Assembly (NCBI GenBank): GCA_015067305.1
Contig: SVMT01000001.1
Location: 28,749 to 92,748 of the forward strand
Length of the DNA: 64,000 bases
Source: Oscillospiraceae bacterium
Lineage (GTDB): Bacteria; Bacillota; Clostridia; Oscillospirales; UBA644
Direction of reading: 5' to 3'
Part shown: one piece after another, positions 1 to 64,000 of the stretch
How positions within the stretch are numbered: position 1 is the stretch's first letter
Layout: each line of letters starts with the position of its first letter
Notes under the pieces: model-generated
The model's database searches: none
What the model was told of the DNA's origin: nothing
The model's input: only the letters and a program-made list of their open reading frames with translations
Position numbers and translations under genes: made by a program

Positions 1-821
1 CCGACAACGATACCCGTGGGCAAGTGAATAATTCTGATAGCGGAGTCTGTTTTGTTAACGTGCTGACCGCCCGCACCGCTGGCTCTGTGAGTTTCAACTC
101 TCAGATCTTCTTCACGAATTTCGATGGTGTTGTCGTCTTCGATTTCGGGAATTACCTCAACGGACGCAAAAGAAGTGTGTCTTCTGCCTGAGCCGTCGAA
201 AGGTGAAACACGCACAAGGCGGTGAACGCCGTTTTCGGATTTGAGATAACCGTAAGCGTTTACGCCCTCGATAAGAATTTCTGCGCTCTTGATACCTGCT
301 TCGTCGCCGTCAAGAATATCAAGAACTTTCACCTTGTAGCCGTGCTGTTCTCCGAAGCGGATATACATTCTGTAAAGCATAAGTGCCCAGTCCTGAGCTT
401 CCGTACCGCCCGCACCGGGATGAATGGAAATAATTGCATTATTTTTGTCGTATTCGCCGTTGAGAAGTGTTTCGAGAGTCTGCTTTTCAAGCTCTTTTTC
501 TACATTTCCCACAGTTTCCACAATTTCAGCGTCGAATTCGTCTGTCTGTTCTTCGCCTGCAAGTTCAATAAGTGTGTAGCCGTCTTCGCAAAGGCTTTCA
601 AGCGCCGCATACGCCGTAACTTTTTCTTTTATCTGCTTCTGCTCAACGAGAAGTTTCTGGGAAGCTTCCATGTCGCCACTCCAGAAATCAGCCGCACCGC
701 TGATCTTTTCAATCTCAGCAAGTCTTTCCTTGAGAGACTCAAGCTTCATCGCTTCACCAAGCTCCTTGATCTGCTTGCTCAGGTCGTCCAGCTTAAATCT
801 GTAATCATCAAGAATTATCAT
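1..821 (-). CDS. prfB: peptide chain release factor 2, first ~273 codons (3' end lies beyond window start)
   Basis: Minus-strand frame is open from ATG 821 (AAAGGAG 5 nt upstream) to nt 1. It is absent from the ORF track because no stop falls in the window. My translation contains RASGAGGQHVNKTDSAIRIIHLPTGIVV (GGQ loop, RF2-type HVNKT) and LKERLAEIEKISGAADFW. Confidence 0.9.
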   Translation of the reverse strand, partial: MIILDDYRFKLDDLSKQIKELGEAMKLESLKERLAEIEKISGAADFWSGDMEASQKLLVEQKQIKEKVTAYAALESLCEDGYTLIELAGEEQTDEFDAEIVETVGNVEKELEKQTLETLLNGEYDKNNAIISIHPGAGGTEAQDWALMLYRMYIRFGEQHGYKVKVLDILDGDEAGIKSAEILIEGVNAYGYLKSENGVHRLVRVSPFDGSGRRHTSFASVEVIPEIEDDNTIEIREEDLRVETHRASGAGGQHVNKTDSAIRIIHLPTGIVV

Positions 822-856
822 AAAAATCTCCTTTAATACTGTTAGTTTGTTTTTTA

Positions 857-915
857 CGGGAAAACCATTTTTTGTAAAAATAGGTTTTCCCGAACCCTTT
901 CCAAAAAAACTTTTG
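857..915. repeat. R1 REP-like hairpin element
   Basis: CGGGAAAACC-15 nt-GGTTTTCCCG hairpin followed by AACCCTTTCCAAAAAAACTTTTG. Near-identical ~60-nt units occur at 3015, 9549, 12747, 45510 and 49749, and inverted at 21763, 46862 and 54737. Confidence 0.85.
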
Positions 916-1036
916 CCGTGAACAGCACGCTGTTCACATAGGTCATATTAAATCAATATAAATATTTTTCGTTGACTTCCTCCAACAAAACCGAGTTGGG
1001 GAATAATTTTTTTTCAACAGTTTCCACAGCTAACGC

Positions 1037-1051
1037 TATAATGATTATAGA
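1037..1051 (+). promoter_or_regulatory. solo copy of the M135 terminal motif TATAATGATTATAGA (contains a -10 hexamer)
   Basis: Same 15-mer plus following AATT as at 23494-23512. It is preceded by TCAACA at 17-nt spacing. It points antisense into the 1105-2205 gene, so its function is unclear. Confidence 0.3.
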
Positions 1052-1069
1052 AATTAAGAATCTATTCTA

Positions 1070-1097
1070 CTAAAACCTAATACCTATAACCTAAAAC
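1070..1097. repeat. heptad array, CCTAA sense (4 units)
   Basis: CTAAAAC CTAATAC CTATAAC CTAAAAC with a strict 7-nt period. It is complementary to array 2229-2263 on the other side of the same gene. Confidence 0.9.
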
Positions 1098-1104
1098 CTG
1101 ATAT

Positions 1105-2205
1105 CTAAATCTCAAGAACCGTTTCAGCTCTTACTTTATCGGGTTCGGTGAACACAACTTTTGCCTGTCTGCCATCAAGAACGACACCCGCAGCTGCGAA
1201 ACTGTAACCGTTTTCAACACGTTTAAGATCAGCGCCGATAACAACAGGACAAGCCTGACCTCTGTTATCGTTGGGTCCGCCCACTTCAAAGATCTCAGTT
1301 CTGTGCAGATGACCGCAAAGCATAAGGTCGGGTTTAATGTTTTCCTTTACAAGTTCGCACCATTTTGTATAAATATCGCCCTCAATATTGAAGCATGGCG
1401 TAGGGTCTTCCCAAGTAAAAGGATTATGTGCAATGATCAGTTTATATTCGATACCGTCTGCATCATATTCTTTTTCGGCGCAGACTTTTTCAATAAATTT
1501 CGTCTGTCTGAGACGGAAACCGTGGCAACAGATAGTATGACCGTACTCTTCGTTTTCGTCAACTTTATCCTCGCCGCCGTCAACAACAAGACCCCAAACT
1601 TTTCCGAGACGGAAGGTAAAATAAGTATTTCCGTTATCTGTGGGAGACCAGTCGGTAAGTTTGTCGGCGCAAACCCCTCTGAGGTCGTGGTTACCTCTTG
1701 AGAAAATACAGGGTATGGAACCGCCTGTGATGTCAGAACAAATCTCATAGATCACCATGAAATTTTTCTCTTCGCCGCTATGATCAATAATATCACCGTT
1801 AAGAACCAAAAGGTCGATATTTCCAAAGAATTTTGCGCACTCAACGGGGAGCTCACGTCTGCCGTGGGTGTCGGAGAGATGATAGATCCTCAACTCTCTG
1901 TCTGTGGGAAGAGGCTTGAAATCATAATGAACACTTACAGGCTCTTCAGTTTGGGAATGGTAAGGCTTTCTTTCGATCACCTTTCTGTAGCAAACGTCAT
2001 AGCCGCCAGCCTTATCGAGTTCAGCCATTGGAACGGTAAATTTGTGGATATTCTTGGAAGAACGTATAATGCCGTTTATTTCGTCAAAATATTTCTCACC
2101 GCCTACTTCCACCCACATAAGGAGCTCACTCTTAACGGGAAGCATTATCTGATATTCGTCCTTAACGGCAAAAACCGCAGGAGCTGTACAAAATTCTACT
2201 GACAT
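1105..2205 (-). CDS. calcineurin-like metallophosphoesterase
   Basis: 366-aa ORF with the ordered motifs HLSDTHG, LNGDIID, SRGNHD and CGHLH. AAGGAGA lies upstream of the ATG. Confidence 0.85.
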   Translation of the reverse strand: MSVEFCTAPAVFAVKDEYQIMLPVKSELLMWVEVGGEKYFDEINGIIRSSKNIHKFTVPMAELDKAGGYDVCYRKVIERKPYHSQTEEPVSVHYDFKPLPTDRELRIYHLSDTHGRRELPVECAKFFGNIDLLVLNGDIIDHSGEEKNFMVIYEICSDITGGSIPCIFSRGNHDLRGVCADKLTDWSPTDNGNTYFTFRLGKVWGLVVDGGEDKVDENEEYGHTICCHGFRLRQTKFIEKVCAEKEYDADGIEYKLIIAHNPFTWEDPTPCFNIEGDIYTKWCELVKENIKPDLMLCGHLHRTEIFEVGGPNDNRGQACPVVIGADLKRVENGYSFAAAGVVLDGRQAKVVFTEPDKVRAETVLEI

Positions 2206-2228
2206 AGGAATTCTCCTTTTTACTATAT

Positions 2229-2263
2229 TTAGGTTTTAGGTATTAGGTATTAGGTTTTAAGGT
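2229..2263. repeat. heptad array, TTAGG sense (5 units)
   Basis: TTAGGTT TTAGGTA TTAGGTA TTAGGTT TTAAGGT. Inverted partner of 1070-1097. Confidence 0.9.
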
Positions 2264-2274
2264 TTTTGAGATTT

Positions 2275-3000
2275 TCATTTAAAGCTTAAGCCTCTGAAAG
2301 TCTCACCAATAGGTTCTCTTATTACAAGATCTGCCAAATTATCCCTGTTTGTAGGGCTTTTGTTTATCAAAACCAAATTTTTTCCGTGGAAATAGTCGAT
2401 AAGTCCTGCCGCAGGGTAAACAGCCAAAGAAGTGCCGCCTATAATAAGCGTATCCGCCTGTTCTATGGCATGGACCGCACCGCTGACCGTTTCACCGTCA
2501 AGCTGTTCCTCATAAAGAACAACATCGGGCTTAACCACATTTCCGCATTTTTCGCACAAAGGTACACCCACGGAATTTTTTATAAATTCCGCAGAATATG
2601 CCGCACCGCATTTGGTACAGAAATTACGGTGAACAGAACCATGCAACTCAAAAACACGCTGGGATCCTGCCTTTTGGTGGAGTCCATCAATATTTTGAGT
2701 GATCACCGCAGTCAATTTACCTTGTTTTTCAAGCTCAGCCAAGAAAATATGCGCATAATTCGGCATAGCTTCAAGGCATATCATCTTATTTTTATAAAAA
2801 TCGTAAAATTCTTCCGTATTTTCCACAAAAAAACTATGGGAAAGCATTATTTCCGGAGGATATTTGTACTTTTGGTTATACAAACCGTCCACACTTCTGT
2901 AGTCGGGAATTCCGCTTTCCGTGGACACACCTGCCCCTCCGAAAAAAACTATTCTTTCGGAGGAGTGGATTATTGATTTCAATTTTTCAATTTCAGTCAT
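2275..3000 (-). CDS. cobB: NAD-dependent protein deacylase, Sir2 family
   Basis: 241-aa ORF with GAGVSTESGIPDYRS, TQNIDGLH and Zn-ribbon CxxC...CxxC (CTKCG, CEKCG). Confidence 0.9.
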   Translation of the reverse strand: MTEIEKLKSIIHSSERIVFFGGAGVSTESGIPDYRSVDGLYNQKYKYPPEIMLSHSFFVENTEEFYDFYKNKMICLEAMPNYAHIFLAELEKQGKLTAVITQNIDGLHQKAGSQRVFELHGSVHRNFCTKCGAAYSAEFIKNSVGVPLCEKCGNVVKPDVVLYEEQLDGETVSGAVHAIEQADTLIIGGTSLAVYPAAGLIDYFHGKNLVLINKSPTNRDNLADLVIREPIGETFRGLSFK

Positions 3001-3014
3001 GATTTTTTACTTAT

Positions 3015-3083
3015 GGGGAAACCTTATTTTCACGGAAAAATAAGGTTTCCCCAAACCCCTTCCAACAAAACCGAGTTTGGGGG
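3015..3083. repeat. R1 REP-like hairpin element (variant)
   Basis: GGGGAAACCTTATTTT-loop-AAAATAAGGTTTCCCC followed by AAACCCCTTCCAACAAAACCGAGTTTGGGGG. Confidence 0.8.
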
Positions 3084-3127
3084 AATTTTTATAAATTAAA
3101 TTTATTTAAGCAGTATATTATTTTCAA

Positions 3128-3148
3128 TTCTGCATTTTGCATTGTGCG
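3128..3148. repeat. TGCA heptad array (3 units)
   Basis: TTCTGCA TTTTGCA TTGTGCG just 3' of the glyQS stop. 3131-3146 is the exact reverse complement of 9021-9036. Confidence 0.85.
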
Positions 3149-3153
3149 AAGCA

Positions 3154-4545
3154 CTAAAATTCGCAACGCTTTTCAATATATGCTCTGAGATCCTCGATCT
3201 TGATTCTTTCCTGAGCCATTGTGTCACGGTCACGGATAGTTACGCAGCCGTCATTTTCGCTGTCAAAGTCGTAAGTAATGCAGAAAGGTGTACCGATTTC
3301 GTCCTGTCTTCTGTATCTCTTACCGATAGAACCTGCATCGTCGAATTCAACATTGAAATATTTTCTGAGTTCGTCGAAAACAACGCCTGCTTTATCGTTG
3401 AGTTTCTTGGAAAGGGGAAGAACAGCCGCCTTAACGGGAGCAAGTGCGGGGTGGAAGTGCATAACTGTTCTGATGTCGGGTTTTTCGGGGTCTGTGGAAA
3501 TATTTTCCTCGTCGTAAGCTTCGCAAAGGAACGCAAGAACAACACGGTCAGCACCGAGAGAGGGTTCGATTACGTAAGGAATATAGTGTTCGTTTGTTTC
3601 CTGGTCAAAATATTCCATATTTTCACCGGAAGTATTCTGATGCTGAGTAAGGTCGAAGTCAGTTCTGTCAGCAATACCCCAAAGTTCGCCCCAACCGAAG
3701 GGGAATACGAATTCGAAGTCTGTTGTAGCGTTGGAATAGTGGGAAAGTTCTTCGGGATCGTGGTCACGGAGTCTGAGGTTTTCTTCCTTGATTCCGAGAC
3801 TCAAAAGCCAATTTTTGCAGAAATCTTTCCAGTATGCGAACCATTCAAGGTCTGTACCGGGTTTGCAGAAGAATTCAAGTTCCATCTGTTCGAATTCACG
3901 TGTTCTGAATGTGAAGTTACCCGGTGTGATCTCATTTCTGAAGCTCTTACCGATCTGACCGATACCAAAGGGAAGCTTCTTTCTTGTTGTACGCTGAACG
4001 TTTTTGAAGTTTACGAAAATACCCTGAGCTGTTTCTGGACGGAGATAGATCTCAGATTTGCTGTCTTCAGTAACGCCCTGGAATGTTTTGAACATAAGGT
4101 TGAATTTACGGATATCTGTGAAATCTTCAGCGCCGCATTCGGGACATTTAACATGGTTTTCTTTGATGTACTGAGCCATCTGTTCGTTGGACCAACCGTT
4201 GCAAACTACGCCGAGATCTTCGAGGATCTTATCTGCTCTGTGTCTTGTTTTGCAAGCTTTACAGTCCATAAGGGGGTCACTAAAACCGCCAACGTGACCG
4301 GAAGCCACCCATGTCTTGGGGTTCATGAGGATAGCGCAGTCAAGACCTACGTTATATTCGGATTCACGGACAAATTTTTTCCACCAAGCGTTTTTTACGT
4401 TGTTTTTCAGTTCAACGCCGAGAGGGCCGTAGTCCCATGTATTGGAAAGACCGCCGTAAATTTCAGAGCCCGCAAAGATGAAACCTCTGTTTTTGCAAAG
4501 TGCGGTTACTTTCTCCATTGTTTTTTCATTATTCTTCATTTGCAT
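3154..4545 (-). CDS. glyQS: glycine--tRNA ligase (homodimeric class II)
   Basis: 463-aa ORF containing [34 protein letters not shown]. The likely real start is ATG 4539 (AGAGGT 7 nt upstream). It overlaps the gyrA stop. Confidence 0.95.
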
Positions 4546-7048
4546 TTACCTCTGTTTCTGCATTTTCAATATTTTCATTTTCTTCATCGTTCTGGGCGAT
4601 GGTTGCGATATTGACTACTTTTACGCCTTCGTCAAATCTCATTATACGAACACCGTTGGAAGCTCTGCCGTAAACGGGAATTTCCGCAAGTTTAGTTCTG
4701 ATGATGTTTCCGTCGGAAGAAATTACGATAAGGTCATCGTTTTCACCGACTTTTCTGATACCCGCAAGCTGACCTGTCTTTTCTGTAATGTTCTGACCGA
4801 TAATACCCTTACCGCCTCTTGTCTGAGGTCTGTAATCTTCAACGGGACTGCGTTTTCCGTAGCCGTTTTCGGTAATTGTAAGTACCTGTTCACCGTCACT
4901 TACAGCAACAGCTCCAACGACATATTCGCCCTCTTCAAGACGGATAGAACGAACACCGCGGGCATTTCTGCCCATAACTCTGGCATCGTTTTCATCGTAT
5001 CTGATGGTAAGACCTGTATTTGCCGCAACGAGCATTGTCTGGTTACCGTCGGTAAGTCTTACGGATACAAGTACGTCGCCTTCGTCAAGTTCAACAGCAT
5101 TGAGACCTGTTTTTCTGATATTCTTGAAATCGGTCATCTTACTGCGTTTTGTTACACCGTTTCTGGTGAACATATTGAAATATTTATCTTCTTCAAGCTC
5201 ATTTACGGGAATTATCGCCGTAACTTTTTCGCCTTCCTGGAGTGAAAGGAGATTTACCACATTCATACCCTTTGCCTGACGTGAAGATTCGGGGATGTTG
5301 TAACCCTTTATCTTGTGAACTCTGCCGAGAGTTGTGAAGAACATCAGATTTGTATGAGTGGAAGCGGTAATAAGCTCTTCAACGAAATCTTCTTCTTTTG
5401 TGGTGAGAGCCATAACGCCTTTACCGCCGCGTTTCTGAACCTTATAGTTTTCTTCGGAAAGACGCTTGATATAACCGTGATTTGTGAGCGTATAAACACA
5501 GTTTTTCTCTTCGATGAGGTCTTCGATATCAATTTCGTCCTCAACATCCTGAATTTCAGTAACTCTGTCGTCGCCGAATCTGTCACTTATTTCTGTAAGC
5601 TCATCACGGAGAACGCCTATGAGCATTTCTTCGGAGTCAAGAAGCTGCTTATAGTATTCGATCTTCTTTTCAAGCTCTTCGTATTCTGCTTTGAGCTTTT
5701 CTTCTTCAAGACCCTGAAGTGCTTTAAGTCTCATTTCGAGGATAGCAGAAGCCTGAACTTCGGAAAGACCGAACCTTTCCATAAGATTTTCTTTAGCGTT
5801 ATCGTAGGAATTTCTGATAATTCTGATAACTTCGTCAATATTTTCCTGAGCAATGAGGAGACCTTCGAGAAGATGTGCTCTTTCCTGAGCTTTTCTCAAG
5901 TCATATCGTGTTCTTCTGATGATAATTTCTTTCTGATGCGCAATATATTCATCGAGAATATTTCTCAAAGAAAGGATCTTGGGCTGGGACTGGTTATTTA
6001 CAAGCGCAAGCATATTGACAGCAAAAGTGGTCTGCATCTGCGTCTGAGAGAAAAGTTTATTGAGAACTACCTGAGAATTTGCGTCTTTTCTCAATTCAAT
6101 AACGATCCTCATACCGTTTCTGTCTGATTCATCACGGATATCGGAGATACCTTCGAGACGTTTTTCACGAACCTGATCCGCAATGGACGCAATAAGCATA
6201 CGCTTGTTTACCTGATAGGGAAGTTCAGTAACGATTATTCTTACTCTGTCTTTGCCGAATTCTTCAAATTCTGTTCTCGCTCTTACTGTAATATGTCCGC
6301 GACCTGTAGCATAAGCGGCTCTGATGCCTTTTCTGCCGAGGATTATACCCTTTGTGGGGAAGTCGGGACCGTGAACACATTCCAGAAGTTCTTCAAGAGA
6401 AGCATCGGGATTATCAAGAACCAATTTTGTAGCGTCAATTACTTCTCTCAGGTTATGGGGAGGAATATTTGTCGCCATACCGACAGCGATACCTGAAGAA
6501 CCGTTTACAAGCAAGTTGGGAAAACGGCTGGGGAGAACACGGGGTTCTTTTCTTGTTTCGTCAAAGTTAGGATCCCAGTCAACGGTCTCTTTTTCAATAT
6601 CGTTGAGCATTTCATCGGCAATTCTGCTCATTCTTGCTTCCGTATAACGGTAAGCAGCAGGGGGGTCACCGTCCACAGAACCGAAGTTACCGTGACCGTC
6701 AATGAGAGGATATCTCATGGAGAAATCCTGCGCAAGTCTTACGAGTGCGTCATAAACTGATGCGTCACCGTGGGGATGATATCTACCGAGAACGTCACCG
6801 ACTGCAGTAGCACATTTACGGAAAGGCTTGTCTCTCGTAAGTCCGTCCTCGTACATAGCATAAAGTATTCTTCTGTGAACGGGTTTAAGACCGTCACGTA
6901 CATCGGGCAGCGCACGTCCTACGATAACGGACATGGCGTACTCGATATAGCTCTGTTTCATTTCCTGAACAAGTTCAGTGGAAGTTATGACCTGGTCGGG
7001 AAACATTATATCTTCCGGTTTATAATCTACATTTTTTCTTTTAGCCAC
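4529..7048 (-). CDS. gyrA: DNA gyrase subunit A
   Basis: 839-aa ORF with [20 protein letters not shown] and [10 protein letters not shown] (active-site Tyr region), plus an acidic C-terminal tail. Confidence 0.97.
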
Positions 7049-7061
7049 AACAACTCACCTC

Positions 7062-8996
<1,935 letters not shown>

Positions 8997-9020
8997 CTAT
9001 ATTTCCTCCTATGTGCTTTA

Positions 9021-9135
9021 CACAATGCAAAATGCAAAACGCAGGATGCGTAATGCAAAATTCAGAATGCATAATGCAAAATGAAAGCGTATTTTATCTT
9101 AATAAATGCATAATGCAAAATGCAAGATGCAAAAC
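9021..9135. repeat. TGCA heptad arrays in the gyrB 5' region
   Basis: TGCAAAA TGCAAAA CGCAGGA TGCGTAA TGCAAAA TTCAGAA TGCATAA TGCAAAA, then a second block at 9105-9135. Period is 7 nt. Confidence 0.85.
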
Positions 9136-9243
9136 TATAACATATTTTTATCTTACAAAAAAATATAAAAATTTATTATTTGTTAAATAAATGGAAAACT
9201 GTAAAAAATGCGGCAGAGATTAGTAGTTACAAATCATAACCAA

Positions 9244-9264
9244 TTTTGCATTCTGCATCCTGCA
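9244..9264. repeat. TGCA heptad array (3 units, opposite sense to 9021-9135)
   Basis: TTTTGCA TTCTGCA TCCTGCA immediately 3' of the remB stop. Confidence 0.85.
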
Positions 9265-9268
9265 TTTT

Positions 9269-9520
9269 TTAAAACTTCATTTCTCTTTTAATAAGAGTTG
9301 ATGTGTTGTACTGCGTAACATAAACTGTCGTTTTGCCTTTTTCACTGCATACAACAAATGATCTTGGAAGATCGTAAGTGGTGTAAACCACCTTGTGAGA
9401 CTTTTGCGCCAATGAAAGATATTTGTTCGTGATCGGAGACACCGTAGTCGTCTCTATGTCAAATATCCCCAAAATATCCTTATCGTTTATAACGTAATTC
9501 GCACCTAAATGTAAGTACAT
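9269..9520 (-). CDS. remB: DUF370 protein, RemB/YaaB-like
   Basis: 83-aa ORF starting MYLHLGANYVINDKDILGIFD and ending STLIKR. It occupies the recF-gyrB position held by B. subtilis yaaB/remB. Confidence 0.75.
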   Translation of the reverse strand: MYLHLGANYVINDKDILGIFDIETTTVSPITNKYLSLAQKSHKVVYTTYDLPRSFVVCSEKGKTTVYVTQYNTSTLIKREMKF

Positions 9521-9548
9521 GATTTATCTCCATTAAGTGTGAGTTTCT

Positions 9549-9607
9549 CGGAAAAACCATTTTTTGTAAAAATAGATTTTACCGAACCTTTTCCAAAAAA
9601 CTTTTAG
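9549..9607. repeat. R1 REP-like hairpin element
   Basis: CGGAAAAACCATTTTTTGTAAAAATAGATTTTACCGAACCTTTTCCAAAAAAACTTTTAG. Confidence 0.85.
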
Positions 9608-9672
9608 ACCGGATTCCTACTAAATTTTTATTTAAAAAATTAGTTATAATCAAATTATTTATTCTTTTGTCA

Positions 9673-9701
9673 TTGACAAACTAAAAAATATATTATATAA
9701 T
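9673..9701 (+). promoter_or_regulatory. consensus sigma-A promoter of the small-peptide (toxin-like) transcript
   Basis: TTGACA 9673-9678, exact 17-nt spacer, TATAAT 9696-9701. Confidence 0.75.
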
Positions 9702-9794
9702 ATTTCCGGAGTTACCAAACGGGTGCGGTCACTTTCTCTGTGTAGAGGAAGTTGAAATCTTTTTACCTTCCTCTGAAACGAGGGAGGTGATACT

Positions 9795-9893
9795 ATGGAA
9801 TACATAACATTAAGTGAACTCATAGAGTTTTGCACTATGATCTTTACCATTGTCAGTATTGTCTATATCATATCTAACGATAAAAAAAGATAA
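9795..9893 (+). CDS. 32-aa hydrophobic peptide, candidate type I toxin (holin-like small toxin type)
   Basis: GAGGGAGG lies 6 nt upstream of the ATG. Translation is MEYITLSELIEFCTMIFTIVSIVYIISNDKKR: one predicted TM helix and a basic tail. It is below the ORF-track size cut-off. Confidence 0.55.
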   Translation: MEYITLSELIEFCTMIFTIVSIVYIISNDKKR

Positions 9894-9968
9894 CCGCCTA
9901 CACGTCCAAAGTTTGCGGTTATCATAAGCAAATATGAGGAAGTGACCGTTACCGGTAACTCCTTTTCT
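9882..9968 (-). ncRNA. ~87-nt convergent antisense RNA, candidate type I antitoxin
   Basis: Runs from the consensus promoter at 9975-10003 to hairpin GATAACCGC/GCGGTTATC (9923-9889), followed by T7 on the minus strand. It overlaps the last 12 nt of the peptide ORF and its 3' UTR. A paralog lies at 36392-36478. Confidence 0.55.
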
Positions 9969-9974
9969 GTTTAT

Positions 9975-10003
9975 ATTATAACATAATATTTTTGCTTTGT
10001 CAA
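9975..10003 (-). promoter_or_regulatory. consensus sigma-A promoter of the antisense RNA
   Basis: Minus strand reads TTGACA (10003-9998), 17-nt spacer, TATAAT (9980-9975). Confidence 0.75.
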
Positions 10004-10111
10004 CAGCCAAAAAGGAATTTTCTATTAATTCCAGGCTGTTTTTATTTTTGCAAAAACAGACCGCAAATATAATATTTAATTTTTAACTAAAGCCTTAGTA
10101 TCAAGTAAAAC

Positions 10112-10146
10112 CTAATACCTAACACCTAAAACCTATAACCTAACAC
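10112..10146. repeat. heptad array, CCTAA sense on plus strand (5 units)
   Basis: CTAATAC CTAACAC CTAAAAC CTATAAC CTAACAC, abutting the recF stop codon. It reads as UAG-N4 repeats in the recF 3' UTR. Confidence 0.9.
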
Positions 10147-11211
10147 TTACTTGATTATTTTTCCGTTTTCAACTCTCATGACCTTATCCCCGACCCCATC
10201 GGGAACATCGCAGGAAGTAATAATTACCTGCTTGCCCTTGATACGGTTAGTTATGAAATCTTTTCTCTGTTCGTCCAGCTCGGAAAGCACATCATCGAAA
10301 AGCAAAAGAGGATATTCTCCGTGAGCTTCTTCGATCATATCAGCCTCAGCCAATTTCAGACAAAGAACTATTGACCGTTGCTGACCCTGGGACGCAAAAC
10401 GTCTTGAGCTATTACCGTTTATAAAAAGATCAAAGTCGTCCTTATGTGCTCCTATCTGTGAGTAACCTGAATGTATCTCTTCACTTTTCAGCTTACAGAT
10501 TTTTTCAAAAAGCTCGTATTCGTCATTGGTCTCGCCACTGACCGTATATTCAGCCGTCAGAGTTTCAGTATCTCCTGAAATTTCCGCAAGATATTTCAGC
10601 GCATTTCCCGTGAGTTTTTCACAATATGTCCGCCTCGTATTACTTATTATTGAAGAAAGTTTTGCCTGACGGGCGTTCCATATTTCAAGAGTATCAATAT
10701 TTGCACCGTCTGCATTTTTCAACAGATGGTTTTTTTGCGCCAATACACGGTTATATTCGGATAAAACTTCATAATATCTCGGTTTTATCTGACTTATGGA
10801 CATATCAAGAAATTTTCTCCGCACATCGGGACCGCTTTTTATAAGGGAGAGCTGTTCGGGGAAAAACAAAACAGCAGGAAATTTACCCAGCATTTCGCCT
10901 TGTTTGACTTTGATCCCATTTATGTGTATCTGCTTTGTTTTTGTATCAAAAAACCGAAGCTCTGCCTCATAATCACGTCCGTTTCTTGAAAAAACTCCTG
11001 TTACAGAAGCTGAATCACAGCCGTTGCGGATAAATTCCTTTTCATTCGGGGTCCTGAAACTACGACCTGACGTAAAAAGCCACACAGATTCCATTAAATT
11101 AGTCTTTCCTTGGGCATTTTTACCGGAAATTATATTAGAACCCTCACAAAACTCTACTTTTTCCGAAGTAAAATTTCTGTAATCGCGAAGTGCGATGGAT
11201 TTAAGGATCAT
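10147..11211 (-). CDS. recF: DNA replication and repair protein RecF
   Basis: 354-aa ORF with Walker A GKNAQGKTNLMES and signature SQGQQRS...LLLFDDV. It overlaps the dnaN stop. Confidence 0.93.
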   Translation of the reverse strand: MILKSIALRDYRNFTSEKVEFCEGSNIISGKNAQGKTNLMESVWLFTSGRSFRTPNEKEFIRNGCDSASVTGVFSRNGRDYEAELRFFDTKTKQIHINGIKVKQGEMLGKFPAVLFFPEQLSLIKSGPDVRRKFLDMSISQIKPRYYEVLSEYNRVLAQKNHLLKNADGANIDTLEIWNARQAKLSSIISNTRRTYCEKLTGNALKYLAEISGDTETLTAEYTVSGETNDEYELFEKICKLKSEEIHSGYSQIGAHKDDFDLFINGNSSRRFASQGQQRSIVLCLKLAEADMIEEAHGEYPLLLFDDVLSELDEQRKDFITNRIKGKQVIITSCDVPDGVGDKVMRVENGKIIK

Positions 11212-11213
11212 TT

Positions 11214-12344
11214 TTATCTGTTGTCGTTAAGACGCATGGGTGAAACGAGGAAAACGTATCCGTCACCATTTACGGGAAGAACGCAAAGTGAAGAAAGTGC
11301 GGAATTGAAATTCAACGTAACCTCTTCATCCTCGCAAGCGGAAATTGTTTCAATAAGAATTCTGTTATTGAAACCTATCTCAAGAGGCATACCGTCTGTT
11401 TTGACCTTCATTTCATCTATAAAGCTCTGACCCTGTTCATTTTTGCAAGAAACAATGATCTTTTCTTCTTCAATGGAAAGTCTGATGGGAGTTTTGAGCT
11501 TGCCGTTATCGATGATAATAACAGATGCTCTTTCGATGAGTCTGCGGAAATCCGCGGGCTTGACTTTGACTGTGGTCTTGAATTCCTTGGGAAGGAAACC
11601 TTTATAGTTAAGAAACTGACCGTCAAGAAGTCTGGAGATTATCTTGCATTTATCCGTTTCAAAAACGATATGTTTGGAAGAAAGGCAAAGTCTGACTTCA
11701 TCATCTGTGTCATCAAGGATCTTGATAATTTCGTTAAGAAATTTACCGGGAACGATAAATGAGAATGGATCGCCGTCTCTTTCATAGGGTTCGACCCTGC
11801 GTGCCATTTTCATTCTGTTTGTACATGTAACTGAAACATGATTATCTTCAAATTCAAAGTAAGCACCTGTCAGAGTACCGATGGGGTCTGCGATAGCCAC
11901 AGCGTAGAGTGTCTGACGGAGCATCTTTTTCAGCGTATTGCATGAGAAAGTGAAAGATTTTTCGGAGATGACTGCAGGAAGATTTGGGAAGAGGTTTGCT
12001 TCAGTACATCTGAGAGTAAAATTTGTGGAACCGCCGCTAATGCTGAGATTAAGTCCCGAAGTTTCTATACATGAGATCTCAGGCTCGTCGATGCTTCTCA
12101 CTATTTCAGTGAAAGTCTTGGCGTTGACAACGAGGCTGCCGGGTTTGATTACCGTACAGGGAATATTTATTTCGATACCTGCTTCAGTGTCGAAGCTGGT
12201 GATCTTAGCATTACCCTGACCTTCTATCTCTTTTATCTCAAGAAGGAAACCCTCAAGAGCTGCGATCGGTGTCTTTTGCGGAACGAATTTAGCCGCAGCT
12301 CCGCAAGCGTCGAGGAGAATCCCTCTGTCACAAATGAAATTCAT
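11214..12344 (-). CDS. dnaN: DNA polymerase III beta sliding clamp
   Basis: The ORF track extends to 12506. I place the start at ATG 12344 (AAGGAG upstream), giving MNFICDRGILLDA... (376 aa). Three-domain clamp length; position between dnaA and recF. Confidence 0.92.
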   Translation of the reverse strand: MNFICDRGILLDACGAAAKFVPQKTPIAALEGFLLEIKEIEGQGNAKITSFDTEAGIEINIPCTVIKPGSLVVNAKTFTEIVRSIDEPEISCIETSGLNLSISGGSTNFTLRCTEANLFPNLPAVISEKSFTFSCNTLKKMLRQTLYAVAIADPIGTLTGAYFEFEDNHVSVTCTNRMKMARRVEPYERDGDPFSFIVPGKFLNEIIKILDDTDDEVRLCLSSKHIVFETDKCKIISRLLDGQFLNYKGFLPKEFKTTVKVKPADFRRLIERASVIIIDNGKLKTPIRLSIEEEKIIVSCKNEQGQSFIDEMKVKTDGMPLEIGFNNRILIETISACEDEEVTLNFNSALSSLCVLPVNGDGYVFLVSPMRLNDNR

Positions 12345-12470
12345 AATTTGTCTCCTTTTATTTATTGGTGTGTTAGGTGTTCCCAAACCCTTTCCAAAAA
12401 AACTTTTAGACTTGGGTTCAAAAATATCTCTATTCTTACTCTGAAAATATTTAGAATTACTAAATCTCAA

Positions 12471-12500
12471 TCCTGCACTCTGCATTTTGCATCCTGCATT
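12471..12500. repeat. TGCA heptad array upstream of dnaN
   Basis: TCCTGCA CTCTGCA TTTTGCA TCCTGCA. The 26-mer 12475-12500 is identical to 18138-18163. Confidence 0.85.
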
Positions 12501-12554
12501 ATACAAATTGTATGTATAATAAAATTTAGTAGTAATAGTAGGCCCTGTGCAAAT

Positions 12555-12677
12555 TGTGGAAAACTCAAATTATTCCCATAGCTTCAATATTTTTCCGCAT
12601 TTTTGAAATTTGAAACCTCTCTCAAATTCCTTGGATAAAAATTGGAAAACTTTTTTCCTGTGGATAAATGTGGAAAC
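12555..12677. promoter_or_regulatory. DnaA-box cluster (oriC-type, dnaN-proximal)
   Basis: TGTGGATAA 12659-12667 is the perfect complement of TTATCCACA. Also TGTGGAAAA 12555-12563, TGTGGAAAC 12669-12677, CTTGGATAA 12630-12638 and TTTTCCGCA 12592-12600. AT-rich DNA follows. Confidence 0.7.
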
Positions 12678-12746
12678 CTGTGTTTGAAACTGTTTATAAG
12701 TCCCTGTTTATATTGTTAATTTGTGTTGATGATTTTGGGGAAATCT

Positions 12747-12806
12747 TGGAAAAACCATTTTTTGTAAAAATAGGTTTTTCCAAACCTTTTCCAAAAAAAC
12801 TTTTAG
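12747..12806. repeat. R1 REP-like hairpin element
   Basis: TGGAAAAACCATTTTTTGTAAAAATAGGTTTTTCCAAACCTTTTCCAAAAAAACTTTTAG. Confidence 0.85.
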
Positions 12807-13019
12807 CGAGCATAGCTCAGAATGATAATTAAAAATATGATAAGCTACCGCTAATAGTGTATCTATTTTTTCCTTTTGGGATATGTAACGAATGTTACGT
12901 ATCCCTCTTGCTTTTCTTTTTGATGGGGTCTTTGATGGGGTCTGGGGAAACTTTTTCTAAAGTATGCAGAGCATATTTGTTCACCCGAAAAGAAAAAGTT
13001 TCCTCAGGAATTCTTGATA

Positions 13020-14759
13020 CTATTTAAGTACCGCCAGTCCGCCAACGGGTATATTGATAGATACAATTTCGTTCTGTGCGTTCACAAGACCCTGTTCTCC
13101 GACTTTTTCGCCGCAGCAATTCAATATTTCAATATTATAGCTGCCCGTGAGTTCACAAACGACTCTGTCGCTTGTTGTGCCGTTTACGATGTAAGCTGTT
13201 TTTCTTGTTTCAGGTCTGATTATCTTATCTTCAGCATAAACAACAGCGATACTTTCGTTTCCTTTTACAGATTCTGCCCATGTATAGTTGAGATGCATAT
13301 CGTATGCTCTCAGATCACCCTCAAGAAGCAGATCTTTCTTTTCTTTCATGAAATTGAGCCAGAATTTGCTCATTTTCTTTGTTCTGTCGTTAAGTGAATC
13401 CAATCTTGCAGAATACTGCATAACAGCAAAAAGTATACCGATTATCTGCAATGCGTCTTTTTCAGCGGACTCGTCCTTATGCCACATAAGCATATCCGAA
13501 TGTACTGCGCTGTTACCCATGAGCATTCTCAGGTCAAGGGAACACATGCGGTTTTCGATATAATCGCAGGGGCAGTCACCGACTCTGAACATATTACCGA
13601 ATCTTCTCATATGGGGACCGATGTAGCTCTGTCTGAATTCAATGAGAATATCGGGTTTAATTTCTCTCAGAGATGTAATAACGCTTGTCATGAATACATC
13701 CACAGCATCCTGCAGGGACGGAATATCCATTTTTTCGTTATAAGGAGCATTTTCGTCGGAATCCCACCATGAGTCGATAAAGTCAAGCTTGAATCCGTCA
13801 AGATCCCATTCTGTAAGCGCTTTCTTATATTTCTCAATAAGGTAGTCTCTTACTTCTTTATATCTTGGGTCAAGTACAAATTCATTTGCTCTGTGGTTTT
13901 GTCTCAGGAACATATCCTTAAAAATATCATAACTCTTTGAGAAACGTCCTACAAAAGGAACGCTGTACCAAAGAATATATTTCATTCCTATGTCGTGTAC
14001 ACGTTTGACGTGAGCTGCCATATCGGGGAATTTTTCGGGACAGGGTTCCCAGTCTCCGCAATAAGCATAGCCTCTTCCGTTGTCGGAAGTCTGCCAGCCG
14101 TCGTCAACGATACAAACATCAAAGCCCAGATCTTTAGCTCTCTTACATTCTTCTTCGACATTTTTTTCGTTTACGCCCTGATGGAATGAGTACCAGAAAG
14201 AATAACAGGGTTCTTTTGCCGCAGCCGGAACGTAAGTGGGAGTGATTCCCAGGCTTTCCCACCACTGAGATACTGCTTTCAGAGCCTCATAAGTGGGAAT
14301 TTCTCTCATATCAAGTCTTATGGTGATCTCTGTTTCGTATTTGTTTGTGAACTGCTGAGTTCCCATGGAAACTTTAAACTGAAGGTTTCCGTTTTCTTCA
14401 ACTATACCGTTTCTGATTCTTGTAAGCATTTTCGCTTCGGAAAGCGCCATTGTGCATTTGTTTACGCCCTGACCGTCATAGTATGAATGAACGGGTGAGC
14501 CGTTTGAGATCATATGGCTTACAGGTCCGCACCAGTCGGGGTCGATATAATGTGCTGTTCTGCATTTGGGCTGCCAGCCGTACATTATGCCTGTAAGAGG
14601 AAGGTTCCATTCAAAAACGAATTCATCGTTATTTTTCGCATTTTCTTTTGTCCATGTCAGTTTAAAGGTATATTCTTTTATACCGTTTTCATCTTTTTTA
14701 TTTATAAGAGCCGCATTTTGTCCCTCTTGGAACTTTATATCAAAAAATTCAATATTCAT
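13020..14759 (-). CDS. GH36/GH27-clan (alpha-galactosidase-like) glycoside hydrolase, paralog b
   Basis: 579-aa ORF with CIVDDGWQ, GDWEP...KFPD and FKLDFID (melibiase-type TIM-barrel motifs). Strong RBS GGAGG. Confidence 0.65.
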   Translation of the reverse strand: MNIEFFDIKFQEGQNAALINKKDENGIKEYTFKLTWTKENAKNNDEFVFEWNLPLTGIMYGWQPKCRTAHYIDPDWCGPVSHMISNGSPVHSYYDGQGVNKCTMALSEAKMLTRIRNGIVEENGNLQFKVSMGTQQFTNKYETEITIRLDMREIPTYEALKAVSQWWESLGITPTYVPAAAKEPCYSFWYSFHQGVNEKNVEEECKRAKDLGFDVCIVDDGWQTSDNGRGYAYCGDWEPCPEKFPDMAAHVKRVHDIGMKYILWYSVPFVGRFSKSYDIFKDMFLRQNHRANEFVLDPRYKEVRDYLIEKYKKALTEWDLDGFKLDFIDSWWDSDENAPYNEKMDIPSLQDAVDVFMTSVITSLREIKPDILIEFRQSYIGPHMRRFGNMFRVGDCPCDYIENRMCSLDLRMLMGNSAVHSDMLMWHKDESAEKDALQIIGILFAVMQYSARLDSLNDRTKKMSKFWLNFMKEKKDLLLEGDLRAYDMHLNYTWAESVKGNESIAVVYAEDKIIRPETRKTAYIVNGTTSDRVVCELTGSYNIEILNCCGEKVGEQGLVNAQNEIVSINIPVGGLAVLK

Positions 14760-14781
14760 ATATGTTTCCTCCGTAAAAAGG

Positions 14782-14857
14782 TTTTAGGTTACAGGTGTTA
14801 GGTATTAGTTTCTGGGTTTTAGGTTACAAGTAATAAGTATTCACTAACACCTATAAC
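14782..14857. repeat. inverted heptad arrays between the GH36-like paralogs
   Basis: TTTTAGG TTACAGG TGTTAGG TATTAGT TTCTGGG TTTTAGG TTACAAG TAATAAG, then CTAACAC CTATAAC in the opposite sense. Confidence 0.85.
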
Positions 14858-14867
14858 CTACTGAAGC

Positions 14868-16616
14868 TTACAGCTTCAGTATCGCCAGTCCCCCGACAGG
14901 TACATAAATCTTTATGATTTCATTTTCAGCATTTTTAACTGTCTGTTCTCCGACCTTTTCGCCGCAGCAATCAAAAATCTCAATATTATAACTACCGTTC
15001 AATTCACAGAGAACTCTGTCACATGTTGTTCCGTTAGCTATATAAGTAGTTTTTCTTGTTTCGGGCTTTATACATTTATCAACTGCATAAACAGCAGAAA
15101 AAGCCTCATCGCCTTTTATGGATTCTGCCCATGTGTATGTCAGATTGGGTTCATATGTTCTGAGCTCACCCTCAAGGAGAAGATCTTTCTTTTCCTTCAT
15201 AAAGTCGAGCCAGAATTTACTCATTTTCTTCGTTCTGTCATTGAGCGAATCCAATTTAGAGGAATACTGCATAACGCCGAAAATTATGCCGATTATCTGC
15301 AAAGCATTTTGTTCTGCGCTTTCATCCTTATGCCACATGAGCATATCGGAATGTACCGCACTCTTGCCCATAAGCATTCTCAGGTCAAGAAGTGCCATAC
15401 GGTTTTCTATATAGTCACATGGACAGTCGCTTACACGGAACATATTACCGAATTTTCTCATATGGGGACCGATATAATTCTGTCTGAATTCAATAAGTAT
15501 ATCGGATTTTATTTCTTTCAGCGCCTTGATTATATTTGTCATGAACACATCAACTGCGTCCTGCAAAGAGGGGATATCCATTTTTTCGTTATAAGGTGCA
15601 TTATCGGGACGGTCTTCCCAGTTGTCTATGAAATCAAGCTTGAATCCGTCAAGATCCCATTCTTTAAGTGCTTTGACGCATTTATTTGTGAGATGTTCCC
15701 TTACTTCTTTATATCTTGGGTCAAGAATAAATTCTTTTCCGTTGTGATTATCTCTCTGTCTCAGAGTCATGTCTTTAAATATCTCATAACTCTTGGAGTA
15801 ATATCCCAAGAACGGAGTACCGTACCAAAGAATATATTTCATGCCGATGTCATGTACACGTTTTACGTGAGCTGCCATATCGGAAAATTTATCAGGGCTG
15901 GGATCCCAGTCTCCGCAATAGGCATAGCCGTATTTATTTCTTTCATTCTGCCAGCCATCATCAACGATACAAACATTGAATCCCAACTCTTTTGCACGTT
16001 TACATTCTTCTTCAACGTCTTTTTCGTTTATATCCTGGTGATGAGAATACCAGAAAGAATAACAAGGCTCTTTAGCCGCCGCGGGAACAAAAGCAGGTTC
16101 CATACCAAGACTTACCCACCATTCGGTAACAGAATTTACCGCTTCATATACGGGAATGCTTCTTTCGTCGATCCTTACTGTTATTTCCGTTTCATATTTT
16201 TTCGTATATTGCTGTGTACCGAGGGAAAATTTCAGTTGGAGATCTCCGTTACTTTCATTCACTCCGTTTTGAATGCTTGTCAGCATTTTAGCTTCGGAAA
16301 GAGCAACGGTATATTTATTTTTTCCATGACCGTCATAATATGTACCCATAGGCGCACCGTTGGAAAACATATGGTTTACAGCACCGTCCCAACTGCGGAG
16401 GATATCACGGCGCATACTGCATTTAGGATTCCAACCGTACATCATTCCGATAAGGGGTGTACTCCAACAGAAAACAAATTTATCGTTGTTTTCAGCATTT
16501 TTCTCTGTCCATGTCAGCCTGAAAGTATATTCTGTAATTCCGTTTTCGGCTTTTTTATCTATAAGAACCACATTTTGTCCGTCTTTTACGGTAATATTAA
16601 AAATTTCTATGTTCAT
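14868..16616 (-). CDS. GH36/GH27-clan (alpha-galactosidase-like) glycoside hydrolase, paralog a
   Basis: Alignable along its full length with 13020-14759. About two-thirds identical over the first 66 residues by hand count. Start set at ATG 16616 (MNIEIFNI..., matching the paralog); the ORF track extends to 16637. Confidence 0.65.
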   Translation of the reverse strand: MNIEIFNITVKDGQNVVLIDKKAENGITEYTFRLTWTEKNAENNDKFVFCWSTPLIGMMYGWNPKCSMRRDILRSWDGAVNHMFSNGAPMGTYYDGHGKNKYTVALSEAKMLTSIQNGVNESNGDLQLKFSLGTQQYTKKYETEITVRIDERSIPVYEAVNSVTEWWVSLGMEPAFVPAAAKEPCYSFWYSHHQDINEKDVEEECKRAKELGFNVCIVDDGWQNERNKYGYAYCGDWDPSPDKFSDMAAHVKRVHDIGMKYILWYGTPFLGYYSKSYEIFKDMTLRQRDNHNGKEFILDPRYKEVREHLTNKCVKALKEWDLDGFKLDFIDNWEDRPDNAPYNEKMDIPSLQDAVDVFMTNIIKALKEIKSDILIEFRQNYIGPHMRKFGNMFRVSDCPCDYIENRMALLDLRMLMGKSAVHSDMLMWHKDESAEQNALQIIGIIFGVMQYSSKLDSLNDRTKKMSKFWLDFMKEKKDLLLEGELRTYEPNLTYTWAESIKGDEAFSAVYAVDKCIKPETRKTTYIANGTTCDRVLCELNGSYNIEIFDCCGEKVGEQTVKNAENEIIKIYVPVGGLAILKL

Positions 16617-16648
16617 GTATGATTCTTCACTCTGCATTTTGCATTAAT

Positions 16649-18001
16649 TTAGTGTTCTTTTACATTCTTGATTATCTGCTGAACTCTGTCCTTGAATACA
16701 GGATTTGTTGCGAGTTTCTGTTCGATCTTCTTAATGGAATGGTGAACGGTGGAGTGATCTTTACCGTTGAATTCCTGACCGATCTCAGGTAGAGACATAT
16801 CTGTAATATCACGCATGATATACATTGCGATCTGTCTTGCAAATGCTACGGATTCAATACGTTTGTTACCCTTGATCTCGTCTGCGGGAACATCAAATTC
16901 ACGGCTTACTTCCACGATGATCTTGTCGATTATTACGGGAAGAGGTTCGTTTTCGTTGACGATATCCCTGATAGCACTCTGCGCAATGGCAATAGAAGGA
17001 GGCATATTTGAAACAAGCTGGAACGCCATGATCTTTGTGATAACGCCTTCAAGCTGTCTGATATTGTTTTTGATCTTCATTGCCACGAAGTCGATAACAT
17101 CGTTGGGTAATGTGATACCGTAAGTCTGCGCTTTCATTTTTATGATCGCAACTTTCAGTTCGTATTCGGGCATATAAATATCCGTAATGATACCCGATTC
17201 AAAACGTGAACGTAAACGTGATTCAAGCAGGGGAATATCCTTCGGAGGACGGTCCGATGCAAGGATTATCTGTTTGTTATCCTCGTAAAGAGCGTTGAAA
17301 GTGTGGAAAAATTCATCCTGAGTTGAATCTTTACCTGCAATAAACTGAATATCATCCACAAGAAGAACATCAACGGTCCTGTATTTGTTTTTGAATTCAG
17401 TCATGTTCTTGTTCTGGAGGTGGTCGATTAGGTCATTTGTAAATTCTTCGCCCTTGATATATAGAACCTTGTAAGAGGGGAAATTTTTATGTACTTCCGT
17501 GCTGATAGCTTTCAGTAAGTGAGTTTTACCGAGACCTGTATTACCGTAAATGAAAAGAGGGTTGTAAGAACGTGCTGGACTTCTTGCAACGGAAAGGCAC
17601 GCCGCATGAGCATGTTTGTTGGATTCGCCCACGATGAAGTTATCGAAAGTATATTCTGACGGTTTCTGCTCCACCATGTTGTTCATGTTATCCTCAACAT
17701 GAGTTTGGATATTTGAAGCCTTCGATTTTGGTATTTCCTGCTTGTCCTCAGAAGAGAGAACGCTTATATCCACATCAAAACCGACCATTTCCGAAAGAGT
17801 ATCTTTCAGAATACCTCTGTATTTTGACATAATGATATCCTTATGGAAAGGTGAATGAACGGCTAGCACAAAACAGTTATCCTCGTAACGAATGGGCGTA
17901 ATTGTTCTGATCCAAAGATTCATTGCCGTACCGCTTATCTGCCCGTCAAGTTTGTCTACAGCCATCTGCCAGATGGAATTAAGTGATTGCACTAAAAACA
18001 C
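16649..18001 (-). CDS. dnaA: chromosomal replication initiator DnaA
   Basis: 450-aa ORF with AAA+ motif GNTGLGKTHLLKAI and C-terminal DNA-binding GQEFNGKDHSTVHHSIKKIE. The likely true start is GTG 17992 (AAAGGAAG 8 nt upstream). Confidence 0.95.
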   Translation of the reverse strand: MFLVQSLNSIWQMAVDKLDGQISGTAMNLWIRTITPIRYEDNCFVLAVHSPFHKDIIMSKYRGILKDTLSEMVGFDVDISVLSSEDKQEIPKSKASNIQTHVEDNMNNMVEQKPSEYTFDNFIVGESNKHAHAACLSVARSPARSYNPLFIYGNTGLGKTHLLKAISTEVHKNFPSYKVLYIKGEEFTNDLIDHLQNKNMTEFKNKYRTVDVLLVDDIQFIAGKDSTQDEFFHTFNALYEDNKQIILASDRPPKDIPLLESRLRSRFESGIITDIYMPEYELKVAIIKMKAQTYGITLPNDVIDFVAMKIKNNIRQLEGVITKIMAFQLVSNMPPSIAIAQSAIRDIVNENEPLPVIIDKIIVEVSREFDVPADEIKGNKRIESVAFARQIAMYIMRDITDMSLPEIGQEFNGKDHSTVHHSIKKIEQKLATNPVFKDRVQQIIKNVKEH

Positions 18002-18133
18002 TTCCTTTCTTAATAATGCAAAGTGTAAAAAAATGTACTATGCCTAAACCCTATTAAACCTTAATAAAAAATACTCAAAAGCTACCGCAATTTCCTTTTT
18101 GCGTTAGCCATGTAAAATATATTAAACTTACAA

Positions 18134-18163
18134 TTCCGCACTCTGCATTTTGCATCCTGCATT
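18134..18163. repeat. TGCA heptad array upstream of dnaA
   Basis: TTCCGCA CTCTGCA TTTTGCA TCCTGCA. Shares a 26-mer with 12475-12500 and a 17-mer with 16628-16644. Confidence 0.85.
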
Positions 18164-18188
18164 TTTATAAGTATATAACCACTTATAT

Positions 18189-18217
18189 ATTATAGCACAA
18201 AACATCAAAATAATCAA
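18189..18217 (-). promoter_or_regulatory. candidate dnaA promoter (extended -10)
   Basis: Minus strand reads TTGATT, 17 nt, TATAAT with TGTGC immediately upstream of the -10. Confidence 0.5.
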
Positions 18218-18268
18218 TACAAAATCTCTAACTTCTGCGAGATTTAAGAAAAAATTCCTATTCGGTAC

Positions 18269-18297
18269 TTGACATTTGAGGGTATTTTAGATATAAT
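18269..18297 (+). promoter_or_regulatory. rpmH promoter
   Basis: TTGACA 18269-18274, 17-nt spacer, TATAAT 18292-18297. Confidence 0.7.
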
Positions 18298-18340
18298 AAA
18301 AAAAGAGCGCACTTACAAACGCATAAGGAGGTTTATTTCG

Positions 18341-18475
18341 ATGGTCAGAACATATCAGCCCAAAAAGAGACAGAGAAGCAAAGTTCACGGCTTCCGTAAG
18401 AGAATGAAGACAGCTAACGGAAGAAAGGTTTTGGCGAGAAGACGCGCAAGAGGCAGAAAGCAGCTTTCTCTCTAA
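18341..18475 (+). CDS. rpmH: 50S ribosomal protein L34
   Basis: [44 protein letters not shown] with AAGGAGG upstream. The ORF-track start at 18269 is an upstream extension. Confidence 0.95.
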
Positions 18476-18610
18476 TCTCTAACCCCTCGGAACAAGGAAT
18501 TATTAAAAAAATTATTACGGCAGGCGTTGACTTTTTAAGAAAAGGAGTCAACTCTGTCGTATGTTCCATGGATCCGATTTTAAAAAATTAACTAACCGAG
18601 TAATGCTGTT

Positions 18611-18979
18611 ATGAAGAATACGGAAACTATTACCGAAAACAAAATATTCACCAGACTCTACGGTAAGGGTAGAACTGCTGTAAGCGGCTCCGCAGTCGTA
18701 TATTACAGACAGAACAACCTGCACAAAAACCGTCTGGGACTCACAAGCACGAAAAAAATAGGGTGCGCTGTAAAAAGAAATCGTGCAAGGAGAGTCATCA
18801 GGGAGGCTTACAGGCTTCTGGAGGACAGACTTAAGGTGGGGTATGATATCGTTATCGTCGCCCGCACAAAAGCCACATCGGTGACCATGTTCGCGGTGAA
18901 AAGCGATCTTGAACGAGCTTTCAGGACTGCAGGACTTATTAGAGTTTCCGAAAACGACAGTACTGACACTGCGGAGTAA
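18611..18979 (+). CDS. rnpA: ribonuclease P protein component
   Basis: 122-aa basic ORF with [27 protein letters not shown] (RNR motif). Position after rpmH. Confidence 0.9.
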
Positions 18980-18995
18980 TCCGTCCGCTGTTAAA

Positions 18996-19253
18996 ATGCA
19001 GAAGATATTTGTTAAAATAATCGAGTTCTACAGGAAACACATATCACCGTACAAGCCTCCATGCTGCAGGTTTGTTCCGACATGTTCGGAATATGCGCTG
19101 CAAGCTCTTGAAAAGCACGGTCTTTTCAAAGGACTGTTATTGTCTGCATGGAGGATATTACGCTGCAATCCCCTGAGTAAGGGAGGTTACGACCCCGTTC
19201 CGGAAAAGAGTGTCAATTTACTCAAAAGCAGAAAAATGAACGGGAAAAAATAA
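18996..19253 (+). CDS. yidD: membrane protein insertion efficiency factor YidD
   Basis: From ATG 18996: ...[31 protein letters not shown]...[17 protein letters not shown]. Confidence 0.9.
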
Positions 19254-19285
19254 ATTGTACTGAATAAGGAGAGTATTTCGGCGAG

Positions 19286-20338
19286 ATGGGAAACTTAATG
19301 GACATCATCAATGTACCACTTGCGCTGTTGCTGAAGCTGTGCTATATGCTCGTTAACAATTACGGCGTAGCAATCATTCTGTTCGCAGTCCTTACAAAAG
19401 TTCTCCTTTTCCCTCTTGGTATCAAAGGTGAAAAGAGCAGACTACAGCAGGTTGCAATGCAGCCGAAGGTAAACGCACTTCAGCAAAAATTCAAAGGAAA
19501 TACACGTGACCCCAAGTATAACGAGGAACTTCAGGCTCTCTATAATGCAGAAGGATTCAGCCCCTTCGCAGGCTGCCTTCCTCAGCTGATCCAGCTTCCT
19601 ATTATCCTCGGTCTTTGGAATGCTATCAGACAGCCGCTTACATACATCAGCGGTCTGGGTCAGAAAACCCTCTACACCGTAGTTCATACCCTTTATGATA
19701 ACGGTGTTGCGAACATCGTTACGGAACTTGAAAAATATGCCGTAGACGGTGTCCTCGATCCCGATAAAGTCGTTTCTTGGCTTAAATCAAGCGAGATCAG
19801 ACTTGCGACTATCATCGGCGAAGGTTCCAATATGGAACTCCTTTCCGGAGTGCTTCCGGAAGATTTTGAGCTTCTCAATATGAGCTTTTTCGGTCTGAAT
19901 CTGGGCATGAAACCTTCCGATTACGGCTTGCTTGCCCTCACAACACTTATCCCCATTCTTTCAGGTGTTACATCTTTCCTCGGCAGTTTCATTATCCAGA
20001 AGATCAACGGAACTTCCGATAATTCTCAGAACGGTTCTATGAACATGCTTCTTTACACCATGCCTCTTATCTCTATCTGGTTGGGTTATTCCTTCCCCAT
20101 AGGTGTCGGCATTTACTGGATCGCATCCAACCTTCTCAATATGCTCCAGTCTTTAGTTCTCAAGCTTGTTGTGAAACCTGCCGAAAAGGAAGTTAAAAAG
20201 AAAAAAGAAAAGAAGCTTAATTATACTCAAATTGAAAAAATGAAACGCGAGGGAACTTGGACTGACGCCATCGAAGTGTCTGCGGAAGATCAGACAGAAG
20301 TAAAGTCCAAGAGATCCGATAAAAAATCTGGAAAATAA
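19286..20338 (+). CDS. yidC: membrane protein insertase YidC/SpoIIIJ family
   Basis: 350-aa multi-TM ORF in the conserved rnpA-yidD-yidC-jag context, with a lysine-rich C-tail. Confidence 0.88.
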   Translation: MGNLMDIINVPLALLLKLCYMLVNNYGVAIILFAVLTKVLLFPLGIKGEKSRLQQVAMQPKVNALQQKFKGNTRDPKYNEELQALYNAEGFSPFAGCLPQLIQLPIILGLWNAIRQPLTYISGLGQKTLYTVVHTLYDNGVANIVTELEKYAVDGVLDPDKVVSWLKSSEIRLATIIGEGSNMELLSGVLPEDFELLNMSFFGLNLGMKPSDYGLLALTTLIPILSGVTSFLGSFIIQKINGTSDNSQNGSMNMLLYTMPLISIWLGYSFPIGVGIYWIASNLLNMLQSLVLKLVVKPAEKEVKKKKEKKLNYTQIEKMKREGTWTDAIEVSAEDQTEVKSKRSDKKSGK

Positions 20339-20369
20339 TTTTTGCGGATTTAAGAAAGGCGAAATATAA

Positions 20370-21176
20370 ATGGAAAATATTTACACCGGTAAAACCCTTG
20401 AAGCAGCTCTTGCAGCTGCCGAAAAAGAACTTGGCATCAAAAAAGACGAATTTACTTACGAAATTTTGGAATATCCTTCCAAAGGTTTTCTCGGAATCGG
20501 TGCAAAACCATCTAAAATAAAGGTTTTCTATGAAGAATCCCCTGAGAAAATGATCGAAAATTACATCGACGGACTTTTCGCTCTCTGCGGTGTAAGCGGT
20601 TACAAAACCACAATTTCCACCGAAGGCGAATACATCAACGTTCAGGTGGACGGCGAAGAGGCTTCCCTTTTCGTTACAAAACAGTTTGATACAGTCGAAG
20701 CTATGCAGATGCTCATCTCCCTTTCCCTCAACAAGGAAACAGACAAGCACTACAAAGTTTCCCTTAATATCAACGACTACAAAGAAAAGACCAAGATCAG
20801 ACTTGAAGCACTTGCGATGAAGATCGCAGGTCAGGTTGAAAAATCTCACAGAAAAGTAACTCTTAACGCAATGAGTTCTTACCAGAGAAGGATCATCCAT
20901 TCCAAACTCCAGGAAGTTGAAAATATCACAACTTTCTCCGTAGGCGAAGAACCCAACAGAAAGGTCGTCATCGCTTACAACGGCCCCGATGCGGAAAAGA
21001 AGCCCCGCAAATTCACCCCTCCCAACATCTCCGATAAAAAGGGTGATTATAAAAAAGGCGGCAAAAAGGGCGGCAAGCCCCGCGGCGACAGAAAACCCAA
21101 GGAATTCGTTCCCCAGGAAACACCCGCTGACGTAAAACCTTTCTTCCCCATCTATAAGCCCGAAGATAAACAGTAA
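20370..21176 (+). CDS. jag: Jag/KhpB RNA-binding protein (KH + R3H)
   Basis: 268-aa ORF with C-terminal R3H region MSSYQRRIIHSKLQEVENITTFSVGEEPNRKVVI. Follows yidC. Confidence 0.85.
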   Translation: MENIYTGKTLEAALAAAEKELGIKKDEFTYEILEYPSKGFLGIGAKPSKIKVFYEESPEKMIENYIDGLFALCGVSGYKTTISTEGEYINVQVDGEEASLFVTKQFDTVEAMQMLISLSLNKETDKHYKVSLNINDYKEKTKIRLEALAMKIAGQVEKSHRKVTLNAMSSYQRRIIHSKLQEVENITTFSVGEEPNRKVVIAYNGPDAEKKPRKFTPPNISDKKGDYKKGGKKGGKPRGDRKPKEFVPQETPADVKPFFPIYKPEDKQ

Positions 21177-21179
21177 TAC

Positions 21180-21207
21180 AAAAAGGACCTTGAAAAAGGT
21201 CCTTTTT
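21180..21207 (+). terminator. intrinsic terminator after jag
   Basis: AAAAGGACC-TTGAAAA-GGTCCTTTT followed by a T run. Confidence 0.8.
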
Positions 21208-21377
21208 AAATGCAAAGTTCAAAATGCAAAGTGCAGAATTAGGTAATAGAGAAAAAGTTGAGTAGTCAGCCCTGACCCTTAGTTTTTATTCTTTAAGACT
21301 AAAATCTCAAACTGTATTTCACCCTCACCGTCTTTGCGTGGCCATTCATTATTTCCGGAACTGAGTTTGCGGCCTCT

Positions 21378-21426
21378 CCCACCCCTCTCCGCCCTCGCAC
21401 AACGTGCGAGGGCGGAGAGGGGTGGG
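21378..21426. other. GC-rich perfect 22-bp-stem palindrome
   Basis: CCCACCCCTCTCCGCCCTCGCA (21378-21399), loop CAACG, TGCGAGGGCGGAGAGGGGTGGG (21405-21426). No U tract on either strand. Confidence 0.9.
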
Positions 21427-21460
21427 AAAAACTTTATAATCAATATTTCAGAAAAACCGA

Positions 21461-21489
21461 TTGACAATATATATAAAAAATGTTATAAT
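21461..21489 (+). promoter_or_regulatory. consensus promoter ahead of the repeat-containing leader
   Basis: TTGACA 21461-21466, 17-nt spacer, TATAAT 21484-21489. Confidence 0.7.
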
Positions 21490-21509
21490 TATTATAGATC
21501 ATTATTAAG

Positions 21510-21829
21510 AAATTCCCAATGAATTTTAGGGGAAGGGCACAAGAATCTCTCTTGTTTCCAAAAAGGGATCTAACGCAACCATAAAAGTAGTTACCAAATT
21601 ATCAGCGTCAGCTGTCAGACCTTATTTTGTAAATTCCCACCAACGAGTTTTAGGGGAAAGGGCGCGGGGAAACCCCCTTGTTTCCAAAAAGGGATCTAAC
21701 GCAACCATAAAAGTAGTTACCAAATTATCAGCGTCAGCTGTCAGAACTTATTTTATAAATTCCCACCAACGAGTTTTAGGGGAAAGGGCGCGGGGAAACC
21801 CCCTTGTTCCTAAAAGGGGGTTTCCCCGC
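21510..21829 (+). repeat. 2.6 tandem copies of a 121-126-bp unit in the 5' leader of the 21866 gene
   Basis: Units start at 21510, 21631 and 21757 (AAATTCCCA...). Each carries an R1-type core. The last ends in the complete hairpin GCGGGGAAACCCCC-12 nt-GGGGGTTTCCCCGC (21790-21829). Confidence 0.9.
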
Positions 21830-21865
21830 AAATAAATTACTAAACATATACTAAGGAGCATACAT

Positions 21866-23455
21866 ATGAAAGCTTGTATTATACAGCCGCCATACGGTCG
21901 GGAAACGTCATTTTCCGATGAATTTTTTGAGTTTAAGCTGAAAATGCTTGACGAATGTACCGAAGAACTTGACATTATCGTGCTTCCTGAGTACAGCGAC
22001 GTACCATGCGCTACTGAAAATCTTGAAGATACACTGTTCTGGCATGAAAAATATGCGAAAAAACTCCATGAAAAGTGCAAAAGTACAGCAAAAAGATGTA
22101 ATTCTCTCGTCTTTGTCAATGCTTTGAGCAAGGAAAACAGCGGTTACAGAAATACTACTTTCGCTTACGGCAGAAACGGCGAACTGTTGGGAAAATACTT
22201 CAAAAAACACCTTCCGCCCCTTGAACGTGAAGTCCTGAATCTGGATTCCGATTACACTTTTGAGCCGTCCGAGCCGTTTATTCTGGAGATCGAGGGACTC
22301 AGGTACGCTTTTTTGACTTGCTACGACTTCTATTTTTATGAATCTTTTGCAAATATTGCGCGAAATAATGTGGATATCATCATCGGCTGCTCCCTCCAGC
22401 GAAGCGACTACCACGACGCTATCGAGATCATGTGCCGATTTTTGGCGTACAATACCAACGCCTACGTTTTGCGCAGTTCCGTGAGCTTCGATGAAAACAG
22501 CGAAATTTGCGGCGCAAGTATGGCGGTTTCGCCTTACGGCAAGGTCATTGCGAATATGAAAGGGCGTTTCGGCAAGGAAATCGTTGAATTTGACCCAACG
22601 GACAAGCATTTCAAGCCTGCAGGATTCGGAAATCCGCCTGCGGCACACCATGAATACATCGAATACGGCAGAAAACCCTGGCAATATCGTGTTGGCGGCT
22701 CTTCGACCGTGCCTTTTGAGACTGAAATGAAGTACCCACGCATCTGCGCGCACCGAGGTTTCAGCACCGTTGCCCCCGAAAATACAATGCCCGCATTCGG
22801 TGCCGCCATCGGAATGGGCTCTCAGGAGATCGAATTTGACCTTTGGCCCACCAAGGACGGAGAGATCGTTTCCTGCCACGACCAGACTTTGGAACGAGTC
22901 AGCGATGGCGAGGGTAAAATAACGGAAAAAACATATGATGAGCTGAAAAACCTTGATTTCGGCGCTAAATTCGGCGAAAAATTCTCAGGTCTGCGTATAG
23001 TAAAATTCGAAGAAATTCTGAAAAAATTCGGCGGTCAGACCATAATGAATATCCACATCAAGCCCACAGGCAAGAATTACGACAGAAAAATTATGGAAAA
23101 TATCGTAGGTCTTATCCGCAAATACGACTGCGAGCGCCACGTGTATTTCATGCTTGAAGTTGACGAATACATTCCCATGTTCAAGGAATTTGCTCCGAAA
23201 ATTCCCGTTTGCGTAGGTCATGACAGCGACAGACCCTGGGAGATCGTTGACCGAGCTATCAAGTACGGTGCAGAAAAAGTCCAGCTTTTCAAGCCGTTTT
23301 TCAATGAGGAAATGATCAAAAAAGCCCATGAACACGGCATTATTTGCAATGTCTTCTGGGCAGACGACCCCGACGAGGCTCGCCGCTACATCGACATGGG
23401 CATCGACACGATCCTGACAAACGAGTATAACCTTGTTTCTCAGATCCTGAAATGA
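21866..23455 (+). CDS. fusion protein: carbon-nitrogen hydrolase domain + glycerophosphodiester phosphodiesterase domain
   Basis: 529-aa ORF. The N-terminal half resembles nitrilase-superfamily proteins (IVLPEYS..., LTCYDFYF). The C-terminal half has GDPD motifs ICAHRGFSTVAPENTMPAF and EIEFDLWPTKDGEIVSCHD. Confidence 0.7.
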   Translation: MKACIIQPPYGRETSFSDEFFEFKLKMLDECTEELDIIVLPEYSDVPCATENLEDTLFWHEKYAKKLHEKCKSTAKRCNSLVFVNALSKENSGYRNTTFAYGRNGELLGKYFKKHLPPLEREVLNLDSDYTFEPSEPFILEIEGLRYAFLTCYDFYFYESFANIARNNVDIIIGCSLQRSDYHDAIEIMCRFLAYNTNAYVLRSSVSFDENSEICGASMAVSPYGKVIANMKGRFGKEIVEFDPTDKHFKPAGFGNPPAAHHEYIEYGRKPWQYRVGGSSTVPFETEMKYPRICAHRGFSTVAPENTMPAFGAAIGMGSQEIEFDLWPTKDGEIVSCHDQTLERVSDGEGKITEKTYDELKNLDFGAKFGEKFSGLRIVKFEEILKKFGGQTIMNIHIKPTGKNYDRKIMENIVGLIRKYDCERHVYFMLEVDEYIPMFKEFAPKIPVCVGHDSDRPWEIVDRAIKYGAEKVQLFKPFFNEEMIKKAHEHGIICNVFWADDPDEARRYIDMGIDTILTNEYNLVSQILK

Positions 23456-23470
23456 ATTTGATTTTACTGA

Positions 23471-23499
23471 TTGACATTTCTTCAAAAAAGTGCTATAAT
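23471..23499 (+). promoter_or_regulatory. consensus promoter reading into module M135 copy 1
   Basis: TTGACA 23471-23476, 17-nt spacer, TATAAT 23494-23499. Confidence 0.7.
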
Positions 23500-23628
23500 G
23501 ATTATAGAAATTCGAAATTGTATTTCAATAGGGTTGGCTCCATATTAAAGGTGCTTAAACAGCCTGGTTAGTGCTAAAAGAGCCAATCCCATTAAATTTT
23601 CCTTGAAAATTTGTCTATAATCATTATA
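23494..23628. repeat. M135 module copy 1 (15-nt terminal inverted repeats, internal stem-loop)
   Basis: TATAATGATTATAGA (23494-23508) and its exact complement TCTATAATCATTATA (23614-23628). Internal stem AATAGGGTTGGCTC/GAGCCAATCCCATT. An inverted near-identical copy lies at 45772-45912. Confidence 0.85.
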
Positions 23629-23708
23629 ATTAGCTTATAGAAAGTGCAATTAAAGGGTATCAGAACTTATTTTATAAATTCCCCCGCAAAAAAACTCATC
23701 TTAAATTA

Positions 23709-23736
23709 TTCTGCATTCTGCACTTTGCATTTTGCA
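23709..23736. repeat. TGCA heptad array in the mnmE 5' UTR (4 units)
   Basis: TTCTGCA TTCTGCA CTTTGCA TTTTGCA, ending 8 nt before the AAAGGAG RBS. Confidence 0.9.
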
Positions 23737-23753
23737 TTATTAAAGGAGCCATT

Positions 23754-25103
23754 ATGCTTTATTCAGATTCAACTATTTTCGCCCTGTCCACCGCACCTCA
23801 GCGCTCTGCCATCGGCGTCATCCGAGTTTCCGGCAACAAAGCTGTTGAAATTGTGGATAAAATTTTTTCACGCGATATTTCCGCCGCAGAACAGGGACTT
23901 TACCACGGGTTCATTCTTGACGGAACGGACAAAGTCGACGAGGTAATGCTTTCAATATTTCGCGGTCCCAAGAGCTTCACAGGCGAAGATACAGTCGAAA
24001 TTTCCTGCCACGGCGGCGCTGTTGTGATTTCCGCTGTCTGCGAACTTTTGTCCAAAAACGGCGCAGTTCCCGCCAAAAACGGTGAATTTACCCAAAGAGC
24101 TTTCCTTAACGGCAAGCTTGACTTGACCCAAGCCGAAGCAATAATTGACCTTATCGACGCTGAGACCCGCGAAGAGGCTTCAAACGCGGTAAAAACCCTC
24201 GGCGGCGCAATGGCTCAGAAGATTCAAAACATTCGCCAACCCCTCGTTGAACTTTCCGCAAAGCTTTTCGCGTTTATTGATTATCCTGACGACGAGATCG
24301 AGGATACCGAGTACGAAGAGATAAAAAATGCCATAAATAAGGCTATTTCCGACTCCAAAAAGATAATGGAAACCTATTCTTACGGCAGATATGTCCGCGG
24401 CGGTGTCAAGACCGTCATAGCAGGTACTCCAAACGTGGGCAAAAGCAGTCTCCTCAACGCCCTCGCAGGCTATGAACGCTCAATAGTTACCGATATTTCA
24501 GGCACCACCCGTGATGTGGTCGAAGAGACTGTTGTTTTCGGCGGCATGAAACTTGTCCTGACCGATACCGCAGGGATCCGTGCCACAGATGACGTTGTCG
24601 AATCCATCGGCGTGCGTAAATCTTACGAACAGCTCCAGCAGGCTGACCTTATCATCGCAGTTTTCGATTCCTCACGTGAAATGAACGCTGAAGATGTGGA
24701 AATTGTGGAAAACATCAAGAATCTCAACGCTGTGAAGATCGCCGTCGTCAACAAGACTGACATTTCCGATACCTATGAGTACGACCTCAGCGGATTTGAA
24801 AATATCATCAGGATCAGCGCGAAAAACAAGACAGGACTTGAAGAATTGGAGACCCTTATCAAGGAATCCTTTGCTTTCAATGCTCCTGCGGACGGAAGTT
24901 TCATGACCAATGCCCGCCAGTACGACGTTCTTTGCCGTGCCACCGCAAGCCTTGAAAATGCCGTTGCAAACATGGGGATCACCCCAGATGCACTTCTTTA
25001 CGATGTAGAGCAGGCAATTTCCGCCCTCGGCGAATTGACAGGGGAGACCGCCTCCGAAAGCATTCTGCAGAACATTTTTTCCCGCTTCTGCGTAGGCAAA
25101 TGA
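23754..25103 (+). CDS. mnmE: tRNA modification GTPase MnmE
   Basis: 449-aa ORF with G-domain GTPNVGKSSLLNAL and DTAGIR, and C-terminal FCVGK. Confidence 0.95.
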   Translation: MLYSDSTIFALSTAPQRSAIGVIRVSGNKAVEIVDKIFSRDISAAEQGLYHGFILDGTDKVDEVMLSIFRGPKSFTGEDTVEISCHGGAVVISAVCELLSKNGAVPAKNGEFTQRAFLNGKLDLTQAEAIIDLIDAETREEASNAVKTLGGAMAQKIQNIRQPLVELSAKLFAFIDYPDDEIEDTEYEEIKNAINKAISDSKKIMETYSYGRYVRGGVKTVIAGTPNVGKSSLLNALAGYERSIVTDISGTTRDVVEETVVFGGMKLVLTDTAGIRATDDVVESIGVRKSYEQLQQADLIIAVFDSSREMNAEDVEIVENIKNLNAVKIAVVNKTDISDTYEYDLSGFENIIRISAKNKTGLEELETLIKESFAFNAPADGSFMTNARQYDVLCRATASLENAVANMGITPDALLYDVEQAISALGELTGETASESILQNIFSRFCVGK

Positions 25104-25248
25104 TAGGCCTTAGGCCTTAGGTGTTAGGTGTTAGGCCTTAGTGTAAAATAAATTAAAAAAACAGCTACCGCTAATTTTGTTGCGGTAGCTTTTATAATTA
25201 AAAAACTGTAACCTACTAAAACCTAACACCTAAAGCCTAAGCCCTGTG
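25104..25248. terminator. T1 composite bidirectional terminator element
   Basis: The core hairpin AGCTACCGC-10 nt-GCGGTAGCT (25163-25190) has an A run before it and a T run after it. Its conserved arms are CCTTAGTGTAAAAT... and ...TATAATTAAAAAACTGTAACCT. The whole element is flanked by inverted TTAGG/CCTAA heptads. It lies between convergent mnmE and pflA. Confidence 0.8.
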
Positions 25249-25250
25249 GT

Positions 25251-25994
25251 TTAAACCCTAATTTCTTTAATTCCCTTTAGAATCTGTTCCTTTGCCTTGA
25301 TTGCCGCTTCTTGTGAAGTCTGTGGCACCCCGTCCAATGGGTAAGAAATTCCAAGTTCTGCGTATTTGTGAACTCCAAGGGTGTGGTATGGCAGTACATC
25401 CAGCGTTTTCACAGATTTCAAACCCCCGATGAACCGCCCTAGCGCACGCAGATCCTCCGCTTCGTCCGTCCAATTCGGCACTACCACGTGTCTGATGGTC
25501 ATTTTTACACCCTTTTCGCTGACAAATTTCGCAAAATCAAGCACATTTTCATTGCTCATGCCTGTCAGCGCCTTATGTTTTTCGGGGTCAATATGCTTGA
25601 TATCAAGCATCACAAGATCGGTAAATTTGAGCAATTTCTCTGTTTTTTGCAAATTTTCGCTGTTGAATCTGTTGAAAACTATTCCCGAAGTGTCCAAACA
25701 AGTATGAATTCCCGTTTTTTTCGCCTTTTGGAACAGCTCCGTCAGAAAATCTATTTGCAAAAGAGGCTCTCCACCCGTCGCGGTTATGCCCCCTTTGGAA
25801 TAAAACGCCTTATTTTTATTATAAAGCTCTAAAATTTCCTCCGCAGACATCTCCGTTCCGTCGCCGATCTTCCATGTTTCCGGGTTGTGGCAGAATTTAC
25901 AGCGCAAAGGACAGCCCTGAAAAAAGACTACAAGTCTTATCCCGGGGCCGTCCACTGTTCCGAAACTTTCTGTTTGCCTGATGTATCCGTTCAT
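25251..25994 (-). CDS. pflA: pyruvate formate-lyase activating enzyme (radical SAM)
   Basis: 247-aa ORF with GCPLRCKFCHNPETW (CxxxCxxC) and GGITATGGEPL. Confidence 0.92.
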   Translation of the reverse strand: MNGYIRQTESFGTVDGPGIRLVVFFQGCPLRCKFCHNPETWKIGDGTEMSAEEILELYNKNKAFYSKGGITATGGEPLLQIDFLTELFQKAKKTGIHTCLDTSGIVFNRFNSENLQKTEKLLKFTDLVMLDIKHIDPEKHKALTGMSNENVLDFAKFVSEKGVKMTIRHVVVPNWTDEAEDLRALGRFIGGLKSVKTLDVLPYHTLGVHKYAELGISYPLDGVPQTSQEAAIKAKEQILKGIKEIRV

Positions 25995-26020
25995 ACGATT
26001 ACCAAGCTTTCTATTTTACC

Positions 26021-26263
26021 TCAGATGCTGTCGTGGAAAGTTCTCGCAATGACTTCATCCTGCTGTTCTTTGGTCAGTTTTATGAAATTTACCGCATAGC
26101 CGCTGACACGAACTGTCAACTGCGGATATTTTTCAGGGTGTTTCTGCGCGTCAAGAAGAGTTTCCTTTGTGAAAACATTGACATTCAGATGGTGTCCGCC
26201 TTTTTGAACATAGCCGTCCAACAGTGAAACAAGGTTATCTATCTGATCTTTTGTTGCATCCAT
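26021..26263 (-). CDS. stand-alone glycyl-radical domain (C-terminal piece of formate acetyltransferase; GrcA-like)
   Basis: 80-aa ORF: ...[55 protein letters not shown]. Contains the RVSGYAV glycyl-radical motif. Confidence 0.85.
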
Positions 26264-26278
26264 TTTTTTTACCGTCCT

Positions 26279-28399
26279 TTATACATTATGGTCGTTTTCG
26301 TCAATATCCAGTCCCTCGAAAAGGGTGGGGGACATACAAGATCCATCCACACAGCCCAGATCCAAATCAAGGTCACTCATGAAGATCTTGTCATCCTTGC
26401 CCAGCGCACCGGGAATTATGGAGAATGTATTTGAAATACCGTCCTGCGCGTCGAGGAACGAAAGCTTTGAAACGGAAGCCAATGAAGCTACCGCACCGTG
26501 TGTGTCACGTCTGTGCATGGGGTTCGCACCCGGTGCAAAAGGTTCGCCTGCTTTTCTGCCGTCGGGAGTTGAACCCGTCGCCTTGCCGTAAACCACGTTT
26601 GAAGTGATAGTCAAGATCGAAGTCGTGGGCACACCGTCTCTGTAAGTGTGATTTTTGCGGATATGTTCCATGAAAATATGGACGATATCCCTTGCTATCT
26701 TATCAACTCTGTCATCATCGTTTCCGTATTTGGGGAAGTCTCCCTTAACTTCATAGTCCACAGCGAGACCCGTTTCGTCTCTGATGACCTTAACTTTTGC
26801 ATATTTTATAGCCGAAAGTGAGTCCGCTACAACGGAAAGACCTGCAATACCTGTTGCAAACCAGCGCTTGACATCCTTGTCGTGGAGCGCCATCTGTAGT
26901 TTTTCGTAGCAGTATTTATCGTGCATGTAGTGGATAACATTCAGCGTATTTACATAAACTTCCGCAAGCCAGCGCATCATAGCGTCATATTTGTGCATAA
27001 CTTCGTCGTAATCAAGATATTCGGAAGTGATGGGCGTATATTCGGGACCGACCTGCTTGCGTGAAACCTCGTCCACACCGCCGTTTATTGCGTAAAGCAA
27101 ACATTTTGCAAGGTTTGCTCTCGCGCCGAAGAACTGCATTTCCTTACCTATCTTCATTGACGAAACGCAACAAGCGATAGCGTAGTCGTCGCCACGTGTA
27201 ATACGCATCATGTCGTCGTTTTCGTACTGGAGAGACGATGTCTCTATGGAAATTTTCGCACAGTAGCGCTTGAAGTTTTCGGGAAGTCTCGTTGACCAGA
27301 GGACTGTAAGGTTCGGTTCAGGTGCCGAGCCGAGATTTTCCAATGTATGTATATATCTATAAGTCATTTTTGTGACCAGATGTCTGCCGTCAACCAGCAT
27401 ACCTGCCAAAGATTCCGTTACCCACTGGGGGTCACCTGAGAAAAGCTGATTGTATTCGGGTGTTCTTGCAAATTTAACCAGACGGAGCTTCATGATGAAA
27501 TGGTCAACCATTTCCTGAATTTCCGATTCCGTAAATGTTCCGTTTGCAAGGTCTCTTTCAGCGTAAATGTCAAGGAAAGTTGCAGTTCTGCCCAATGACA
27601 TTGCCGCACCGTTCTGCTCTTTTATTGCGCCGAGATAACCGAAATAAAGCCACTGGATAGCTTCCTGAGTGTTTCTTGCAGGAAGCGAAATATCATAACC
27701 GTAGCTCTTCGCCATTGCTTTCAGCTGATGTAAAGCACGTATCTGTTCCGAAAGCTCTTCTCTGTCGCGGATAATTTCCTCATACATGGTGGAGCGAGTT
27801 GTCTGTTTCTGCTCTTCTTTATCCTCAATAAGTCTGTCCACGCCGTAAAGCGCAACACGTCTGTAGTCGCCGATAATTCTTCCTCGGCCGTAAGCATCGG
27901 GAAGACCTGTGATAATATGACTGCTTCTGCAAGCTCTCATTTCAGGTGTATAAACATCAAAAACCCCTGCGTTATGTGTTTTTCTGTGAGTTTTGAAAAA
28001 TTCGCTGATTTCGGGATCCACCGTATAACCGTTATCTGAGCAAGCCTTTTCCGCCATTCTGATACCGCCGTAGGGCATCAGTGCGCGCTTGAAAGGCTTG
28101 TCCGTCTGGAAACCGACGATCTTTTCCTTTGATTTATCCAAATAGCCCGGACCGTGGGACGTGATCGTTGAGATCACTTTCGTATCCATGTCCAGAACGC
28201 CGCCTTTTTCGCGTTCCTGTTTTGAAAGCTCAAGAACCTGCTCCCAAAGGTCTATGGTATTCTGCGTAGGACCCTCAAGGAACTTCTCGTCGCCGTCATA
28301 AGGCGTATAGTTATGGTTGATAAAACTTCTTAAATTTATTTCTCTTGCCCAGGTTCCTTTTTCGAACCCTTCCCAACCTTCATAATGTCTGTCAATCAT
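26279..28399 (-). CDS. pflB: formate acetyltransferase (pyruvate formate-lyase) core, lacking the glycyl-radical domain
   Basis: Contains the adjacent active-site cysteines in YAIACCVS, and [19 protein letters not shown]. It ends after ALGKDD plus a 36-aa acidic tail. Start set at ATG 28399 (GGAG 8 nt upstream); the ORF track extends to 28429. Confidence 0.9.
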
Positions 28400-28450
28400 T
28401 GGTAACACTCCAAATCCTATGGGAAACATTGACCCATTCTATCTACTAAT

Positions 28451-28479
28451 ATTATAGCACAAAATTCAAAGAAATACAA
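28451..28479 (-). promoter_or_regulatory. pflB promoter (extended -10)
   Basis: Minus strand reads TTGTAT, 17 nt, TATAAT preceded by TGTGC. It is part of a ~60-nt module also found inverted at 30609-30668. Confidence 0.6.
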
Positions 28480-28523
28480 GAGGTAAAACAGTACATTTTA
28501 GTGCTAAATTATGGAGAGATAGG

Positions 28524-28600
28524 GATTAGGTCATAGGCCTCAGGGGTTAGGCCTTAGGCCATAGGGTTTAGGTATCAGGTATCAGGTATTAGGTGTTAGG
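28524..28600. repeat. heptad array, TTAGG sense, 11 units
   Basis: GATTAGG TCATAGG CCTCAGG GGTTAGG CCTTAGG CCATAGG GTTTAGG TATCAGG TATCAGG TATTAGG TGTTAGG. Exact 7-nt register throughout. Confidence 0.92.
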
Positions 28601-28676
28601 TACATTTACCGATATGCTGAAACCAATCATTCCGTTTTTAAGTTTCGAATTTTTTCTGAATTCGAGGAGATCAATA

Positions 28677-28706
28677 TTGACACCATATATGACACCATGA
28701 TATAAT
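28677..28706 (+). promoter_or_regulatory. hicAB promoter
   Basis: TTGACA 28677-28682, 18-nt spacer ending in TGA (extended -10), TATAAT 28701-28706. Confidence 0.65.
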
Positions 28707-28717
28707 ATTATCAAGAG

Positions 28718-28978
28718 GTGATGAAAGTGTCAAAATGGGAAAAGCTTCTTTCCAGAATAAAAAATCTTGATAAAAACATGAGATTTGCGGAGTTGAAAAA
28801 GATTCTTGAAAGCTACGGTTATGAAATGCGAAGTCCTTCGGGAGGAAGCAGCCATTGCACTTTCCGAAAAAAAGGACGAAATCCAATCACAATCCCAATG
28901 CATGAACCGATAAAAACTGTATATATTCTTATGGTAAAAGAAATAATTGAAATGGAGGAAAATAATGAAAACTCTTGA
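28718..28978 (+). CDS. hicA: HicA-family mRNA interferase toxin
   Basis: ~85-aa ORF: ...LKKILESYGYEMRSPSGGSSHCTFRKKGRNPITIPMHEPIKTVYILMVKEII. Overlaps the downstream antitoxin gene. Exact start (28718/28721/28727) is uncertain. Confidence 0.8.
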   Translation: MMKVSKWEKLLSRIKNLDKNMRFAELKKILESYGYEMRSPSGGSSHCTFRKKGRNPITIPMHEPIKTVYILMVKEIIEMEENNENS

Positions 28979-29327
28979 TTTTTATATGAATCTTCCTTAT
29001 AAAATGGAGATAATCCCCGATAGTATTGAAGGCGGCTATGTTGTAAAGTTCCCCGAACTTCCAGGTTGCTTGACTTGTTGCAGTTCGATGTCCGATATTG
29101 CTGCTGTTTCTACGGATTGTAAGCGCCAGTGGCTTCTTGCCGCAATGGAGGACGGTTCCGAGATCCCCGAACCAACATCTGCAGACGAATTTTCAGGTCA
29201 GTTCAAACTCCGTCTGCCCAAATCACTCCATAAAACACTTTCGGAAAAATCAAAAGAGGAAGGTGTCAGCATGAATCAATATTGCGTATATCTGCTGACA
29301 AAAAATAATTCCCTTTATACTAAATAG
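28965..29327 (+). CDS. hicB: HicB-family antitoxin with C-terminal RHH-like DNA-binding tail
   Basis: From ATG 28965 (GGAGG upstream): MKTLDFYMNLPYKMEIIPDSIEGGYVVKFPELPGCLTC...FKLRLPKSLHKTLSEKSKEEGVSMNQY. Confidence 0.85.
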   Translation: MKTLDFYMNLPYKMEIIPDSIEGGYVVKFPELPGCLTCCSSMSDIAAVSTDCKRQWLLAAMEDGSEIPEPTSADEFSGQFKLRLPKSLHKTLSEKSKEEGVSMNQYCVYLLTKNNSLYTK

Positions 29328-29457
29328 GCCACAGGATTTAGGCCTTAGTGTAAAATGATATAATAATAAGAGCTACCGCAATATTTTCGTTGCGATAGCT
29401 TCTATAATTAAAAAAATGCAACCTTACTAAACCCTACGGCCTGTGGCCTAACACCTA
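29326..29457. terminator. T1 composite bidirectional terminator element
   Basis: Same architecture as 25104-25248. Core is AGCTACCGC-12 nt-GCGATAGCT (29371-29400), flanked by TTAGG/CCTAA heptads, between convergent hicB and the 29458 ORF. Confidence 0.8.
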
Positions 29458-30060
29458 CTATGCCCTGGTATCTGTAATTACGGCTTGCATATTACCCGTT
29501 TTATTTTCTTTTATCTTCATATTTATCAGTTCCTGAGCCTTTGTCTCTGAGTCGACGGCTAAGACAAAATAAAGATTTTCCTCGGTTTTAGGACAAATAA
29601 GAAGCATTCCTTCACAGGCGTTGACCCATTTTATCTCATTATAACGCAAGTTGAATCTATGCAAAGTTCCCGGTCTGTCTCCGAAGCCGAAATAAATGCC
29701 CTCAATATTTTCTTCTCTGACAAAAACAAATGTATTGCACATTTGCTTAAACGCATAATGATGGGAAAACGGCGTGAATGTATCAAGAAGTATTTTGTTG
29801 ACCCCTGTTTTTAATATTTTGAATTCCTCACTAAAATGTGCTGTCTGCCTTCTTAATAAAGGTTCACGGTCAAAACCACAATAAAGGCAAATATTGCAAT
29901 GTGTAATTTGTCGTCCGCAGTTTTCGCAGAATGTAAACCGTTCTGACCAATCATAAAATTCTTCACCGAACATTTTATAGTATCCGAATTTTTTTATTCT
30001 GAATTCTCTTATGATCTTCCCAAACGCATGTTGGCTTTTCAATGCAACCTTGTACTTCAT
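29458..30060 (-). CDS. hypothetical protein with Cys-rich zinc-ribbon-like segment
   Basis: 200-aa ORF with FCENCGRQITHCNICLYCG. I recognise no family. RBS GAAAGAAGG. It lies 22 nt downstream of the terminator of structured RNA 1. Confidence 0.6.
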   Translation of the reverse strand: MKYKVALKSQHAFGKIIREFRIKKFGYYKMFGEEFYDWSERFTFCENCGRQITHCNICLYCGFDREPLLRRQTAHFSEEFKILKTGVNKILLDTFTPFSHHYAFKQMCNTFVFVREENIEGIYFGFGDRPGTLHRFNLRYNEIKWVNACEGMLLICPKTEENLYFVLAVDSETKAQELINMKIKENKTGNMQAVITDTRA

Positions 30061-30081
30061 AAAATACCTTCTTTCGTTAAT

Positions 30082-30245
30082 AAAAAATGCGCCCCGAAGG
30101 ACGCATGAAAAAATGTTTCCTTCCGTTAGCTGTCACACGAACGTATTTCAAATCACACAAAGGGATTGAGAAGTGAAGAAAACACCTTTTACCAAGGTAT
30201 TTTCCCCTTTATGATTTGAAATAGTAATATTAAATTCGTGTGACA
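30082..30245 (-). ncRNA. structured RNA, copy 1 (~164 nt), unknown family
   Basis: Own promoter at 30251-30279. Long imperfect hairpin (GTCACACGAA.../...TTCGTGTGAC) is capped by a 27-nt apical hairpin (30178-30204) identical in copy 2. Terminator is ATGCGTCC-TTCG-GGGCGCAT plus a U run (30106-30082). Confidence 0.6.
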
Positions 30246-30250
30246 TGATG

Positions 30251-30279
30251 ATTATACCATATTTTATGGGTTTTGTCAA
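30251..30279 (-). promoter_or_regulatory. consensus promoter of structured RNA 1
   Basis: Minus strand reads TTGACA (30279-30274), 17 nt, TATAAT (30256-30251). Confidence 0.75.
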
Positions 30280-30330
30280 TATATAAAGAAAAATAAGATC
30301 TCCTTATCTATTAAAATTAAATTGAGCAAC

Positions 30331-30494
30331 AAAAAATGCGCCCCGAAGGACGCATGAAAAAGTGCTTCCTCCATTGTTACCACGCAATGTATAATCATAT
30401 CTTTCAACGAGATAGGTTATCGAGAGAAAACACCTTTTACCAAGGTATTTTCTCGTTGAAAATATATAATTATACAAATAAGCGTGGTAAGCTT
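30331..30494 (-). ncRNA. structured RNA, copy 2 (~164 nt), paralog of copy 1
   Basis: Own promoter at 30501-30529. Outer stem TTACCACGC/GCGTGGTAA has a different sequence from copy 1 but the same architecture. Apical hairpin (30426-30452) and terminator (30355-30331) are identical to copy 1. Confidence 0.6.
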
Positions 30495-30500
30495 GATTTT

Positions 30501-30529
30501 ATTATAGCATACTTTTGGGGAAATGTCAA
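30501..30529 (-). promoter_or_regulatory. consensus promoter of structured RNA 2
   Basis: Minus strand reads TTGACA (30529-30524), 17 nt, TATAAT (30506-30501). Confidence 0.75.
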
Positions 30530-30568
30530 GATACAAAGGGCTTCGAAGATTAAAGTTATAATTAAAAC

Positions 30569-30596
30569 CTAATACCTAAAACCTAGCACCTAAACC
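30569..30596. repeat. heptad array, CCTAA sense (4 units)
   Basis: CTAATAC CTAAAAC CTAGCAC CTAAACC. Inverted relative to array 28524-28600 at the other edge of the islet. Confidence 0.88.
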
Positions 30597-30639
30597 CTAT
30601 TGAAGCCTAATTTAGCACTAAAATGTACTGATTTCTCCA

Positions 30640-30668
30640 TTGTATTTCTCTTAATTTTGTGCTATAAT
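30640..30668 (+). promoter_or_regulatory. secA promoter (extended -10)
   Basis: TTGTAT 30640-30645, 17 nt, TATAAT 30663-30668 preceded by TGTGC. Confidence 0.6.
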
Positions 30669-30732
30669 GAAATGTAGAATTATAATTATGCCTTTTGGGG
30701 CTTTGAAAACATAGATTTGAAAGGACATTTTA

Positions 30733-33474
30733 ATGGGACTTTTTGATTTCTTTGGAAATTACAGCAAAAAAGAGCTGAAAAAGATCGATCCGATCATCAA
30801 AAAAATAAATGCATTGGAGCCTGACTTCCAAAAGCTTACAGATGCGGAACTCCGCAACAAAACAGAAGAATTCAAGAAACGTTACGCAGAGGGCGAAAGC
30901 CTCGATTCCATGCTCCCCGAAGCTTTTGCGACGGTGAGAGAGGGGGCGGTACGTGTTCTCGGCATGAGACATTACGACTGCCAGCTTATCGGCGGTATCA
31001 TTCTGCATCAGGGCAGAATTGCGGAAATGAAAACAGGTGAAGGTAAGACACTTGTGGCTACTCTTCCTTGTTACCTCAATGCGCTTACAGGAAAAGGCGT
31101 CCATGTTGTTACAGTCAATGAATACCTTGCACGCCGTGACAGCGAGTGGATGGGCAAAGTTTACAGATTTTTAGGTCTTTCCGTCGGTATTATTTCCCAC
31201 GACATGAATAACGACGACCGCAGAAAAGCTTATGCCGCTGATATTACTTACGGTACAAACAACGAATACGGCTTCGACTATCTCCGTGATAATATGGTTC
31301 TTTATAAGGAACACATGGTTCAGAGAGGTCATGCTTTTGCTATCGTGGACGAAGTTGACTCTATCCTCATTGATGAAGCAAGAACTCCTCTTATTATTTC
31401 AGGTCAGGGCGACCAGAGCGACGATATGTACGAAAAAGCAAATGCTTTCGTAAAAAGACTGAGATGCTTGCGTGTAAAAGAGATCGACAACAAGGAATCC
31501 ACCGATAATATTGCCGAAGATTACATCGTTGACGAGAAAAACAAGACTGCTGTTCTGACCAAAAACGGTATCGAAAAGGCTCAGAGAGTTTTCAATGTGG
31601 AAAACTACGCAGATTCCGCAAATGTTGAACTCCAGCACTATATCAATCAGGCGATCAAAGCTCACGGCACAATGCAGAGAGATGTTGACTACGTTGTGAA
31701 AGACGGCGAAGTTATTATCGTTGACGAATTTACAGGTCGTCTGATGTACGGCAGAAGATTCTCCAACGGTCTGCACCAGTCCATCGAAGCAAAAGAGGGC
31801 GTAAAGATCGAAAACGAATCCAAGACCCTTGCAACTATAACTTTCCAGAACTACTTCAGAATTTACGGAAAACTTTCAGGTATGACAGGTACGGCGCTGA
31901 CTGAAGAAGAGGAATTCAAGGAGATATACTCCCTTGACGTTATTGAAATTCCCACAAACAAGCCAATGATACGTATGGATAATAACGACCAGATCTACAA
32001 GACAGAAATGGGAAAATTCAACGCAGTTGTAGGAAAGATCAAAGAATGTAACGAAAAAGGGCAGCCTGTTCTCGTTGGTACGGTTACTATTGAAAAATCC
32101 GAACTTCTCAGCAAAATATTGAAAAAAGAAGGCATCAAACATAATGTTTTGAACGCAAAATACCACGAAAAAGAAGCGTCCATCATTGCTCAGGCAGGTA
32201 AAAAAGGCGCTGTGACCATTGCCACAAACATGGCAGGTCGTGGTACGGACATCATGCTTGGCGGTAACACCGAATATCTGGCAAAAGCGCAGATGGAAAA
32301 AGAGGGCTTTGAACATGACCTCATCGTTGAAGCTACGGGCAAAGCTGATACAAATGACGAAAATATCCTCAATGCGAGAGCAAGATACGAAGAGCTTTAT
32401 GCGCAGTTCAAACCTGTTGTTGAAGCTGAAGCGGAAGAAGTTAAGGCTGCCGGAGGTCTTTGCATCATCGGTACGGAAAGACACGAATCACGCCGAATCG
32501 ACAATCAGCTCCGCGGACGTTCAGGCCGACAGGGTGACGTGGGCGAAAGTACCTTCTTCCTTTCCCTTGAAGACGACCTTCTGAGACTTTTCGGCGGCGA
32601 AAGAGTTTCCCGCATGGCTGAAATGATGAATCTGCCCGAAGATGAAGCCATTGACGCAAAAATTCTCTCAAATGCTATTGAAAATGCACAGAAAAAGGTT
32701 GAAAGCGTAAACTTTGCACGCAGAAAACGTGTCCTTGAATACGACGATGTTATCAACCAGCAGAGACATATTATTTACGAACAGAGAAGACAGGTCCTTG
32801 ACGGTGAAGACCTTAGAGCCACAGTTCTCAAGATGCTCGACGATGTTATATCCAATGCGGAAGAGCAGTTTATGGCAGACGAACAGCCCATAAACTGGGA
32901 TTTTGAAGGTCTCCGTCAGCGTTTCATGGGTATTTTCCTCGGAAAAGACGATTTCAGATACAGCGATGAAGAACTCACAAAGCTCAAGAAAAAGGATGTT
33001 GACGAATTCCTCCGCGGCAGAGCAAAAGAAGCGTATGAGCGCAGTGAAAACGACAACACACCCGAAAAAATGCGTGAACTTGAACGTGTTGTATTGCTGA
33101 AGACCGTTGACAAATATTGGATGGAACACATCGACGCAATGGATGACCTGAAACAAGGTATTTCACTCCGTGCGTACAGCAACCGTGACCCCGTTCTTGA
33201 ATACAAATTTGAAAGTTTTGACATGTTCGACGAAATGATAAATACTATCAAATTCGAGACTGTCAGAAACTGCATCTGCCTCAGAATAGTGCGTCCTGAA
33301 ATGATCCAGCGTCGTTCTGTTGCAAGACCAGCCGATCCTGCCACAACAGCAGGCATGGGCGGCGGACCAAAAGAACCTGTAAAGAAAAATTCCACAGAAA
33401 AAGTGGGCAGAAATGACCCCTGTCCCTGCGGAAGCGGCAAAAAGTACAAAAAATGCTGCGGAGCGAATGAATAG
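30733..33474 (+). CDS. secA: preprotein translocase ATPase SecA
   Basis: 913-aa ORF with [14 protein letters not shown] (Walker A), [31 protein letters not shown] and C-terminal Zn finger [13 protein letters not shown]. Confidence 0.97.
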
Positions 33475-33790
33475 GGCTTAGGTATTAGGTTATAGGTGTT
33501 AGTTTTGGTAAGGTTACAATTTTTTAATTATAAAAGGGGCTGGCTCATTTAGCGCAGAACAAAAGCCCCCCTTGAAATTTAAGACAATTTTTAACTAAAA
33601 AAATACTGTCCATATTTTTAAAATGTTGAAATCCACCGAATTTTCGGTGGATTCCTTCAATTATATGGGGCTTTTTAGTCTCGATTTGGCTCTCTACCGT
33701 ACCCACGTACGCCGACGAGAACCAAATCGCGCCTTCTGCATCTAACTGAGCTACCCCCTGTTTTTTATCTATTTTACACTAAGGTCGAAA
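33473..33790. repeat. expanded T1-type element with ~220-nt nested core
   Basis: Arms AGGTTACAATTTTTTAATTATAAAAG (33511-) and CTGTTTTTTATCTATTTTACACTAAGG (-33784) match the arms of 25104-25248 in inverted order. The core is bounded by imperfect inverted repeats GGGGCTGGCTCATTTAGCGCAGAA (33536-33559) and TTCTGCATCTAACTGAGCTACCCCC (33734-33758), and holds the extra hairpin 33628-33655. Confidence 0.7.
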
Positions 33791-33835
33791 TTCTAAAACT
33801 TAACTTTGAAATAATTGTTGCACCGCCCCGATGTC

Positions 33836-33864
33836 TTGACATTTCATTGATTTTGGTGTACAAT
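33836..33864 (+). promoter_or_regulatory. comM promoter
   Basis: TTGACA 33836-33841, 17 nt, TACAAT 33859-33864. Confidence 0.6.
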
Positions 33865-33902
33865 ATATGTATGTTATAATAGGTAAAGAAAAGAGGGGCA
33901 AT

Positions 33903-35447
33903 ATGGTCTCAAAAGTTAACAGTATCGGGTTGGAAGGTCTGGACGGCTACGTTATTGAAGTCGAAACAGATACACGTCCTGCGGCGGAGACACGTACTGA
34001 TGTGGTAGGCTTGCCTGACACCAGCGTAAAAGAAGCGATGAACCGTGTCCGTTCCGCAATTTACAACAACCGCTATCGTATCCCCGAATGTAATATAATC
34101 ACAAACCTTGCCCCTGCGTCCATCAAAAAAGAGGGCACGGTTTACGACCTGCCCATACTTCTCGGTATTCTCATTTCCACGGGTCAGTTACCTCAGGTCA
34201 GCCCAAAAGCCGCTTTTATCGGTGAACTTTCCCTTTCGGGCGAGCTTCGTCCCTGTTTCGGAGTGCTTGCATCGGTAATTTCCGCAAGAAATCACGGTTT
34301 TGAGGAGATTTTCGTGCCTGCCCAGAACGCCGACGAGGGCGCAGTTATTGAAGGTATAAATGTTTATCCTGTGGAAAACATTTCTCAGCTTGCGGATCAC
34401 ATCAAGGGTGAGAATCTGATAAGTCCGTTGAAACGTGATCTTTCTCAGCTTCGCCACGATGCACAGCTTGGATTTTCCGATTTCTCCGCAATAGTAGGTC
34501 AGCACGGCGCAAAACGTGCCTGCGAGATCGCAGCAGCAGGCGGTCACAATATTCTGCTCATCGGTCCTCCCGGTACGGGCAAAAGCATGATAGCTAAAAG
34601 CCTTCCCTCGATCTTGCCTGAAATGACTTTTGACGAAATGATAGAATGCAGTAAGGTCTATTCGATCGCAGGAAAACTCACCAAGGATAAACCTCTTGTT
34701 GTGACACGTCCCTTTGTCAAGTCGAATCAGAATGTTTCCATTGCAAGTATGACGGGTGGCGGCTCTTCTCCCACACCGGGACTTATTTCTCTTGCGCACA
34801 ATGGTGTGCTTTTTCTCGATGAAATAGCGGAATTTTCGGTAAAACTCCTGGAAACTCTCCGCCAACCACTTGAGGATAACACCGTCACCGTCAACCGTGT
34901 GAAGCGTACCGTGACTTTCCCCTCGGCGTTTATGCTTGTATGTGCAATGAATCCTTGCCCTTGCGGTAACTACGGACACCCGACTTTGCGCTGTACTTGC
35001 ACGCCTCAGCAGGTGGAAAAATATATGAACCGAATTTCAGGACCTCTTCTTGACCGTATTGATCTTCAGGTTGAGATGCCGCCCGTTCCAATCAAGGAGA
35101 TAAAATCCGCCAGACCTGCGGAAACCAGCGCCGAGATCAAAAAACGTGTTGACAGAGCACGTCAGATCCAGCAGGAACGCTACAAAAACGAAAATTTCAA
35201 CTGCAACGCAAAAATGTCGCCTGCCGCAATACGTCAGCATTGCCACCTCACGGACAAGGCTACGCAAGTGCTTTCAGATGTTTTTGAGAAAACGGCGCTT
35301 TCCATGCGTGCATATGATAAGCTCATCAAAATAGGCAGGACTATTGCCGACCTTGAAGGCAAAGAGACCGTGGAAGCCGACCACATTTCCGAAGCAGTAT
35401 ATTTCCGCAGTCTCGACAAAAAGTATTGGAATCGGACTATCGTCTGA
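33903..35447 (+). CDS. comM: YifB/ComM family Mg-chelatase-like AAA+ ATPase
   Basis: From ATG 33903: MVSKVNSIGLEGLDGYVIEVE..., Walker A LLIGPPGTGKSM, GVLFLDEIAEF and Zn-binding MNPCPCGNYG. Confidence 0.9.
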   Translation: MVSKVNSIGLEGLDGYVIEVETDTRPAAETRTDVVGLPDTSVKEAMNRVRSAIYNNRYRIPECNIITNLAPASIKKEGTVYDLPILLGILISTGQLPQVSPKAAFIGELSLSGELRPCFGVLASVISARNHGFEEIFVPAQNADEGAVIEGINVYPVENISQLADHIKGENLISPLKRDLSQLRHDAQLGFSDFSAIVGQHGAKRACEIAAAGGHNILLIGPPGTGKSMIAKSLPSILPEMTFDEMIECSKVYSIAGKLTKDKPLVVTRPFVKSNQNVSIASMTGGGSSPTPGLISLAHNGVLFLDEIAEFSVKLLETLRQPLEDNTVTVNRVKRTVTFPSAFMLVCAMNPCPCGNYGHPTLRCTCTPQQVEKYMNRISGPLLDRIDLQVEMPPVPIKEIKSARPAETSAEIKKRVDRARQIQQERYKNENFNCNAKMSPAAIRQHCHLTDKATQVLSDVFEKTALSMRAYDKLIKIGRTIADLEGKETVEADHISEAVYFRSLDKKYWNRTIV

Positions 35448-35470
35448 GCCCCAAAAAGAAAGGCAAATTT

Positions 35471-36328
35471 ATGAATAAATTTTTCAAAACAGCAGGAGTG
35501 ATTCTAATGTCTTTTTTCCTCACTTTCGGAGCAACTCCCACAAAGGCAACCGATTCAGTTTCAGGCTATATCAGCCGTTACACAGTCAACACATCAGGCA
35601 GGGCAGAGTGGACAGGTGCGGAAGGTACGACCGTTTCTTCAAATTCCGTTGAACGCAACGGCAAAAACGTAATATCTTTCAATTCAGGTAAAGGAAATAC
35701 CTCACTCAGCGCATCTTTTCAGGTGACTTCCATGCCCACTGTGGAATTTGACGTTACTACTCTCTCTTTGAAATTGCTTCTTTATATTGATGATATTTCC
35801 GCGATCAAAGCCCGTGACGGCAGTTTCCTTGGTGGAGAGATCGGTTTTTACGGTAAAAAGATCTATACTACTGAAACCGAACCTGTTGAGGGTGAAGAAC
35901 CTACAGTCATTTTTGCCGAAGAGCCTGTTTTTTATAAATGGGATCTTGGTGATATTTCCCTCAAAAAGGGCTGGAACAGATTGACACTTAATTTCAAAAC
36001 GGCTGAAACCGATAATGTTGTCAACGATTTCACTTTTGAGGGTATCACGGAATTCCGCATAACCGCCAACAAAAACAGTGCCGCAAACCTGACTGTAGCG
36101 CTTGATAACACGGAAGTCTGCGTTCTCAGCATTGCCGAGGACGGAAAAGTTATCGAACCCATAACTGATACCCACACAGCCAAGGAAATTGCGGTTGCCG
36201 CAGGAATTGCCGTTGCACTTGTCGGCGGAGTCTCTGCCGTATGCTATGCAATGGCGAAAAAGGAAGAAAAACGTCGTATCCGTGAACGCCGCGCGAGAAT
36301 CCTTGCACGGAAACAGAATAGGGAATAG
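35471..36328 (+). CDS. hypothetical secreted protein with C-terminal membrane anchor
   Basis: From ATG 35471: signal-like MNKFFKTAGVILMSFFLTFGATPTKA, C-terminal TM AVAAGIAVALVGGVSAVCYAM and a basic tail. No family recognised. Confidence 0.55.
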   Translation: MNKFFKTAGVILMSFFLTFGATPTKATDSVSGYISRYTVNTSGRAEWTGAEGTTVSSNSVERNGKNVISFNSGKGNTSLSASFQVTSMPTVEFDVTTLSLKLLLYIDDISAIKARDGSFLGGEIGFYGKKIYTTETEPVEGEEPTVIFAEEPVFYKWDLGDISLKKGWNRLTLNFKTAETDNVVNDFTFEGITEFRITANKNSAANLTVALDNTEVCVLSIAEDGKVIEPITDTHTAKEIAVAAGIAVALVGGVSAVCYAMAKKEEKRRIRERRARILARKQNRE

Positions 36329-36391
36329 TTTTTAGGTATTAGCGACAAACTGAGATCTGATGTCGAACCGTCTGATATGTTATATTAGCAA

Positions 36392-36478
36392 ACAAAAGTG
36401 GAGCTGCCGTGACGGTAGTCCCTCATAGTTTAAAGATAAACCGCTTACTTTGGAAGAGCAGGCGGTTTATCTTTTTTT
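36392..36478 (+). ncRNA. orphan paralog of the 9882-9968 antisense RNA
   Basis: Alignable base by base with the minus-strand RNA at 9968-9882 (AACA.AA..GGAG.T.CCG..ACGGT....CTCATA.TT). Terminator is GATAAACCGC-17 nt-GCGGTTTATC plus T7 (36435-36478) with a similar loop (ACTTTGGA). The -10 is TATATT at 36381; the -35 is degenerate. Confidence 0.45.
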
Positions 36479-36520
36479 ATGTGAAATGACGTTTTCCCAA
36501 TAAAAATACCCACAACCATC

Positions 36521-36549
36521 TTGAAAAGTTCATATTTATATAGTATAAT
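36521..36549 (+). promoter_or_regulatory. promoter of the 36583 gene
   Basis: TTGAAA 36521-36526, 17 nt, TATAAT 36544-36549. Confidence 0.6.
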
Positions 36550-36582
36550 ACTTGTAGTTAGTTTTTGTTTGAGAGGAAAATA

Positions 36583-38226
36583 ATGAAATTCAGCAATAAA
36601 TTAAACCCTAAACGATTGTTGTCGTTGTTTGCGGCGGCTGTCATGGCTCTCGGCTGTACTGCATGTGTCCCGGAATTTGATACGAATTTCCCGGTTGCGG
36701 ACGATTTTGACAACTATATGCCCGTGGAAGAAGATGTGCAGCTCCGTGTGCTTACCGATAAAAGCCAGAATGAAGTCAATCTAACGGTCTGGAGCTGGCA
36801 GGTTCCTTCTGCGGAATATGCAGAACAGTATGCGGAACAAGCGAAAGCCCTCGGATTCGACGGCATTGACTTTGTTGTACAATGGAAAAAATTTGAATCC
36901 CAAAAAGGGGAGTTTGATTGGAAATATCTCGACAGTATTCTTGATGTTTTTGTCGAAAAGGATCTTGGGATCAGTCTCAGCATACTTTTCTGGACAGAAG
37001 GTCTTGAATGGCGTGATGAACTTGATTTTCAGATGACTTCCGACGGAGAGGTTTACGTTTACGACGAGGCGAGAAGTCATTTCCTTGCCCTGAACAGCGA
37101 GAAAAACCTCGAAGTTATGAAAAATACCCTCAAATATTTCGCCGCACATGTTGACGGTAAATATAAAGAAAATATTACCCGTTGGTATATAAGAACCAGC
37201 GTTTATGCAGAGATGGAATATTCTTCTTTGGTCGATCTTGACTATTCTCCCAGCGCAATTACTGCATTTAAACGTTTTTTGAAAGAAAAGTATATTTCTC
37301 CCACCGCTTTTAATTCGCATTTCGGATACAGCCTCGCATCCTGGGACGACATAAGTGCTCTTGACGGTGTGAAGCTTGCGCAAAAGTGTGAATATGACTG
37401 GAAACTTTTCAAACAGCACACGATCATTGAGATCTCAAATATGTACACGGAAATATTCAAGATCGCTGATCCCGACATTCCCGTGTCTCTTCAGCTCAGC
37501 AGTATCTGGGACACATCCGCTTCGTTCTATCGCGGTGTTTTTGACCCGTATGTGCTTTCAAGTCAATCTGATGTTGATATAATTCAGATAAGCGACTCAC
37601 CTGATTGGCCGCACGATTTTTCCATAGATCTGCTTTCATCCTTTGTCGGCGACAAATTTATCGCCATGGAAACTGACGGCTCATGGAGAGGGGAGAGTGC
37701 TTTTGAGGGTTATGTTGAGCAGGTCGCTGAATCTGTTTCTTCCGGTGCTTCATATATAAATGCTGCAAATTGGGAACTTGAAGACCTTCAGACTTACGGT
37801 CTGAAATATCTTTCCAGATATAAAACCGCCGCAGAAACTGCCCCCGAAAGAAAACTCCACGATGAAACAGACGTAATTCTGATAAATACAAGGGATTTTC
37901 TCCTGAAAAATCCGCCGCAGGATATGCACGACCTCTATTATTACGCTTATAAGAATATGTCCTCTTCAAGCGGTAAAAAGGTCCGTTTCATTTCCGATAC
38001 GCAGATACTTGAAGACCCCACGATCCTTAACGGGGTACGAAAGATCCACGTGGGCGAGCTTTCCGATGTTGTAATTATGAGCAGTGAATTGGGGAAGCTT
38101 CTCGCATCTTCTTCCATAATTATCGTTGACGACGTTAACGCACAGCCCAATTTTATCGACGAATTCGGCAGCCCTTTGGCTGAAGAAGTACAGGTGGCTC
38201 TCCGTGCGAAACTGAAAGACAGCTAA
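36583..38226 (+). CDS. lipoprotein, GH42-like glycoside hydrolase
   Basis: From ATG 36583: lipobox LFAAAVMALGCTAC, then GFDGIDFVVQWKKFESQKGEFDWKYLD and AFKRFLKEKYISPTAFNSHFGYSLASWDDI, resembling the GH42 beta-galactosidase N-domain pattern. Confidence 0.5.
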   Translation: MKFSNKLNPKRLLSLFAAAVMALGCTACVPEFDTNFPVADDFDNYMPVEEDVQLRVLTDKSQNEVNLTVWSWQVPSAEYAEQYAEQAKALGFDGIDFVVQWKKFESQKGEFDWKYLDSILDVFVEKDLGISLSILFWTEGLEWRDELDFQMTSDGEVYVYDEARSHFLALNSEKNLEVMKNTLKYFAAHVDGKYKENITRWYIRTSVYAEMEYSSLVDLDYSPSAITAFKRFLKEKYISPTAFNSHFGYSLASWDDISALDGVKLAQKCEYDWKLFKQHTIIEISNMYTEIFKIADPDIPVSLQLSSIWDTSASFYRGVFDPYVLSSQSDVDIIQISDSPDWPHDFSIDLLSSFVGDKFIAMETDGSWRGESAFEGYVEQVAESVSSGASYINAANWELEDLQTYGLKYLSRYKTAAETAPERKLHDETDVILINTRDFLLKNPPQDMHDLYYYAYKNMSSSSGKKVRFISDTQILEDPTILNGVRKIHVGELSDVVIMSSELGKLLASSSIIIVDDVNAQPNFIDEFGSPLAEEVQVALRAKLKDS

Positions 38227-38227
38227 A

Positions 38228-38548
38228 TCATTTTACGATCTTTGGCAGATCGTCAGGTTCAATAAAATAGATCCCCTTATCGGCAGACTCAAGCAGTTTG
38301 CCGATCTTTTTATCCTCATCTGTCATTTCTTCACTGCAAACGATTATGTCTTCTCCAAAACCGTTTCGTCTGAACCTGTTCAGAACTTCCGAACAAAATC
38401 CTTCAAGATTTTTTGTATGCGGAACGCACAGGATATATATTCGTCCTTCAACTTTACCTCCGCCGTATATCTTCATTATCTCATTTATCATGACCCACAG
38501 CCCCATTATTGCCAGCCCGATAATCAAACATTGAAAAAACAGTTCCAT
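38228..38548 (-). CDS. hypothetical small membrane-anchored protein
   Basis: 106-aa ORF with an N-terminal hydrophobic helix. No obvious SD sequence. Its stop lies 1 nt from the convergent upstream gene's stop. Confidence 0.4.
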   Translation of the reverse strand: MELFFQCLIIGLAIMGLWVMINEIMKIYGGGKVEGRIYILCVPHTKNLEGFCSEVLNRFRRNGFGEDIIVCSEEMTDEDKKIGKLLESADKGIYFIEPDDLPKIVK

Positions 38549-38559
38549 ATAATTACAAA

Positions 38560-38575
38560 TGTTTCACGTGAAACA
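38560..38575. promoter_or_regulatory. parS site
   Basis: TGTTTCACGTGAAACA, a perfect match to the Firmicute parS palindrome. Confidence 0.9.
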
Positions 38576-38640
38576 TTCTCTCCTTTCAAGAATTTGTACT
38601 GTTCACTATATACTATGTGGATTCGACAGATTTCGTGAAT

Positions 38641-38656
38641 TGTTTCACGTGAAACA
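38641..38656. promoter_or_regulatory. parS site
   Basis: TGTTTCACGTGAAACA, perfect. Confidence 0.9.
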
Positions 38657-38693
38657 AAATGTATGGATTTTTTAAGTTTTTTTCATTTAGCTA

Positions 38694-38722
38694 TTGATTT
38701 TTCATATTATAAGTGCTATAAT
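38694..38722 (+). promoter_or_regulatory. parA promoter
   Basis: TTGATT 38694-38699, 17 nt, TATAAT 38717-38722 with TGC upstream. Confidence 0.6.
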
Positions 38723-38765
38723 ATATAGGTACATAAAAATTGACCTTTTGAAAGGATTGAATCTG

Positions 38766-39542
38766 TTGACAAAGATAATTGCCGTCGCCAACCAGAAAGG
38801 CGGCGTTGGAAAAACCACTACCGCCGTCAATCTCAGCGCATGTGTTGCGGAGAAACACGGCAAAAAAGTCCTTCTCATAGATCTTGACCCTCAGGGCAAT
38901 GCAACTTCGGGTTGTGGCGTGAATAAAAAACAAGCGTCCCCCACAATCTATGACCTGCTTCTGGCTGATGAACTTACTTCAGACGATATTAAAACGGGTA
39001 TAAAGGAAACGAAATTCAAGAACCTCTCGATCTTGCCTTCCACCATGGAGCTTGTTGGCGCAGAAATTGAACTGACCGATGCGACCAAGAGGGAACAGCG
39101 AATTAAACGTATTACGGACAAGCTTTTTGATTACGATTATATTTTTATTGACTGTCCTCCGTCTTTGGGACTTATGACCTTGAATGCTCTGACAGCCGCT
39201 GACAGCGTTCTGATCCCGATCCAGTGTGAATTTTATGCTCTTGAAGGTCTTTCTCAGCTGACGAATACTATCAGACAGGTAAAAAAACACTACAATGCGG
39301 CACTGCAGATCGAAGGTGTGCTTGTTACCATGTATGACGGCAGATTGAATCTGACAATGCAGGTCCTCGCAGAATTGAAAAAATATTTTGCTGACAAAAT
39401 GTATAAAACGGTAATTCCACGAAATGTCCGCATTTCAGAAGCTCCGTCTCACGGTATGCCCATAAACTATTACGATAAATTTGCTAAAGGAGCTTCGGCT
39501 TACTATCAGCTTGCGGAGGAGTTTCTTGGCCGTCAGAAATAA
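38766..39542 (+). CDS. parA: chromosome partitioning ATPase ParA/Soj
   Basis: From TTG 38766: TKIIAVANQKGGVGKTTTAVNLSA (deviant Walker A) and IFIDCPPSLG. The ORF track starts earlier, at 38694. Confidence 0.92.
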   Translation: MTKIIAVANQKGGVGKTTTAVNLSACVAEKHGKKVLLIDLDPQGNATSGCGVNKKQASPTIYDLLLADELTSDDIKTGIKETKFKNLSILPSTMELVGAEIELTDATKREQRIKRITDKLFDYDYIFIDCPPSLGLMTLNALTAADSVLIPIQCEFYALEGLSQLTNTIRQVKKHYNAALQIEGVLVTMYDGRLNLTMQVLAELKKYFADKMYKTVIPRNVRISEAPSHGMPINYYDKFAKGASAYYQLAEEFLGRQK

Positions 39543-39558
39543 TGTTTCACGTGAAACA
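39543..39558. promoter_or_regulatory. parS site
   Basis: TGTTTCACGTGAAACA, perfect, in the parA-parB spacer. Confidence 0.9.
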
Positions 39559-39593
39559 TTTCAAATTATAAATCAGAAAACAAGGTGAAATAT

Positions 39594-40484
39594 ATGAAAA
39601 AATCCGGTTTAGGGCGTGGACTTGACGCGTTGTTTGCGGATAACGAGATCGAAACCGAAGGCTCGGCAAAAGACGGAATGACATTGCGAATTTCCGACAT
39701 TGAACCAAACAAGGCTCAGCCGAGAAAGCATTTCGATAAAGAAGCTTTGGAAGAATTGGCTTCGTCAATACGCGAACACGGTCTGCTTCAGCCCATCATT
39801 GTACGTAAAGTCGATGATAAATATCAGATAATTTCCGGTGAACGCCGCTGGAGAGCCTGTCGTATGGCAGGACTTGTGGAAGTCCCCGTAATATTAAAGG
39901 AACTTGACGACAAGCAGGCTTTGGAAATCGGTCTTATCGAAAACCTCCAGCGTGAAGACCTGAATATTCTCGAAGAAGCCGAGGGTTATAAATCTTTGAT
40001 TGAAGATTTCGGCATGACGCAAGAGGAAATATCCAAAAGGGTAGGGAAGTCCCGTCCCGTTGTTGCAAACGCAATGCGAATTCTGGCGTTGCCTGAGGCG
40101 ATACTTTCCTATGTGTCCGTTGGAAAATTAACTTCCGGTCACGCCCGTGCGCTTCTTGCTCTTTCCAAGTACTGCGATGAGGTTCAGCTTATAGATATCG
40201 CAAATGAGGCTGTAGATAAGAATCTGTCCGTCCGTGAGCTTGAAAATATGGCAAAACGCATGGAGAAAAATGCTGAAGCAAAGGAAAAACCTCTTCCCGA
40301 AAAGAAAGATGAGGATATTTATTTCAAAGAGATCGCCGAGGACCTTTCAAATAAGTGGGGTCGCAAGGTGAAAATTTCCTCCGCCTCAAAAGGCGGTAAA
40401 GTTAAAGGCACGGTAGAATTTGAGTTCTACGACAACGAAGATTTTAATAATTTACTTGATATAATTTCAAAAAAGGTAAGGTAA
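39594..40484 (+). CDS. parB: chromosome partitioning protein ParB/Spo0J
   Basis: MKKSGLGRGLDALF..., PNKAQPRKHFD, QPIIVRK, GERRWRA and HTH region EEISKRVGKSRPVVANAMR. Confidence 0.93.
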   Translation: MKKSGLGRGLDALFADNEIETEGSAKDGMTLRISDIEPNKAQPRKHFDKEALEELASSIREHGLLQPIIVRKVDDKYQIISGERRWRACRMAGLVEVPVILKELDDKQALEIGLIENLQREDLNILEEAEGYKSLIEDFGMTQEEISKRVGKSRPVVANAMRILALPEAILSYVSVGKLTSGHARALLALSKYCDEVQLIDIANEAVDKNLSVRELENMAKRMEKNAEAKEKPLPEKKDEDIYFKEIAEDLSNKWGRKVKISSASKGGKVKGTVEFEFYDNEDFNNLLDIISKKVR

Positions 40485-40490
40485 TGCAAA

Positions 40491-41771
40491 ATGTTGGATA
40501 TTAAAAACATCAGAACCGACGCTGAAAAAATAATCGCCGGTATGAATAAGAGAAACAAGACCATTGATCTTCAGCCCCTTCTTGATCTTGACGCTGAAAA
40601 AAGATCTCTTCTCGTTGAAACAGAACAAATGAAGGCTGAGCAGAACGCTACTTCCAAAATGGTTCCCCAGTACAAAAAGGAAGGTAAAGATACAGCTGAA
40701 CTCTTTGCCGCAATGAAAGTTCTTTCCGATAAGGTCAAAGAGAACGACATTAAGATCAAGGAATACGATGAAAAGATCAACGCTTTCCTTCTTTCCGTTC
40801 CCAATATTCCCCTTGATATCGTTCCCGATGGCAAAGACGACAGCGATAACCTTGAAGTTCGCAAATACGGCGAGCCCACAAAATTCGATTTTGAACCCCT
40901 CGCTCATTGGGATATCGGTTCTGCATTGAACATTCTTGACCCTGAAAGAGCTGCAAAAGTTACAGGTACACGTTTCCATTTCTACCGTGGCGCAGGTGCT
41001 GCTCTTGAAAGATCTATAATCAGCTTCTTCCTTGACACACATACAGCTAACGGCTACACAGAAATTATGCCTCCCTACATGGTAAACAGAAAGTCCATGA
41101 CAGGTACAGGTCAGCTTCCCAAGTTTGAAGAAGATGCTTTCAAGACAAACAACGACTACTTCCTCATTCCCACAGCTGAAGTTCCCGTTACAAACTACCA
41201 TGCTGACGAAATTCTTTCCGAAGATCAGCTGCCTATTAAATATTGCGCATATTCTGCTTGTTTCCGTGCCGAAGCTGGTTCTGCGGGCAGAGACACAAGA
41301 GGTCTTATCAGACAGCACCAGTTCAATAAGGTAGAACTTGTTAAATTTACAACACCAGAACAGGCACTTGACGAGCTTGAAAGCCTTACAAATGACGCTG
41401 AAAGAGTTCTCCAGCTCCTCGGTCTTCCTTATAGAGTTGTACGCCTTTGCGGTGGAGACCTTGGCTTCTCTTCCGCTATCACATATGATATCGAAGTTTG
41501 GATGCCTTCTTACGGCAGATACGTTGAGATTTCTTCCTGCTCCTGCTTCACCGATTTCCAGGCACGCAGAGCGAATATCAAGTTCAAGACAGACATCAAT
41601 TCCAAAGAAAAGCCCAGATTCGTTTATACTCTTAACGGTTCCGGCGTTGCTGTCGGAAGAACTGTCGCTGCTATTTTGGAAAACTACCAGAACAAAGACG
41701 GCACAGTAACTGTTCCCGAAGTTCTCAGAAAGTACCTCGGCGGCAAAGAACTCATTACAAAACAGAACTGA
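40491..41771 (+). CDS. serS: serine--tRNA ligase
   Basis: 426-aa ORF with MLDIKNIR..., an N-terminal coiled coil, [25 protein letters not shown] and [12 protein letters not shown]. Confidence 0.96.
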
Positions 41772-41785
41772 TTTTTCATAAGTTG

Positions 41786-42045
41786 ATTTAAAGGGAGAGG
41801 GTATTCTTTTCGCGTGAAAAGAATACCCTCTCCCTTAGACCCTCACCCAAGAAAAGCGGGTGGGAATAAATGCAAAGTGCAAAACGCAGAATGCAAAATT
41901 GGTAACACTTGTTTCCGCCAACTCAAACTTAATCTTTGCAAAAAACTTGTTTATTTCGATACGAAGATCTTTTTGAAGAATCTTGTTTCGGTTTTCTTTC
42001 TGAAAGGGTTTAAGGGAAAACTTTTTCTTTTTTCGTGAAAAGAAA
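41786..42045. repeat. ~260-bp direct repeat, left copy (flanks the GH43 gene)
   Basis: Near-identical to 44315-44575. Contains R2 hairpin 41793-41834, a TGCA heptad block (41868-41900) and a truncated second R2 hairpin. Confidence 0.9.
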
Positions 42046-42105
42046 GTACGCTATCTGACTCACCCAAGAAAAGCGGGTTGGGGGTGTTTTTTGGGTTTAA
42101 AATAC

Positions 42106-42134
42106 TTGACAAAATCATGGTTTTGTGATACAAT
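42106..42134 (+). promoter_or_regulatory. GH43 gene promoter
   Basis: TTGACA 42106-42111, 17 nt, TACAAT 42129-42134. Confidence 0.6.
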
Positions 42135-42178
42135 ATAACAAACTGTGGTAAACAGTTAAAAAGAGAGGTATTTACGGT

Positions 42179-44296
42179 ATGAAAAAGAGAATTTTAAGTT
42201 TGCTTTTGGCGGCGCTTATGTCGGTATCGGCTTTGGCAGCGTGCGATAACGGAGGCGAGCCTGTTGATGATGTGGAAAACTCCGACGGTCAGCAGGTAGT
42301 TCAGGGGGATATTCCCGAAGACCCAAAACCTGAAGATCCAAAACCCGAAGATCCTATAGAATGGATCTCCGATGCAAATACTGTTGTTCTGAATATGGAT
42401 TTGAATTCGGTAAAAGAACCTTTGGAGGTGGAAACTCCTGAAAAAGTTTTGAAGCTTACTGCAAAAAGTGAGGGAGATACTGATTCTAAGCAGCTGATCT
42501 TTTCTTTGCCTGAAGAAATTATTGTCCCTGCAGGCTCTACTTTGGAATATGATGTATATCTTGAAACTGCGGCTGTAGGTATGGGTGTTTTCGACATGAG
42601 GCTTGGCAGTCAGTATATTTCGGCACTGACTTTGGATGCGGCAGGTATCACGAATTACGTGACTACCAATCTCAGCAGTGCTGCTTATGGCCGTTGGTAT
42701 CACAGATTTTTTGATTTACAGAATTCTGAGGCACAAAGTTCCAAGATGTTCCGTTTTTCTGTTGGCGGTTTGACAAACGGCGGCACTAATGTTTGCTATT
42801 TCGATAATATCTGCATAAAAGACAGTAACGGAAATGTGATTTATACTTTTGACGAGGAATTTATTTCAAATTATGAATTAAGACAGAGCGGTGATATTTT
42901 CTGCGATTTTGAGATCGTTGATGATCCTGCACCGTCAGTTGCAAAGCTTTCGGCAGAAGAGATTCCGAATATTTACAGCAATATGGGTGTTGTCGGACAA
43001 GCAGATTCCTTTAAAGCAACATTTACGTTAAATGATGTACTGGCACGGCCGGCTCTTTATGTCGGTGAGTTGGACCAGAGTTCTTCCTGGGGAGTCAGGG
43101 GGCTTGTTCTTATTGCAGAAAGCGGACGTTTGACCCTTTATCGTATAGATGATACTATTCAGGAACTTGCATCAAAAGTTATTTTGGGAATGGATAAAGG
43201 TAGCGAAGTTGGTCTTCAGATTGATGTATATGATGGCGATATTGTTCGTGGATATTGGCTTGACGACATGGAAGGAATTGAACCTTGGCCTGAATTTGAG
43301 CTTCGGGTTGAAGATTGTACCGGAAAGAGTGTCGGAGCTATGGACCTTTATGGCAGAGATACTGTTTTGAATAGTGTGACTGTGGGCGGATGCAGGAAGG
43401 TTGCTTCTGAAGAAACTTATGTGAATTCTGTAAAAGATGATTTAGCTGACCCTGATGTTCTGTACTACGATGGTGTATATTACCTGTATGGAACTATGGG
43501 CCCGGGCTATCAGGTTTTTTCATCTACAGATCTTGTGAATTGGGAACATAGAGGTCAATGTCTTGATCATCCCGGAGCTTGTTGGGCGCCGGACGTTGAA
43601 TATTATAACGGAAAATTCTATATGGCTTGTACTATAGACAGAACTTTGGTTATAGCTGTTGCTGATTCTCCTCTTGGTCCGTTTACTGTTGACCCTGAGC
43701 CTATTATGGGATTTATAACTTTTGACGGACATTTCTTTGTTGACGATGATGGGCAGGCTTATATTTATTACAGTACTGACTATGAGGGCAGACCTTACGG
43801 CATTTACGGGGCTAAATTTGATTTTGAAACAAGAAAGATGGATTATTCTTCTGAAGTTTGTTGCTTTGTGCCCGAATTTGACTGGGAAACATACGGCAAG
43901 GGTGGCTCAGTAGGCGGAAATGAAGTTGTTGAAGGCGCGTATATGGTTAAGCACAACGGACTTTATTATATGACCTATTCGGGTGGTGACTATCAATATA
44001 AAGGGTATGCTGTTGGATACGCTGTGTCTGAATCTCCGCTTGGTCCTTTTGAAAAATATGAGGGTAATCCGATTCACTTGGGAAATACTACTATTCACGG
44101 GACAGCCCATCACTGCTTTACAACTACGCCCGACGGGGAATTGATTATTGTATATCATAAGCATAAGACCTTGACCGAAGTTGAGGTAAGAAGAGTTTGT
44201 GTTGACAAGGCACGATTTGCTCCGACAGAGTCGGGTATCGACAGGTTAGAGACTTACGGTCCGACAACGACACCTCAGCCGATGCCTTTGGGATGA
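42179..44296 (+). CDS. lipoprotein with C-terminal GH43 glycoside hydrolase domain
   Basis: 705-aa ORF with lipobox LSLLLAALMSVSALAAC and a PEDPKPEDPKPEDP linker. The C-terminal half carries the GH43 five-blade signatures ADPDVLYYDGVYYLYGT, CWAPDVEYYNGKFYM, DGHFFVDDDGQAYIYY and EGAYMVKHNGLYYMTYSG. Confidence 0.8.
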   Translation: MKKRILSLLLAALMSVSALAACDNGGEPVDDVENSDGQQVVQGDIPEDPKPEDPKPEDPIEWISDANTVVLNMDLNSVKEPLEVETPEKVLKLTAKSEGDTDSKQLIFSLPEEIIVPAGSTLEYDVYLETAAVGMGVFDMRLGSQYISALTLDAAGITNYVTTNLSSAAYGRWYHRFFDLQNSEAQSSKMFRFSVGGLTNGGTNVCYFDNICIKDSNGNVIYTFDEEFISNYELRQSGDIFCDFEIVDDPAPSVAKLSAEEIPNIYSNMGVVGQADSFKATFTLNDVLARPALYVGELDQSSSWGVRGLVLIAESGRLTLYRIDDTIQELASKVILGMDKGSEVGLQIDVYDGDIVRGYWLDDMEGIEPWPEFELRVEDCTGKSVGAMDLYGRDTVLNSVTVGGCRKVASEETYVNSVKDDLADPDVLYYDGVYYLYGTMGPGYQVFSSTDLVNWEHRGQCLDHPGACWAPDVEYYNGKFYMACTIDRTLVIAVADSPLGPFTVDPEPIMGFITFDGHFFVDDDGQAYIYYSTDYEGRPYGIYGAKFDFETRKMDYSSEVCCFVPEFDWETYGKGGSVGGNEVVEGAYMVKHNGLYYMTYSGGDYQYKGYAVGYAVSESPLGPFEKYEGNPIHLGNTTIHGTAHHCFTTTPDGELIIVYHKHKTLTEVEVRRVCVDKARFAPTESGIDRLETYGPTTTPQPMPLG

Positions 44297-44314
44297 TTTG
44301 TGATTTTGAGTGGA

Positions 44315-44575
44315 ATTTAAAGGAAGAGGGGCTTCTTTTCGCGTGAAAAGAAGCCCCTCTCCCTCAGACCCTCACCCAAGAAAAGCGGATGGGAATAAAT
44401 GCAAAGTGCAAAACGCAGAATGCAAAATTGGTAACACTTGTTTCCGCCAACTCAAACTTAATCTTTGCAAAAAACTTGCTTATTTCGATACGAAGATCTT
44501 TTTGAAGAATCTTGTTTCGGTTTTCTTTTTGAAAGGGTTTAAGGGAAAACTTTTTCTTTTTCCGCGAAAAGAAGA
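44315..44575. repeat. ~260-bp direct repeat, right copy
   Basis: Matches 41786-42045. Hairpin 44322-44363 differs from 41793-41834 by two compensatory base-pair changes. Confidence 0.9.
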
Positions 44576-44636
44576 ATGTTTTTCAGCTACTTGCTTAAAA
44601 AATATTGTGTCATATTCTTAAATTTGAACCCCAAGG

Positions 44637-44703
44637 TCGGTTTTCTTTTTGAAAGGGTTTAAGGGAAAACTTTTTCTTTTTTCGCGAAAAGAAAAAGTTT
44701 TCC
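44637..44703. repeat. third, partial copy of the repeat 3' end with intact R2 hairpin
   Basis: TCGGTTTTCTTTTTGAAAGGGTTTAAG, then GGAAAACTTTTTCTTTT-TTCGCG-AAAAGAAAAAGTTTTCC (17-bp stem). Confidence 0.85.
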
Positions 44704-44804
44704 TTTAGGAGTTTTACATCAATTAAAGTTAAAAGAAAAGTTGCTATGCTGTGCGGCAATTCCCACAAGTTTAGTGTAATATTAAAAAGAAAAGGTGGTT
44801 TGAA

Positions 44805-45485
44805 ATGAAGCGAAATTGGAAAAAAATTATTATTTGTGTGGTAATTATCGGTGCGTGTCTGGCTGTTTTGGGCGGACTGACGTGCCTTGGAATAAATATT
44901 TACGTGCGGAATGTGGTTTCGGAGCGTATTTTGTCTGTTGAAGAGGCGACAGAGCTTGAAGCTGACTGTATTCTTGTTCTGGGCAGCGGTATAAAGCTTG
45001 ACGGAACGCCCGGAAAAGTCCTGACAGACAGGCTTGATAAGGGGCTTGCGCTTTACGAAAGCGGAGCTTCTCCCAAACTCCTGATGTCGGGTGACCACGG
45101 CAGGGTGAATTATGATGAGGTCAACGCAATGAAAAATTACGCTATGGAGCGCGGTGTTGCGTCTGAAGATGTATTTATGGATCACGCAGGGTTCTCAACT
45201 TACGAGAGTATGTACCGTGCGGCGGCGATCTTTGAGGTCGAAAAGACGGTGATCGTTTCCCAGAAATATCACCTTTACCGTTCAATTTACAACGCCCTCA
45301 GCATGGGCATTGATGCGTACGGGGTGGCTTCTGATCTGGAAAGCTATCGTGGCAGTTTTTCCCGTGAGATCAGAGAATGCCTTGCGATCGTAAAGGATTT
45401 CTTTTATTGTATTTTTCAGCCGAAACCCACGTATCTCGGCGATGTGATCCCCGTCAGCGGTAATGGCGATCTGACGAATGGGTAG
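44805..45485 (+). CDS. SanA/YdcF (DUF218) family protein
   Basis: 226-aa ORF with an N-terminal TM, then ADCILVLGSGIKLDGTPGKVLTDRLDKGLALYESGASPKLLMSGDHG...VIVSQKYHLYRS. Confidence 0.78.
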   Translation: MKRNWKKIIICVVIIGACLAVLGGLTCLGINIYVRNVVSERILSVEEATELEADCILVLGSGIKLDGTPGKVLTDRLDKGLALYESGASPKLLMSGDHGRVNYDEVNAMKNYAMERGVASEDVFMDHAGFSTYESMYRAAAIFEVEKTVIVSQKYHLYRSIYNALSMGIDAYGVASDLESYRGSFSREIRECLAIVKDFFYCIFQPKPTYLGDVIPVSGNGDLTNG

Positions 45486-45509
45486 AGTTGTAAATATGGT
45501 ATTTTTTGG

Positions 45510-45568
45510 CGGGAAAACCATTTTTTGAAAAAATAGGTTTTCCCGAACCCTTTCCAAAAAAACTTTAG
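45510..45568. repeat. R1 REP-like hairpin element
   Basis: CGGGAAAACCATTTTTTGAAAAAATAGGTTTTCCCGAACCCTTTCCAAAAAAACTTTAG. Confidence 0.85.
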
Positions 45569-45655
45569 TGAAGCATTTTCAATGCTTCGGGGGTGGAATT
45601 CTGTATTGGAGATACACTTGTCAGCAGCAGAAGTCGGGAAAAGTGTTTGATTTTG

Positions 45656-45664
45656 TGCTATAAT
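45656..45664 (+). promoter_or_regulatory. extended -10 promoter (TGCTATAAT) heading a hairpin-rich leader toward M135 copy 2
   Basis: TGC+TATAAT is followed by GATTATCGAAAGTCGAAA, which resembles the M135 left end (GATTATAGAAATTCGAAA). The -35 is poor. Confidence 0.45.
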
Positions 45665-45771
45665 GATTATCGAAAGTCGAAACGCTAAACCGTTTCGACA
45701 AGCCGATAAAATCGGCTTTTGTTAATTCAAATTGTTATCAATTTGAATTAACTCGACATTCATTGAAATGA

Positions 45772-45912
45772 GTATAGACAAATTTTCAAGGAAAATTTGA
45801 TGGGATTGGCTCTTTTAGCACTAACTAGGCTGTTTAAGCACCTTTAAAATGGAGCCAACCCTATTGAAATACAACCTTTCAGGTTGTATTTCGAATTTCT
45901 ATAATCATTATA
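45772..45912. repeat. M135 module copy 2 (inverted relative to copy 1)
   Basis: Reverse complement of 23494-23628 with 3 substitutions and a 14-nt insertion that creates an extra hairpin (45866-45890). The right TIR TCTATAATCATTATA (45898-45912) is intact; the left end has degenerated to AGTATAGA. Confidence 0.85.
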
Positions 45913-45937
45913 ATATTACTGTAAGGAGGGAAAGGAA

Positions 45938-46852
45938 ATGGATTGGATTTCGGGAATACAAAAGGCAATAGATTACATTGAGGAAAATTTGACGGAAGAG
46001 CTGGACTATGGAGAAATTGCAAAACGCAGTTTTTCTTCGGAATTCCACTTTCAAAGAGTTTTCAGTCTGTTAAGCGGTTACACTTTAGGTGAATATATAC
46101 GAAACCGACGTTTAACTTTAGCGGGAGCAGAGCTTAGCAAGGGAGAAATCAAGGTGATTGATGCGGCGTTGAAATACGGCTATGAAAATCCTGACAGCTT
46201 CGCCAGAGCCTTTTTGAAATTCCACGGTATTTTGCCGTCGGCGGCGCGCGAACCGGGGGCGAAACTCCGTTCTTTTGCCCGACTGAACATCAAAATTACT
46301 TTGGAAGGCGGTAACACTATGGATTACAGAATCGAAAACAAGCCGGAAATGATTTTGACCGGATACAAAAGAAGATTTACAGGCGTGCCTTTTGGCGAGG
46401 AGCGTTCGGAACAAGAGGGTGAGATGTTCATGACTACGAGAGCTGGGCAATGGCTGCTTTTCGGTGCTTCTAAGGAGCGCAACGGCTGGTACTGCGTGGT
46501 TGACAATGTTGATGATGATGGGTACGATTTTTACATTGCGGCGGCGCTTGATGAGTTTGACAGGGAAACCATTGAAAATCCTAAAGAAACGGGTATTGAT
46601 GGGCTGATGGAACTTTTTGAGCTGGAACATTTTACCGTGCCTGCGGCGACTTATGCGGTCTTCAGAACGAAGCCTCAGAGACGTCCGACGGGGGAATATC
46701 TTGACATAAGGCAGAGAATCGTGACGGAGTGGCTGCCGAGTTCCGGGTATAAATTTGCGGCTGCGCCTGAAATTGCGTACTACCGTCAGACTCCCATTGA
46801 CGAGAATCGGAATAGGTATATTGAGATTTGGATGCCTGTGGAGAAATCGTAA
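45938..46852 (+). CDS. AraC-family transcriptional regulator with GyrI-like effector-binding domain
   Basis: 304-aa ORF with N-terminal HTH pair (FHFQRVFSLLSGYTLGEYIRNRRL, YGYENPDSFARAFLKFHG) and a C-terminal GyrI-like fold pattern (IENKPEMILTGY..., YIEIWMPV). Confidence 0.88.
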   Translation: MDWISGIQKAIDYIEENLTEELDYGEIAKRSFSSEFHFQRVFSLLSGYTLGEYIRNRRLTLAGAELSKGEIKVIDAALKYGYENPDSFARAFLKFHGILPSAAREPGAKLRSFARLNIKITLEGGNTMDYRIENKPEMILTGYKRRFTGVPFGEERSEQEGEMFMTTRAGQWLLFGASKERNGWYCVVDNVDDDGYDFYIAAALDEFDRETIENPKETGIDGLMELFELEHFTVPAATYAVFRTKPQRRPTGEYLDIRQRIVTEWLPSSGYKFAAAPEIAYYRQTPIDENRNRYIEIWMPVEKS

Positions 46853-46861
46853 TCATAAATT

Positions 46862-46921
46862 ACGAGTTTTGGAGATAGGGCGCGGGGGAAGAACCTTGTT
46901 TTTAAAAGGTTCTTCCCCCGC
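46862..46921. terminator. R1-type hairpin between convergent araC-type gene and pfk
   Basis: ACGAGTTTTGGAGATAGGGC, then GCGGGGGAAGAACC-12 nt-GGTTCTTCCCCCGC (14-bp stem). Confidence 0.7.
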
Positions 46922-46939
46922 ATTTATGCAGTAAAAATT

Positions 46940-48175
46940 TTATTTAATTACAAAATGCTTTGGTACGCCGTGGACTTTTGGAATTTCGATTTCGCCCTCG
47001 ATGAGTGGAGCGAGGACTCTCAGGAAGTCGTCGGAGACATTATTTGAACGCTCGTTGATGTATTTTGTATCGACTTTGCGGATCTTGTTTGCGACCGCTT
47101 CGACGGGAACGGGGACTATTCTGACTTTATATTCGTCGCTGTTCTCTCTTTTGAAAACGGGAATTATTCCGCTTTCGCCTTTGGTTGCAAGGGCAACGGC
47201 TTCTTTGCCCACAAGTATGGATTCGTCGATGTCGCATTTTGAGAGCAAGTGACCTGAACATCTCTGCGGCAAGCTGAGTTCGATTGAGCGAACTTTGCAG
47301 CCGATCCTGCGGCGAACGTAATTTTCCAGAATTTTACCTGCACCTGCAAGGTATTTATGTCCGAAATTGTCTATAAGTCCGCTTTGGGTGCCGTCGCCCA
47401 CATAACGTCCGTATTCGTCCTTTATGCCCTCGGAAACAGCAACAACGATATTTGGCTTTGTTTTTTGAAGCTCTATGATGTCGTCGATGAAACAGTCGTA
47501 GTCAAAAGGCGCTTCGGGAAGATAGACAAGATCTGCGGTGCTTTGACCGTAAAGGCGGGGGATTGCCGCAGAAGCCGCAAGCCAGCCTGCATCTCTGCCC
47601 ATGATCTCGACTATTGTTACGGCAGGAACGATGTAAACGGAGCAGTCTCTGGCAATTTCGGAAACGGCGGTGGCAACGTATTTTGCCGCAGAACCGAAGC
47701 CCGGTGTATGGTCTGTCAATTCAAGGTCATTGTCGATCGTCTTGGGTACGCCGATTATCCGAATTTCGTAATCCGTAATTTCTGCGTAAGCGGAGAGTTT
47801 TGCGACTGTGTCCATGGAGTCGTTGCCGCCGATGAGAAATACGTAACGGATATCGTGTTTTTTGAAAACGGAAAAGATCTTTTCGTAAACTTCAGTCTCT
47901 TCCGGTGGGGGAAGCTTGTGTCTGCATGAACCCAGCGCTGCGGCAGGGGTACACTCAAGGGTATAAAAATCATCTTCTGTTTGGAGAATTTCGCGCATAT
48001 TTACAAAATCTTCGTTCATTATGCCTACGATTCCGTGTTTTGCGCCGAAAATTTCCTTGATCTCATTATGTTCCATTGCCCCTTTGACGACTCCTGCAAG
48101 AGTTGCGTTTATAGCCGCCGTAGGGCCTCCTGACTGTCCGATGACAGCGTTTCCCGTAAGTGTACTTTCAGACAT
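46940..48175 (-). CDS. pfk: 6-phosphofructokinase (ATP- or PPi-dependent type not resolved)
   Basis: 411-aa ORF with IGQSGGPTAAINA, FLIGGNDSMDT, GVPKTIDNDL and VEIMGRDAGWLA. Confidence 0.88.
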   Translation of the reverse strand: MSESTLTGNAVIGQSGGPTAAINATLAGVVKGAMEHNEIKEIFGAKHGIVGIMNEDFVNMREILQTEDDFYTLECTPAAALGSCRHKLPPPEETEVYEKIFSVFKKHDIRYVFLIGGNDSMDTVAKLSAYAEITDYEIRIIGVPKTIDNDLELTDHTPGFGSAAKYVATAVSEIARDCSVYIVPAVTIVEIMGRDAGWLAASAAIPRLYGQSTADLVYLPEAPFDYDCFIDDIIELQKTKPNIVVAVSEGIKDEYGRYVGDGTQSGLIDNFGHKYLAGAGKILENYVRRRIGCKVRSIELSLPQRCSGHLLSKCDIDESILVGKEAVALATKGESGIIPVFKRENSDEYKVRIVPVPVEAVANKIRKVDTKYINERSNNVSDDFLRVLAPLIEGEIEIPKVHGVPKHFVIK

Positions 48176-48190
48176 TTGATCAGATCCTTT

Positions 48191-48820
48191 TTATTTATTC
48201 TTCTTGTTTTTCAGCTTATACATAATATAAATTGAAGCGATTACAATTGCAATGATTCCAAGTAGTATCCAACCGAAAGCGCCCATTTCGCTCATGAGTT
48301 TGTCAATGAGTGGCAAGTTGTCGCCAAGCAGGTATCCGATGAGGGCATAGACGAAGCTTCCAAGAAATCCCACGGCAATGAGGATAGTATAGACCCTTTT
48401 TCTGTGGACCTTGGAAATTCCGAAGGCAACTATAGTTATAACCTGCATTGTGGGCACGAAGCGGAGAATGAAAAATGAGATCCCGCCGTATTTTGCCAGC
48501 TTTTCCTGAGCATTGTCAAGGTTTTTGCCTTCGATCATGCTTTGGACAAACTTCAGTTTTTTTGCCTTTTCGCCTAAAAACAGGCAAAGCTCATAAAGGG
48601 CGCAGGAGCCGACCATTGCACCGAGGGCGTAGGCGATGAACATTTGCAAGCCAAGAAAAATATCGGAACTTGAAATTACACCGATCGCCACAAGCAGGGT
48701 GTCAGACGGTACAGGTGGGAAAAAATACTGCAAAACCGCCATAAAAAACATGACGGCACAGACGATTATCGGATGGATGATGTCGATAAGTTCAGTAATT
48801 CGGCTTAATGTTTCTTCCAT
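48191..48820 (-). CDS. DedA/VTT-domain membrane protein
   Basis: 209-aa multi-TM ORF with FFPPVPSDTLLVAIG, a typical DedA motif region. Confidence 0.72.
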   Translation of the reverse strand: MEETLSRITELIDIIHPIIVCAVMFFMAVLQYFFPPVPSDTLLVAIGVISSSDIFLGLQMFIAYALGAMVGSCALYELCLFLGEKAKKLKFVQSMIEGKNLDNAQEKLAKYGGISFFILRFVPTMQVITIVAFGISKVHRKRVYTILIAVGFLGSFVYALIGYLLGDNLPLIDKLMSEMGAFGWILLGIIAIVIASIYIMYKLKNKKNK

Positions 48821-49713
48821 TTATTGCACTTCTCCAGTCTTTCTTCGGCAGTGCAGAGTCCAATGGTGTGCTCAATTTTCATAAAGGTGTCGCAGGGGAA
48901 GCTTTCGCAGTTTCCGCAGTGAGCAATGCCTTGTTTTTTGATACATTTTTTGATTTCGCAAGCGCCTGTTGGCAGGGGATTTTCGCCGGGGAGTCCGTTA
49001 CAGCCGTTGCAGGTCTTGCCGAATTTTTCGCATCCGCTTGCAGAGCAGACTATACCGCAGGAAGATTCAATGGGTTCAAAAATTCTGCCTTCACGGGGCT
49101 TGAAATTCTTGTCGGGACGAGCCTTTACGTGGTAAATGGGCTGACCAAGTTCGGTGAAGCGAATCTCGTACTCGGTCATGGAAAAATTGAAGATCCCGCT
49201 GTTGTGCAGGTCTTCGGTGTAGTCGAAGATCTCGTAGCCGTTGGTCTGAAGCTCTTCAACGGTGAAGTCGAAAAGAAGCTTATTATCGGTTTTAACTGCC
49301 AAAATTCCGTCGGGCTTGAGGATCCTTCTGTATTTTTCCAAAAATCCGCGGCTGGTCAGGCGGCGTTTCGCGTCTCTTCTCTTTGGCCATGGGTCTGAGA
49401 AATTAAGGAAAAGCATATCAACGCAATCGGAGGGGCAGATCTTATCGAGGGTTTCGGCATCACCGAGAATAAATTTAAGGTTGTCCGAGCCTGCTTCAGC
49501 TGCTTTTTCAGCGGCAATTACCATAACGTCGGGGACTTTTTCAAGTGCGAAGTAGTCACAGTCGCCCTGAGCAGCAGTTTCAACGGCAAATTTCCCCTTT
49601 CCGCAACCGATCTCAAGCCACAGAGGGCGGTCGCCAACGACGATTTCTTCAGTTATGTATTCCGCACATTTTTCGAGGCGGGGAGTTGTGTTCTTCTTTT
49701 TTCTTGCTCTCAT
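48805..49713 (-). CDS. trmB: tRNA (guanine-N7)-methyltransferase fused to a Cys-rich C-terminal domain
   Basis: 302-aa ORF with LEIGCGKGKF (SAM motif), FLNFSDPWPKRRDAKRRL and a C-terminal ~90 aa carrying 12 Cys (CNGCNG..., CGNCESFPC), DUF3795-like. Confidence 0.82.
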   Translation of the reverse strand: MRARKKKNTTPRLEKCAEYITEEIVVGDRPLWLEIGCGKGKFAVETAAQGDCDYFALEKVPDVMVIAAEKAAEAGSDNLKFILGDAETLDKICPSDCVDMLFLNFSDPWPKRRDAKRRLTSRGFLEKYRRILKPDGILAVKTDNKLLFDFTVEELQTNGYEIFDYTEDLHNSGIFNFSMTEYEIRFTELGQPIYHVKARPDKNFKPREGRIFEPIESSCGIVCSASGCEKFGKTCNGCNGLPGENPLPTGACEIKKCIKKQGIAHCGNCESFPCDTFMKIEHTIGLCTAEERLEKCNKWKKH

Positions 49714-49748
49714 GATAGTATTTTCCTTTTATAATAAAATTTTACGTT

Positions 49749-49808
49749 GCGGAGAAACCATTTTTTGTAAAAATAGGTTTCCCCGAACCCTTTCCAAAAA
49801 AACTTTTG
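49749..49808. repeat. R1 REP-like hairpin element
   Basis: GCGGAGAAACCATTTTTTGTAAAAATAGGTTTCCCCGAACCCTTTCCAAAAAAACTTTTG. Confidence 0.85.
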
Positions 49809-50016
49809 CTGTGCTTCGCACAAGTTTGATTTTATGAATTGTTGTGTGGGATGGCGGGTTTGTTTTGATTTTTAAGTAAGACCCCAAAGTCGGTTTTCTT
49901 TGGAAGGTGCGGAAGCCTTTCTTTTTCCGCATAAAGAGAGGTTGATTTTTTCAATAAATAATTTCGGTGCAATTAAGATTTTTTCATCCCTCCAAAATCG
50001 GTTTTCTTTGGAAGGT

Positions 50017-50056
50017 GCGGAAACCTTTCTTTTTCCGCGAAAAGAAAGGTTTCCGC
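50017..50056. terminator. R2 hairpin just 3' of mnmG
   Basis: GCGGAAACCTTTCTTTT-TCCGCG-AAAAGAAAGGTTTCCGC (17-bp stem). A truncated direct copy of its left half and 5' flank lies at 49876-49930. Confidence 0.7.
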
Positions 50057-50065
50057 TAAAAAGTC

Positions 50066-51925
50066 TTAAATATATTTAAAATAAACCAAAAGAACGGCAA
50101 CGTCGGCGGGGCTGACGCCTGAAATTCTGCCTGCCTGACCGATATTTTCCGGCTTCTGTTTGTTCAGTTTCTGAATTGCTTCGAGGCGTAAGCCTTTGAT
50201 CTCGTTGTAGTCGAAATCGTGGGGGAGACGCTTTACTTCAAGCTTTTTGAACTGCTCGACCTGCTGAAGCTGTTTTTGAATGTAGCCTTCGTATTTTACG
50301 AGAATTTCCGCTTCTTCCGTCACGCTGTAGGGAAGTTCGGGGCGATTCTTGTCCACGGGAGTTAAGTCTTCATAAGAAATTTCAGGTCGGCGGAGAAGTG
50401 CCGCAAGGGCTGCACCTTCTTTGGGTGATGTGGTTCCGCATTTTGCCATGATCTGATTCAGTTCTTCGCTTGCGGGAACATGAGTTGCGTTGAGACGCTT
50501 GACCTCTTTTTTTATTTTCTCCTGTTTTTCAAGGAATTTTGCATATCTTTCTTCGGAAATAAGTCCCAATTCGTGTCCGATTGGAGTGAGACGAGCATCG
50601 GCGTTATCCTGACGGAGCAAAAGTCTGTATTCGGAACGGGAAGTCATCATTCGATAGGGTTCGGGTGTGCCCTTGATGACCAAATCATCAATAAGCGTGC
50701 CGATGTAGGAAGTGCTTCTGTCAAGCTCAAGGGGCTCTTTGCCGAGAATTTTCTGCGCCGCATTTATGCCTGCGATGAGTCCCTGTGCCGCAGCTTCCTC
50801 ATAGCCGGAAGTTCCATTGAACTGACCTGCTCCGTAAAGTCCCGGAATTTCTTTGAATTCCAGTGTGTGGCGGAGCTGTGTTGGGTCGATGCAGTCGTAT
50901 TCGATTGCGTAACCGATTCGCATAATTTCCGCATTTTCAAAGCCTTTCAGAGAGTGGATCATCTCTATCTGAACATCTTCGGGAAGGGACGAGGACATAC
51001 CCTGCAGGTACATTTCCTCCGTGTCCTTGCCCATAGGCTCAAGGAAGAGCTGATGACGCTCTTTGTCTGCAAAACGGACGATCTTGTCCTCTATGCTGGG
51101 GCAATAGCGTGGTCCGACACCGTGGATATCTCCCGAATAAAGGGGTGAACGGTGGAGGTTGTCCTTGATTATCTGATGTGTTTTTTCGTTTGTATATAAA
51201 AGCCAACATGGCTCTGTGTTTTCACCGATGTATTTATCTTCATTTTCAAAGGAACAAGGAGTGATTTTTTCGTCACCGTACTGTGGTTCGAGCTGTGTAA
51301 GGTCAACGGAACGGCGGTTTATTCGTGAGGGGGTACCTGTCTTGAATCGGAGAATGTTTATGCCCATATTTTCGAGGCATTTTGTAAGGGACATTGCCGC
51401 AAACATGCCGTCGGGACCGCCTGAATAGGACACGGGACCAACGATAATTCGACCTTGCAAGTATGTTCCGCTGCAAATTATAGCGGCTTTTACGTTATAT
51501 TCTGCACCTAAATGGGTAATAACTGAGGAGACCCTACCATCTGTGAGCTTGATTTCCGTGATTTCAGCCTGTTTGAGGGTCAGGTTTTCCTGTTTTTCAA
51601 GGGTCTGCTTCATAATTTTCTGGTATTCGCGTCTGTCCGCCTGGATTCTGAGCGAATGAACCGCAGGACCTTTGCCTCTGTTGAGCATTCTGTTCTGTAG
51701 GAAAATTCTGTCGGCAGCTTTACCCATTTCGCCGCCGAGAGCGTCAATTTCGCGCACCAAATGCCCCTTCGCCGTACCGCCGATGGAGGGGTTGCAGGGC
51801 ATATTGCCCACTGCGTCCATATTTATTGTGAAAAGAATGACTTTAAGTCCAAGTCTTGCCGCAGAAAGTGCCGCTTCGATTCCTGCGTGACCTGCGCCGA
51901 TTACGGCAATATCAAATGTGTTCAA
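50066..51925 (-). CDS. mnmG: tRNA uridine 5-carboxymethylaminomethyl modification enzyme MnmG
   Basis: 619-aa ORF with [16 protein letters not shown] (FAD motif), [11 protein letters not shown] and [16 protein letters not shown]. Confidence 0.96.
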
Positions 51926-51940
51926 ATTTTTCGACCCTCG

Positions 51941-52414
51941 TTAAATATTATTTATAAGGCAAACTGCGTGGGCTTTCATGCCGTCGCCGCTGCCGGTGAA
52001 ACCTAATTTTTCTTCGGTTTTGCCCTTTACGTTGATTTGATTTTCGTTGATTTCAAGGGCTTCTGCCATGTTTTTTATCATTTGCGGAATGTACGGCAAA
52101 AGTTTCGGCTGTTGAGCAACGATCGTGGAATCAATATTTTCGATCTTATAGCCTGCGTCTTTTAAAATTCTTGCAGTTTCTTTCAGCAAAACGATGCTGG
52201 ACGCACCTTTATATTTTTCATCGCTGTCGGGGAAATGGTATCCGATATCACGGAGCGCCGCCGCACCGAAAATGGAGTCTATCACCGCATGAACCAGCAC
52301 GTCTGCGTCTGAGTGACCCAAAAGTCCCTTTTCGTAGGGAATTTCCACTCCGCCTAAAATAAGTTTTCTGTTTTCCACCAGCTTGTGGACATCGTAACCG
52401 TAACCGATCCTCAT
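51941..52414 (-). CDS. ispF: 2-C-methyl-D-erythritol 2,4-cyclodiphosphate synthase
   Basis: From ATG 52414: [12 protein letters not shown]...[14 protein letters not shown]...DIGYHFPD. The ORF track extends to 52462. Confidence 0.93.
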
Positions 52415-52436
52415 AAAAAAACTCCGTTTTTTAAAA

Positions 52437-52464
52437 TTCAGAATGCAGAATGCAGGATGCAAAA
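52437..52464. repeat. TGCA heptad array in the ispF 5' region (4 units)
   Basis: TTCAGAA TGCAGAA TGCAGGA TGCAAAA. Repeated at 52706-52726 as part of a ~262-bp tandem duplication. Confidence 0.88.
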
Positions 52465-52510
52465 TGAATTGTATTTTTTATTTTGAAAGCTGCCGCATTC
52501 TTTTTTAGTG

Positions 52511-52705
52511 TTATTTTTTCGTATTTTCAATTTTTATCTGTGTTGATTTGCATATGGCTGTTAAAATGCCGATGATCTCGCTCAGATCTTTATTCATGCT
52601 GATAAACTCTGATGCTGTTATGTATTCGGCTTTATGAACGTTTGCACCGATATTTGTGCCGTAGATCTCTCGTTTACAAAAATTTTTATGCTGCGAACTA
52701 CATAA
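52511..52705 (-). pseudogene. degraded paralog of the four-helix-bundle gene
   Basis: 52490-52625 aligns with 52755-52890 (the 3' part of the 52774-53145 gene). The rest aligns with an internal ~100-nt deletion, and the 5' end is missing. Confidence 0.55.
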
Positions 52706-52773
52706 ACCAGAATGCAGGATGCAAAATAAATTGGATTTTTTATTCTGAAAGCTGCCGCATTCGTTTTTTAGTG

Positions 52774-53145
52774 TTATTTTTTCGCATTTTCAATTTTTAT
52801 CTGTGTGGATTTGCATATTGCTGTTAAAATGCCGATGATCTCGCTCAGATCTTGGTTCATGCTGATAAACTCTGATTCTGTTAGGTACTCGGTTTTACAT
52901 AACAGCTTCAGCCAATAAAATGTTTCGTTAGCTTCCTTTAAAGCAATGCTCATTTTTGAGTAAAAATCGGCTAAGGACTGAGCTTTTTCCGCTTCGTGAA
53001 CATTTGCTCCGATACTCGTTCCGCTTCGTAAAATCTGTCGAGATAATACCGGATCTTTCTCTTTTCCGGAAATATATTTATGAAGATTTACTATTCGAAC
53101 TGCAAAATCAAATGTTTTGTTTAAAATTAAATTGTCGTTTTCCAT
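52774..53145 (-). CDS. four-helix-bundle protein (23S rRNA-IVS / Avd-like family)
   Basis: 123-aa ORF: ...FDFAVRIVNLHKYI...LSRQILRSGTSIGANVHEAEKAQSLADFYSKMSIALKEANETFYWLKLL. Confidence 0.8.
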   Translation of the reverse strand: MENDNLILNKTFDFAVRIVNLHKYISGKEKDPVLSRQILRSGTSIGANVHEAEKAQSLADFYSKMSIALKEANETFYWLKLLCKTEYLTESEFISMNQDLSEIIGILTAICKSTQIKIENAKK

Positions 53146-53197
53146 AAAATACTCCGAAAATCTTTACTTTGAGAATTGTGTAAAACAGAATCAATAA

Positions 53198-53225
53198 TTC
53201 TGCGTTTTGCATTTTGCATTCTGCA
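53198..53225. repeat. TGCA heptad array (4 units) 3' of rpsR
   Basis: TTCTGCG TTTTGCA TTTTGCA TTCTGCA, followed by hairpin GTTGCCGTTTTCTG/CAGAAAACGGCAAC (53230-53264). Confidence 0.88.
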
Positions 53226-53288
53226 TTTTGTTGCCGTTTTCTGTTTAAAGCAGAAAACGGCAACGCAATAGCGTCGCCGTTATATACA

Positions 53289-53573
53289 TTAGTCGTTTGT
53301 GTAAGGAAGAAGAGCAATTTCTCTTGCTTTCTTAATTGCAGCAGTAACTTCTCTCTGGTGCATAGCACAAGTGCTTGTTACACGGCGGGGGAGGATCTTG
53401 CCTCTTTCGCTGAGGAACTTGCGAAGTTTGCCTGCATCTTTGTAGTCGATAACTGCATTTTTGTCAGCGCAGAACTGGCAAACTCTTTTCTTGGGTCTTC
53501 TTTTTGCGTTGAAGCTGTTATCTCTTACAAATTCCTTGTTTTCTTTGGGCTGCTGTACTTCTTTATTTTCCAT
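53289..53573 (-). CDS. rpsR: 30S ribosomal protein S18
   Basis: 94-aa ORF with [11 protein letters not shown]...IDYKD...[35 protein letters not shown]. Confidence 0.93.
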
Positions 53574-53602
53574 GATAGTTTCTCCTTTCGTAATTTAAGC
53601 TT

Positions 53603-54058
53603 TTAGAAAGGCAGTTCACCTTCAATGTCTTTGATGTCAGCGAAGAATTCGTTGTCAAGGGCATTGCTGTAAGCGTCGCCTTCTTTTTTCGGTTCTTCCG
53701 CACGGTCGAAGCCTCTTGAAGAGCCTGAGCCGTTTGATTTGGATTCGCCGAACTGTACTTCATCAACCATGATGTTGGGGGTTCTGTGTTCAACGCCGTT
53801 ACGGTCTGTCCATGTATCTATCTGAACGCTACCGAAAACGATGATGAGCGAGCCTTTTTTGAAGTACTTGGAAACGAACTCTGCCTGATTTCTGAAGGCT
53901 GTGCAGCTGAAAAAGTCTGCCTGTGGGTTTTCGCCCTGTCTTGTGAAGCGTCTGTTGACAGCTACTGTGAATCTTATGTTGGGTACATTTGACTGTGACA
54001 TTCTGAGTTCAGGGTCAGCAGTAAGTCTTCCCATAAGGATTATCTTGTTAATGTTCAT
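53603..54058 (-). CDS. ssb: single-stranded DNA-binding protein
   Basis: 151-aa ORF: MNINKIILMGRLTADPELR... (OB fold), a Gly/Ser-rich linker and acidic tip DIEGELPF. Confidence 0.93.
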   Translation of the reverse strand: MNINKIILMGRLTADPELRMSQSNVPNIRFTVAVNRRFTRQGENPQADFFSCTAFRNQAEFVSKYFKKGSLIIVFGSVQIDTWTDRNGVEHRTPNIMVDEVQFGESKSNGSGSSRGFDRAEEPKKEGDAYSNALDNEFFADIKDIEGELPF

Positions 54059-54096
54059 AATTCGTTTCCTCCAATCTGTTCATTCTTGTGCGTCAA

Positions 54097-54387
54097 TTAT
54101 TTCTTAACGATAATGGAACGCAAAACACCGTCAGTGATATGATAGTTACGGCTGAGTTCTTTGGGAAGATCAGCAGAACCGTCGAAGTTTACTACAACGT
54201 AGTAACCCTCTGTTTCGTAGTTTACAGCATAAGCGAGTCTTCTTTTGCCCCAAACGTCAACGCTTGTTACAACGCCGCCGTTATCTGCAATGATACCCTT
54301 GAACTTTTCTGTTGTAGCTTCGAGAGCTGCATCATCAGCGTAAGTTTTTGTGCTGAGAACGAAAATTGTTTCATATTTGTTGGTCAT
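54097..54387 (-). CDS. rpsF: 30S ribosomal protein S6
   Basis: From ATG 54387 (GAAGGAGGTG upstream): MTNKYETIFVLSTK...WGKRRLAY.... The ORF track extends to 54477. Confidence 0.92.
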   Translation of the reverse strand: MTNKYETIFVLSTKTYADDAALEATTEKFKGIIADNGGVVTSVDVWGKRRLAYAVNYETEGYYVVVNFDGSADLPKELSRNYHITDGVLRSIIVKK

Positions 54388-54542
54388 TACGAATACACCT
54401 CCTTCTGGACTTTGGGGAACCGTTCGGATCGACAACCCTTTGCTGTCGCGCGTACATCTCTGCACGCAAGTTCCCAAGGAAATGCTCTGAGAATCTATCT
54501 TACGTTTAGACTCAAAACATATACTTACCTTGAACGATAAGC
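54388..54542 (-). promoter_or_regulatory. structured 5' leader of rpsF-ssb-rpsR (possible S6:S18 autoregulatory leader)
   Basis: ~155 nt lie between the predicted TSS and the RBS, with nested stems CCTTGGGAAC/GTTCCCCAAAG and CGACAGC/GTTGTCG. The assignment to the known rpsF-leader class is by context only. Confidence 0.35.
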
Positions 54543-54548
54543 CTTACT

Positions 54549-54577
54549 ATTATAATATATTGGTGTTTAAATGTCAA
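54549..54577 (-). promoter_or_regulatory. rpsF operon promoter
   Basis: Minus strand reads TTGACA (54577-54572), 17 nt, TATAAT (54554-54549). Confidence 0.7.
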
Positions 54578-54621
54578 TAGGAAACGATGAAAAGTCGGAA
54601 AGTTGTTGAATATAAGGTGGG

Positions 54622-54698
54622 GTTTAGGCCATAGGCCGTAGGCCTTAGTAAATTACTGATAAGAAATTACAGCTACCGCAACAAAATCTGCGGTAGCT
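54622..54698. repeat. T1-type element (heptads plus AGCTACCGC hairpin)
   Basis: GTTTAGG CCATAGG CCGTAGG CCTTAGT, then AGCTACCGC-10 nt-GCGGTAGCT (54671-54698). Confidence 0.75.
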
Positions 54699-54736
54699 GT
54701 TTTCATGAAAGCTTGTATTTTGAGCTTTGCTCGGTA

Positions 54737-54788
54737 AAAGTTTTTTGAGGGGGTGCGGGGGAACAATTTTACAAAAATGTTCCCCCGC
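54737..54788. repeat. R1-type hairpin element (inverted orientation)
   Basis: AAAAGTTTTTTGAGGGGGT, then GCGGGGGAACA-11 nt-TGTTCCCCCGC. Lies just 3' of the 54807 ORF. Confidence 0.8.
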
Positions 54789-54806
54789 AAAAAATACCTC
54801 ACAAAT

Positions 54807-55574
54807 TTAATCAATAAACATGAGAAATTCCCCTGCGCCGTAGAGGGTCGAGCTGACTTTTACTGTGGTCGAACCGAGCAGTATTGCATATCGGAGGTCT
54901 CCGTTTTCGTCTTCTACTGCGAATTTCATGAATGTGGGCAGATTTGTGGTGACAGGCGCGTGGAATGCGTAAAGATTTTTGACCATGTATCTTCCGTCTT
55001 CCGTGAACGCATTTGCAATGCTGATGTCGTTTGTTACGCCGCCCGATGCTGAACCGCTGCTTCTGTATGCGGTCAGGTTCCCTACAGTGTGCGTTGTTGA
55101 CGAAGTGGGAACAAAACCCCTTGTGCCCCAGTATTCGTCACCTGTTGCTACTTCCGTGACCTTGTTCAGCGCAACAAGTGTGGTGAAGGAACTGTCGCTC
55201 TTTTCCGCAAGAATATACAGGGTGTCATCGTTGTGCAGAATGATTACTCGCTTTGCGTAGTATTTTTCATAGTCGAACCAGTTGCCCTGAGTGTCGTAGC
55301 CGTAGTTTGAGCCGTTAAAAATGAAACAGCCCATGTGGTCCGCAGTTGAGGAGTTTGTGGTCATGATTATGCCGAATCTTGTTATTTTTGAGTTCTCAAG
55401 GGGGATCGTCAGTACGAAAGCGAGTTTGTTCGTTGCCTCAGAAGTCACTTTGTATGTAGCTCCGATATTCGTGGATTCATTGATAAAATCCGTCAGATTT
55501 GCTGCCCACGAGGTCATCGCCGCCGTGGTGTTTGTGTTGTAGTCGCTGGTGATGATTTTTTGATAAAGTGCCAT
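54807..55574 (-). CDS. hypothetical Ser/Thr/Asn-rich protein, no family recognised
   Basis: 255-aa ORF with strong RBS AAAGGAG, no signal peptide and predicted beta-rich composition. Confidence 0.55.
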   Translation of the reverse strand: MALYQKIITSDYNTNTTAAMTSWAANLTDFINESTNIGATYKVTSEATNKLAFVLTIPLENSKITRFGIIMTTNSSTADHMGCFIFNGSNYGYDTQGNWFDYEKYYAKRVIILHNDDTLYILAEKSDSSFTTLVALNKVTEVATGDEYWGTRGFVPTSSTTHTVGNLTAYRSSGSASGGVTNDISIANAFTEDGRYMVKNLYAFHAPVTTNLPTFMKFAVEDENGDLRYAILLGSTTVKVSSTLYGAGEFLMFID

Positions 55575-55588
55575 TTTTTCTCCTTTCT

Positions 55589-55707
55589 TGATAGGTTTTA
55601 GGTTCTGGGTGTTAGGTTATAGGTTTCAGGTTATAGGTTTTAGGTTATAGGTTTCAGCATATATTCTAACATCTAATACCTAACACCTAATACCTCATAC
55701 CTCATAC
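55589..55707. repeat. ~120-nt imperfect palindrome built from inverted heptad arrays
   Basis: Nine TTAGG-sense heptads (55589-55651: TGATAGG TTTTAGG TTCTGGG TGTTAGG TTATAGG TTTCAGG TTATAGG TTTTAGG TTATAGG). Six CCTAA-sense heptads follow (55666-55707). Confidence 0.9.
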
Positions 55708-55857
55708 CTCTTCTTTTGTTCCGCGGATCTCTAAAATTATTTTGCATTTTTGCGGTTTGAGTAGCTTTGCAGTGACGAAAGTTTCGCCGCCGCTTCCTTT
55801 GAGGAATCCTTTCGCCGCAAGACCGAGAAGGAAGCCTGTTCGTTTTTCAGTCGTCAT
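55702..55857 (-). CDS. 51-aa hypothetical protein
   Basis: AAGGAG lies 7 nt upstream of ATG 55857. Translation is MTTEKRTGFLLGLAAKGFLKGSGGETFVTAKLLKPQKCKIILEIRGTKEEV. It has its own promoter at 55892-55920 and is below the ORF-track cut-off. Confidence 0.4.
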   Translation of the reverse strand: MTTEKRTGFLLGLAAKGFLKGSGGETFVTAKLLKPQKCKIILEIRGTKEEV

Positions 55858-55891
55858 GTCTCATCTCCTTTTCGTGAATGTTTATATTTAT

Positions 55892-55920
55892 ATAATAACA
55901 CGAATTGTGAATAACGTCAA
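55892..55920 (-). promoter_or_regulatory. promoter of the 51-aa ORF
   Basis: Minus strand reads TTGACG (55920-55915), 17 nt, TATTAT (55897-55892). Confidence 0.5.
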
Positions 55921-56031
55921 TGACCTTGGTGATATTGTTTCACATATTTTGAATACTGTAGAAGAAATTATCACATCGAGTGAGTGAAATGTGACAAAAT
56001 CCGTTTTTTGCTTTGGGTTACGGAATTTTAC

Positions 56032-56060
56032 TTGACAAGTGAAGGGAAAAAAGGTATAAT
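56032..56060 (+). promoter_or_regulatory. comEB promoter
   Basis: TTGACA 56032-56037, 17 nt, TATAAT 56055-56060. Confidence 0.7.
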
Positions 56061-56097
56061 ATTCTTAAAAAACAGACAATATGATTGGAGATCAAAA

Positions 56098-56586
56098 ATG
56101 GACAGAATCGACAAAGTAAATTACTATCTTGACATTGCGCAGACCGTTGCAGAGAGAGGCACTTGTTTGCGCAGAAAATTCGGTGCGGTTATCGTTAAAA
56201 ACGATTCGATCGTCAGCACGGGCTATGCGGGTGCGCCCAGGGGCAGAGCAAATTGTTGCGACCTCGGAAAATGTCTCCGCCAGGAATACAATATTCCCGC
56301 AGGTGAACGCTATGAGTTGTGCCGTTCCGTACATGCGGAAGCTAACGCTATAATTGCCGCTTCACGTGAGGAGATGCTCGGTTCCACGCTTTATCTTGCT
56401 TGTATTTCCGTTGACAGTAAGCTTTATCCGGGTACGAGCTGCTGCTCCATGTGCCGCAGACTTATTATCAATGCTGGTATCGAGACAGTTATAATCCGTG
56501 ACACCCCAACAGAGTACAGAATTGTGAATGTTGAAAAGGACTGGATCGAAAACGACGACTCCACGGAGTTGAAAAGCGGATATTAA
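56098..56586 (+). CDS. comEB: dCMP deaminase (ComEB family)
   Basis: From ATG 56098: MDRIDKVNYYLDIAQTVAERGTCLRRKFGAVIV..., Zn motifs CRSVHAEANAI and SCCSMCRRLI. The ORF track starts upstream, at 55984. Confidence 0.88.
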   Translation: MDRIDKVNYYLDIAQTVAERGTCLRRKFGAVIVKNDSIVSTGYAGAPRGRANCCDLGKCLRQEYNIPAGERYELCRSVHAEANAIIAASREEMLGSTLYLACISVDSKLYPGTSCCSMCRRLIINAGIETVIIRDTPTEYRIVNVEKDWIENDDSTELKSGY

Positions 56587-56617
56587 AAATTCTGCACGGT
56601 TGTAAGGTTTTTCAACG

Positions 56618-56774
56618 TTTTCCACAAAATTATCAACTGGCCTTTGAAATGGCTGTGGAAAAGTCTGTGGATAGAGTGGAAAACCCTGTTTAAAACGTGG
56701 AAAAGCTTGATTTTATAAGGTTTTTTGCTGTGGAAAGCTTCCTGAAAACGGTATTTTCGGGAGAGTTTTCCACA
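56618..56774. promoter_or_regulatory. dense DnaA-box cluster (7 boxes in 157 bp)
   Basis: Three boxes match TTTTCCACA or its complement (56618, 56654, 56766), each 1 mismatch from TTATCCACA. TGTGGATAG at 56666 also has 1 mismatch. AGTGGAAAA (56675), CGTGGAAAA (56696) and TGTGGAAAG (56729) have 2 mismatches each. Confidence 0.7.
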
Positions 56775-56810
56775 GGTGTGCCGCTAAAATTTGAAAAAGG
56801 AAATTGGAAA

Positions 56811-58250
56811 ATGAAATTATCAGAAATCGTATCTTACCTTTCCCAAAAGGGACTTGTTGTTGAAAACCCCTGTAGTGATGTGGAAATTGCACATATCAGC
56901 TGTGATTCCAGAGATGTGAAGGCTAATACTCTCTTTTTCGTTAAGGGGGTGGCGTTCAAGCCCGAATATCTTCTTTCCGCTGTGGAAAACGGCGCTGTTG
57001 CCTATGTTTCAGAGTTCGACCTGGGCGTTGATATTCCTTTTGTGAAGGTCTCTGACGTGCGAAAAGCAATGCCTTACGGGGCTAAATTTTTCTATGGTGA
57101 TCCCGTTTCAAGGTACAAACTTGCGGCGGTGACAGGTACGAAAGGTAAAACAAGTCTTGTTTATATGCTCCGAAGCGTTTTTGAGGCGGCTTTCGGGGCT
57201 GAAAAGTACGGGTATATTTCCACAAACGGTGCGATGTGCGGAACTCAGCCGCTGAAAAAAAGCGGTACAACTCCCGAAGCGTTGGAACTTTACGGAATAT
57301 TGAATAAATTTGCCCTTGAAAATATTTCTGCGGCAGCGATGGAGGTCTCATCTCAGGCACTGAAATATGACCGTGTTGAGGGCATAAAATTCCACACAGG
57401 CGTTTTTTTGAACCTTTCCAACGACCACATCAGTCCCACGGAACACAGCAGTTTTGAGGACTACAAGGCGGCTAAGCTGAAACTGCTGGAAAACTGCCGT
57501 TTCGGTGCGGTGAATATTGACGACCCCAGCGGCGAGGAATTTTTCAAAGCCTCAAAATGCGAAAAAACATACACTTACGGAATCAAAAATGAGTGCGATT
57601 TCCGTGCGGAAAATATTATTCTCACAAAATACGGCTCGTCTTTCACGGTGAAAGGGGAAGAATTTACCCTGAAAATGCCGGGCGAATTCAACATTTACAA
57701 TGCATTGGCGGCGATAATCGTGTGCGAAACCATGGGCATAGGACTTGAATTCGTGAAAAAGGGGCTTGCGGAAGCCACCGCCGAGGGCAGAATGGAGATC
57801 TTTGAGAAAAACGGCGTGACCGTTTTGGTTGACTACGCCCACAATAAGCTGAGTTTTGAGGCTGTTTTTGATTTTGTGGATAAATTTTACCCCGACAGCA
57901 GGAAAATTTGTTTGTTTGGTTGCCAGGGCAACAAGGCTCTTGACCGCCGCAGGGAATTGCCCGAAGTTGCGGGAAACCGTGCCGACATGGTGGTGCTGAC
58001 CTCGGATGACCCTGCCAATGAGGAGCCCATGGCGATAATCGGCGAGGTTGAGGTGGAATTGCGCAAAACTCCTGTGAAATTTATCTCAATCGAGGACCGT
58101 GAAGAGGCTGTCGCTTATGCTGTCGGAAACGCCCAAAGCGGCGACGTGGTAATTCTGGCAGGCAAGGGGCAGGAGACCACCCAGCAGGTCCGCGGTAGGG
58201 CTGTCGCATACGTGGGCGATATGAAGAAGGCGAAGGAGATTTTGGGGTGA
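56811..58250 (+). CDS. murE: UDP-N-acetylmuramoyl-L-alanyl-D-glutamate--2,6-diaminopimelate ligase
   Basis: From ATG 56811: MKLSEIVSYL..., ISCDSRDVK, VTGTKGKTS and a C-terminal Mur ligase domain with DDPANEEP. The ORF track starts at 56697, inside the DnaA-box cluster. Confidence 0.92.
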   Translation: MKLSEIVSYLSQKGLVVENPCSDVEIAHISCDSRDVKANTLFFVKGVAFKPEYLLSAVENGAVAYVSEFDLGVDIPFVKVSDVRKAMPYGAKFFYGDPVSRYKLAAVTGTKGKTSLVYMLRSVFEAAFGAEKYGYISTNGAMCGTQPLKKSGTTPEALELYGILNKFALENISAAAMEVSSQALKYDRVEGIKFHTGVFLNLSNDHISPTEHSSFEDYKAAKLKLLENCRFGAVNIDDPSGEEFFKASKCEKTYTYGIKNECDFRAENIILTKYGSSFTVKGEEFTLKMPGEFNIYNALAAIIVCETMGIGLEFVKKGLAEATAEGRMEIFEKNGVTVLVDYAHNKLSFEAVFDFVDKFYPDSRKICLFGCQGNKALDRRRELPEVAGNRADMVVLTSDDPANEEPMAIIGEVEVELRKTPVKFISIEDREEAVAYAVGNAQSGDVVILAGKGQETTQQVRGRAVAYVGDMKKAKEILG

Positions 58251-58255
58251 TATAA

Positions 58256-61015
58256 ATGACTGAGATAGAAAAAGCAAAAGCGGCGAGAGAATTTGCCGAA
58301 TATTGGAAAGATAAAGGCTATGAAAAGGGCGAAGGACAAAAGTTTTGGCTGTCGCTTTTAGGTGATGTTTTAGGTGTGGAAGACCCTACAAAATATATTG
58401 AATTTGAAGTGCCTGTAAAATTGAATAATGGTGGACGAGGTTTTATTGATGGATATATTGCGCGTACTCATATTTTAATTGAGCAAAAAGGACGAAATGT
58501 TGGATTGCTTCAAGGTATAAAGCAATCTGACGGTTCGTTAATGAGTCCTTACGGCCAAGCTAAAAGATATGCAGATGTACTTCCATACGATGACCGAATT
58601 CGCTGGATAATAACTTGTAATTTTAAAGAGCTTTTTATTTATGATATGAACAATCCCCACGGCGACCCTGAAAAAATCCTTCTTTCCGAATTGGAAAAGG
58701 AATATTATCGCCTGCAGTTTATCGTTAAGGAAAACAGCGCTCTGACGAAAAAAGAGGAGACGGTTTCCGTTGAAGCGGGTACACGTGTGGGTAAAATTTA
58801 CGATGCACTTCTTGCGCAGTACAAAGACCCAGACGAGGATTCTTTGCGCAGTCTGAATATGCTTTGCGTGCGTTTGGTTTTCTGTTTGTATGCGGAAGAC
58901 TCAGGGCTTTTCGGCAGCCACACAATGTTCCACGATTATATGAAATCCCTGTCTGTGAAAGATATGCGCCGAGGTCTCATTGACCTTTTCAAGGTTTTGG
59001 ATACTCCCGTAAAGGAAAGGGACAAATATCTTGACGACGATCTGGCGGCGTTTCCTTACGTAAACGGTGGACTTTTTGCGGACGAAAATATAGAAATACC
59101 CAATTTCACGCAGGAAATTGCGGAACTTCTTCTGGAGGGTGCAAGCGAAAACTTTGACTGGAGCAGTATCAGCCCCACAATTTTCGGTGCGGTTTTTGAA
59201 AGCACCTTGAACCCCGAAACGAGAAGAAGCGGCGGTATGCACTATACGTCCATTGAAAATATACATAAGGTCATCGACCCTCTTTTCCTCAACGATTTGC
59301 GTGAGGAGCTTGACGGAATTCTGGAGCAGAAAGTTACCAAGACACGTGAGGCGAAGCTTGAAACATTCAGAGAAAAGCTTGGCGGTCTTACGTTCCTTGA
59401 CCCTGCCTGCGGTTCGGGCAACTTTTTAACGGAGACATTCGTTTCTCTGCGCAGATTGGAAAACGAGGCTTTAAGAGCCAAATATTCAGACCAGGTCCTT
59501 ATGGACTTCGGCGACACGGTAAAGGTACATATCGGTCAATTCTACGGCATTGAGATAAACGACTTTGCGGTATCCGTTGCGAAAACGGCGCTGTGGATAG
59601 CGGAACACCAGATGCTGAAAGAAACAGCGGAAATTCTTGAGCGCAATATAGACTTCCTGCCCCTCAAAACCTACGCAAACATTGTGGAGGGCAACGCCCT
59701 GCGCATTGATTGGGAGACCGTGGTGCCAAAGGATAAGCTGAACTATATTATGGGTAATCCGCCGTTTGTGGGATCAAAATTTATGACAGCTCAACAGCGT
59801 TTAGAGATTTCTGCTGTATATGGGAATAGCAAAAATTGTGGGGTTATAGATTATGTTTCAGGTTGGTTTTATAAAGCTGCAAGTTTTTGCTATAATACGA
59901 ACGTAAGAATTGCATTTGTATCGACGAATTCTATTACTCAAGGCGAACAGGTTTCTGCTGTATGGAAACCAATATATGAACAGTTTGGAATACATATAGA
60001 TTTTGCGTATAGGACTTTCAAATGGGGTAATGAGGCAAGTATAAAAGCCTTAGTGTATTGTGTAATTATAGGATATAGTTGTTCCATAGAAAAAGATAAG
60101 TATCTTTATGAGGAAAATTATAAGAAAAAAGTGTCTAATATAAATGCATATTTGGTTGATGCTGATAATGTTTTTGTGGAGAGCAGAACGAAACCAATTT
60201 GTGATGTTCCTGAAATTGGTATAGGTAATAAACCTATTGATGGTGGATATTATCTATTTACTGAAGATGAAATGAATGGGTTTTTAAAGGATGAACCACA
60301 AGCAAGAAAATATTTTCATCCTTGGTTTGGAGCTAATGAATTTTTATATGATAAAAAGAGATATTGTTTGTGGCTTGGTAATTGTTCACCAAAAGAGTTA
60401 AAGTCCTTGCCTCATTGTTTAAAACGCATTGAAGCTGTAAGAAATTATCGATTGCAAAGTTCAAGTTCTGGAACAAGGAAATTGGCAGAAAAACCTACGC
60501 GCTTTCATGTTGAGAATTTTCCGACAGATAACTATATTTTAATTCCAGAAGCTACAATATCTACAAGAAGATATATTCCTATGGGTTTTTTAACTCCAGA
60601 AATAATATGCAGTAATTTAGTAAAAATTATTCCAAATGGAAATATCTATCATTTTGGAGTATTGACATCAAATGTTCATATGGCATGGATGCGCTCAACT
60701 TGTGGGTATTATGGTCCGAGCTATCGTTATTCTAAGGATATTGTTTACAATAATTTCCCCTGGCCTACACCTACAGAAGCTCAAAAACAAAAGATAGAAA
60801 AAACAGCGCAGGCTATTCTTGACGCGAGGGCTTTATATCCTGACAGTTCCCTTGCCGACCTTTACGATGAATTGACTATGCCGCCCGAACTGCGCAAGGC
60901 TCATCAGCTTAACGACAAGGCTGTTATGGAAGCTTACGGGTTCTGGGGTAAACTCAATTCTGAATCCGAGTGCGTCGCGGAACTTATGAAAATGTATCAG
61001 GAGCTGACGAAATAA
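58256..61015 (+). CDS. MmeI-family type IIL restriction-modification enzyme (nuclease + N6-adenine methyltransferase + TRD in one chain)
   Basis: 919-aa ORF with an N-terminal PD-(D/E)xK-like motif FIDGYI...ILIEQKG, SAM motif I LDPACGSGNFL and catalytic motif IV GNPPFVG. The single-polypeptide architecture and size match MmeI-type enzymes. Confidence 0.82.
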   Translation: MTEIEKAKAAREFAEYWKDKGYEKGEGQKFWLSLLGDVLGVEDPTKYIEFEVPVKLNNGGRGFIDGYIARTHILIEQKGRNVGLLQGIKQSDGSLMSPYGQAKRYADVLPYDDRIRWIITCNFKELFIYDMNNPHGDPEKILLSELEKEYYRLQFIVKENSALTKKEETVSVEAGTRVGKIYDALLAQYKDPDEDSLRSLNMLCVRLVFCLYAEDSGLFGSHTMFHDYMKSLSVKDMRRGLIDLFKVLDTPVKERDKYLDDDLAAFPYVNGGLFADENIEIPNFTQEIAELLLEGASENFDWSSISPTIFGAVFESTLNPETRRSGGMHYTSIENIHKVIDPLFLNDLREELDGILEQKVTKTREAKLETFREKLGGLTFLDPACGSGNFLTETFVSLRRLENEALRAKYSDQVLMDFGDTVKVHIGQFYGIEINDFAVSVAKTALWIAEHQMLKETAEILERNIDFLPLKTYANIVEGNALRIDWETVVPKDKLNYIMGNPPFVGSKFMTAQQRLEISAVYGNSKNCGVIDYVSGWFYKAASFCYNTNVRIAFVSTNSITQGEQVSAVWKPIYEQFGIHIDFAYRTFKWGNEASIKALVYCVIIGYSCSIEKDKYLYEENYKKKVSNINAYLVDADNVFVESRTKPICDVPEIGIGNKPIDGGYYLFTEDEMNGFLKDEPQARKYFHPWFGANEFLYDKKRYCLWLGNCSPKELKSLPHCLKRIEAVRNYRLQSSSSGTRKLAEKPTRFHVENFPTDNYILIPEATISTRRYIPMGFLTPEIICSNLVKIIPNGNIYHFGVLTSNVHMAWMRSTCGYYGPSYRYSKDIVYNNFPWPTPTEAQKQKIEKTAQAILDARALYPDSSLADLYDELTMPPELRKAHQLNDKAVMEAYGFWGKLNSESECVAELMKMYQELTK

Positions 61016-61021
61016 CTCCTT

Positions 61022-61071
61022 CCCAACCGCCGAGACCGCCCTGCATTTGCAGGGCGGTCTCGGCGGTTGGG
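61022..61071. other. 50-bp perfect GC-rich palindrome directly after the R-M gene
   Basis: CCCAACCGCCGAGACCGCCCTGCA-TT-TGCAGGGCGGTCTCGGCGGTTGGG. No U tract follows. Confidence 0.9.
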
Positions 61072-61081
61072 GGGTGGGGAG

Positions 61082-61227
61082 AAGGCGTAAAATGCGTACG
61101 GGTTTTGGCGGTTAAGGTACAAAGTAAGTACGGGTTTCGGTGGTTAAGGTGTGAAGTGCGTACGGGTTTTGGGCTTAAGGCGTAAAGTACAGTAACTTTC
61201 AGAGTTTAAGGTGCAAAGTTTGTGTTG
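61082..61227. repeat. 4.6 tandem copies of a degenerate 31-32-bp unit
   Basis: Units start at 61082, 61114, 61146, 61177 and 61208. Rough unit pattern: AAGG, ~4 variable nt, AA, ~5 variable nt, TACGGGTTT, then a G-rich tail ending TT; copies 4 and 5 are strongly degenerate. Confidence 0.85.
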
Positions 61228-61337
61228 AAAAAATTTATTGTTTTTGCAGGTTGGCGGTCTGTGAGAGTGTGCAGGGAACAGAGTTAAGTATGTCCGATTG
61301 TTTAAGTTTATTTTGTAAAATTGTTCTATTTGAGCTA

Positions 61338-61366
61338 TTGACAAAATCACGGTATCGTGATATAAT
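61338..61366 (+). promoter_or_regulatory. consensus promoter with an embedded palindromic operator
   Basis: TTGACA 61338-61343, 17 nt, TATAAT 61361-61366. The spacer contains ATCACG-GTAT-CGTGAT. Confidence 0.7.
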
Positions 61367-61388
61367 GATTATGAAAGGAATGATTCAG

Positions 61389-61643
61389 ATGCCTGTATTG
61401 TCAAGATTTTATGGAATTATAATTCGTATGTATTTTTTGCAAAAAGAACATAATCCACCGCATATTCATGCGATTTATGGGGAAGATGTTGCTGCGATCA
61501 CTATTGGTGATGGAACAGTTTTGGAAGGTGCTTTGCCTAAAAAGGCGTTGGAATTGGTCAGAGAATGGATAACGGTTAATAGATCTGAACTTCTTAAGAT
61601 GTGGGAAAGTCAGGAATTTAAACAATTACCACCATTGGAATAA
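61389..61643 (+). CDS. DUF4160-family protein
   Basis: From ATG 61389: MPVLSRFYGIIIRMYFLQKEHNPPHIHAIYGEDVAAI.... The NPPH(I/F)H signature is typical of DUF4160. Confidence 0.78.
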   Translation: MPVLSRFYGIIIRMYFLQKEHNPPHIHAIYGEDVAAITIGDGTVLEGALPKKALELVREWITVNRSELLKMWESQEFKQLPPLE

Positions 61644-61655
61644 AGGAGAATTGTG

Positions 61656-62087
61656 ATGTTTCATAAAATAAAAAATGTTTCGGCTTTGGCCGATTACCGT
61701 TTGAGTGTTCAGTTTTCCGAGGGCTGTACAAAAATTTATGATGTGAAGCCGCTGTTTGAGTTGATTCCTGTTTTCAATGAGCTTAAAGATCAGAATTTGT
61801 TTTCTGATGTCTGCGTTGATGTGGGAGGTCACGGAATAGTTTGGAACGACGACCTCGATCTTTCTTGCGACGAGCTTTGGGAAAACGGTGTCAGTGTTGA
61901 GACCCCTTTCGATGGACTTATGGCTTTCAGTGATGCGACTGCTCTTTGGTCATTGAATGAGAGCACTTTGCGAAAGGCTATAAGTTATGGTAAACTTGTT
62001 GAAGGAGTAGATGTCTGCAAGTTCGGAAAACAGTGGGTCGTTTCTCAAAAAGCCATGCTGAGGGAGTATGGCGAACCGACAGCGTAA
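61656..62087 (+). CDS. DUF2442-family protein with C-terminal HTH-like extension
   Basis: AAGGAG lies 7 nt upstream of ATG 61656. Sequence is MFHKIKNVSALADYRLSVQFSEGCTKIYDVKPL...GGHGIVWNDDLDLSCDELW, then ...LNESTLRKAISYGKL.... Confidence 0.72.
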   Translation: MFHKIKNVSALADYRLSVQFSEGCTKIYDVKPLFELIPVFNELKDQNLFSDVCVDVGGHGIVWNDDLDLSCDELWENGVSVETPFDGLMAFSDATALWSLNESTLRKAISYGKLVEGVDVCKFGKQWVVSQKAMLREYGEPTA

Positions 62088-62100
62088 TTTTACAATATTT

Positions 62101-62137
62101 AAAACCGTATGAGAGTTTTTCCCATACGGTTTTTTGT
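62101..62137. terminator. bidirectional intrinsic terminator
   Basis: AAAACCGTATG-11 nt-CATACGGTTTTTT, with an A run before it and a T run after it. Lies between convergent genes. Confidence 0.8.
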
Positions 62138-62141
62138 TTTA

Positions 62142-64000
62142 TTATGCTTTTTTGTAGAAGATTATTTTTGAGCCGTGTTTTTCTGCGATGGTGACGTGGA
62201 AACCGTTTGCAATGAGGTCTGAGCCGTTGAGAGCTGTTTTGGTTTGGGTGTCTGCGTCGGTGAATATGTAAACGGCGTTTTCGTCGATGCCTCCGAGAGT
62301 GAAGCTTGCGGTCTCGTAGGGGGAGTTGTCGCGGCGGAATGCGAGGATTATGCCGTCGCCCTGTTCGGGTCTGTCAAACTGCCGGGCGCTCCAGATGTCG
62401 GTTCTGTCGCTGACCTGGGTGAGGGGGTAGAAGTCCTCGGACATATAGGGGCGAACCGTCAGGTACTCGTTGAGAATTTCTCTGAGCCATTCAATCTTTT
62501 CGGGATCGTCGCCGAAGTTTTCTCTTTCGCTGAATGCGTAACCGTAGTTCAGCGCTGTGCTGTAAGCACTTCTGACTCTGTATGTGTCGTAGATCCTGCC
62601 TGTTCCCGAACCTGAATAGGGCATCCAGTTATTGAATGAAAGGTTGTGGCACTGTACGCCTTCGGGTATGTGGTTTGCGGGACACTGGTAGTCGCTTCTC
62701 CAGAGGGGAATCGATCTGCGGAGAGTCTCTATGTCGATCCTTCTGCCGCCGCTTGCGCAGTTGTCTATGAGCAGGTGGGGGAATTTTTCAAGAAGTGCGT
62801 CCCAGAGTTTGTATAATCCGTTGACGTATTTGATCTCGTTGATGCCTTTTCTGTCGTCATCTTCGCCGATCTTCCAATAATCTAAGGGGTTGAAGTTGAA
62901 GTCCACGCGGAAACAGTCGATTCCGATATCTTCGATCATTCCGCTGACGGTGTCGAAGCAATACTGCCATGCGTCGGGGTTTCCGAGGTTTAAAAGCAGG
63001 TTTTCTTCGTCTTCCCAGTCGGGGAAAATGAAGTATTCGGGGTGTTCTTTTGCAATAGGTGTTGATCTTCTTACTCTTTCACATTCAAACCAAAGGAGGA
63101 ATTTTTTGCCTGCGTCATGGATTGCTTTCGATACATCTTTCAGCCCATTGGGATGAATTATGGGGCTTACTCTCCAGTCGCCTGTGTGTTCGGGCCAGTC
63201 GCCTTCAAATTCATCGGGGGTAGGAGCTGTTTGTCCGCCGTACCAGCCTGCGTCCATCCAGATGTAGTCGTAGGGAATGTTGTTTTTGTTGAGAGTGTCG
63301 ATTCGTTCAAGAACGGTCTTTGAAGTCATTCCGCCCCAAACAGATGCACAAAGAGGTCCGTATTTGTCTCTGCCTTCTTTGCCGATGAGGGAGAAATTCT
63401 CTTTTACAAGTTTACGCCATTTGTTTTGGCTTTCGGTAACAGTTCCTTCATAAGGCATGATAACGATTGAAGAGGTTCTGATCTTTTCACCGGGAAGAAG
63501 TCTGAAATTTGTGTTTTCGATTTTTGTTTTTACGGAAACATTGTTCGTGTAACGTTTAATTGAGCAGTTCCACTGACCTGACCAACCGATTGCAAGAATG
63601 TAGCCTTTGCCGTCTTTGTGGATGTTGAAGAAAGGTGCATTTCCTTGGCTTGATCTGCCGCCGCTTGAGGAGAATCTCTTTTCTGCCGTTACGGGGAGAT
63701 GTCCTTCGTAGTGGTTGTCCTTTTTTCTGTCGGGGAATGATGTGAATTCTTCAAAGCTCCAGTCAGAACCTTTGGGAGCATAAACTGCGGTGATGTCTTC
63801 GAATTCGGGCTGGAAAGATCTGTATTGTGCAGGTGCTTCATATGGCATGGGGAGGATCACGTTACAGTCACGGATATTGGAGAATATTTTGGAGGGTTCG
63901 TCTGTGGGGTTTTCAAGCCAGTTTACCCATTCGTAAGCGTCTCCGTGCTTTGTGAGGATATTCGTGACTTTTATGCCGTCTTCAAAGGTGTACACAGTGG
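62142..64000 (-). CDS. GH36 alpha-galactosidase, 5' end probably beyond the window
   Basis: The frame is open to the window edge, and the ORF-track start at 63995 is a GTG. Motifs are YIWMDAGWY, GDWRV...PNGLK, CFRVDFN and NCASGGRRID (GH36 CxSGGGR-type). Confidence 0.8.
   Translation of the reverse strand, partial: TVYTFEDGIKVTNILTKHGDAYEWVNWLENPTDEPSKIFSNIRDCNVILPMPYEAPAQYRSFQPEFEDITAVYAPKGSDWSFEEFTSFPDRKKDNHYEGHLPVTAEKRFSSSGGRSSQGNAPFFNIHKDGKGYILAIGWSGQWNCSIKRYTNNVSVKTKIENTNFRLLPGEKIRTSSIVIMPYEGTVTESQNKWRKLVKENFSLIGKEGRDKYGPLCASVWGGMTSKTVLERIDTLNKNNIPYDYIWMDAGWYGGQTAPTPDEFEGDWPEHTGDWRVSPIIHPNGLKDVSKAIHDAGKKFLLWFECERVRRSTPIAKEHPEYFIFPDWEDEENLLLNLGNPDAWQYCFDTVSGMIEDIGIDCFRVDFNFNPLDYWKIGEDDDRKGINEIKYVNGLYKLWDALLEKFPHLLIDNCASGGRRIDIETLRRSIPLWRSDYQCPANHIPEGVQCHNLSFNNWMPYSGSGTGRIYDTYRVRSAYSTALNYGYAFSERENFGDDPEKIEWLREILNEYLTVRPYMSEDFYPLTQVSDRTDIWSARQFDRPEQGDGIILAFRRDNSPYETASFTLGGIDENAVYIFTDADTQTKTALNGSDLIANGFHVTIAEKHGSKIIFYKKA

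Follow-up and report, generated by a model that had tools for sequence, protein, structure and literature searches.

Type I toxins share a small size, a transmembrane helix and a charged C-terminus (PMC6563280; PMC2887945), and the type I systems of Bacillus subtilis generally have a sequestered Shine-Dalgarno (SD) sequence and two RNAs that overlap at their 3′ ends (PMC6562991). In the mRNA of bsrG (TxpA/BsrG family, prophage SPbeta), nucleotides 1-35 pair with nucleotides 232-262 in helix P1; the antitoxin SR4 binds the 3′ half of P1, frees nucleotides 1-33 and lengthens the SD helix, from 4 bp to 8 bp (PMC3834814). The txpA/RatA system of the B. subtilis skin element also has convergent RNAs with a 3′-end overlap and an extended, sequestered SD, and decay is presumed to occur via RNase III cleavage of the duplex, yet the binding of RatA leaves the SD structure unchanged (PMC6562991). 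In hok/Sok of plasmid R1, the toxin mRNA folds back so that its 5′ end pairs with its 3′ end (PMC3834814); this fold-back hides the ribosome-binding site and constitutes an inert form that is activated by 3′ trimming, and Sok acts at the 5′ translation-initiation region or leader (PMC6562991, PMC3834814). In fst/RNA II, the par locus of pAD1 from Enterococcus, the two RNAs have complementary 5′ ends owing to direct repeats, and RNA II therefore covers the ribosome-binding site (PMC3834814).

Here we describe an insert of 330 bases that separates recF from remB in an uncultured gut Clostridia bacterium and is a candidate type I toxin-antitoxin cassette. We consider it probable that the cassette is a type I toxin-antitoxin-like module, built like bsrG/SR4, which has recently inserted at recF-remB in a narrow lineage of uncultured gut Clostridia. 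Going by its sequence, we suggest that "toxin-antitoxin-like" is the right strength of claim.

Location and relatives of the cassette

The window is the whole 64,000-nucleotide stretch of DNA that was analysed. An earlier sequence-only reading of it had placed the cassette inside the recF-remB-gyrB block, and the neighbours recF, remB, gyrB and gyrA are confirmed, remB by the NCBIfam model NF046065 (56 bits against a cut-off of 40). Every sequence feature that this reading had described is in place, and together they are well beyond chance. The intergenic DNA around the cassette is rich in short repeat arrays.

In the relatives of this bacterium, recF, remB and gyrB are 3-35 nt apart or overlap, and they are presumably co-transcribed. 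As 23 syntenic loci of relatives, with this spacing between recF and remB, lack the cassette, we regard it as a recent insertion. The site is unusual, since the recF-remB-gyrB block is otherwise tightly packed, and because the insertion divides a probable single operon of the relatives, one may ask how this lineage transcribes its gyrase genes.

The cassette is nearly identical in three related metagenomic loci (L001, L002 and L006, the last of which was added by a metagenome scan), and the four full cassettes, including that of the window, are 93-96% identical. Their untranslated regions differ in loops or in ways compatible with pairing. The earlier reading had staked its proposal on homologous loci keeping both the ORF and the complementarity of the mRNA ends; all three loci keep both, a weak test because they are only 4-7% diverged. 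Against plasmids and phages, blastn with the cassette found AT-rich promoter-like stretches only, and a viral scan with a pattern of the conserved sRNA core found nothing.

Promoters and predicted transcripts

The two promoters face each other, and the transcripts predicted from them converge.

9673-9701, plus strand: promoter of the peptide mRNA, TTGACA-17-TATAAT, 12/12 positions; predicted start G9708
9708-9972, plus strand: predicted full-length peptide mRNA, ~265 nt, ending at the U-rich UUUUCUGUUU after the 3′ arm of a long helix
9975-10003, minus strand: promoter of the antisense RNA, TTGACA-17-TATAAT, 12/12 positions, with the TG of an extended -10; predicted start A9968
9882-9968, minus strand: predicted antisense RNA, ~87 nt, made up of a 5′ hairpin, a single-stranded spacer and terminator hairpin T1 with U7
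9889-9923, strand not assigned: hairpin T1, the antisense terminator, in which GATAACCGC (9889-9897) pairs with GCGGTTATC (9915-9923) in a 9-bp stem with a 17-nt loop

The sequence-only reading was right to call both promoters perfect, and such matches number 10 in the window where none is expected. Both are perfect in all four loci, amid spacers and flanking DNA that vary: the hexamers of the plus-strand promoter are invariant in L001, L002 and L006, and its spacer differs at 3-4 positions in L002 and L006. The plus and minus promoters together form an inverted repeat of 31 nt (77%), and when each arm is extended to about the first 30 nt of its own transcript, the two constitute a 70-nt imperfect inverted repeat. 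Since the repeats are inverted, the 5′ ends of the two RNAs are alike and not complementary. The ends of the mRNA, at 9708 and 9972, are inferred from the promoter and the U-tract.

The predicted antisense RNA covers the last three codons of the ORF, its stop codon and the 3′ UTR, which bears out the convergent overlap proposed earlier. Its predicted fold has a free energy of -26.5 kcal/mol (z about -3.0 to -3.5), and our covariance model R1 scores 105 bits at this position. With a 12/12 promoter and extended -10, a hairpin followed by U7 and an 86-bp duplex with the mRNA, it has by prediction the properties of a type I antitoxin. Across the window, no Rfam family scores at or above its threshold; membership of ctRNA_pT181 (RF00242) was rejected at 29.4 bits against a cut-off of 56 (E 0.19).

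The A7 at 9882-9888 reads as T7 (U7) on the minus strand, and the plus strand of the window has no T-run after T1. The earlier statement that the T-run lies on the minus strand only thus holds for the window but not for L001, L002 and L006, where a T5 (U5) follows T1 on the plus strand as well. The U5 tract makes T1 a two-way terminator in these three of the four loci, and as T1 lies ahead of the 3′ arm of the long helix, the fold-back described below may there apply to read-through transcripts only. Many of their transcripts may stop before the 3′ arm, a stop that would shrink the overlap with the antisense RNA to ~46 nt, and the fold-back is predicted to cover all transcripts only in the window variant. 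Half of the T1 loop is conserved (UCCAAAGU in the sense and ACUUUGGA in the antisense direction).

The peptide

The peptide is encoded by a short ORF that follows an extended SD.

9780-9791, plus strand: Shine-Dalgarno region GAGGGAGGTGAT (GAGGGAGGUGAU), with a GGAGG core 7 nt from the ATG
9795-9893, plus strand: 32-codon ORF MEYITLSELIEFCTMIFTIVSIVYIISNDKKR with its stop codon; ATG start, one hydrophobic helix (about residues 9-27) and a basic tail

The hydropathy profile agrees with the single hydrophobic helix and basic tail that had been proposed: residues 9-27, taken as a 19-residue window, have a mean hydropathy of 2.18, and the tail reads NDKKR. The peptide therefore fits the description of a type I toxin in being shorter than 60 aa, hydrophobic, equipped with a transmembrane helix and charged at its C-terminus. 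We take it that GGAGGTGAT would pair with the 3′ end of 16S rRNA over 9 contiguous bases. The window, L001, L002 and L006 all encode the same peptide, with two synonymous and no non-synonymous differences between the genes, so that it is under apparent purifying selection. The sequence-only reading had expected a protein-centric annotation to miss the ORF; a metagenome gene caller did call it (P0001), although it carries no annotation.

The single Pfam match of the peptide is to Hol_Tox (PF16935), with an E-value of 0.0023 and 18.2 bits, below the cut-off of 23.3. Hol_Tox is the model of the TxpA/BsrG family (the TxpA homologues P0101 and P0103 carry PF16935), and none of 10 shuffled-peptide controls had any Pfam match. 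As the gathering threshold is not reached, we treat the match as suggestive and do not assign the peptide to the family. Pairwise comparison with TxpA was not significant (z 1.3, or 0.1 with segment-preserving shuffles), BLASTP gave no alignment between the two, and an NCBIfam search of the peptide returned nothing. The best matches in PADLOC (ZorB/MotB, E 0.022) and PHROGs (a holin, E 0.078) are too weak for an assignment. The peptide found only itself in a word-indexed search, for which the query was padded with X, and when 1.84 billion representatives were scanned in full with HMMER; 5.8 billion clustered proteins contain no relative of it. A tblastn search of plasmids and phages gave nothing meaningful, and two scans of viral contigs with degenerate peptide patterns gave nothing. 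Judged by these searches, the peptide family is one not seen before.

Predicted folding of the mRNA and the proposed mechanism

Three stretches of the mRNA are central to its predicted folding.

9708-9740, plus strand: 5′ arm of the long-range helix, the counterpart of P1 in bsrG; holds the anti-SD-like segment a, GUCACUUUCU, at ~9728-9737
9744-9774, plus strand: inverted repeat I12, with alternative folds, made up of the SD-like decoy AGAGGAAGU (9744-9752) and the anti-SD ACCUUCCUCU (9765-9774)
9931-9962, plus strand: 3′ arm of the long-range helix, which alone forms the local hairpin T2 and is followed by UUUUCUGUUU

The segments GGAGTTACC (9708-9716) and GGTCACTT (9727-9734) are the reverse complement of AAGTGACC (9940-9947) and GGTAACTCC (9954-9962). 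The complementarity of the mRNA 5′ end to its own 3′ UTR, which the sequence-only reading had pointed out, extends over 33 nt and gives a duplex of -43.1 kcal/mol, compared with -16.6 +/- 3.4 kcal/mol for shuffled sequences (z -7.8, 0/1000 as good); not one of 656 window positions of the same geometry reaches this strength. The fold of a 268-nt RNA has -91.2 kcal/mol (z -7.4). The long helix has a predicted pairing probability of ~1.0 in all four variants, so the proposed fold-back is reproduced in silico. As the four cassettes are so similar and the diverged paralog described below does not contain the 5′ part of the mRNA, covariation lends the 5′-3′ helix no support.

Inside the long helix, the decoy and the anti-SD are predicted to pair with each other, or else the anti-SD with the SD; the differences among the four loci in these two segments lie in loops, with one further change of an A-U to a G.U pair. 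Of the last nine bases of the SD (GGAGGUGAU), the first eight are paired with predicted probabilities of 0.8-1.0 in every form and in all four variants. The SD thus appears in silico to be sequestered, as is characteristic of type I systems, in which structure restrains translation of the toxin. The predicted cost of opening the stretch from the SD to the AUG is 8.9 kcal/mol in the free full-length mRNA, 15.1 in the short form and 15.2 in the antisense-bound form. In either of the latter, segment GUCACUUUCU is predicted to pair with the SD, and the fold of the heterodimer predicts an 86-bp duplex with the 5′ segment relocated onto the SD. That the SD is predicted to be sequestered in every state counts against the toxin-antitoxin reading, as it would be a difficulty for production of the peptide. 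Pairing of the antisense 5′ region with the SD in trans was not above chance (z -1.4, 44/500 shuffles as good), and the idea of a trans-acting anti-SD, as in fst or SprA1, was dropped.

We suggest the following mechanism. The consensus promoter would give a ~265-nt mRNA that encodes a membrane peptide of 32 aa with a single helix; nucleotides 1-33 of this mRNA would pair with the 3′ UTR as a long closing helix, and its strong ribosome-binding site would be buried in a hairpin with the upstream anti-SD. From the opposite strand, the other consensus promoter would give an ~87-nt RNA that ends at a hairpin and U7 over the stop codon and would be fully complementary to the terminator hairpin and the 3′ arm of the closing helix. 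The antisense RNA would first touch the mRNA through the large conserved terminator loop, and the two would then zip into the 86-bp duplex. This would displace the 5′ end of the mRNA, whose freed GUCACUUUCU would re-pair with the ribosome-binding site as a tighter lock, and would make the mRNA a substrate for RNase III. Upon loss of the antisense RNA, some free full-length mRNA would be translated and the peptide would enter the membrane. As the alternative pairings are few and clear, the idea is easily tested by mutation.

Comparison with known systems

The sequence-only reading had likened the cassette to hok/Sok, fst/RNAII and txpA/RatA. The anatomy is indeed type I toxin-antitoxin-like; by analogy of RNA design, the closest studied analogue is bsrG/SR4 of B. 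subtilis, and neither hok/Sok nor fst. Both encode a small single-helix peptide, both pair the 5′ nucleotides of the mRNA (1-35 in bsrG, 1-33 in the cassette) with its 3′ region so that the SD hairpin lies inside the closing helix, and each has a convergent antisense RNA whose target is the 3′ region, the 3′ half of that helix included. For the cassette, the strength of the 5′-3′ helix and the complementarity of the antitoxin to its 3′ half rest on prediction, and binding of the antisense RNA is predicted, as in bsrG, to free the 5′ end and tighten sequestration of the SD. The one Pfam model touched by the peptide, Hol_Tox, is that of this family. The two systems also differ: the peptide lies below the family cut-off (TxpA, and not BsrG, served for the pairwise comparison), the antisense RNA of the cassette has ~87 nt, and the overlap is 86 bp as against 100-140 bp in the B. 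subtilis systems (PMC6562991). In bsrG a separate terminator stem-loop follows P1, whereas in the cassette the long helix encloses T1, and it is the 3′ arm of that helix that the U-tract follows. Furthermore, the cassette resides in the core replication-gene block of an uncultured Clostridia bacterium and not in a prophage.

The cassette shares with txpA/RatA the convergent RNAs, the 3′-end overlap and the extended, sequestered SD, but TxpA has 59 aa compared with 32 aa for the cassette peptide, and the antitoxin of the cassette, unlike RatA, is predicted to change the SD structure. With hok/Sok it shares the fold-back; AapA1/IsoA1-type fold-back mRNAs are presumably similar in this respect. 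In the cassette, however, the stretch from the SD to the AUG is predicted to open more easily in the fold-back form, the antisense RNA is directed at the 3′ arm and overlaps the 3′ end instead of the 5′ leader, and the peptide has no Pfam match but Hol_Tox; we therefore do not place it with hok/Sok. The peptide is close in length to that of fst (~33 aa), the convergent RNAs have a common two-way terminator in L001, L002 and L006 as in fst/RNA II, and an initial loop-loop contact is plausible. Against membership of that family stand the inverted instead of direct repeats, a trans pairing with the SD no better than chance, and a peptide with no Pfam or NCBIfam match other than Hol_Tox.

Type I modules are common and the cassette fits a known pattern, so that we regard the finding as useful rather than surprising. 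If confirmed, it would represent a new type I toxin-antitoxin family from uncultured gut Clostridia that is beyond the reach of protein searches, and a second, independent case of the rare bsrG/SR4 design, in which a far-downstream antitoxin reshapes the ribosome-binding site via the freed 5′ end.

Alternative explanations

The strongest competitor keeps the same RNA anatomy without a toxin: the 32-aa product would do no harm as a small membrane protein, perhaps modulating a membrane complex, and a cis-antisense RNA would tune its level. We think this unlikely. In its favour, the toxicity of the peptide is a prediction from its sequence, the peptide stays below threshold for the sole toxin family it touches, and apparent purifying selection fits any functional small protein. 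Candidate toxins can moreover be non-toxic, since overproduction of YhzE-2 in B. subtilis caused no growth defect (Fozo et al., PMC2887945). Nevertheless, a very strong promoter that is joined to an extended SD and several layers of translational locking is what one typically sees for products that have to stay off, and a selfish or accessory module accounts better for the recent insertion and patchy distribution than would a membrane factor with a housekeeping role.

A second competitor concerns the minus-strand RNA, a paralog of whose gene lies elsewhere in the window.

36378-36481, plus strand: orphan paralog of the antisense-RNA gene, with an extended -10 TGTTATATT at 36378-36386 and no -35; RNA ~36394-36481

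The orphan matches the antisense gene exactly from promoter to terminator (nhmmer E 3.5e-6; 48.4 bits and E 4e-10 with model R1) and has the same two-hairpin design, and there is no partner ORF at this copy. Its RNA folds with -37.7 kcal/mol (z -6.7). Both hairpins are kept by compensating changes, with 98.9% of cells paired and four pairs changed on both sides (0/500 shuffles equal), and the T1 stem is retained through a matched A:U insertion. Further R1 matches at 25156-25217 and 54664-54747 cover the generic terminator part only and were discarded.

A copy with no toxin partner would also suit an sRNA family that has its own role, and counts against the toxin-antitoxin reading. The minus-strand RNA might accordingly be the functional unit and the ORF incidental, either as a member of a trans-acting sRNA family or because its promoter and a leaky terminator now provide remB-gyrB-gyrA with a promoter and leader. 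The minus-strand promoter is oriented toward remB, the best other promoter-like site between the antisense terminator and remB matches 9/12 positions, and the insertion has separated remB from recF, with which it is presumably co-transcribed in the relatives. We hold this explanation to be very unlikely all the same: the ORF has an ATG and an excellent SD at the correct spacing and shows synonymous change only, the perfect promoter of the plus strand would be purposeless without a plus-strand product, the stem and U7 look like an efficient terminator, and no trans target was identified.

Elements of this picture may also apply to the toxin-antitoxin-like module that we favour. A doubtful extension of it, to which we give somewhat more credit than to an incidental ORF, combines three features. 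The fold-back would work in the opposite sense to that of hok/Sok, in that the 5′-3′ pairing would hold one of two anti-SD segments away and be the sole translatable state, and the antisense RNA, which in its 5′ hairpin nearly copies the 5′ end of the mRNA, would compete for the pairing and release the segment to lock the ribosome-binding site; the antisense RNA would belong to an sRNA family with free-standing members; and its promoter may drive remB-gyrB-gyrA. That last feature, if true, would tie gyrase expression to the module.

Finally, it is highly improbable that the cassette is inert debris of mobile or duplicated DNA in which an inverted duplication made the two promoter-leader arms; the 70-nt imperfect inverted repeat, the insertion itself and the short repeat arrays that fill the surrounding intergenic DNA would suit such an origin, but both promoters are perfect in four loci amid varying spacers and flanks, the ORF changes synonymously only, substitutions avoid the stems, and no transposase, convincing target-site duplication or second full copy was found, for which reason the mobile-element reading was also rejected. 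The cassette is flanked by a 27-nt direct repeat that is AT-rich and 74% identical. The best match of RemB in the contig collection is 98% identical.

Genomic setting of the cassette

The cassette lies within the recF-remB gap, which in the window measures 626 nt.

Genes around the cassette, and its parts (window coordinates)
4529-7048, minus strand: gyrA
7062-8993, minus strand: gyrB
9269-9520, minus strand: remB (NCBIfam NF046065; 56 bits, cut-off 40)
9795-9893, plus strand: 32-codon ORF with ATG start (32 aa)
9889-9923: hairpin T1, the ORF-proximal terminator of the antisense RNA
9968-9882, minus strand: antisense RNA, 87 nt (predicted)
10147-11211, minus strand: recF
11214-12506, minus strand: dnaN

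Three further loci carry the cassette at the same site and are 93-96% identical to the window in DNA: an ENA metagenome contig (L001), another metagenome contig (L006), and a Eubacteriales MAG located via RecF at 90% identity (L002). It is absent from all 23 of the other syntenic loci, namely two MAGs (L003 and L004, RecF identity 89% and 82%, the latter from goat rectum) and 21 contigs (L007-L027) whose RemB is 72-93% identical to that of the window, several of which share one metagenome series. In every one of these, recF and remB are separated by 3-35 nt or overlap by 11 nt, and because of this tight junction among syntenic relatives, we conclude from the comparison that the cassette was inserted recently, in uncultured Clostridia of a narrow lineage. 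We found no description in the literature of a module at the recF-remB site.

Two paralogous melibiase-like (GH31-like) glycosidase genes (13020-16637, minus) sit between dnaA (16649-18001) and dnaN, and in the relative L023, dnaN directly follows dnaA; the origin-region block of this lineage has therefore taken up several insertions. The remB-gyrB gap is 275 nt in the window against only ~10 nt in relatives, and its array stretch is ~100 nt longer than in L001. A GC-rich palindromic insert of ~50 nt (TTCCGGGAGGGGGCTGTCAGCTTTGCTGACTGGGG...) precedes the plus-strand promoter in L001 (~1560-1610) and L002 (~5670-5720) and is absent from the equivalent position in the window (~9600-9625). The stretch from the recF stop codon to the antisense promoter holds two AT-rich hairpins (10020-10075, minus; CUGUUUUU/AAAAACAG, and GGAAUU/AAUUCC followed by UUUUU), which could serve as recF terminators in cassette-bearing genomes; the terminator scan left them unflagged because they hold too few G-C pairs.

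Promoters, ORF and variation among copies

Both facing promoters described in the sequence-only reading are perfect (TTGACA-17-TATAAT, 12 of 12 matches each), and that on the minus strand has an additional extended -10 TG. Ten such promoters occur in the 64 kb against none expected, two of them being the pair that face each other at the cassette, and this consensus is clearly in use by the organism. The proposed 32-codon ORF is present and is preceded by GAGGGAGGTGAT; 7 nt separate its GGAGG core from the ATG. The two promoters, each with the first ~30 nt of its transcript, make up an imperfect inverted repeat of 70 nt, so that antisense RNA and mRNA begin with nearly the same sequence.

The peptide is identical in all four copies, there being two synonymous and no non-synonymous differences, and both the ORF and the 5'-3' complementarity, which the earlier reading expected to recur in homologous loci, are conserved in L001, L002, and L006, a weak test at a divergence of 4-7%. 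The four promoter hexamers are invariant and their spacers vary; differences in the UTRs fall in hairpin loops, in linkers or at positions compatible with pairing, as where the anti-SD hairpin has G.U for A-U at its base. A T-run restricted to the minus strand of T1 had also been described. This is true of the window copy, where T7 stands behind the minus-strand hairpin only (A7 precedes it on the plus strand) and no T-run follows on the plus strand, but not of the other three, where TTTTT follows the plus-strand hairpin too. In these, T1 is a classic two-way terminator, the window being without the five T, and part of the mRNA population probably stops before the 3' arm, reducing the predicted antisense overlap to ~46 nt.

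Predicted folds of the two RNAs

The 5'-3' complementarity is exactly as claimed: 9708-9742 and 9926-9972 form a duplex of -43.1 kcal/mol, equalled by none of 1000 shuffles (mean -16.6 ± 3.4 kcal/mol) and at none of 656 control positions of the same geometry in the window. The whole plus-strand RNA (268 nt) has a predicted fold of -91.2 kcal/mol (z -7.4) in which nt 1-33 pair with the 3' UTR; this long helix, 2 bp longer in L001, L002, and L006 than in the window, has a predicted pairing probability of ~1.0 in each of the four copies. Inside it, the Shine-Dalgarno (SD) sequence is predicted to pair with an upstream anti-SD (ACCUUCCUC with GAGGGAGGU). The 5' UTR contains four mutually compatible segments, a (GUCACUUUCU), b (AGAGGAAGU), c (ACCUUCCUCU), and d (the SD), and the 3' UTR contains segment e (GAGGAAGUGAC). 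For an RNA ending just past T1, the predicted fold changes to a:d nested around b:c.

The predicted fold of the antisense RNA consists of a hairpin at the 5' end and the terminator hairpin, linked by a single-stranded spacer. The template of its U7 is the AAA AAA A within the Lys-Lys-Arg codons; the antisense RNA thus covers the last three codons, the stop codon and all of the 3' UTR, in agreement with the overlap first proposed. When the two RNAs are co-folded, an 86-bp duplex is predicted to displace the mRNA 5' end, and segment a would re-pair with the SD. The ensemble cost of opening the SD-to-AUG region is 8.9 kcal/mol in the free full-length mRNA, 15.1 kcal/mol in the short mRNA ending after T1, and 15.2 kcal/mol when the antisense RNA occupies the 3' region; duplex and costs alike are thermodynamic predictions only. 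The antisense 5' region could also pair with the SD directly in trans; this pairing is at chance level (z -1.4), and we do not count it as evidence. No Rfam family matches the cassette RNAs. The antisense RNA (9876-9981, minus) resembles ctRNA_pT181 below threshold (29.4 bits, threshold 56; E 0.19); one loop stretch, CAAACUUUGG, is identical in the two, and the resemblance probably reflects convergence or chance.

Comparison with known systems

Of the known systems, bsrG/SR4 is the closest in design. In bsrG mRNA, helix P1 joins nt 1-35 to nt 232-262, with the SD in a short helix inside (PMC3834814). SR4 targets the 3' region; once it is bound, nt 1-33 are single-stranded, the helix holding the SD lengthens from 4 to 8 bp, and cleavage by RNase III follows (PMC3834814; PMC6562991). 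The cassette is predicted to repeat the 5'-3' helix, the 3'-binding antisense RNA and the SD-locking logic; its antisense RNA and the overlap are shorter, and it has no separate terminator after the long helix. The likeness to hok/Sok, fst/RNAII, and txpA/RatA drawn earlier stands as regards type I anatomy but not in detail for the first two: the hok/Sok fold-back is the inert form and Sok targets the 5' translation-initiation region, while direct repeats in fst/RNA II make both RNA 5' ends complementary. Judged from sequence and modelled folds, the cassette is probably a type I toxin-antitoxin-like module. Its kind is already known, and it comes as no surprise; its use is as a candidate whose predicted RNA switch is clear and open to test.

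The peptide

The peptide has an acidic N-terminus, one hydrophobic stretch (residues 9-27) and an NDKKR tail. It found only itself in a collection of 5.8 billion protein clusters and among 1.84 billion representatives. The comparison with holin-like toxin profiles suggested earlier gave a divided answer: Hol_Tox (PF16935) is the sole Pfam match (E 0.0023), but it scores 18.2 bits where the cut-off is 23.3. Ten shuffled peptides, five of which retained the three segments, matched nothing in Pfam. PF16935 is the TxpA family and is carried by the TxpA homologues P0101 and P0103, the latter named "Toxic peptide TxpA" by its source. As the Hol_Tox score is sub-threshold, pairwise similarity to TxpA is not significant and NCBIfam gives no match, membership of the Hol_Tox/TxpA family is not established. 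PADLOC and PHROGs matches were too weak for use. The main alternative accepts the same RNA anatomy and doubts the toxicity; we consider it unlikely, and favour the toxin-antitoxin-like module.

An orphan copy of the antisense-RNA gene

A paralog of the antisense-RNA gene (36394-36477, plus) was found by nhmmer and then with R1, the covariance model of the antisense RNA (48.4 bits, E 4e-10). The two genes are similar from the -10 region, TGTTATATT, as far as the U-tract, the similarity ending exactly with the antisense-RNA 3' end. Its promoter has an extended -10 and no -35, the locus holds no ORF partner, and the opposite strand is taken up by the next gene's promoter. Together with the insertion's parting of remB-gyrB-gyrA from recF, this copy speaks for an sRNA-centred or promoter-donation reading, to which we nonetheless give very little credence.

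The predicted fold of the orphan (-37.7 kcal/mol, z -6.7) has the two hairpins of the antisense RNA. With five sequences in the R1-fitted alignment, the share of paired cells is 98.9%, reached by none of 500 shuffles, and four pairs are altered on both sides: three go back to a single A:U insertion matched across the terminator stem, and the fourth, in the 5' hairpin, is a true exchange of U-A for C-G. All these changes belong to one lineage, and the structure guided the alignment, so that they lend modest support to the antisense hairpins. One half of the T1 loop, ACUUUGGA, is conserved in all copies and the other varies, as would be expected of a recognition loop. The orphan RNA could still pair with the 3' region of the peptide mRNA, at -84.6 kcal/mol; the cognate RNA gives -160.4 and shuffles -30.9 kcal/mol.

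Two weak R1 matches, 25156-25217 and 54664-54747 (both minus; E 0.001 and 0.006), are intrinsic terminators sharing an ACCGC...GCGGT stem core with the cassette hairpin. Neither was retained as a relative: the first aligns with almost all R1 5'-hairpin positions missing, and the second is an ordinary terminator without the 5' hairpin.

Repeats elsewhere in the window

Intergenic arrays of a 7-nt unit with one variable position, TTTAGGT (ACCTAAA on the other strand), occur across the window. One stands directly past the recF stop codon, adjoining the cassette, and varies in length among the four loci. A second 7-nt family has the unit AATGCAA (TTGCATT on the other strand).

Period-7 arrays
TTTAGGT, window: 1070-1099, 2228-2266, 10106-10146, 14779-14825, 30563-30599, 55592-55709
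TTTAGGT, L002 (much longer than the window's): ~130-220, ~1990-2410, ~6190-6290
AATGCAA, window: 9024-9155 (the largest, filling the remB-gyrB gap), 52435-52466, 53197-53230
ATTCTGC, window: 23708-23738
TAGGCCT, window: 25104-25141
AGGTATC, window: 28521-28602

A 126-nt tandem repeat (21516-21883, 2.4-2.9 copies), for which Rfam gave no match, has a GC-rich, hairpin-like core and follows closely on a perfect consensus promoter (21461-21489, plus).

Follow-up and report, generated by a model that had tools for sequence, protein, structure and literature searches.

In Firmicutes the replication origin is embedded in the gene order rnpA-rpmH-dnaA-dnaN, and a cluster of DnaA boxes, DnaA-trios and AT-rich DNA is found just upstream of dnaN, as in incC of Bacillus subtilis and oriC2 of Clostridioides difficile. 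The norm described for this group is a bipartite origin at which DnaA mediates looping (PMC7561715, PMC6669920), and in C. difficile unwinding in vitro requires both origin halves (PMC7561715). The sequence architecture of the unwinding site has been described as the basal unwinding system (BUS; Richardson et al. 2019, PMC6669920; Pelliciari et al. 2023, PMC10721633); we define it as one or more DnaA boxes directly adjacent to at least three DnaA-trios, followed by AT-rich DNA.

Here we analyse a window of 64,000 nucleotides from an Oscillospiraceae bacterium (GCA_015067305.1, SVMT01000001.1:28749-92748; hereafter G000). Assemblies or contigs of relatives carry G and L labels, and homologous proteins P labels. 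As in other Firmicutes, boxes, trios and AT-rich DNA lie just upstream of dnaN, but 3.6 kb of glycosidase genes stand between dnaA and this unwinding region. Furthermore, unlike the bipartite origins, G000 has no DnaA-box cluster upstream of dnaA, and its origin looks one-part. We think it quite probable that a slot for accessory genes at the 3' edge of dnaA, together with a one-part origin that was left intact, explains the locus as a whole.

Layout of the locus

The genes are encoded on the minus strand in the order dnaA (18001-16649), a gap of 32 nt, GH1 (16616-14868), GH2 (14759-13020), a spacer of 675 nt and dnaN (12344-11214); recF (10147-11211, minus strand) was recognised by TIGR00611 with 334 bits. 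DnaA has 450 residues (TIGR00362, 498 bits; Pfam Bac_DnaA, Bac_DnaA_C and DnaA_N) and DnaN 376 (TIGR00663, 216 bits; three DNA_pol3_beta domains). The true start of dnaN is the ATG at 12344, which has the ribosome binding site AGGAGA (12356-12351) upstream; the DNA_pol3_beta domains begin at residue 55 of a longer open reading frame. GH1 (582 residues), which occupies the variable dnaA-proximal slot, most likely starts at the ATG at 16616, as an in-frame ATG at 16637 has no ribosome binding site. GH2 (579 residues), the resident copy common to the species cluster, is preceded by a strong site, GGAGG (14768-14772). The original prediction, that two glycosidase genes separate dnaA from dnaN, was correct for every element and its coordinates, including, with ATG 16616 as the start of GH1, the 32-nt gap (16617-16648).

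The spacers are rich in repeats. The dnaA-GH1 spacer holds a remnant of 17-23 nt of a TGCA-heptad block (16622-16644). Between GH1 and GH2, a hairpin of TAGGT heptads (14785-14860, minus strand; 17-bp stem, 42-nt loop, -25.7 kcal/mol, z = -2.7) precedes the GGAGG, and the same module is found 5' of the single GH gene of G004 and of both GH genes of L034. Downstream of GH2, the variable part of the spacer (12733-13019) contains a hairpin (12942-13007), a terminator-like hairpin on the plus strand (12878-12905) and a dispersed-repeat copy with a hairpin of its own (12733-12806); this part is kept in L034, partly kept in L035 and missing in G003. The dnaN leader (12345-12503, minus strand) begins with TATAAT (12503-12498) and a TGCA-heptad block (12498-12471) and carries a truncated copy of the dispersed repeat (12409-12374). 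The divergent rpmH-dnaA spacer (18002-18340, 339 nt) contains the predicted dnaA promoter (TTGATT-17-TATAAT with TG, 18217-18189) and another TGCA-heptad block (18133-18160).

Gene order in related genomes

A synteny comparison has confirmed that the adjacency of dnaA and dnaN is broken in G000: in 33 relatives of the same order that are outside the GH-bearing subclade and carry dnaA and dnaN on a single contig, only 13-863 nt lie between the two genes. On the other side, dnaA-GH-dnaN with one or two GH genes was found in at least 12 other assemblies, namely the genomes G003, G004 and G011 and metagenome or MAG contigs from JGI, ENA, Logan and NCBI (L021-L024, L028-L031, L034, L035, L042 and L044). 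In GH-bearing genomes dnaN remains within 2.3-4.3 kb of dnaA. A cluster of species has this arrangement in common, so it is no one-off event in G000.

Since G000 is a MAG of 63 contigs with 84.7% completeness, a misassembly at 12.7-13.0 kb or at 16.6 kb could have joined the GH genes to dnaA and dnaN. This is extremely improbable, because the same gene order recurs in those 12 or more assemblies, which come from different projects and assemblers, and exact matches of 185, 175 and 55 nt in other assemblies cross three of the four junctions of G000; the longest of them, in the independent assembly L035, crosses the dnaA-GH1 junction. In addition, the contig of 167 kb contains no N, and GH1 and GH2 have no exact match longer than 30 nt in common. 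The order dnaA-GH-GH-dnaN is real and unusual for Firmicutes.

An empty site is seen in G006, where 468 nt separate dnaA from dnaN, and the boxes begin 25 nt past the dnaA stop. The DnaA of a relative with an empty site is 90% identical to that of G000. An AU test on G006, comparing a gene that was never present with one that was lost, gave p = 0.42. In two other members of the order, too, other genes follow dnaA. In G029 this is a tyrosine-recombinase gene, with dnaN on another contig, which looks like the insertion of a mobile element; in G035 it is rplM-rpsI, which looks like a rearrangement. In contrast to both, the insert of G000 has no recombinase, a metabolic gene tightly abuts dnaA, and dnaN is still near.

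The replication origin

The spacer between GH2 and dnaN (12345-13019) contains 12 DnaA boxes with at most two mismatches. Nine boxes fall into the bin 12501-12750, the densest of the 256 bins of the window (mean about 1.1). The cluster that had been predicted at 12555-12677 is real: its perfect box, TTATCCACA (12659-12667), is part of a distal cluster at 12564-12732 (minus strand), and further boxes are GTTTCCACA (12669-12677) and TTTTCCACA (12555-12563). The latter opens the predicted unwinding module (12501-12563), which reads on the minus strand, 5' to 3' and in descending coordinates, TTTTCCACA (12563-12555), ATTTGCACA (12554-12546), GGGC (12545-12542), five DnaA-trios CTACTATTACTACTA (12541-12527; CTA CTA TTA CTA CTA) and an AT-rich stretch (12526-12501). 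Thus boxes, unwinding region and AT-rich DNA all remained on the dnaN side, as was originally proposed.

Two DnaA boxes that abut a short GC cluster, then five CTA/TTA-type repeats of 3 nt each and AT-rich DNA, give the same architecture as the BUS, here read from the sequence alone. The trios are nearly identical in sequence to those of C. difficile oriC2, which are 5'-CACCTACTACTATTACTACTATGA-3' (PMC7561715). In a scan of the genome, 12501-12563 was the sole run of at least five trios with boxes before and AT-rich DNA after it. The complete module is kept in 12 relatives that have 0, 1 or 2 GH genes.

Potentially, the functional origin could be elsewhere and the boxes upstream of dnaN could merely regulate dnaN. 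A second cluster at 56587-56812 has eight boxes in 226 bp, a density like that of the dnaN-proximal one, and the cumulative GC skew reaches its minimum not at 12.5 kb but over a broad stretch at 29-39 kb of the window, 17-27 kb to the right of dnaA. However, the second cluster has neither a DnaA-trio run nor an AT-rich element, the coding strand switches at 18 kb, and it is the trio module upstream of dnaN that is conserved across relatives. Relatives differ in the genes that lie to the right of jag, so the GC skew is unreliable there; over the contig, the skew is V-shaped around the dnaA-dnaN region. We consider an origin at another position very unlikely. The original prediction was to be given up if close relatives commonly showed the arrangement with the functional origin mapped elsewhere: they do commonly share it, but the displaced origin finds no support.

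It was also proposed that the insertion moves the dnaN-proximal half of the origin away from dnaA, which presumes a bipartite origin as in B. subtilis or C. difficile. The two halves would have been pushed 3.6 kb further apart, and DnaA looping and the control of initiation would be altered. Apart from the bipartite norm in Firmicutes, the A+T content of the rpmH-dnaA spacer (71%) speaks for this. What speaks against it is that our consensus scan with at most two mismatches, which weak or non-canonical sites escape, found no DnaA box in the 339 nt of this spacer and 0-2 weak boxes in each of the corresponding spacers of eight relatives, and that the genome scan found no trio run there. Among the two subregions of a bipartite origin, the cluster like oriC1 is absent, while the one like oriC2, with trios and AT-rich DNA, is present; nor would the subregions be separated by dnaA alone, as GH1 and GH2 also intervene. 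There is hence no visible second half from which the first could have been separated. Since the eight relatives include G007 and G010, in which dnaA and dnaN are adjacent, the box-less state predates the insertion. A bipartite origin in G000 is, in our opinion, quite unlikely. Judged by these scans, this genus has what is in effect a one-part origin, with boxes, trio module and AT-rich element all directly upstream of dnaN.

The glycosidases

Both proteins exceed the gathering score of Pfam Melibiase (PF02065, 27 bits), GH1 with 41.8 and GH2 with 46.3 bits, the match of GH2 being partial (residues 192-337). In a Foldseek search with the AlphaFold model (pLDDT 92.3 for GH1), the top 23 matches were all GH36 chains (E from 1e-27 to 1e-24, TM 0.59-0.67), the best being FpGalNase and alpha-galactosidases (TM 0.60-0.67). 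The predicted model has the fold of GH36 (clan GH-D), that is, an N-terminal beta-sandwich, a (beta/alpha)8 TIM barrel and a C-terminal beta-sandwich, as in Flavonifractor plautii FpGalNase (9awt/8x1b), L. acidophilus MelA (2xn0) and G. stearothermophilus AgaA (4fnr). Compared with the known enzymes, GH1 and GH2 are distant (12-15% identity, TM 0.6-0.67, rmsd 6.6-9.6 A) and shorter (about 580 instead of 650-760 residues), with a much shorter N-terminal domain.

A K-L-D motif, which is at least 90% conserved, aligns with K-W-D of 2xn0 and 8k1a. We take its aspartate (D326 in GH2, D328 in GH1) to be the candidate catalytic nucleophile, as in the GH36 literature. The candidate acid/base, D397 (FRVxDCP), is invariant in the sequence alignment. 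Values of dN/dS are 0.04-0.15 for the GH genes and 0.07 for GH1 and its L031 orthologue; both genes encode intact predicted enzymes that are, by this measure, under purifying selection. At other loci, homologues adjoin nagA/nagB or a GH78 rhamnosidase.

Transcription with dnaA

GH1 was said to have a weak ribosome binding site and no visible promoter of its own. We see the same: the site is GAAGAA, and promoter-like sites between dnaA and GH1 are not above chance (19 found, 20.3 expected). No terminator-like hairpin was found in this gap either (-3.1 kcal/mol, z = 0). In most relatives the gap between dnaA and the GH gene is 11-42 nt, and in G011 and L028 the sequence TAG-GAGGA puts the ribosome binding site of the GH gene on the dnaA stop. 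Given these short gaps and the lack of a convincing promoter or terminator, a dnaA-GH(-GH) operon is most likely, and structurally it is plausible that GH1 is co-transcribed with dnaA. G004 and L034 have a dnaA-GH spacer of 140 nt bearing a hairpin with a 17-bp stem, which could terminate or process the transcript.

History of the slot

The phylogeny of the GH genes comprises a group of 18 members in three clades. GH2 belongs to the resident clade (12 rows), which is found in all GH-bearing relatives; it shares 79-83% identity with the GH gene that G003 and G004 each have as their only copy, and 97% with the second copy of L034 (dS 0.17). The slot genes fall into two clades apart from the resident one, GH1 being in a clade with P0010 and P0019. 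The two genes, which are 73% identical in protein, had been described as paralogous, but the local duplication that this suggests does not hold, as they belong to different, well-supported clades. A recent tandem duplication within the genome is rejected, since they are not each other's closest relatives and their dS is 1.71, compared with 0.17 for GH2 and L034.

While the resident gene is common to the cluster, the dnaA-proximal slot is empty in most species and holds non-orthologous members of the family in others, even in near-identical strains. For example, G000 and L034/L035 share 98-100% nucleotide identity in the flanks and 60-83% in the slot; among the three, dS is 0.07-0.2 for dnaA, dnaN and recF and 1.2-2.4 for the slot genes. 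Two sequence blocks that directly adjoin each other in G004 flank GH1 exactly in G000. The insert consists of GH genes alone, with no recombinase or transposase and no flanking direct repeats beyond the dispersed heptads, which argues against a mobile element or genomic island.

On the other hand, the locus could have carried an old tandem array from which different copies were lost in each lineage, with no lateral import. All three clades include genes at the dnaA locus, L034 has a duplicated module of hairpin, ribosome binding site and gene, and at their ends the slot genes mix GH1-like with GH2-like sequence, a pattern expected from gene conversion within an array (such mosaics may also be strain-level chimeras of metagenome assemblies). 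However, to obtain three different slot genes between such similar flanks, differential loss needs an array of at least three copies that persisted until very recently. Moreover, dS between GH1 and its counterpart in L031 (0.93) is lower than dS for dnaA in the same pair of genomes (1.70), and P0019, the nearest other relative of GH1, is at a GH78-linked locus elsewhere. We regard the old array as unlikely. Most likely, to judge from these divergences, the slot varies by homologous or homology-facilitated recombination with DNA of related lineages.

Meaning of the arrangement

In summary, within an uncultured Oscillospiraceae-like genus of herbivore guts, one sublineage has a slot for accessory genes at the 3' edge of dnaA. 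As the comparison of relatives indicates, a GH36-like gene integrated between the stop codon of dnaA and the box cluster and was then inherited in place. The insertion would have moved dnaA away from the origin but left the origin itself whole, and would have been tolerated for this reason. The GH genes would be transcribed from the dnaA promoter, and the dnaA-proximal slot would be refilled from related lineages. From the geometry, the block transcribed head-on to the fork that leaves the unwinding site would lengthen to 5.5 kb, compared with about 1.35 kb for dnaA alone; the start of replication is probably left unchanged.

Gene order between dnaA and dnaN

The dnaA-origin-dnaN locus holds a variable gene slot, in a lineage that lacks the origin half upstream of dnaA; the original prediction did not contain this feature. 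The elements that it named are all present where it placed them, including the perfect TTATCCACA at 12659-12667. On the minus strand, dnaA (18001-16649) is followed by two GH36-like glycosidase genes, GH1 (16616-14868) and GH2 (14759-13020), a spacer of 675 nt, dnaN (12344-11214), recF (11211-10147) and remB (9520-9269). On the plus strand, rpmH, rnpA, yidD, yidC and jag run outward from 18.3 kb. The window, G000:C31:28749-92748, is part of a 167-kb contig from a MAG of 63 contigs that is 84.7% complete. We placed the start of GH1 at ATG 16616, the position that matches GH2 and all homologues; this leaves a gap of 32 nt to the dnaA stop, which includes a weak RBS and in which folding found no hairpin. 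The RBS of GH2 is GGAGG and is preceded by a hairpin of TAGGT heptads with a 17-bp stem. There were no Rfam matches in 9000-19500. On the strand opposite to GH1, GH2 and oriC there are long ORFs of 437, 127 and 101 aa, which lack a Pfam match and were discarded as spurious.

We were able to confirm the original observation that glycosidase genes part dnaA from dnaN. The arrangement recurs in related assemblies. In a sample of 41 genomes, a single GH gene directly follows dnaA in G003, G004 (where it is intact) and G011, whose DnaA proteins are 90-92% identical to that of our genome (G000). In G006 (DnaA 90% identical) dnaA is followed by 468 nt and then dnaN, with no gene in between, and the gap is 13-863 nt in the 33 other genomes in which a single contig carries both genes. 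These gap lengths come from the 41-genome sample; a search for dnaA in 301 genomes of the order, with at least 150 sites, did not enter them. The nearest GH homologue in the rest of the genus is 52% identical and lies at another locus. Furthermore, look-ups of the closest proteins found the dnaA-GH-dnaN order on contigs from JGI, ENA, Logan and NCBI, and three further assemblies (the loci L031, L034 and L035) carry two copies. Three of the four junctions in our genome are spanned by exact matches in other assemblies (185, 175 and 55 nt) and the longest exact run common to GH1 and GH2 is at most 30 nt, so a misassembly can be excluded for practical purposes. The order is real and is inherited as a peculiarity of a species cluster. 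A literature search for described gene insertions between dnaA and dnaN in Firmicutes gave nothing relevant. Origin-prediction tools and annotation pipelines rely on the adjacency of these two genes.

In two other families of the order the link between dnaA and dnaN is broken as well, each time differently: dnaA is followed by a phage-integrase-family gene in G029 (L036, G029:C20:1-3200) and by rplM-rpsI in G035 (L037, G035:C17:1-3400), dnaN being on a separate contig in both. On the far side, pyruvate formate-lyase genes adjoin jag in L028/L029 (compare 20-28 kb in the window), and a GH78 rhamnosidase gene adjoins mnmE in L031 and L042. Rearrangements of the origin-proximal region are frequent in this group, and its far-side gene content differs between relatives.

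Functional assignment of GH1 and GH2

The two proteins are 73% identical. Both pass the Pfam Melibiase threshold, if weakly, and their best PDB sequence matches are GH36 alpha-galactosidases, with partial alignments and E values of 1e-12 to 1e-7. An AlphaFold model of GH1, calculated with 42 homologues, is confident (pLDDT 92.3, pTM 0.90). Foldseek places GH36 structures on top for this model, namely the Flavonifractor plautii galactosaminidase and bacterial alpha-galactosidases (TM-score 0.60-0.67, identity 12-15%), and GH31 enzymes rank after them. A K-L-D motif of GH1 and GH2 aligns to the K-W-D of 2xn0, the aspartate of which we take to be the GH36 nucleophile.

About 4,300 homologues, each of about 580 aa and thus shorter than the classical GH36 enzymes, are labelled "alpha-galactosidase" in Clostridia MAGs. 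Homologues at other loci adjoin nagA/nagB and GFO/IDH/MocA oxidoreductases, or a GH78 rhamnosidase. Since dN/dS is 0.04-0.15 in all pairwise comparisons of the GH genes, we regard them as working genes. For carbohydrate biology, the locus points to a large, short-form, uncharacterised GH36-like family.

A variable slot behind dnaA

We built a tree from 44 members of the family. In it, the GH genes adjoining dnaN and most single GH genes make up a clade of 12 (SH-aLRT 98), where GH2 is found beside its near-identical counterparts from L034 and L035. Outside this clade, the dnaA-proximal genes split into two groups. One holds GH1, the first gene of L031 (89% identical) and P0019, which belongs to a GH78-linked locus of other genera; the other holds the first genes of L034 and L035 together with P0012, the only GH gene of L042. 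Our genome, L034 and L035 have 98-100% nucleotide identity across rpmH, dnaA, GH2, dnaN and recF, but only 60-83% in the slot, that is, the dnaA-proximal gene position. Among the same three, dS is 0.07-0.2 for the flanking dnaA, dnaN and recF and 1.2-2.4 for the slot genes. Between GH1 and its L031 counterpart dS is 0.93, and between the dnaA genes of the two it is 1.70.

The slot has sharp edges. Behind the dnaA stop of G004 come ATTAATGCAAAATGCAGA and, next to it, a TAGGT hairpin; in our genome these two blocks, contiguous in G004, lie immediately on either side of GH1. At their ends, the slot genes are mosaic: the first gene of L035 has its first ~75 nt in common with GH1, and that of L034 is GH2-like at its start and GH1-like at its end. 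A residual caveat is that such mosaics could stem from chimeric strain assembly.

The simplest reading of the two-copy state is repeated import or exchange at one site. Diverged family members would be brought in or swapped at the slot by recombination, which the resident GH2-type copy and the heptad repeats may help. The main rival is an old tandem array whose copies were differentially lost. With regard to the relative with no GH gene, the dnaA tree nests G006 within the GH-bearing group; in a tree of dnaA, dnaN and recF its placement is undecided, and an AU test does not reject G006 as an outgroup (p = 0.42). We rejected a mobile element as the origin of the insert, which has neither a recombinase nor a target duplication.

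The replication origin

The rnpA-rpmH-dnaA-dnaN string and a bipartite origin are regarded as conserved throughout Firmicutes (PMC7561715). In our window the densest DnaA-box region is the spacer upstream of dnaN. Its minus-strand end reads TTTTCCACA-ATTTGCACA-GGGC-CTACTATTACTACTA; a stretch of 26 nt of A/T and a TATAAT come next. [quoted passage not shown] The 2.33-Mb assembly contains two runs of at least five such trios, of which only the one in the dnaN spacer is preceded by boxes and followed by AT-rich DNA. Twelve relatives, with zero, one or two GH genes, keep the module in the same position.

According to the original prediction, the insertion had moved the dnaN-proximal half of the origin away from dnaA. 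This split is unsupported: the rpmH-dnaA spacer of our genome contains no DnaA box with up to two mismatches, and those of eight relatives, among them G007 and G010, where dnaA and dnaN are adjacent as usual, contain 0-2. On these counts, the genus has what looks like a one-part origin, and had it before the insertion. From the sequences, the insertion looks to have shifted dnaA away from the origin rather than to have parted two origin halves.

The coding strand switches at 18 kb and the GC skew of the contig forms a V around the region. The minimum is broad (29-39 kb) and is weak evidence, the gene content of that stretch varying between relatives. A second dense cluster (56587-56812), with eight boxes of up to two mismatches in 226 bp, four of them with at most one, lies 38 kb from dnaA and is flanked by a cytidine/dCMP-deaminase-family gene and a Mur-ligase gene. 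We found neither a DnaA-trio run nor an AT-rich element there; by analogy with the B. subtilis DBCs, it may be DnaA-titrating or regulatory.

A TGCAnnn block with a 7-nt period closely follows the TATAAT element of both dnaN (12471-12498) and dnaA (18133-18160), with a shorter copy after the dnaA stop (16622-16644). The genome has about 15 loose copies. The block might serve as a leader or operator element common to the two genes. TAGGTnn and its complement make up a second heptad family, which forms the long hairpin before GH2 (14785-14860). In L013, a G004 locus, this family has expanded into an inverted array (~400 nt) located past the GH gene and before the DnaA boxes. A dispersed repeat, AAAGTTTTTTTGGAAAGGGTTCGGGAAAACC, lies next to a hairpin at 12374-12409 and 12733-12806; it has at least 10 copies in the genome, and a full copy is located just upstream of the dnaN RBS in G004 and G006. 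At 12878-12905, a hairpin with a 12-bp stem and a subsequent T-run, on the plus strand only, resembles a terminator directed against the genes on both sides. Its role may be to end antisense transcription leaving the origin, or it may be a relic of the inserted DNA.

Transcription, fork direction and implications

In most relatives 11-42 nt separate the dnaA stop from the start of the GH gene, and in G011/L028 the RBS GAGGA directly follows the dnaA TAG. Counts from a promoter and terminator scan were not above those in shuffled sequence, and we relied on the scan for the strong dnaA promoter only. Since there is no space for a GH promoter unless it lies inside dnaA, and the scan is at chance level, a dnaA-GH operon is the most likely state as judged from sequence. 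The TAGGT hairpin between dnaA and the GH gene in G004 and L034 has a 42-nt loop, and no U-tract directly follows its stem; it is a candidate terminator, processing site or stabiliser.

With unwinding at ~12.5 kb, the fork heading for rpmH would run head-on into dnaA, GH1 and GH2. From this geometry, the head-on block would be 5.5 kb, compared with 1.35 kb in the ordinary layout. Tentatively, and with somewhat more doubt than confidence, we suggest a strain-variable cassette site behind dnaA, where near-identical genomes hold non-orthologous GH36-like genes swapped by recombination with related lineages. Such genes would be tied to dnaA transcription, at maximal gene dosage, and would be the only accessory DNA met head-on by every fork from the adjacent unwinding site. 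An essential replication operon would thereby double as the carrier of a diversifying carbohydrate-use gene, and the head-on conflict might add to recombination and turnover at the locus.

In summary, a box cluster upstream of dnaA can be absent from a Clostridia origin, and several kb of selected metabolic genes can uncouple the dnaA gene from the unwinding module. Natural variants of one locus with zero, one or two genes are available in this lineage, and they allow us to ask whether initiation is influenced by the distance between dnaA and the origin, by read-through transcription into the origin, or by a longer head-on block beside the unwinding site.

Follow-up and report, generated by a model that had tools for sequence, protein, structure and literature searches.

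A pyruvate formate-lyase operon of an Oscillospiraceae bacterium with the glycyl-radical domain predicted to act as a separate GrcA3-type chain

Analysis of a 64,000-nucleotide stretch of the genome of a gut-type anaerobe of the Oscillospiraceae (the window; contig SVMT01000001.1) revealed three genes, a pyruvate formate-lyase (PFL) core, grcA3 and pflA, which we propose form an operon for an obligately two-chain PFL, with a probability of about 0.8 judged from the sequence. The 706-aa core carries the substrate sites and the catalytic pair Cys410/Cys411, and stops near the position of residue ~680 in E. coli PflB. The GrcA3 chain, translated from its own start codon, supplies the missing parts: the helix equivalent to PflB 683-693, the barrel strand β10 with HHLNVNV, the loop RVSG55YAV that contains the radical glycine, and the helix at the C-terminus. 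In the proposed reaction, PflA would abstract a hydrogen atom from Gly55, and the docked GrcA3 would hand the radical to the core cysteines. The core:GrcA3 complex would then turn pyruvate and CoA into acetyl-CoA and formate. The assembly of core and GrcA3 and its activation by PflA are what we infer; the observations behind them are given below.

The gene order core, grcA3, pflA, all on the minus strand, was read from the ORF listing and the sequence. The features of the locus are as follows.

28451-28479, minus strand: promoter-like site, TTGTAT-17 nt-TATAAT, of the extended -10 type (picked by eye, putative)
28397-28411, minus strand: start site of the PFL core, with GGAG as Shine-Dalgarno (SD) sequence and ATG as start codon (sequence)
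26279-28399, minus strand: catalytic core of PFL (706 aa) with its TAA stop (TIGR01255, Pfam and PflB alignment)
27167-27172, minus strand: catalytic cysteines 410 and 411 within AIACCVSS, corresponding to C418/C419 of E. coli (translation and alignment)
26282-26389, minus strand: acidic tail of 36 aa at the C-terminus of the core (conservation across split loci)
26306-26353, minus strand: Cys-loop motif C-x2-G-x-C-x2-P-T-L-F-E-G-L-D within the tail (alignment and hhalign)
26279-26281, minus strand: TAA stop of the core (sequence)
26264-26281, minus strand: TAA stop of the core plus the 15-nt spacer (sequence)
26021-26263, minus strand: 80-aa glycyl-radical subunit of the GrcA3 type (NF038360, TIGR01255)
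26099-26101, minus strand: codon of Gly55 in RVSGYAV, predicted radical site, equivalent to E. coli G734 (sequence and alignment)
25251-25994, minus strand: pflA, PFL-activating radical-SAM enzyme, 247 aa (TIGR02493, Pfam)

The longest ORF of the core reaches an alternative ATG at 28429. The ATG at 28399, which the initial annotation had chosen, is preferred because GGAG is placed 8 nt upstream and gene callers gave 706 or 707 aa on four other assemblies; relatives of the core also begin at the same M.D[RK].YEGW motif. In the promoter-like site, TGC directly precedes the -10 hexamer, and a consensus promoter scan missed the site because its -35 hexamer matches at just 3/6 positions. No convincing terminator was found by a scan of the locus, and an Rfam search of the whole window gave no matches.

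At the junction, both the sequence and the HMMs agree with the layout first described: a large PFL ORF, a 36-aa tail, TAA, 15 nt and then an 80-aa ORF. The junction string quoted at that time was one A short, the actual string being TAAAGGACGGTAAAAAAAATG. The spacer is AGGACGGTAAAAAAA, and the small ORF runs from the ATG at 26263 to the TGA at 26021-26023. A plausible SD sequence had been noted at the junction, where AAGGA overlaps the TAA stop of the core and ends 11 nt ahead of the small-ORF ATG. The pflA gene starts 26 nt downstream of the small ORF. The two ORFs share a reading frame, a feature that the initial annotation did not mention.

The core scored 1095.7 bits against TIGR01255 (cut-off 994.2), matching model positions 2-670 of 744, and its Pfam content is a PFL-like domain followed by the first half of Gly_radical. 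By these profile matches, it is classed as a bona fide PFL equivalog. The adjacent catalytic cysteines, a pair unique to formate lyases (PMC13450708), are present as Cys410/Cys411. Alignment to E. coli PflB (1H16) covers residues 10-685, and the last ~75 residues of canonical PFL, which comprise strand β10, the glycine loop and the C-terminal helix, are missing, in line with the earlier description of a core without radical domain. The RVSGYAV loop is found on the separate 80-aa ORF instead of on the polypeptide of the catalytic barrel. The adjacent pflA encodes a cognate activase, which scored 290.8 bits against TIGR02493 (cut-off 231.75) and contains the Pfam domains Radical_SAM and Fer4_12.

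The small ORF scored 167.8 bits against NF038360, "autonomous glycyl radical cofactor GrcA3" (cut-off 158), with its residues 4-80 matching model positions 2-78 of 78. As expected of a GrcA3 protein, it is a stand-alone ORF of ~80 aa with its own start and RVSGYAV, so its early description as GrcA/YfiD-like was right at the family level. It covers TIGR01255 positions 664-743 and complements the core, and the two together scored 1184.8 bits on that model. The small ORF aligns to E. coli PflB 683-758 and to YfiD 68-126, and Gly55 is invariant in the family alignment (A3).

NCBI names these small proteins "autonomous glycyl radical cofactor GrcA". Together with the closeness to YfiD residues 68-126 and a genome that is 15% incomplete, this name would fit a classical spare part, which repairs an oxygen-cleaved full-length PFL encoded elsewhere and lies next to the truncated core incidentally. 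[quoted passage not shown] The small ORF always adjoins a core truncated at the exactly complementary position. In addition, no second locus passing TIGR01255 was found in a Ruminococcus isolate, in the complete genome of Sellimonas caecigallum or in that of the window; the latter is 84.7% complete, and its missing part may conceivably contain a second PFL. In the 41 relatives compared, a split PFL and a full-length one exclude each other, so that the coexistence with an intact full-length PFL which marks GrcA/YfiD was seen neither here nor in the relatives. Another intact pflB, combined with relaxed constraint on the two pieces, had been named at the outset as a finding that would speak against the two-piece enzyme. 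The spare-part role is thus very unlikely.

The genome of the window also contains five further glycyl radical enzyme (GRE) genes, all PFL2-like, and the small chain might be a radical donor or spare part for these, with the core being catalytically different or inactive. This is highly improbable. All five are single open frames of 677-727 aa whose match to the PFL model extends to its last positions (738-743 of 744). The small ORF is far nearer to PFL proper (98.8 bits on TIGR01255) than to PFL2-type models (64 bits), its partner is a PFL equivalog with the Cys-Cys pair of formate lyases, and the linkage core-grcA3-pflA is conserved.

A stop codon that interrupts what E. coli encodes as a single gene, in a MAG-type genome of 63 contigs, could also point to an assembly or indel artefact or to a recently broken pflB pseudogene, in which case the stop and the tail would be junk and the enzyme dead. 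Searches of a public assembly collection found the exact small protein in 65 index blocks, and 24 of the contigs carrying it were read. In four places from different samples, the same arrangement was found, i.e. a core of 706 or 707 aa, 15 nt, 80 aa and then pflA. Two of these four are 3.6% diverged across the operon with the junction unchanged, and in one the tail differs by a 3-nt indel that keeps the frame. All length variation of the tail is of this in-frame kind. The layout is maintained across hundreds of species: the small protein has matches in more than 8000 protein clusters and close relatives in at least 593 species genomes, and of its best 80 relatives, 78 are ORFs on their own that lie beside a truncated core. 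Relatives with the same split, which the initial annotation had suggested searching for, thus exist, and the tail is conserved in 44 of the 75 split loci examined. Synonymous sites are saturated (pS 0.76-0.81), with pN/pS values of 0.116 in the core, 0.068 in the small ORF and 0.272 in the tail. By these ratios all three are under purifying selection, which is strong for the core and the small ORF, and the relaxed constraint named earlier was not seen. The artefact or pseudogene reading is already contradicted by these sequence comparisons and retains scarcely any probability. The earlier view of a functional two-piece enzyme rather than decay is supported by the junctions, conservation, selection, SD sites and the lack of any other PFL.

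The shared reading frame, with one TAA and five sense codons between the two ORFs, could suggest recoding, in which ribosomes would read through or bypass the in-frame TAA and make PFL as one chain with an insert of 42 residues, the 80-aa ORF then not being an independent product. A Treponemataceae MAG (L073) does encode a naturally fused relative that has a Cys insert in line. However, the relative frame of the core and the small ORF is random in 50 two-gene loci (14/22/14), the spacers range from -17 to 149 nt, and the core stops vary among TAA, TGA and TAG. Two loci from the same genus (G003 and G011) have the two ORFs out of frame. In addition, 80 of the 84 small ORFs have their own ATG preceded by an SD-like site. 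These SD-like sites and the random frame argue for separate initiation, and a frame that is random across loci cannot accommodate read-through as the mechanism, which makes recoding barely credible. As the two ORFs are in frame in this genome, a small amount of TAA read-through product may be formed here. An AlphaFold2 model of the fusion with TAA read as Gln, built on a shallow alignment of 120 rows, reached a mediocre mean pLDDT of 76.7 and shows a PFL-like fold (TM 0.75-0.78 to 2PFL). With a pLDDT of ~30 (<50) in the tail, the model is uninformative on the tail or docking.

The 36-aa tail had been described as a mere run-on of the core, a description that has to be revised. Alignment of the split loci (A4) indicates that it is a conserved Cys-loop module, probably flexible, in which both cysteines are invariant and the G, A, P, L and F positions are nearly so. 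In sister operons, a third small protein is encoded between the core and GrcA3, and the Cys loop matches the C-terminus of this protein (hhalign, 96.4% probability, E 1.1e-9). By this homology, the tail is either derived from or shared with the third small protein. The N-terminus of the latter in turn shares homology with that of GrcA3 (96% by hhalign; positions 2-30 of NF038360). Family and PDB searches with the tail or the third small protein returned just this N-terminal GrcA3 match, and the PDB profile hits were noise (E >0.03). When the Cys loop was compared with the glycine loop by hhalign, the N-terminal 33 columns alone could be aligned, which gives no support to an origin of the former as a degenerate form of the latter.

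The most likely task of the tail would be to recruit, hold or handle the radical chain, which is detachable. A more specific and rather doubtful possibility is that the module is a new GRE element, a tethered thiol pair or plug by the docking slot. It might either gate the exchange of the radical chain or, upon oxygen exposure, quench or park the glycyl radical or re-reduce the catalytic cysteines. If so, a large share of gut anaerobes would have, instead of a one-chain PFL, a multi-chain machine that can be regulated and repaired. An analogue for the quenching or re-reducing version is the C-terminal tail of class I ribonucleotide reductase with its Cys pair. In the sister operons, the module is encoded on its own, as part of a GrcA3 paralogue that is "radical-dead".

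In many fermenting anaerobes, pyruvate cleavage centres on PFL, which is also the textbook glycyl radical enzyme and to our knowledge has always been drawn as a single chain. Descriptions of GrcA/YfiD present it as a spare part for emergencies. Here, as in hundreds of species from gut and rumen, the radical domain has a gene of its own on a permanent basis, and in the genomes checked (that of the window, Sellimonas caecigallum and a Ruminococcus isolate) the split enzyme is the only PFL. The radical module of the split PFL may reasonably be regarded as exchangeable. A possible benefit, to which we give slightly less than even odds, is that after oxygen cleaves the radical site only the 80-residue chain would need replacing. 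The split PFL would be a natural, evolved counterpart of the tPFL:YfiD pair, which worked poorly when engineered, and therefore offers a direct system to study how a radical domain docks and leaves, whether PflA acts on the free or the bound radical chain, and whether oxygen damage is handled by swapping an 80-residue chain. A further component of this enzyme, hitherto uncharacterised, is the Cys-loop tail or its counterpart, the third protein. The names that annotation pipelines give to the pieces, "formate C-acetyltransferase" and "GrcA", may lead to misinterpretation of these loci in metabolic reconstructions.

E. coli PflB with GrcA/YfiD (PDB 1H16 and 6OWR) and phage T4 Y06I likewise employ a small RVSGYAV chain, activated by PflA, to complete the PFL active site. 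However, E. coli YfiD serves as a backup for an intact 760-aa PflB once oxygen has cleaved it, whereas the core here never has a radical domain, and GrcA3, which falls below the cut-off of the GrcA model, has the PflB 683-693 helix in place of the disordered 60-residue N-terminus of YfiD. Small Cys-containing chains that bind the catalytic subunit near the radical domain and influence its accessibility are also found in other GREs, as BSS β/γ and HPAD γ, and these subunits bind [4Fe-4S] clusters via four or more cysteines. The tail has two cysteines and no detectable sequence similarity to them. The identity of a small Fe-S subunit was rejected on this cysteine number and on the lack of a Pfam, NCBIfam or PDB match for such a subunit in the tail-bearing core and the related small proteins.

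GrcA3 is already a named family, in which the model NF038360 names the small chain alone. Our literature search found no paper on "GrcA3" by name, no text dealing with the third protein, the tail or the truncated core, and no paper describing a natural split PFL; a 2026 GRE review covers YfiD-type spare parts only. The best PDB matches of the core are 38lb_A (739 aa, 1160 bits) and 38la_A (687 aa, 1121 bits), both entitled "Formate acetyltransferase", which are recent core chains of the split type. No paper on these two entries was found, and the PDB copy searched contained no GrcA3-like chain. A Cys-bearing tail is present at the end of 38lb, which is identical at most residues over the 199 aligned to the core of an Atopobium MAG (L102). 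The sister operons, consisting of core, a Cys-loop protein of ~57-89 aa and GrcA3 (e.g. L058, L074 and L046), belong to the same split-core clade and have the GrcA3 chain and the C..AC..PTL.EGLD motif in common with the window. Their motif resides on a separate small protein with an N-terminus copying the GrcA3 helix and strand, whereas in the window it is fused straight to the core C-terminus and the helix-strand part is absent.

The closest engineered counterpart is E. coli tPFL(1-695) with YfiD, also a PFL truncated before β10 plus a separate radical chain. Once activated, its activity equals that of the wild type (Andorfer et al. 2021, PMC8683613), showing that a two-chain PFL can work. 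Deletion of residues 696-733 weakened YfiD binding, which became too weak to measure, and lowered activation 32-fold (PMC8683613); a natural split would therefore need a compensating binding feature. The natural cut, near residue 680, lies ~15 residues earlier than that of tPFL, and the natural core has a conserved extension and the Cys-loop tail, both of which are absent from E. coli.

The pyruvate formate-lyase (PFL) of this locus is divided into a catalytic core and a small chain that carries the radical glycine, followed by the gene of the PFL activase (PflA). The initial annotation had described this split, and the ORF reading of the window found its coordinates and sequences right, save for the junction string, which lacks one A compared with the actual sequence. 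The features of the operon are as follows.

28479-28451, minus strand: candidate extended -10 promoter (TTGTAT, 17 nt, TGC-TATAAT), picked by eye
28399 (ATG) to 26279-26281 (TAA), minus strand: PFL core, 706 aa, ending in a 36-residue tail (ORF reading)
Between the core stop and the small ORF, minus strand: spacer of 15 nt, AGGACGGTAAAAAAA
26263 (ATG) to the TGA at 26021, minus strand: small ORF, 80 aa
25251-25994, minus strand: PflA, 247-aa ORF, 26 nt beyond the small ORF (TIGR02493 290.8, cut-off 231.75), adjacent as first annotated

Comparison of the core against TIGR01255 revealed an equivalog-level PFL, scoring 1095.7 bits (cut-off 994.2) over positions 2-670 of 744, with the Cys-Cys pair in the motif AIACCVSS (Cys410/411). 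The small ORF covers positions 664-743 of the same model, confirming that the glycyl-radical domain lies on an ORF of its own. It scores above the cut-off of NCBIfam NF038360 'autonomous glycyl radical cofactor GrcA3' (167.8 vs 158 bits) and below that of the classical GrcA model (93.6 vs 170 bits); the small chain is a member of the already curated family GrcA3. Against solved structures, the core aligned with E. coli PflB residues 10-685, and the small ORF with PflB 683-758 and residues 68-126 of YfiD, the E. coli spare-part GrcA. This places the break near E. coli residue 680. Judged by alignment, the small chain is predicted to contribute the 683-693 helix, strand beta-10 (HHLNVNV), the glycine loop (RVSG55YAV) and the C-terminal helix. 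An AF2 model of a read-through fusion (TAA=Q, 792 aa, 120-row alignment) adopts a PFL-like fold, with a mean pLDDT of 76.7 and a TM of 0.75-0.78 to 2PFL. The tail (654-715 of the model) has pLDDT below 50, values that would fit a flexible tail, and the model is uninformative as to docking.

Whether the junction is an artefact was addressed by comparing independent assemblies. The identical 80-aa protein was found in 65 index blocks of a collection of public assemblies; 24 contigs carrying it were inspected, and sequence was retrieved for four places, which come from different samples. Each of them has 706/707 aa, then 15 nt, 80 aa and pflA, in outer contexts that vary. One operon is identical to that of the window, and in two the stop, spacer and start are unchanged despite differences at 112-113 of 3149 nt. 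One, the strain-level variant L111 (GCA_017409795.1, about 3390-3420), has an in-frame 3-nt insertion resulting in an extra tail Cys (DCCVDGAC vs GCVDGSC); the tail changes solely by in-frame events. Synonymous differences among 23 tail-type loci have reached saturation (pS 0.76-0.81), and the pN/pS ratios are 0.116 (core, final 314 codons), 0.068 (small ORF) and 0.272 (tail). The split junction is no artefact and no decay: the same junction in other assemblies, the purifying pN/pS and the wide spread support the functional two-piece enzyme proposed initially.

The core and the small ORF share a reading frame in the window, a point absent from the initial annotation. Among the split loci, the spacer ranges from -17 to 149 nt, the core stops are TAA (59), TGA (11) and TAG (5), and the relative frame of the small ORF is random (14/22/14). 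Therefore, the in-frame arrangement of the window is a coincidence, and read-through as a conserved mechanism was rejected on the same ground. An SD-like tetramer lies at -20 to -4 in 80 of 84 small ORFs, the remaining four having a wrong start picked by the script.

For the core, ATG 28399 is the most likely start rather than the disfavoured ATG 28429 of the longest ORF, because GGAG lies 8 nt upstream, gene callers report 706/707 aa in other assemblies, and the cores of relatives begin with the same motif. The candidate promoter was not listed by a consensus promoter scan. Immediately upstream of the promoter region, about ten heptad repeats occupy 28521-28602 (plus strand AGGTATC x4.7 and TTAGGCC x5.7; minus strand GATACCT and GGCCTAA), a possible binding array for a regulator or else a simple repeat. 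Further upstream, an ORF pair of 86 and 126 aa (28718-29327, plus strand) resembles HicA/HicB toxin-antitoxin; the same two genes match Pfam HicA_toxin and HicB in another assembly, and the pair is missing in strain variant L112. On the other side, a 529-aa ORF (21866-23455, plus strand) fuses a carbon-nitrogen hydrolase (PF00795) to a glycerophosphodiester phosphodiesterase (PF03009), an uncommon combination.

The genome of the window measures 2.33 Mb in 63 contigs and is 84.7% complete; a check of it for another intact pflB found none past the PFL cut-off, which this locus alone passed. The other five matches are PFL2-type enzymes, each reaching the last PFL-model positions in one open frame (677-727 aa). 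More than 8000 protein clusters match the small protein, mostly named 'autonomous glycyl radical cofactor GrcA' in their sources and from Oscillospiraceae, Ruminococcaceae and Clostridia MAGs. When each species is represented by a single genome, relatives are encoded by at least 593 stretches; of the best 80, 78 form ORFs of their own and the other two are fused. The labels of the carriers are Acutalibacteraceae, Oscillospiraceae, Lachnospiraceae, Erysipelotrichaceae, Gastranaerophilales, Spirochaetota and Atopobiaceae, the Lachnospiraceae including the complete Sellimonas caecigallum JCM 35759 genome and a Ruminococcus isolate, in both of which the split PFL is the only PFL. Within the window's genus, five species (the window's counted) have the split PFL, four a canonical full-length PFL and seven neither, and none of 41 relatives' genomes has both forms. 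Across the genus (relatives G001-G015), the full-length PFLs belong to a clade unrelated to the split form. Such a patchy distribution suggests that PFL was gained, lost and replaced by transfer.

The 75 split loci compared fall into three tail layouts. The search for relatives with the same split and tail yielded 44 window-like loci, in which the core ends in ...ALGKDD-x-[IV]F-x-GD[IL][DE][VIL][DE]-LD-C-x2-GAC-x2-PTLFEGLD plus an acidic end. In another 25, the core ends after [IV]F-x-GD[IL]D-x-D, and a third ORF, 57-89 aa long and preceded by an SD of its own, lies in the 190-400-nt gap that follows. Six (L092, L072 and four others) have neither Cys tail nor third ORF, thus the Cys-loop module is not universally needed by split PFLs. 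The N-terminus of the third protein is a copy of the GrcA3 helix and strand (NF038360 positions 2-30, E down to 6e-5; hhalign 96% probability, E 4.7e-9, 33 columns), and its C-terminus bears the motif C..AC..P[TN]L..G.D. The tail profile matches this C-terminus (hhalign 96.4%, E 1.1e-9, 67% identity), indicating that the window tail is the Cys-loop module of the third protein fused to the core. A relation of the Cys loop to the glycine loop is not supported, as hhalign does not align them, and no family for the module was found in Pfam, NCBIfam or PDB.

In a midpoint-rooted tree built on the final 432 residues of the core, with many forks open, the split cores form a single clade (100/100) apart from the same-genus full-length PFLs. 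Three-gene forms lie at its base, and the window core falls in a 27-row clade of exclusively tail-type loci (99/88), a topology consistent with the tail having arisen by fusion. The split clade also holds a single-chain 786-aa PFL from a Treponemataceae MAG (L073, 1865-4222), with an in-line insert (...ALGKDSSIDLASMKNYGNCMSCDTATIMAAPTVAETLANPVQIDNLV...) in place of the tail, stop and start. This chain represents a re-fusion or else an intermediate.

Two 'Formate acetyltransferase' chains in the PDB sequence file (2026) are clearly split-type cores, indicating that this enzyme is already under study by someone: 38lb_A (739 aa) bears a Cys tail and is a close match to a core from an Atopobium MAG, and 38la_A (687 aa) terminates in ...SLGKE. 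That file contains no GrcA3-like chain, and neither 38lb nor 38la is among fold-library entries released up to 2026-04-08. The literature searched held no paper naming 'GrcA3' and none on a natural split PFL; the obligate split, the tail and the related third protein seem to have gone undescribed there.

The evidence supports a predicted obligately two-chain PFL with its activase. We propose that the core and the small chain would assemble into one enzyme, with a presumed activation route for the radical chain, whose exchange after damage would be the rationale of the split. An engineered E. coli tPFL(1-695) with YfiD showed full activity after activation (Andorfer et al. 2021, PMC8683613), binding and activation being poor unless PFL 696-733 and the disordered N-terminus of YfiD were present (PMC8683613). 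Our leading guess is that the tail assists in recruiting, holding or handling the detachable radical chain and might offset the contacts whose lack made the engineered pair bind weakly. A 2026 review of glycyl radical enzymes covers spare parts of the YfiD type only (PMC13450708). Unlike in the E. coli spare-part arrangement, the split PFL is here the sole PFL.
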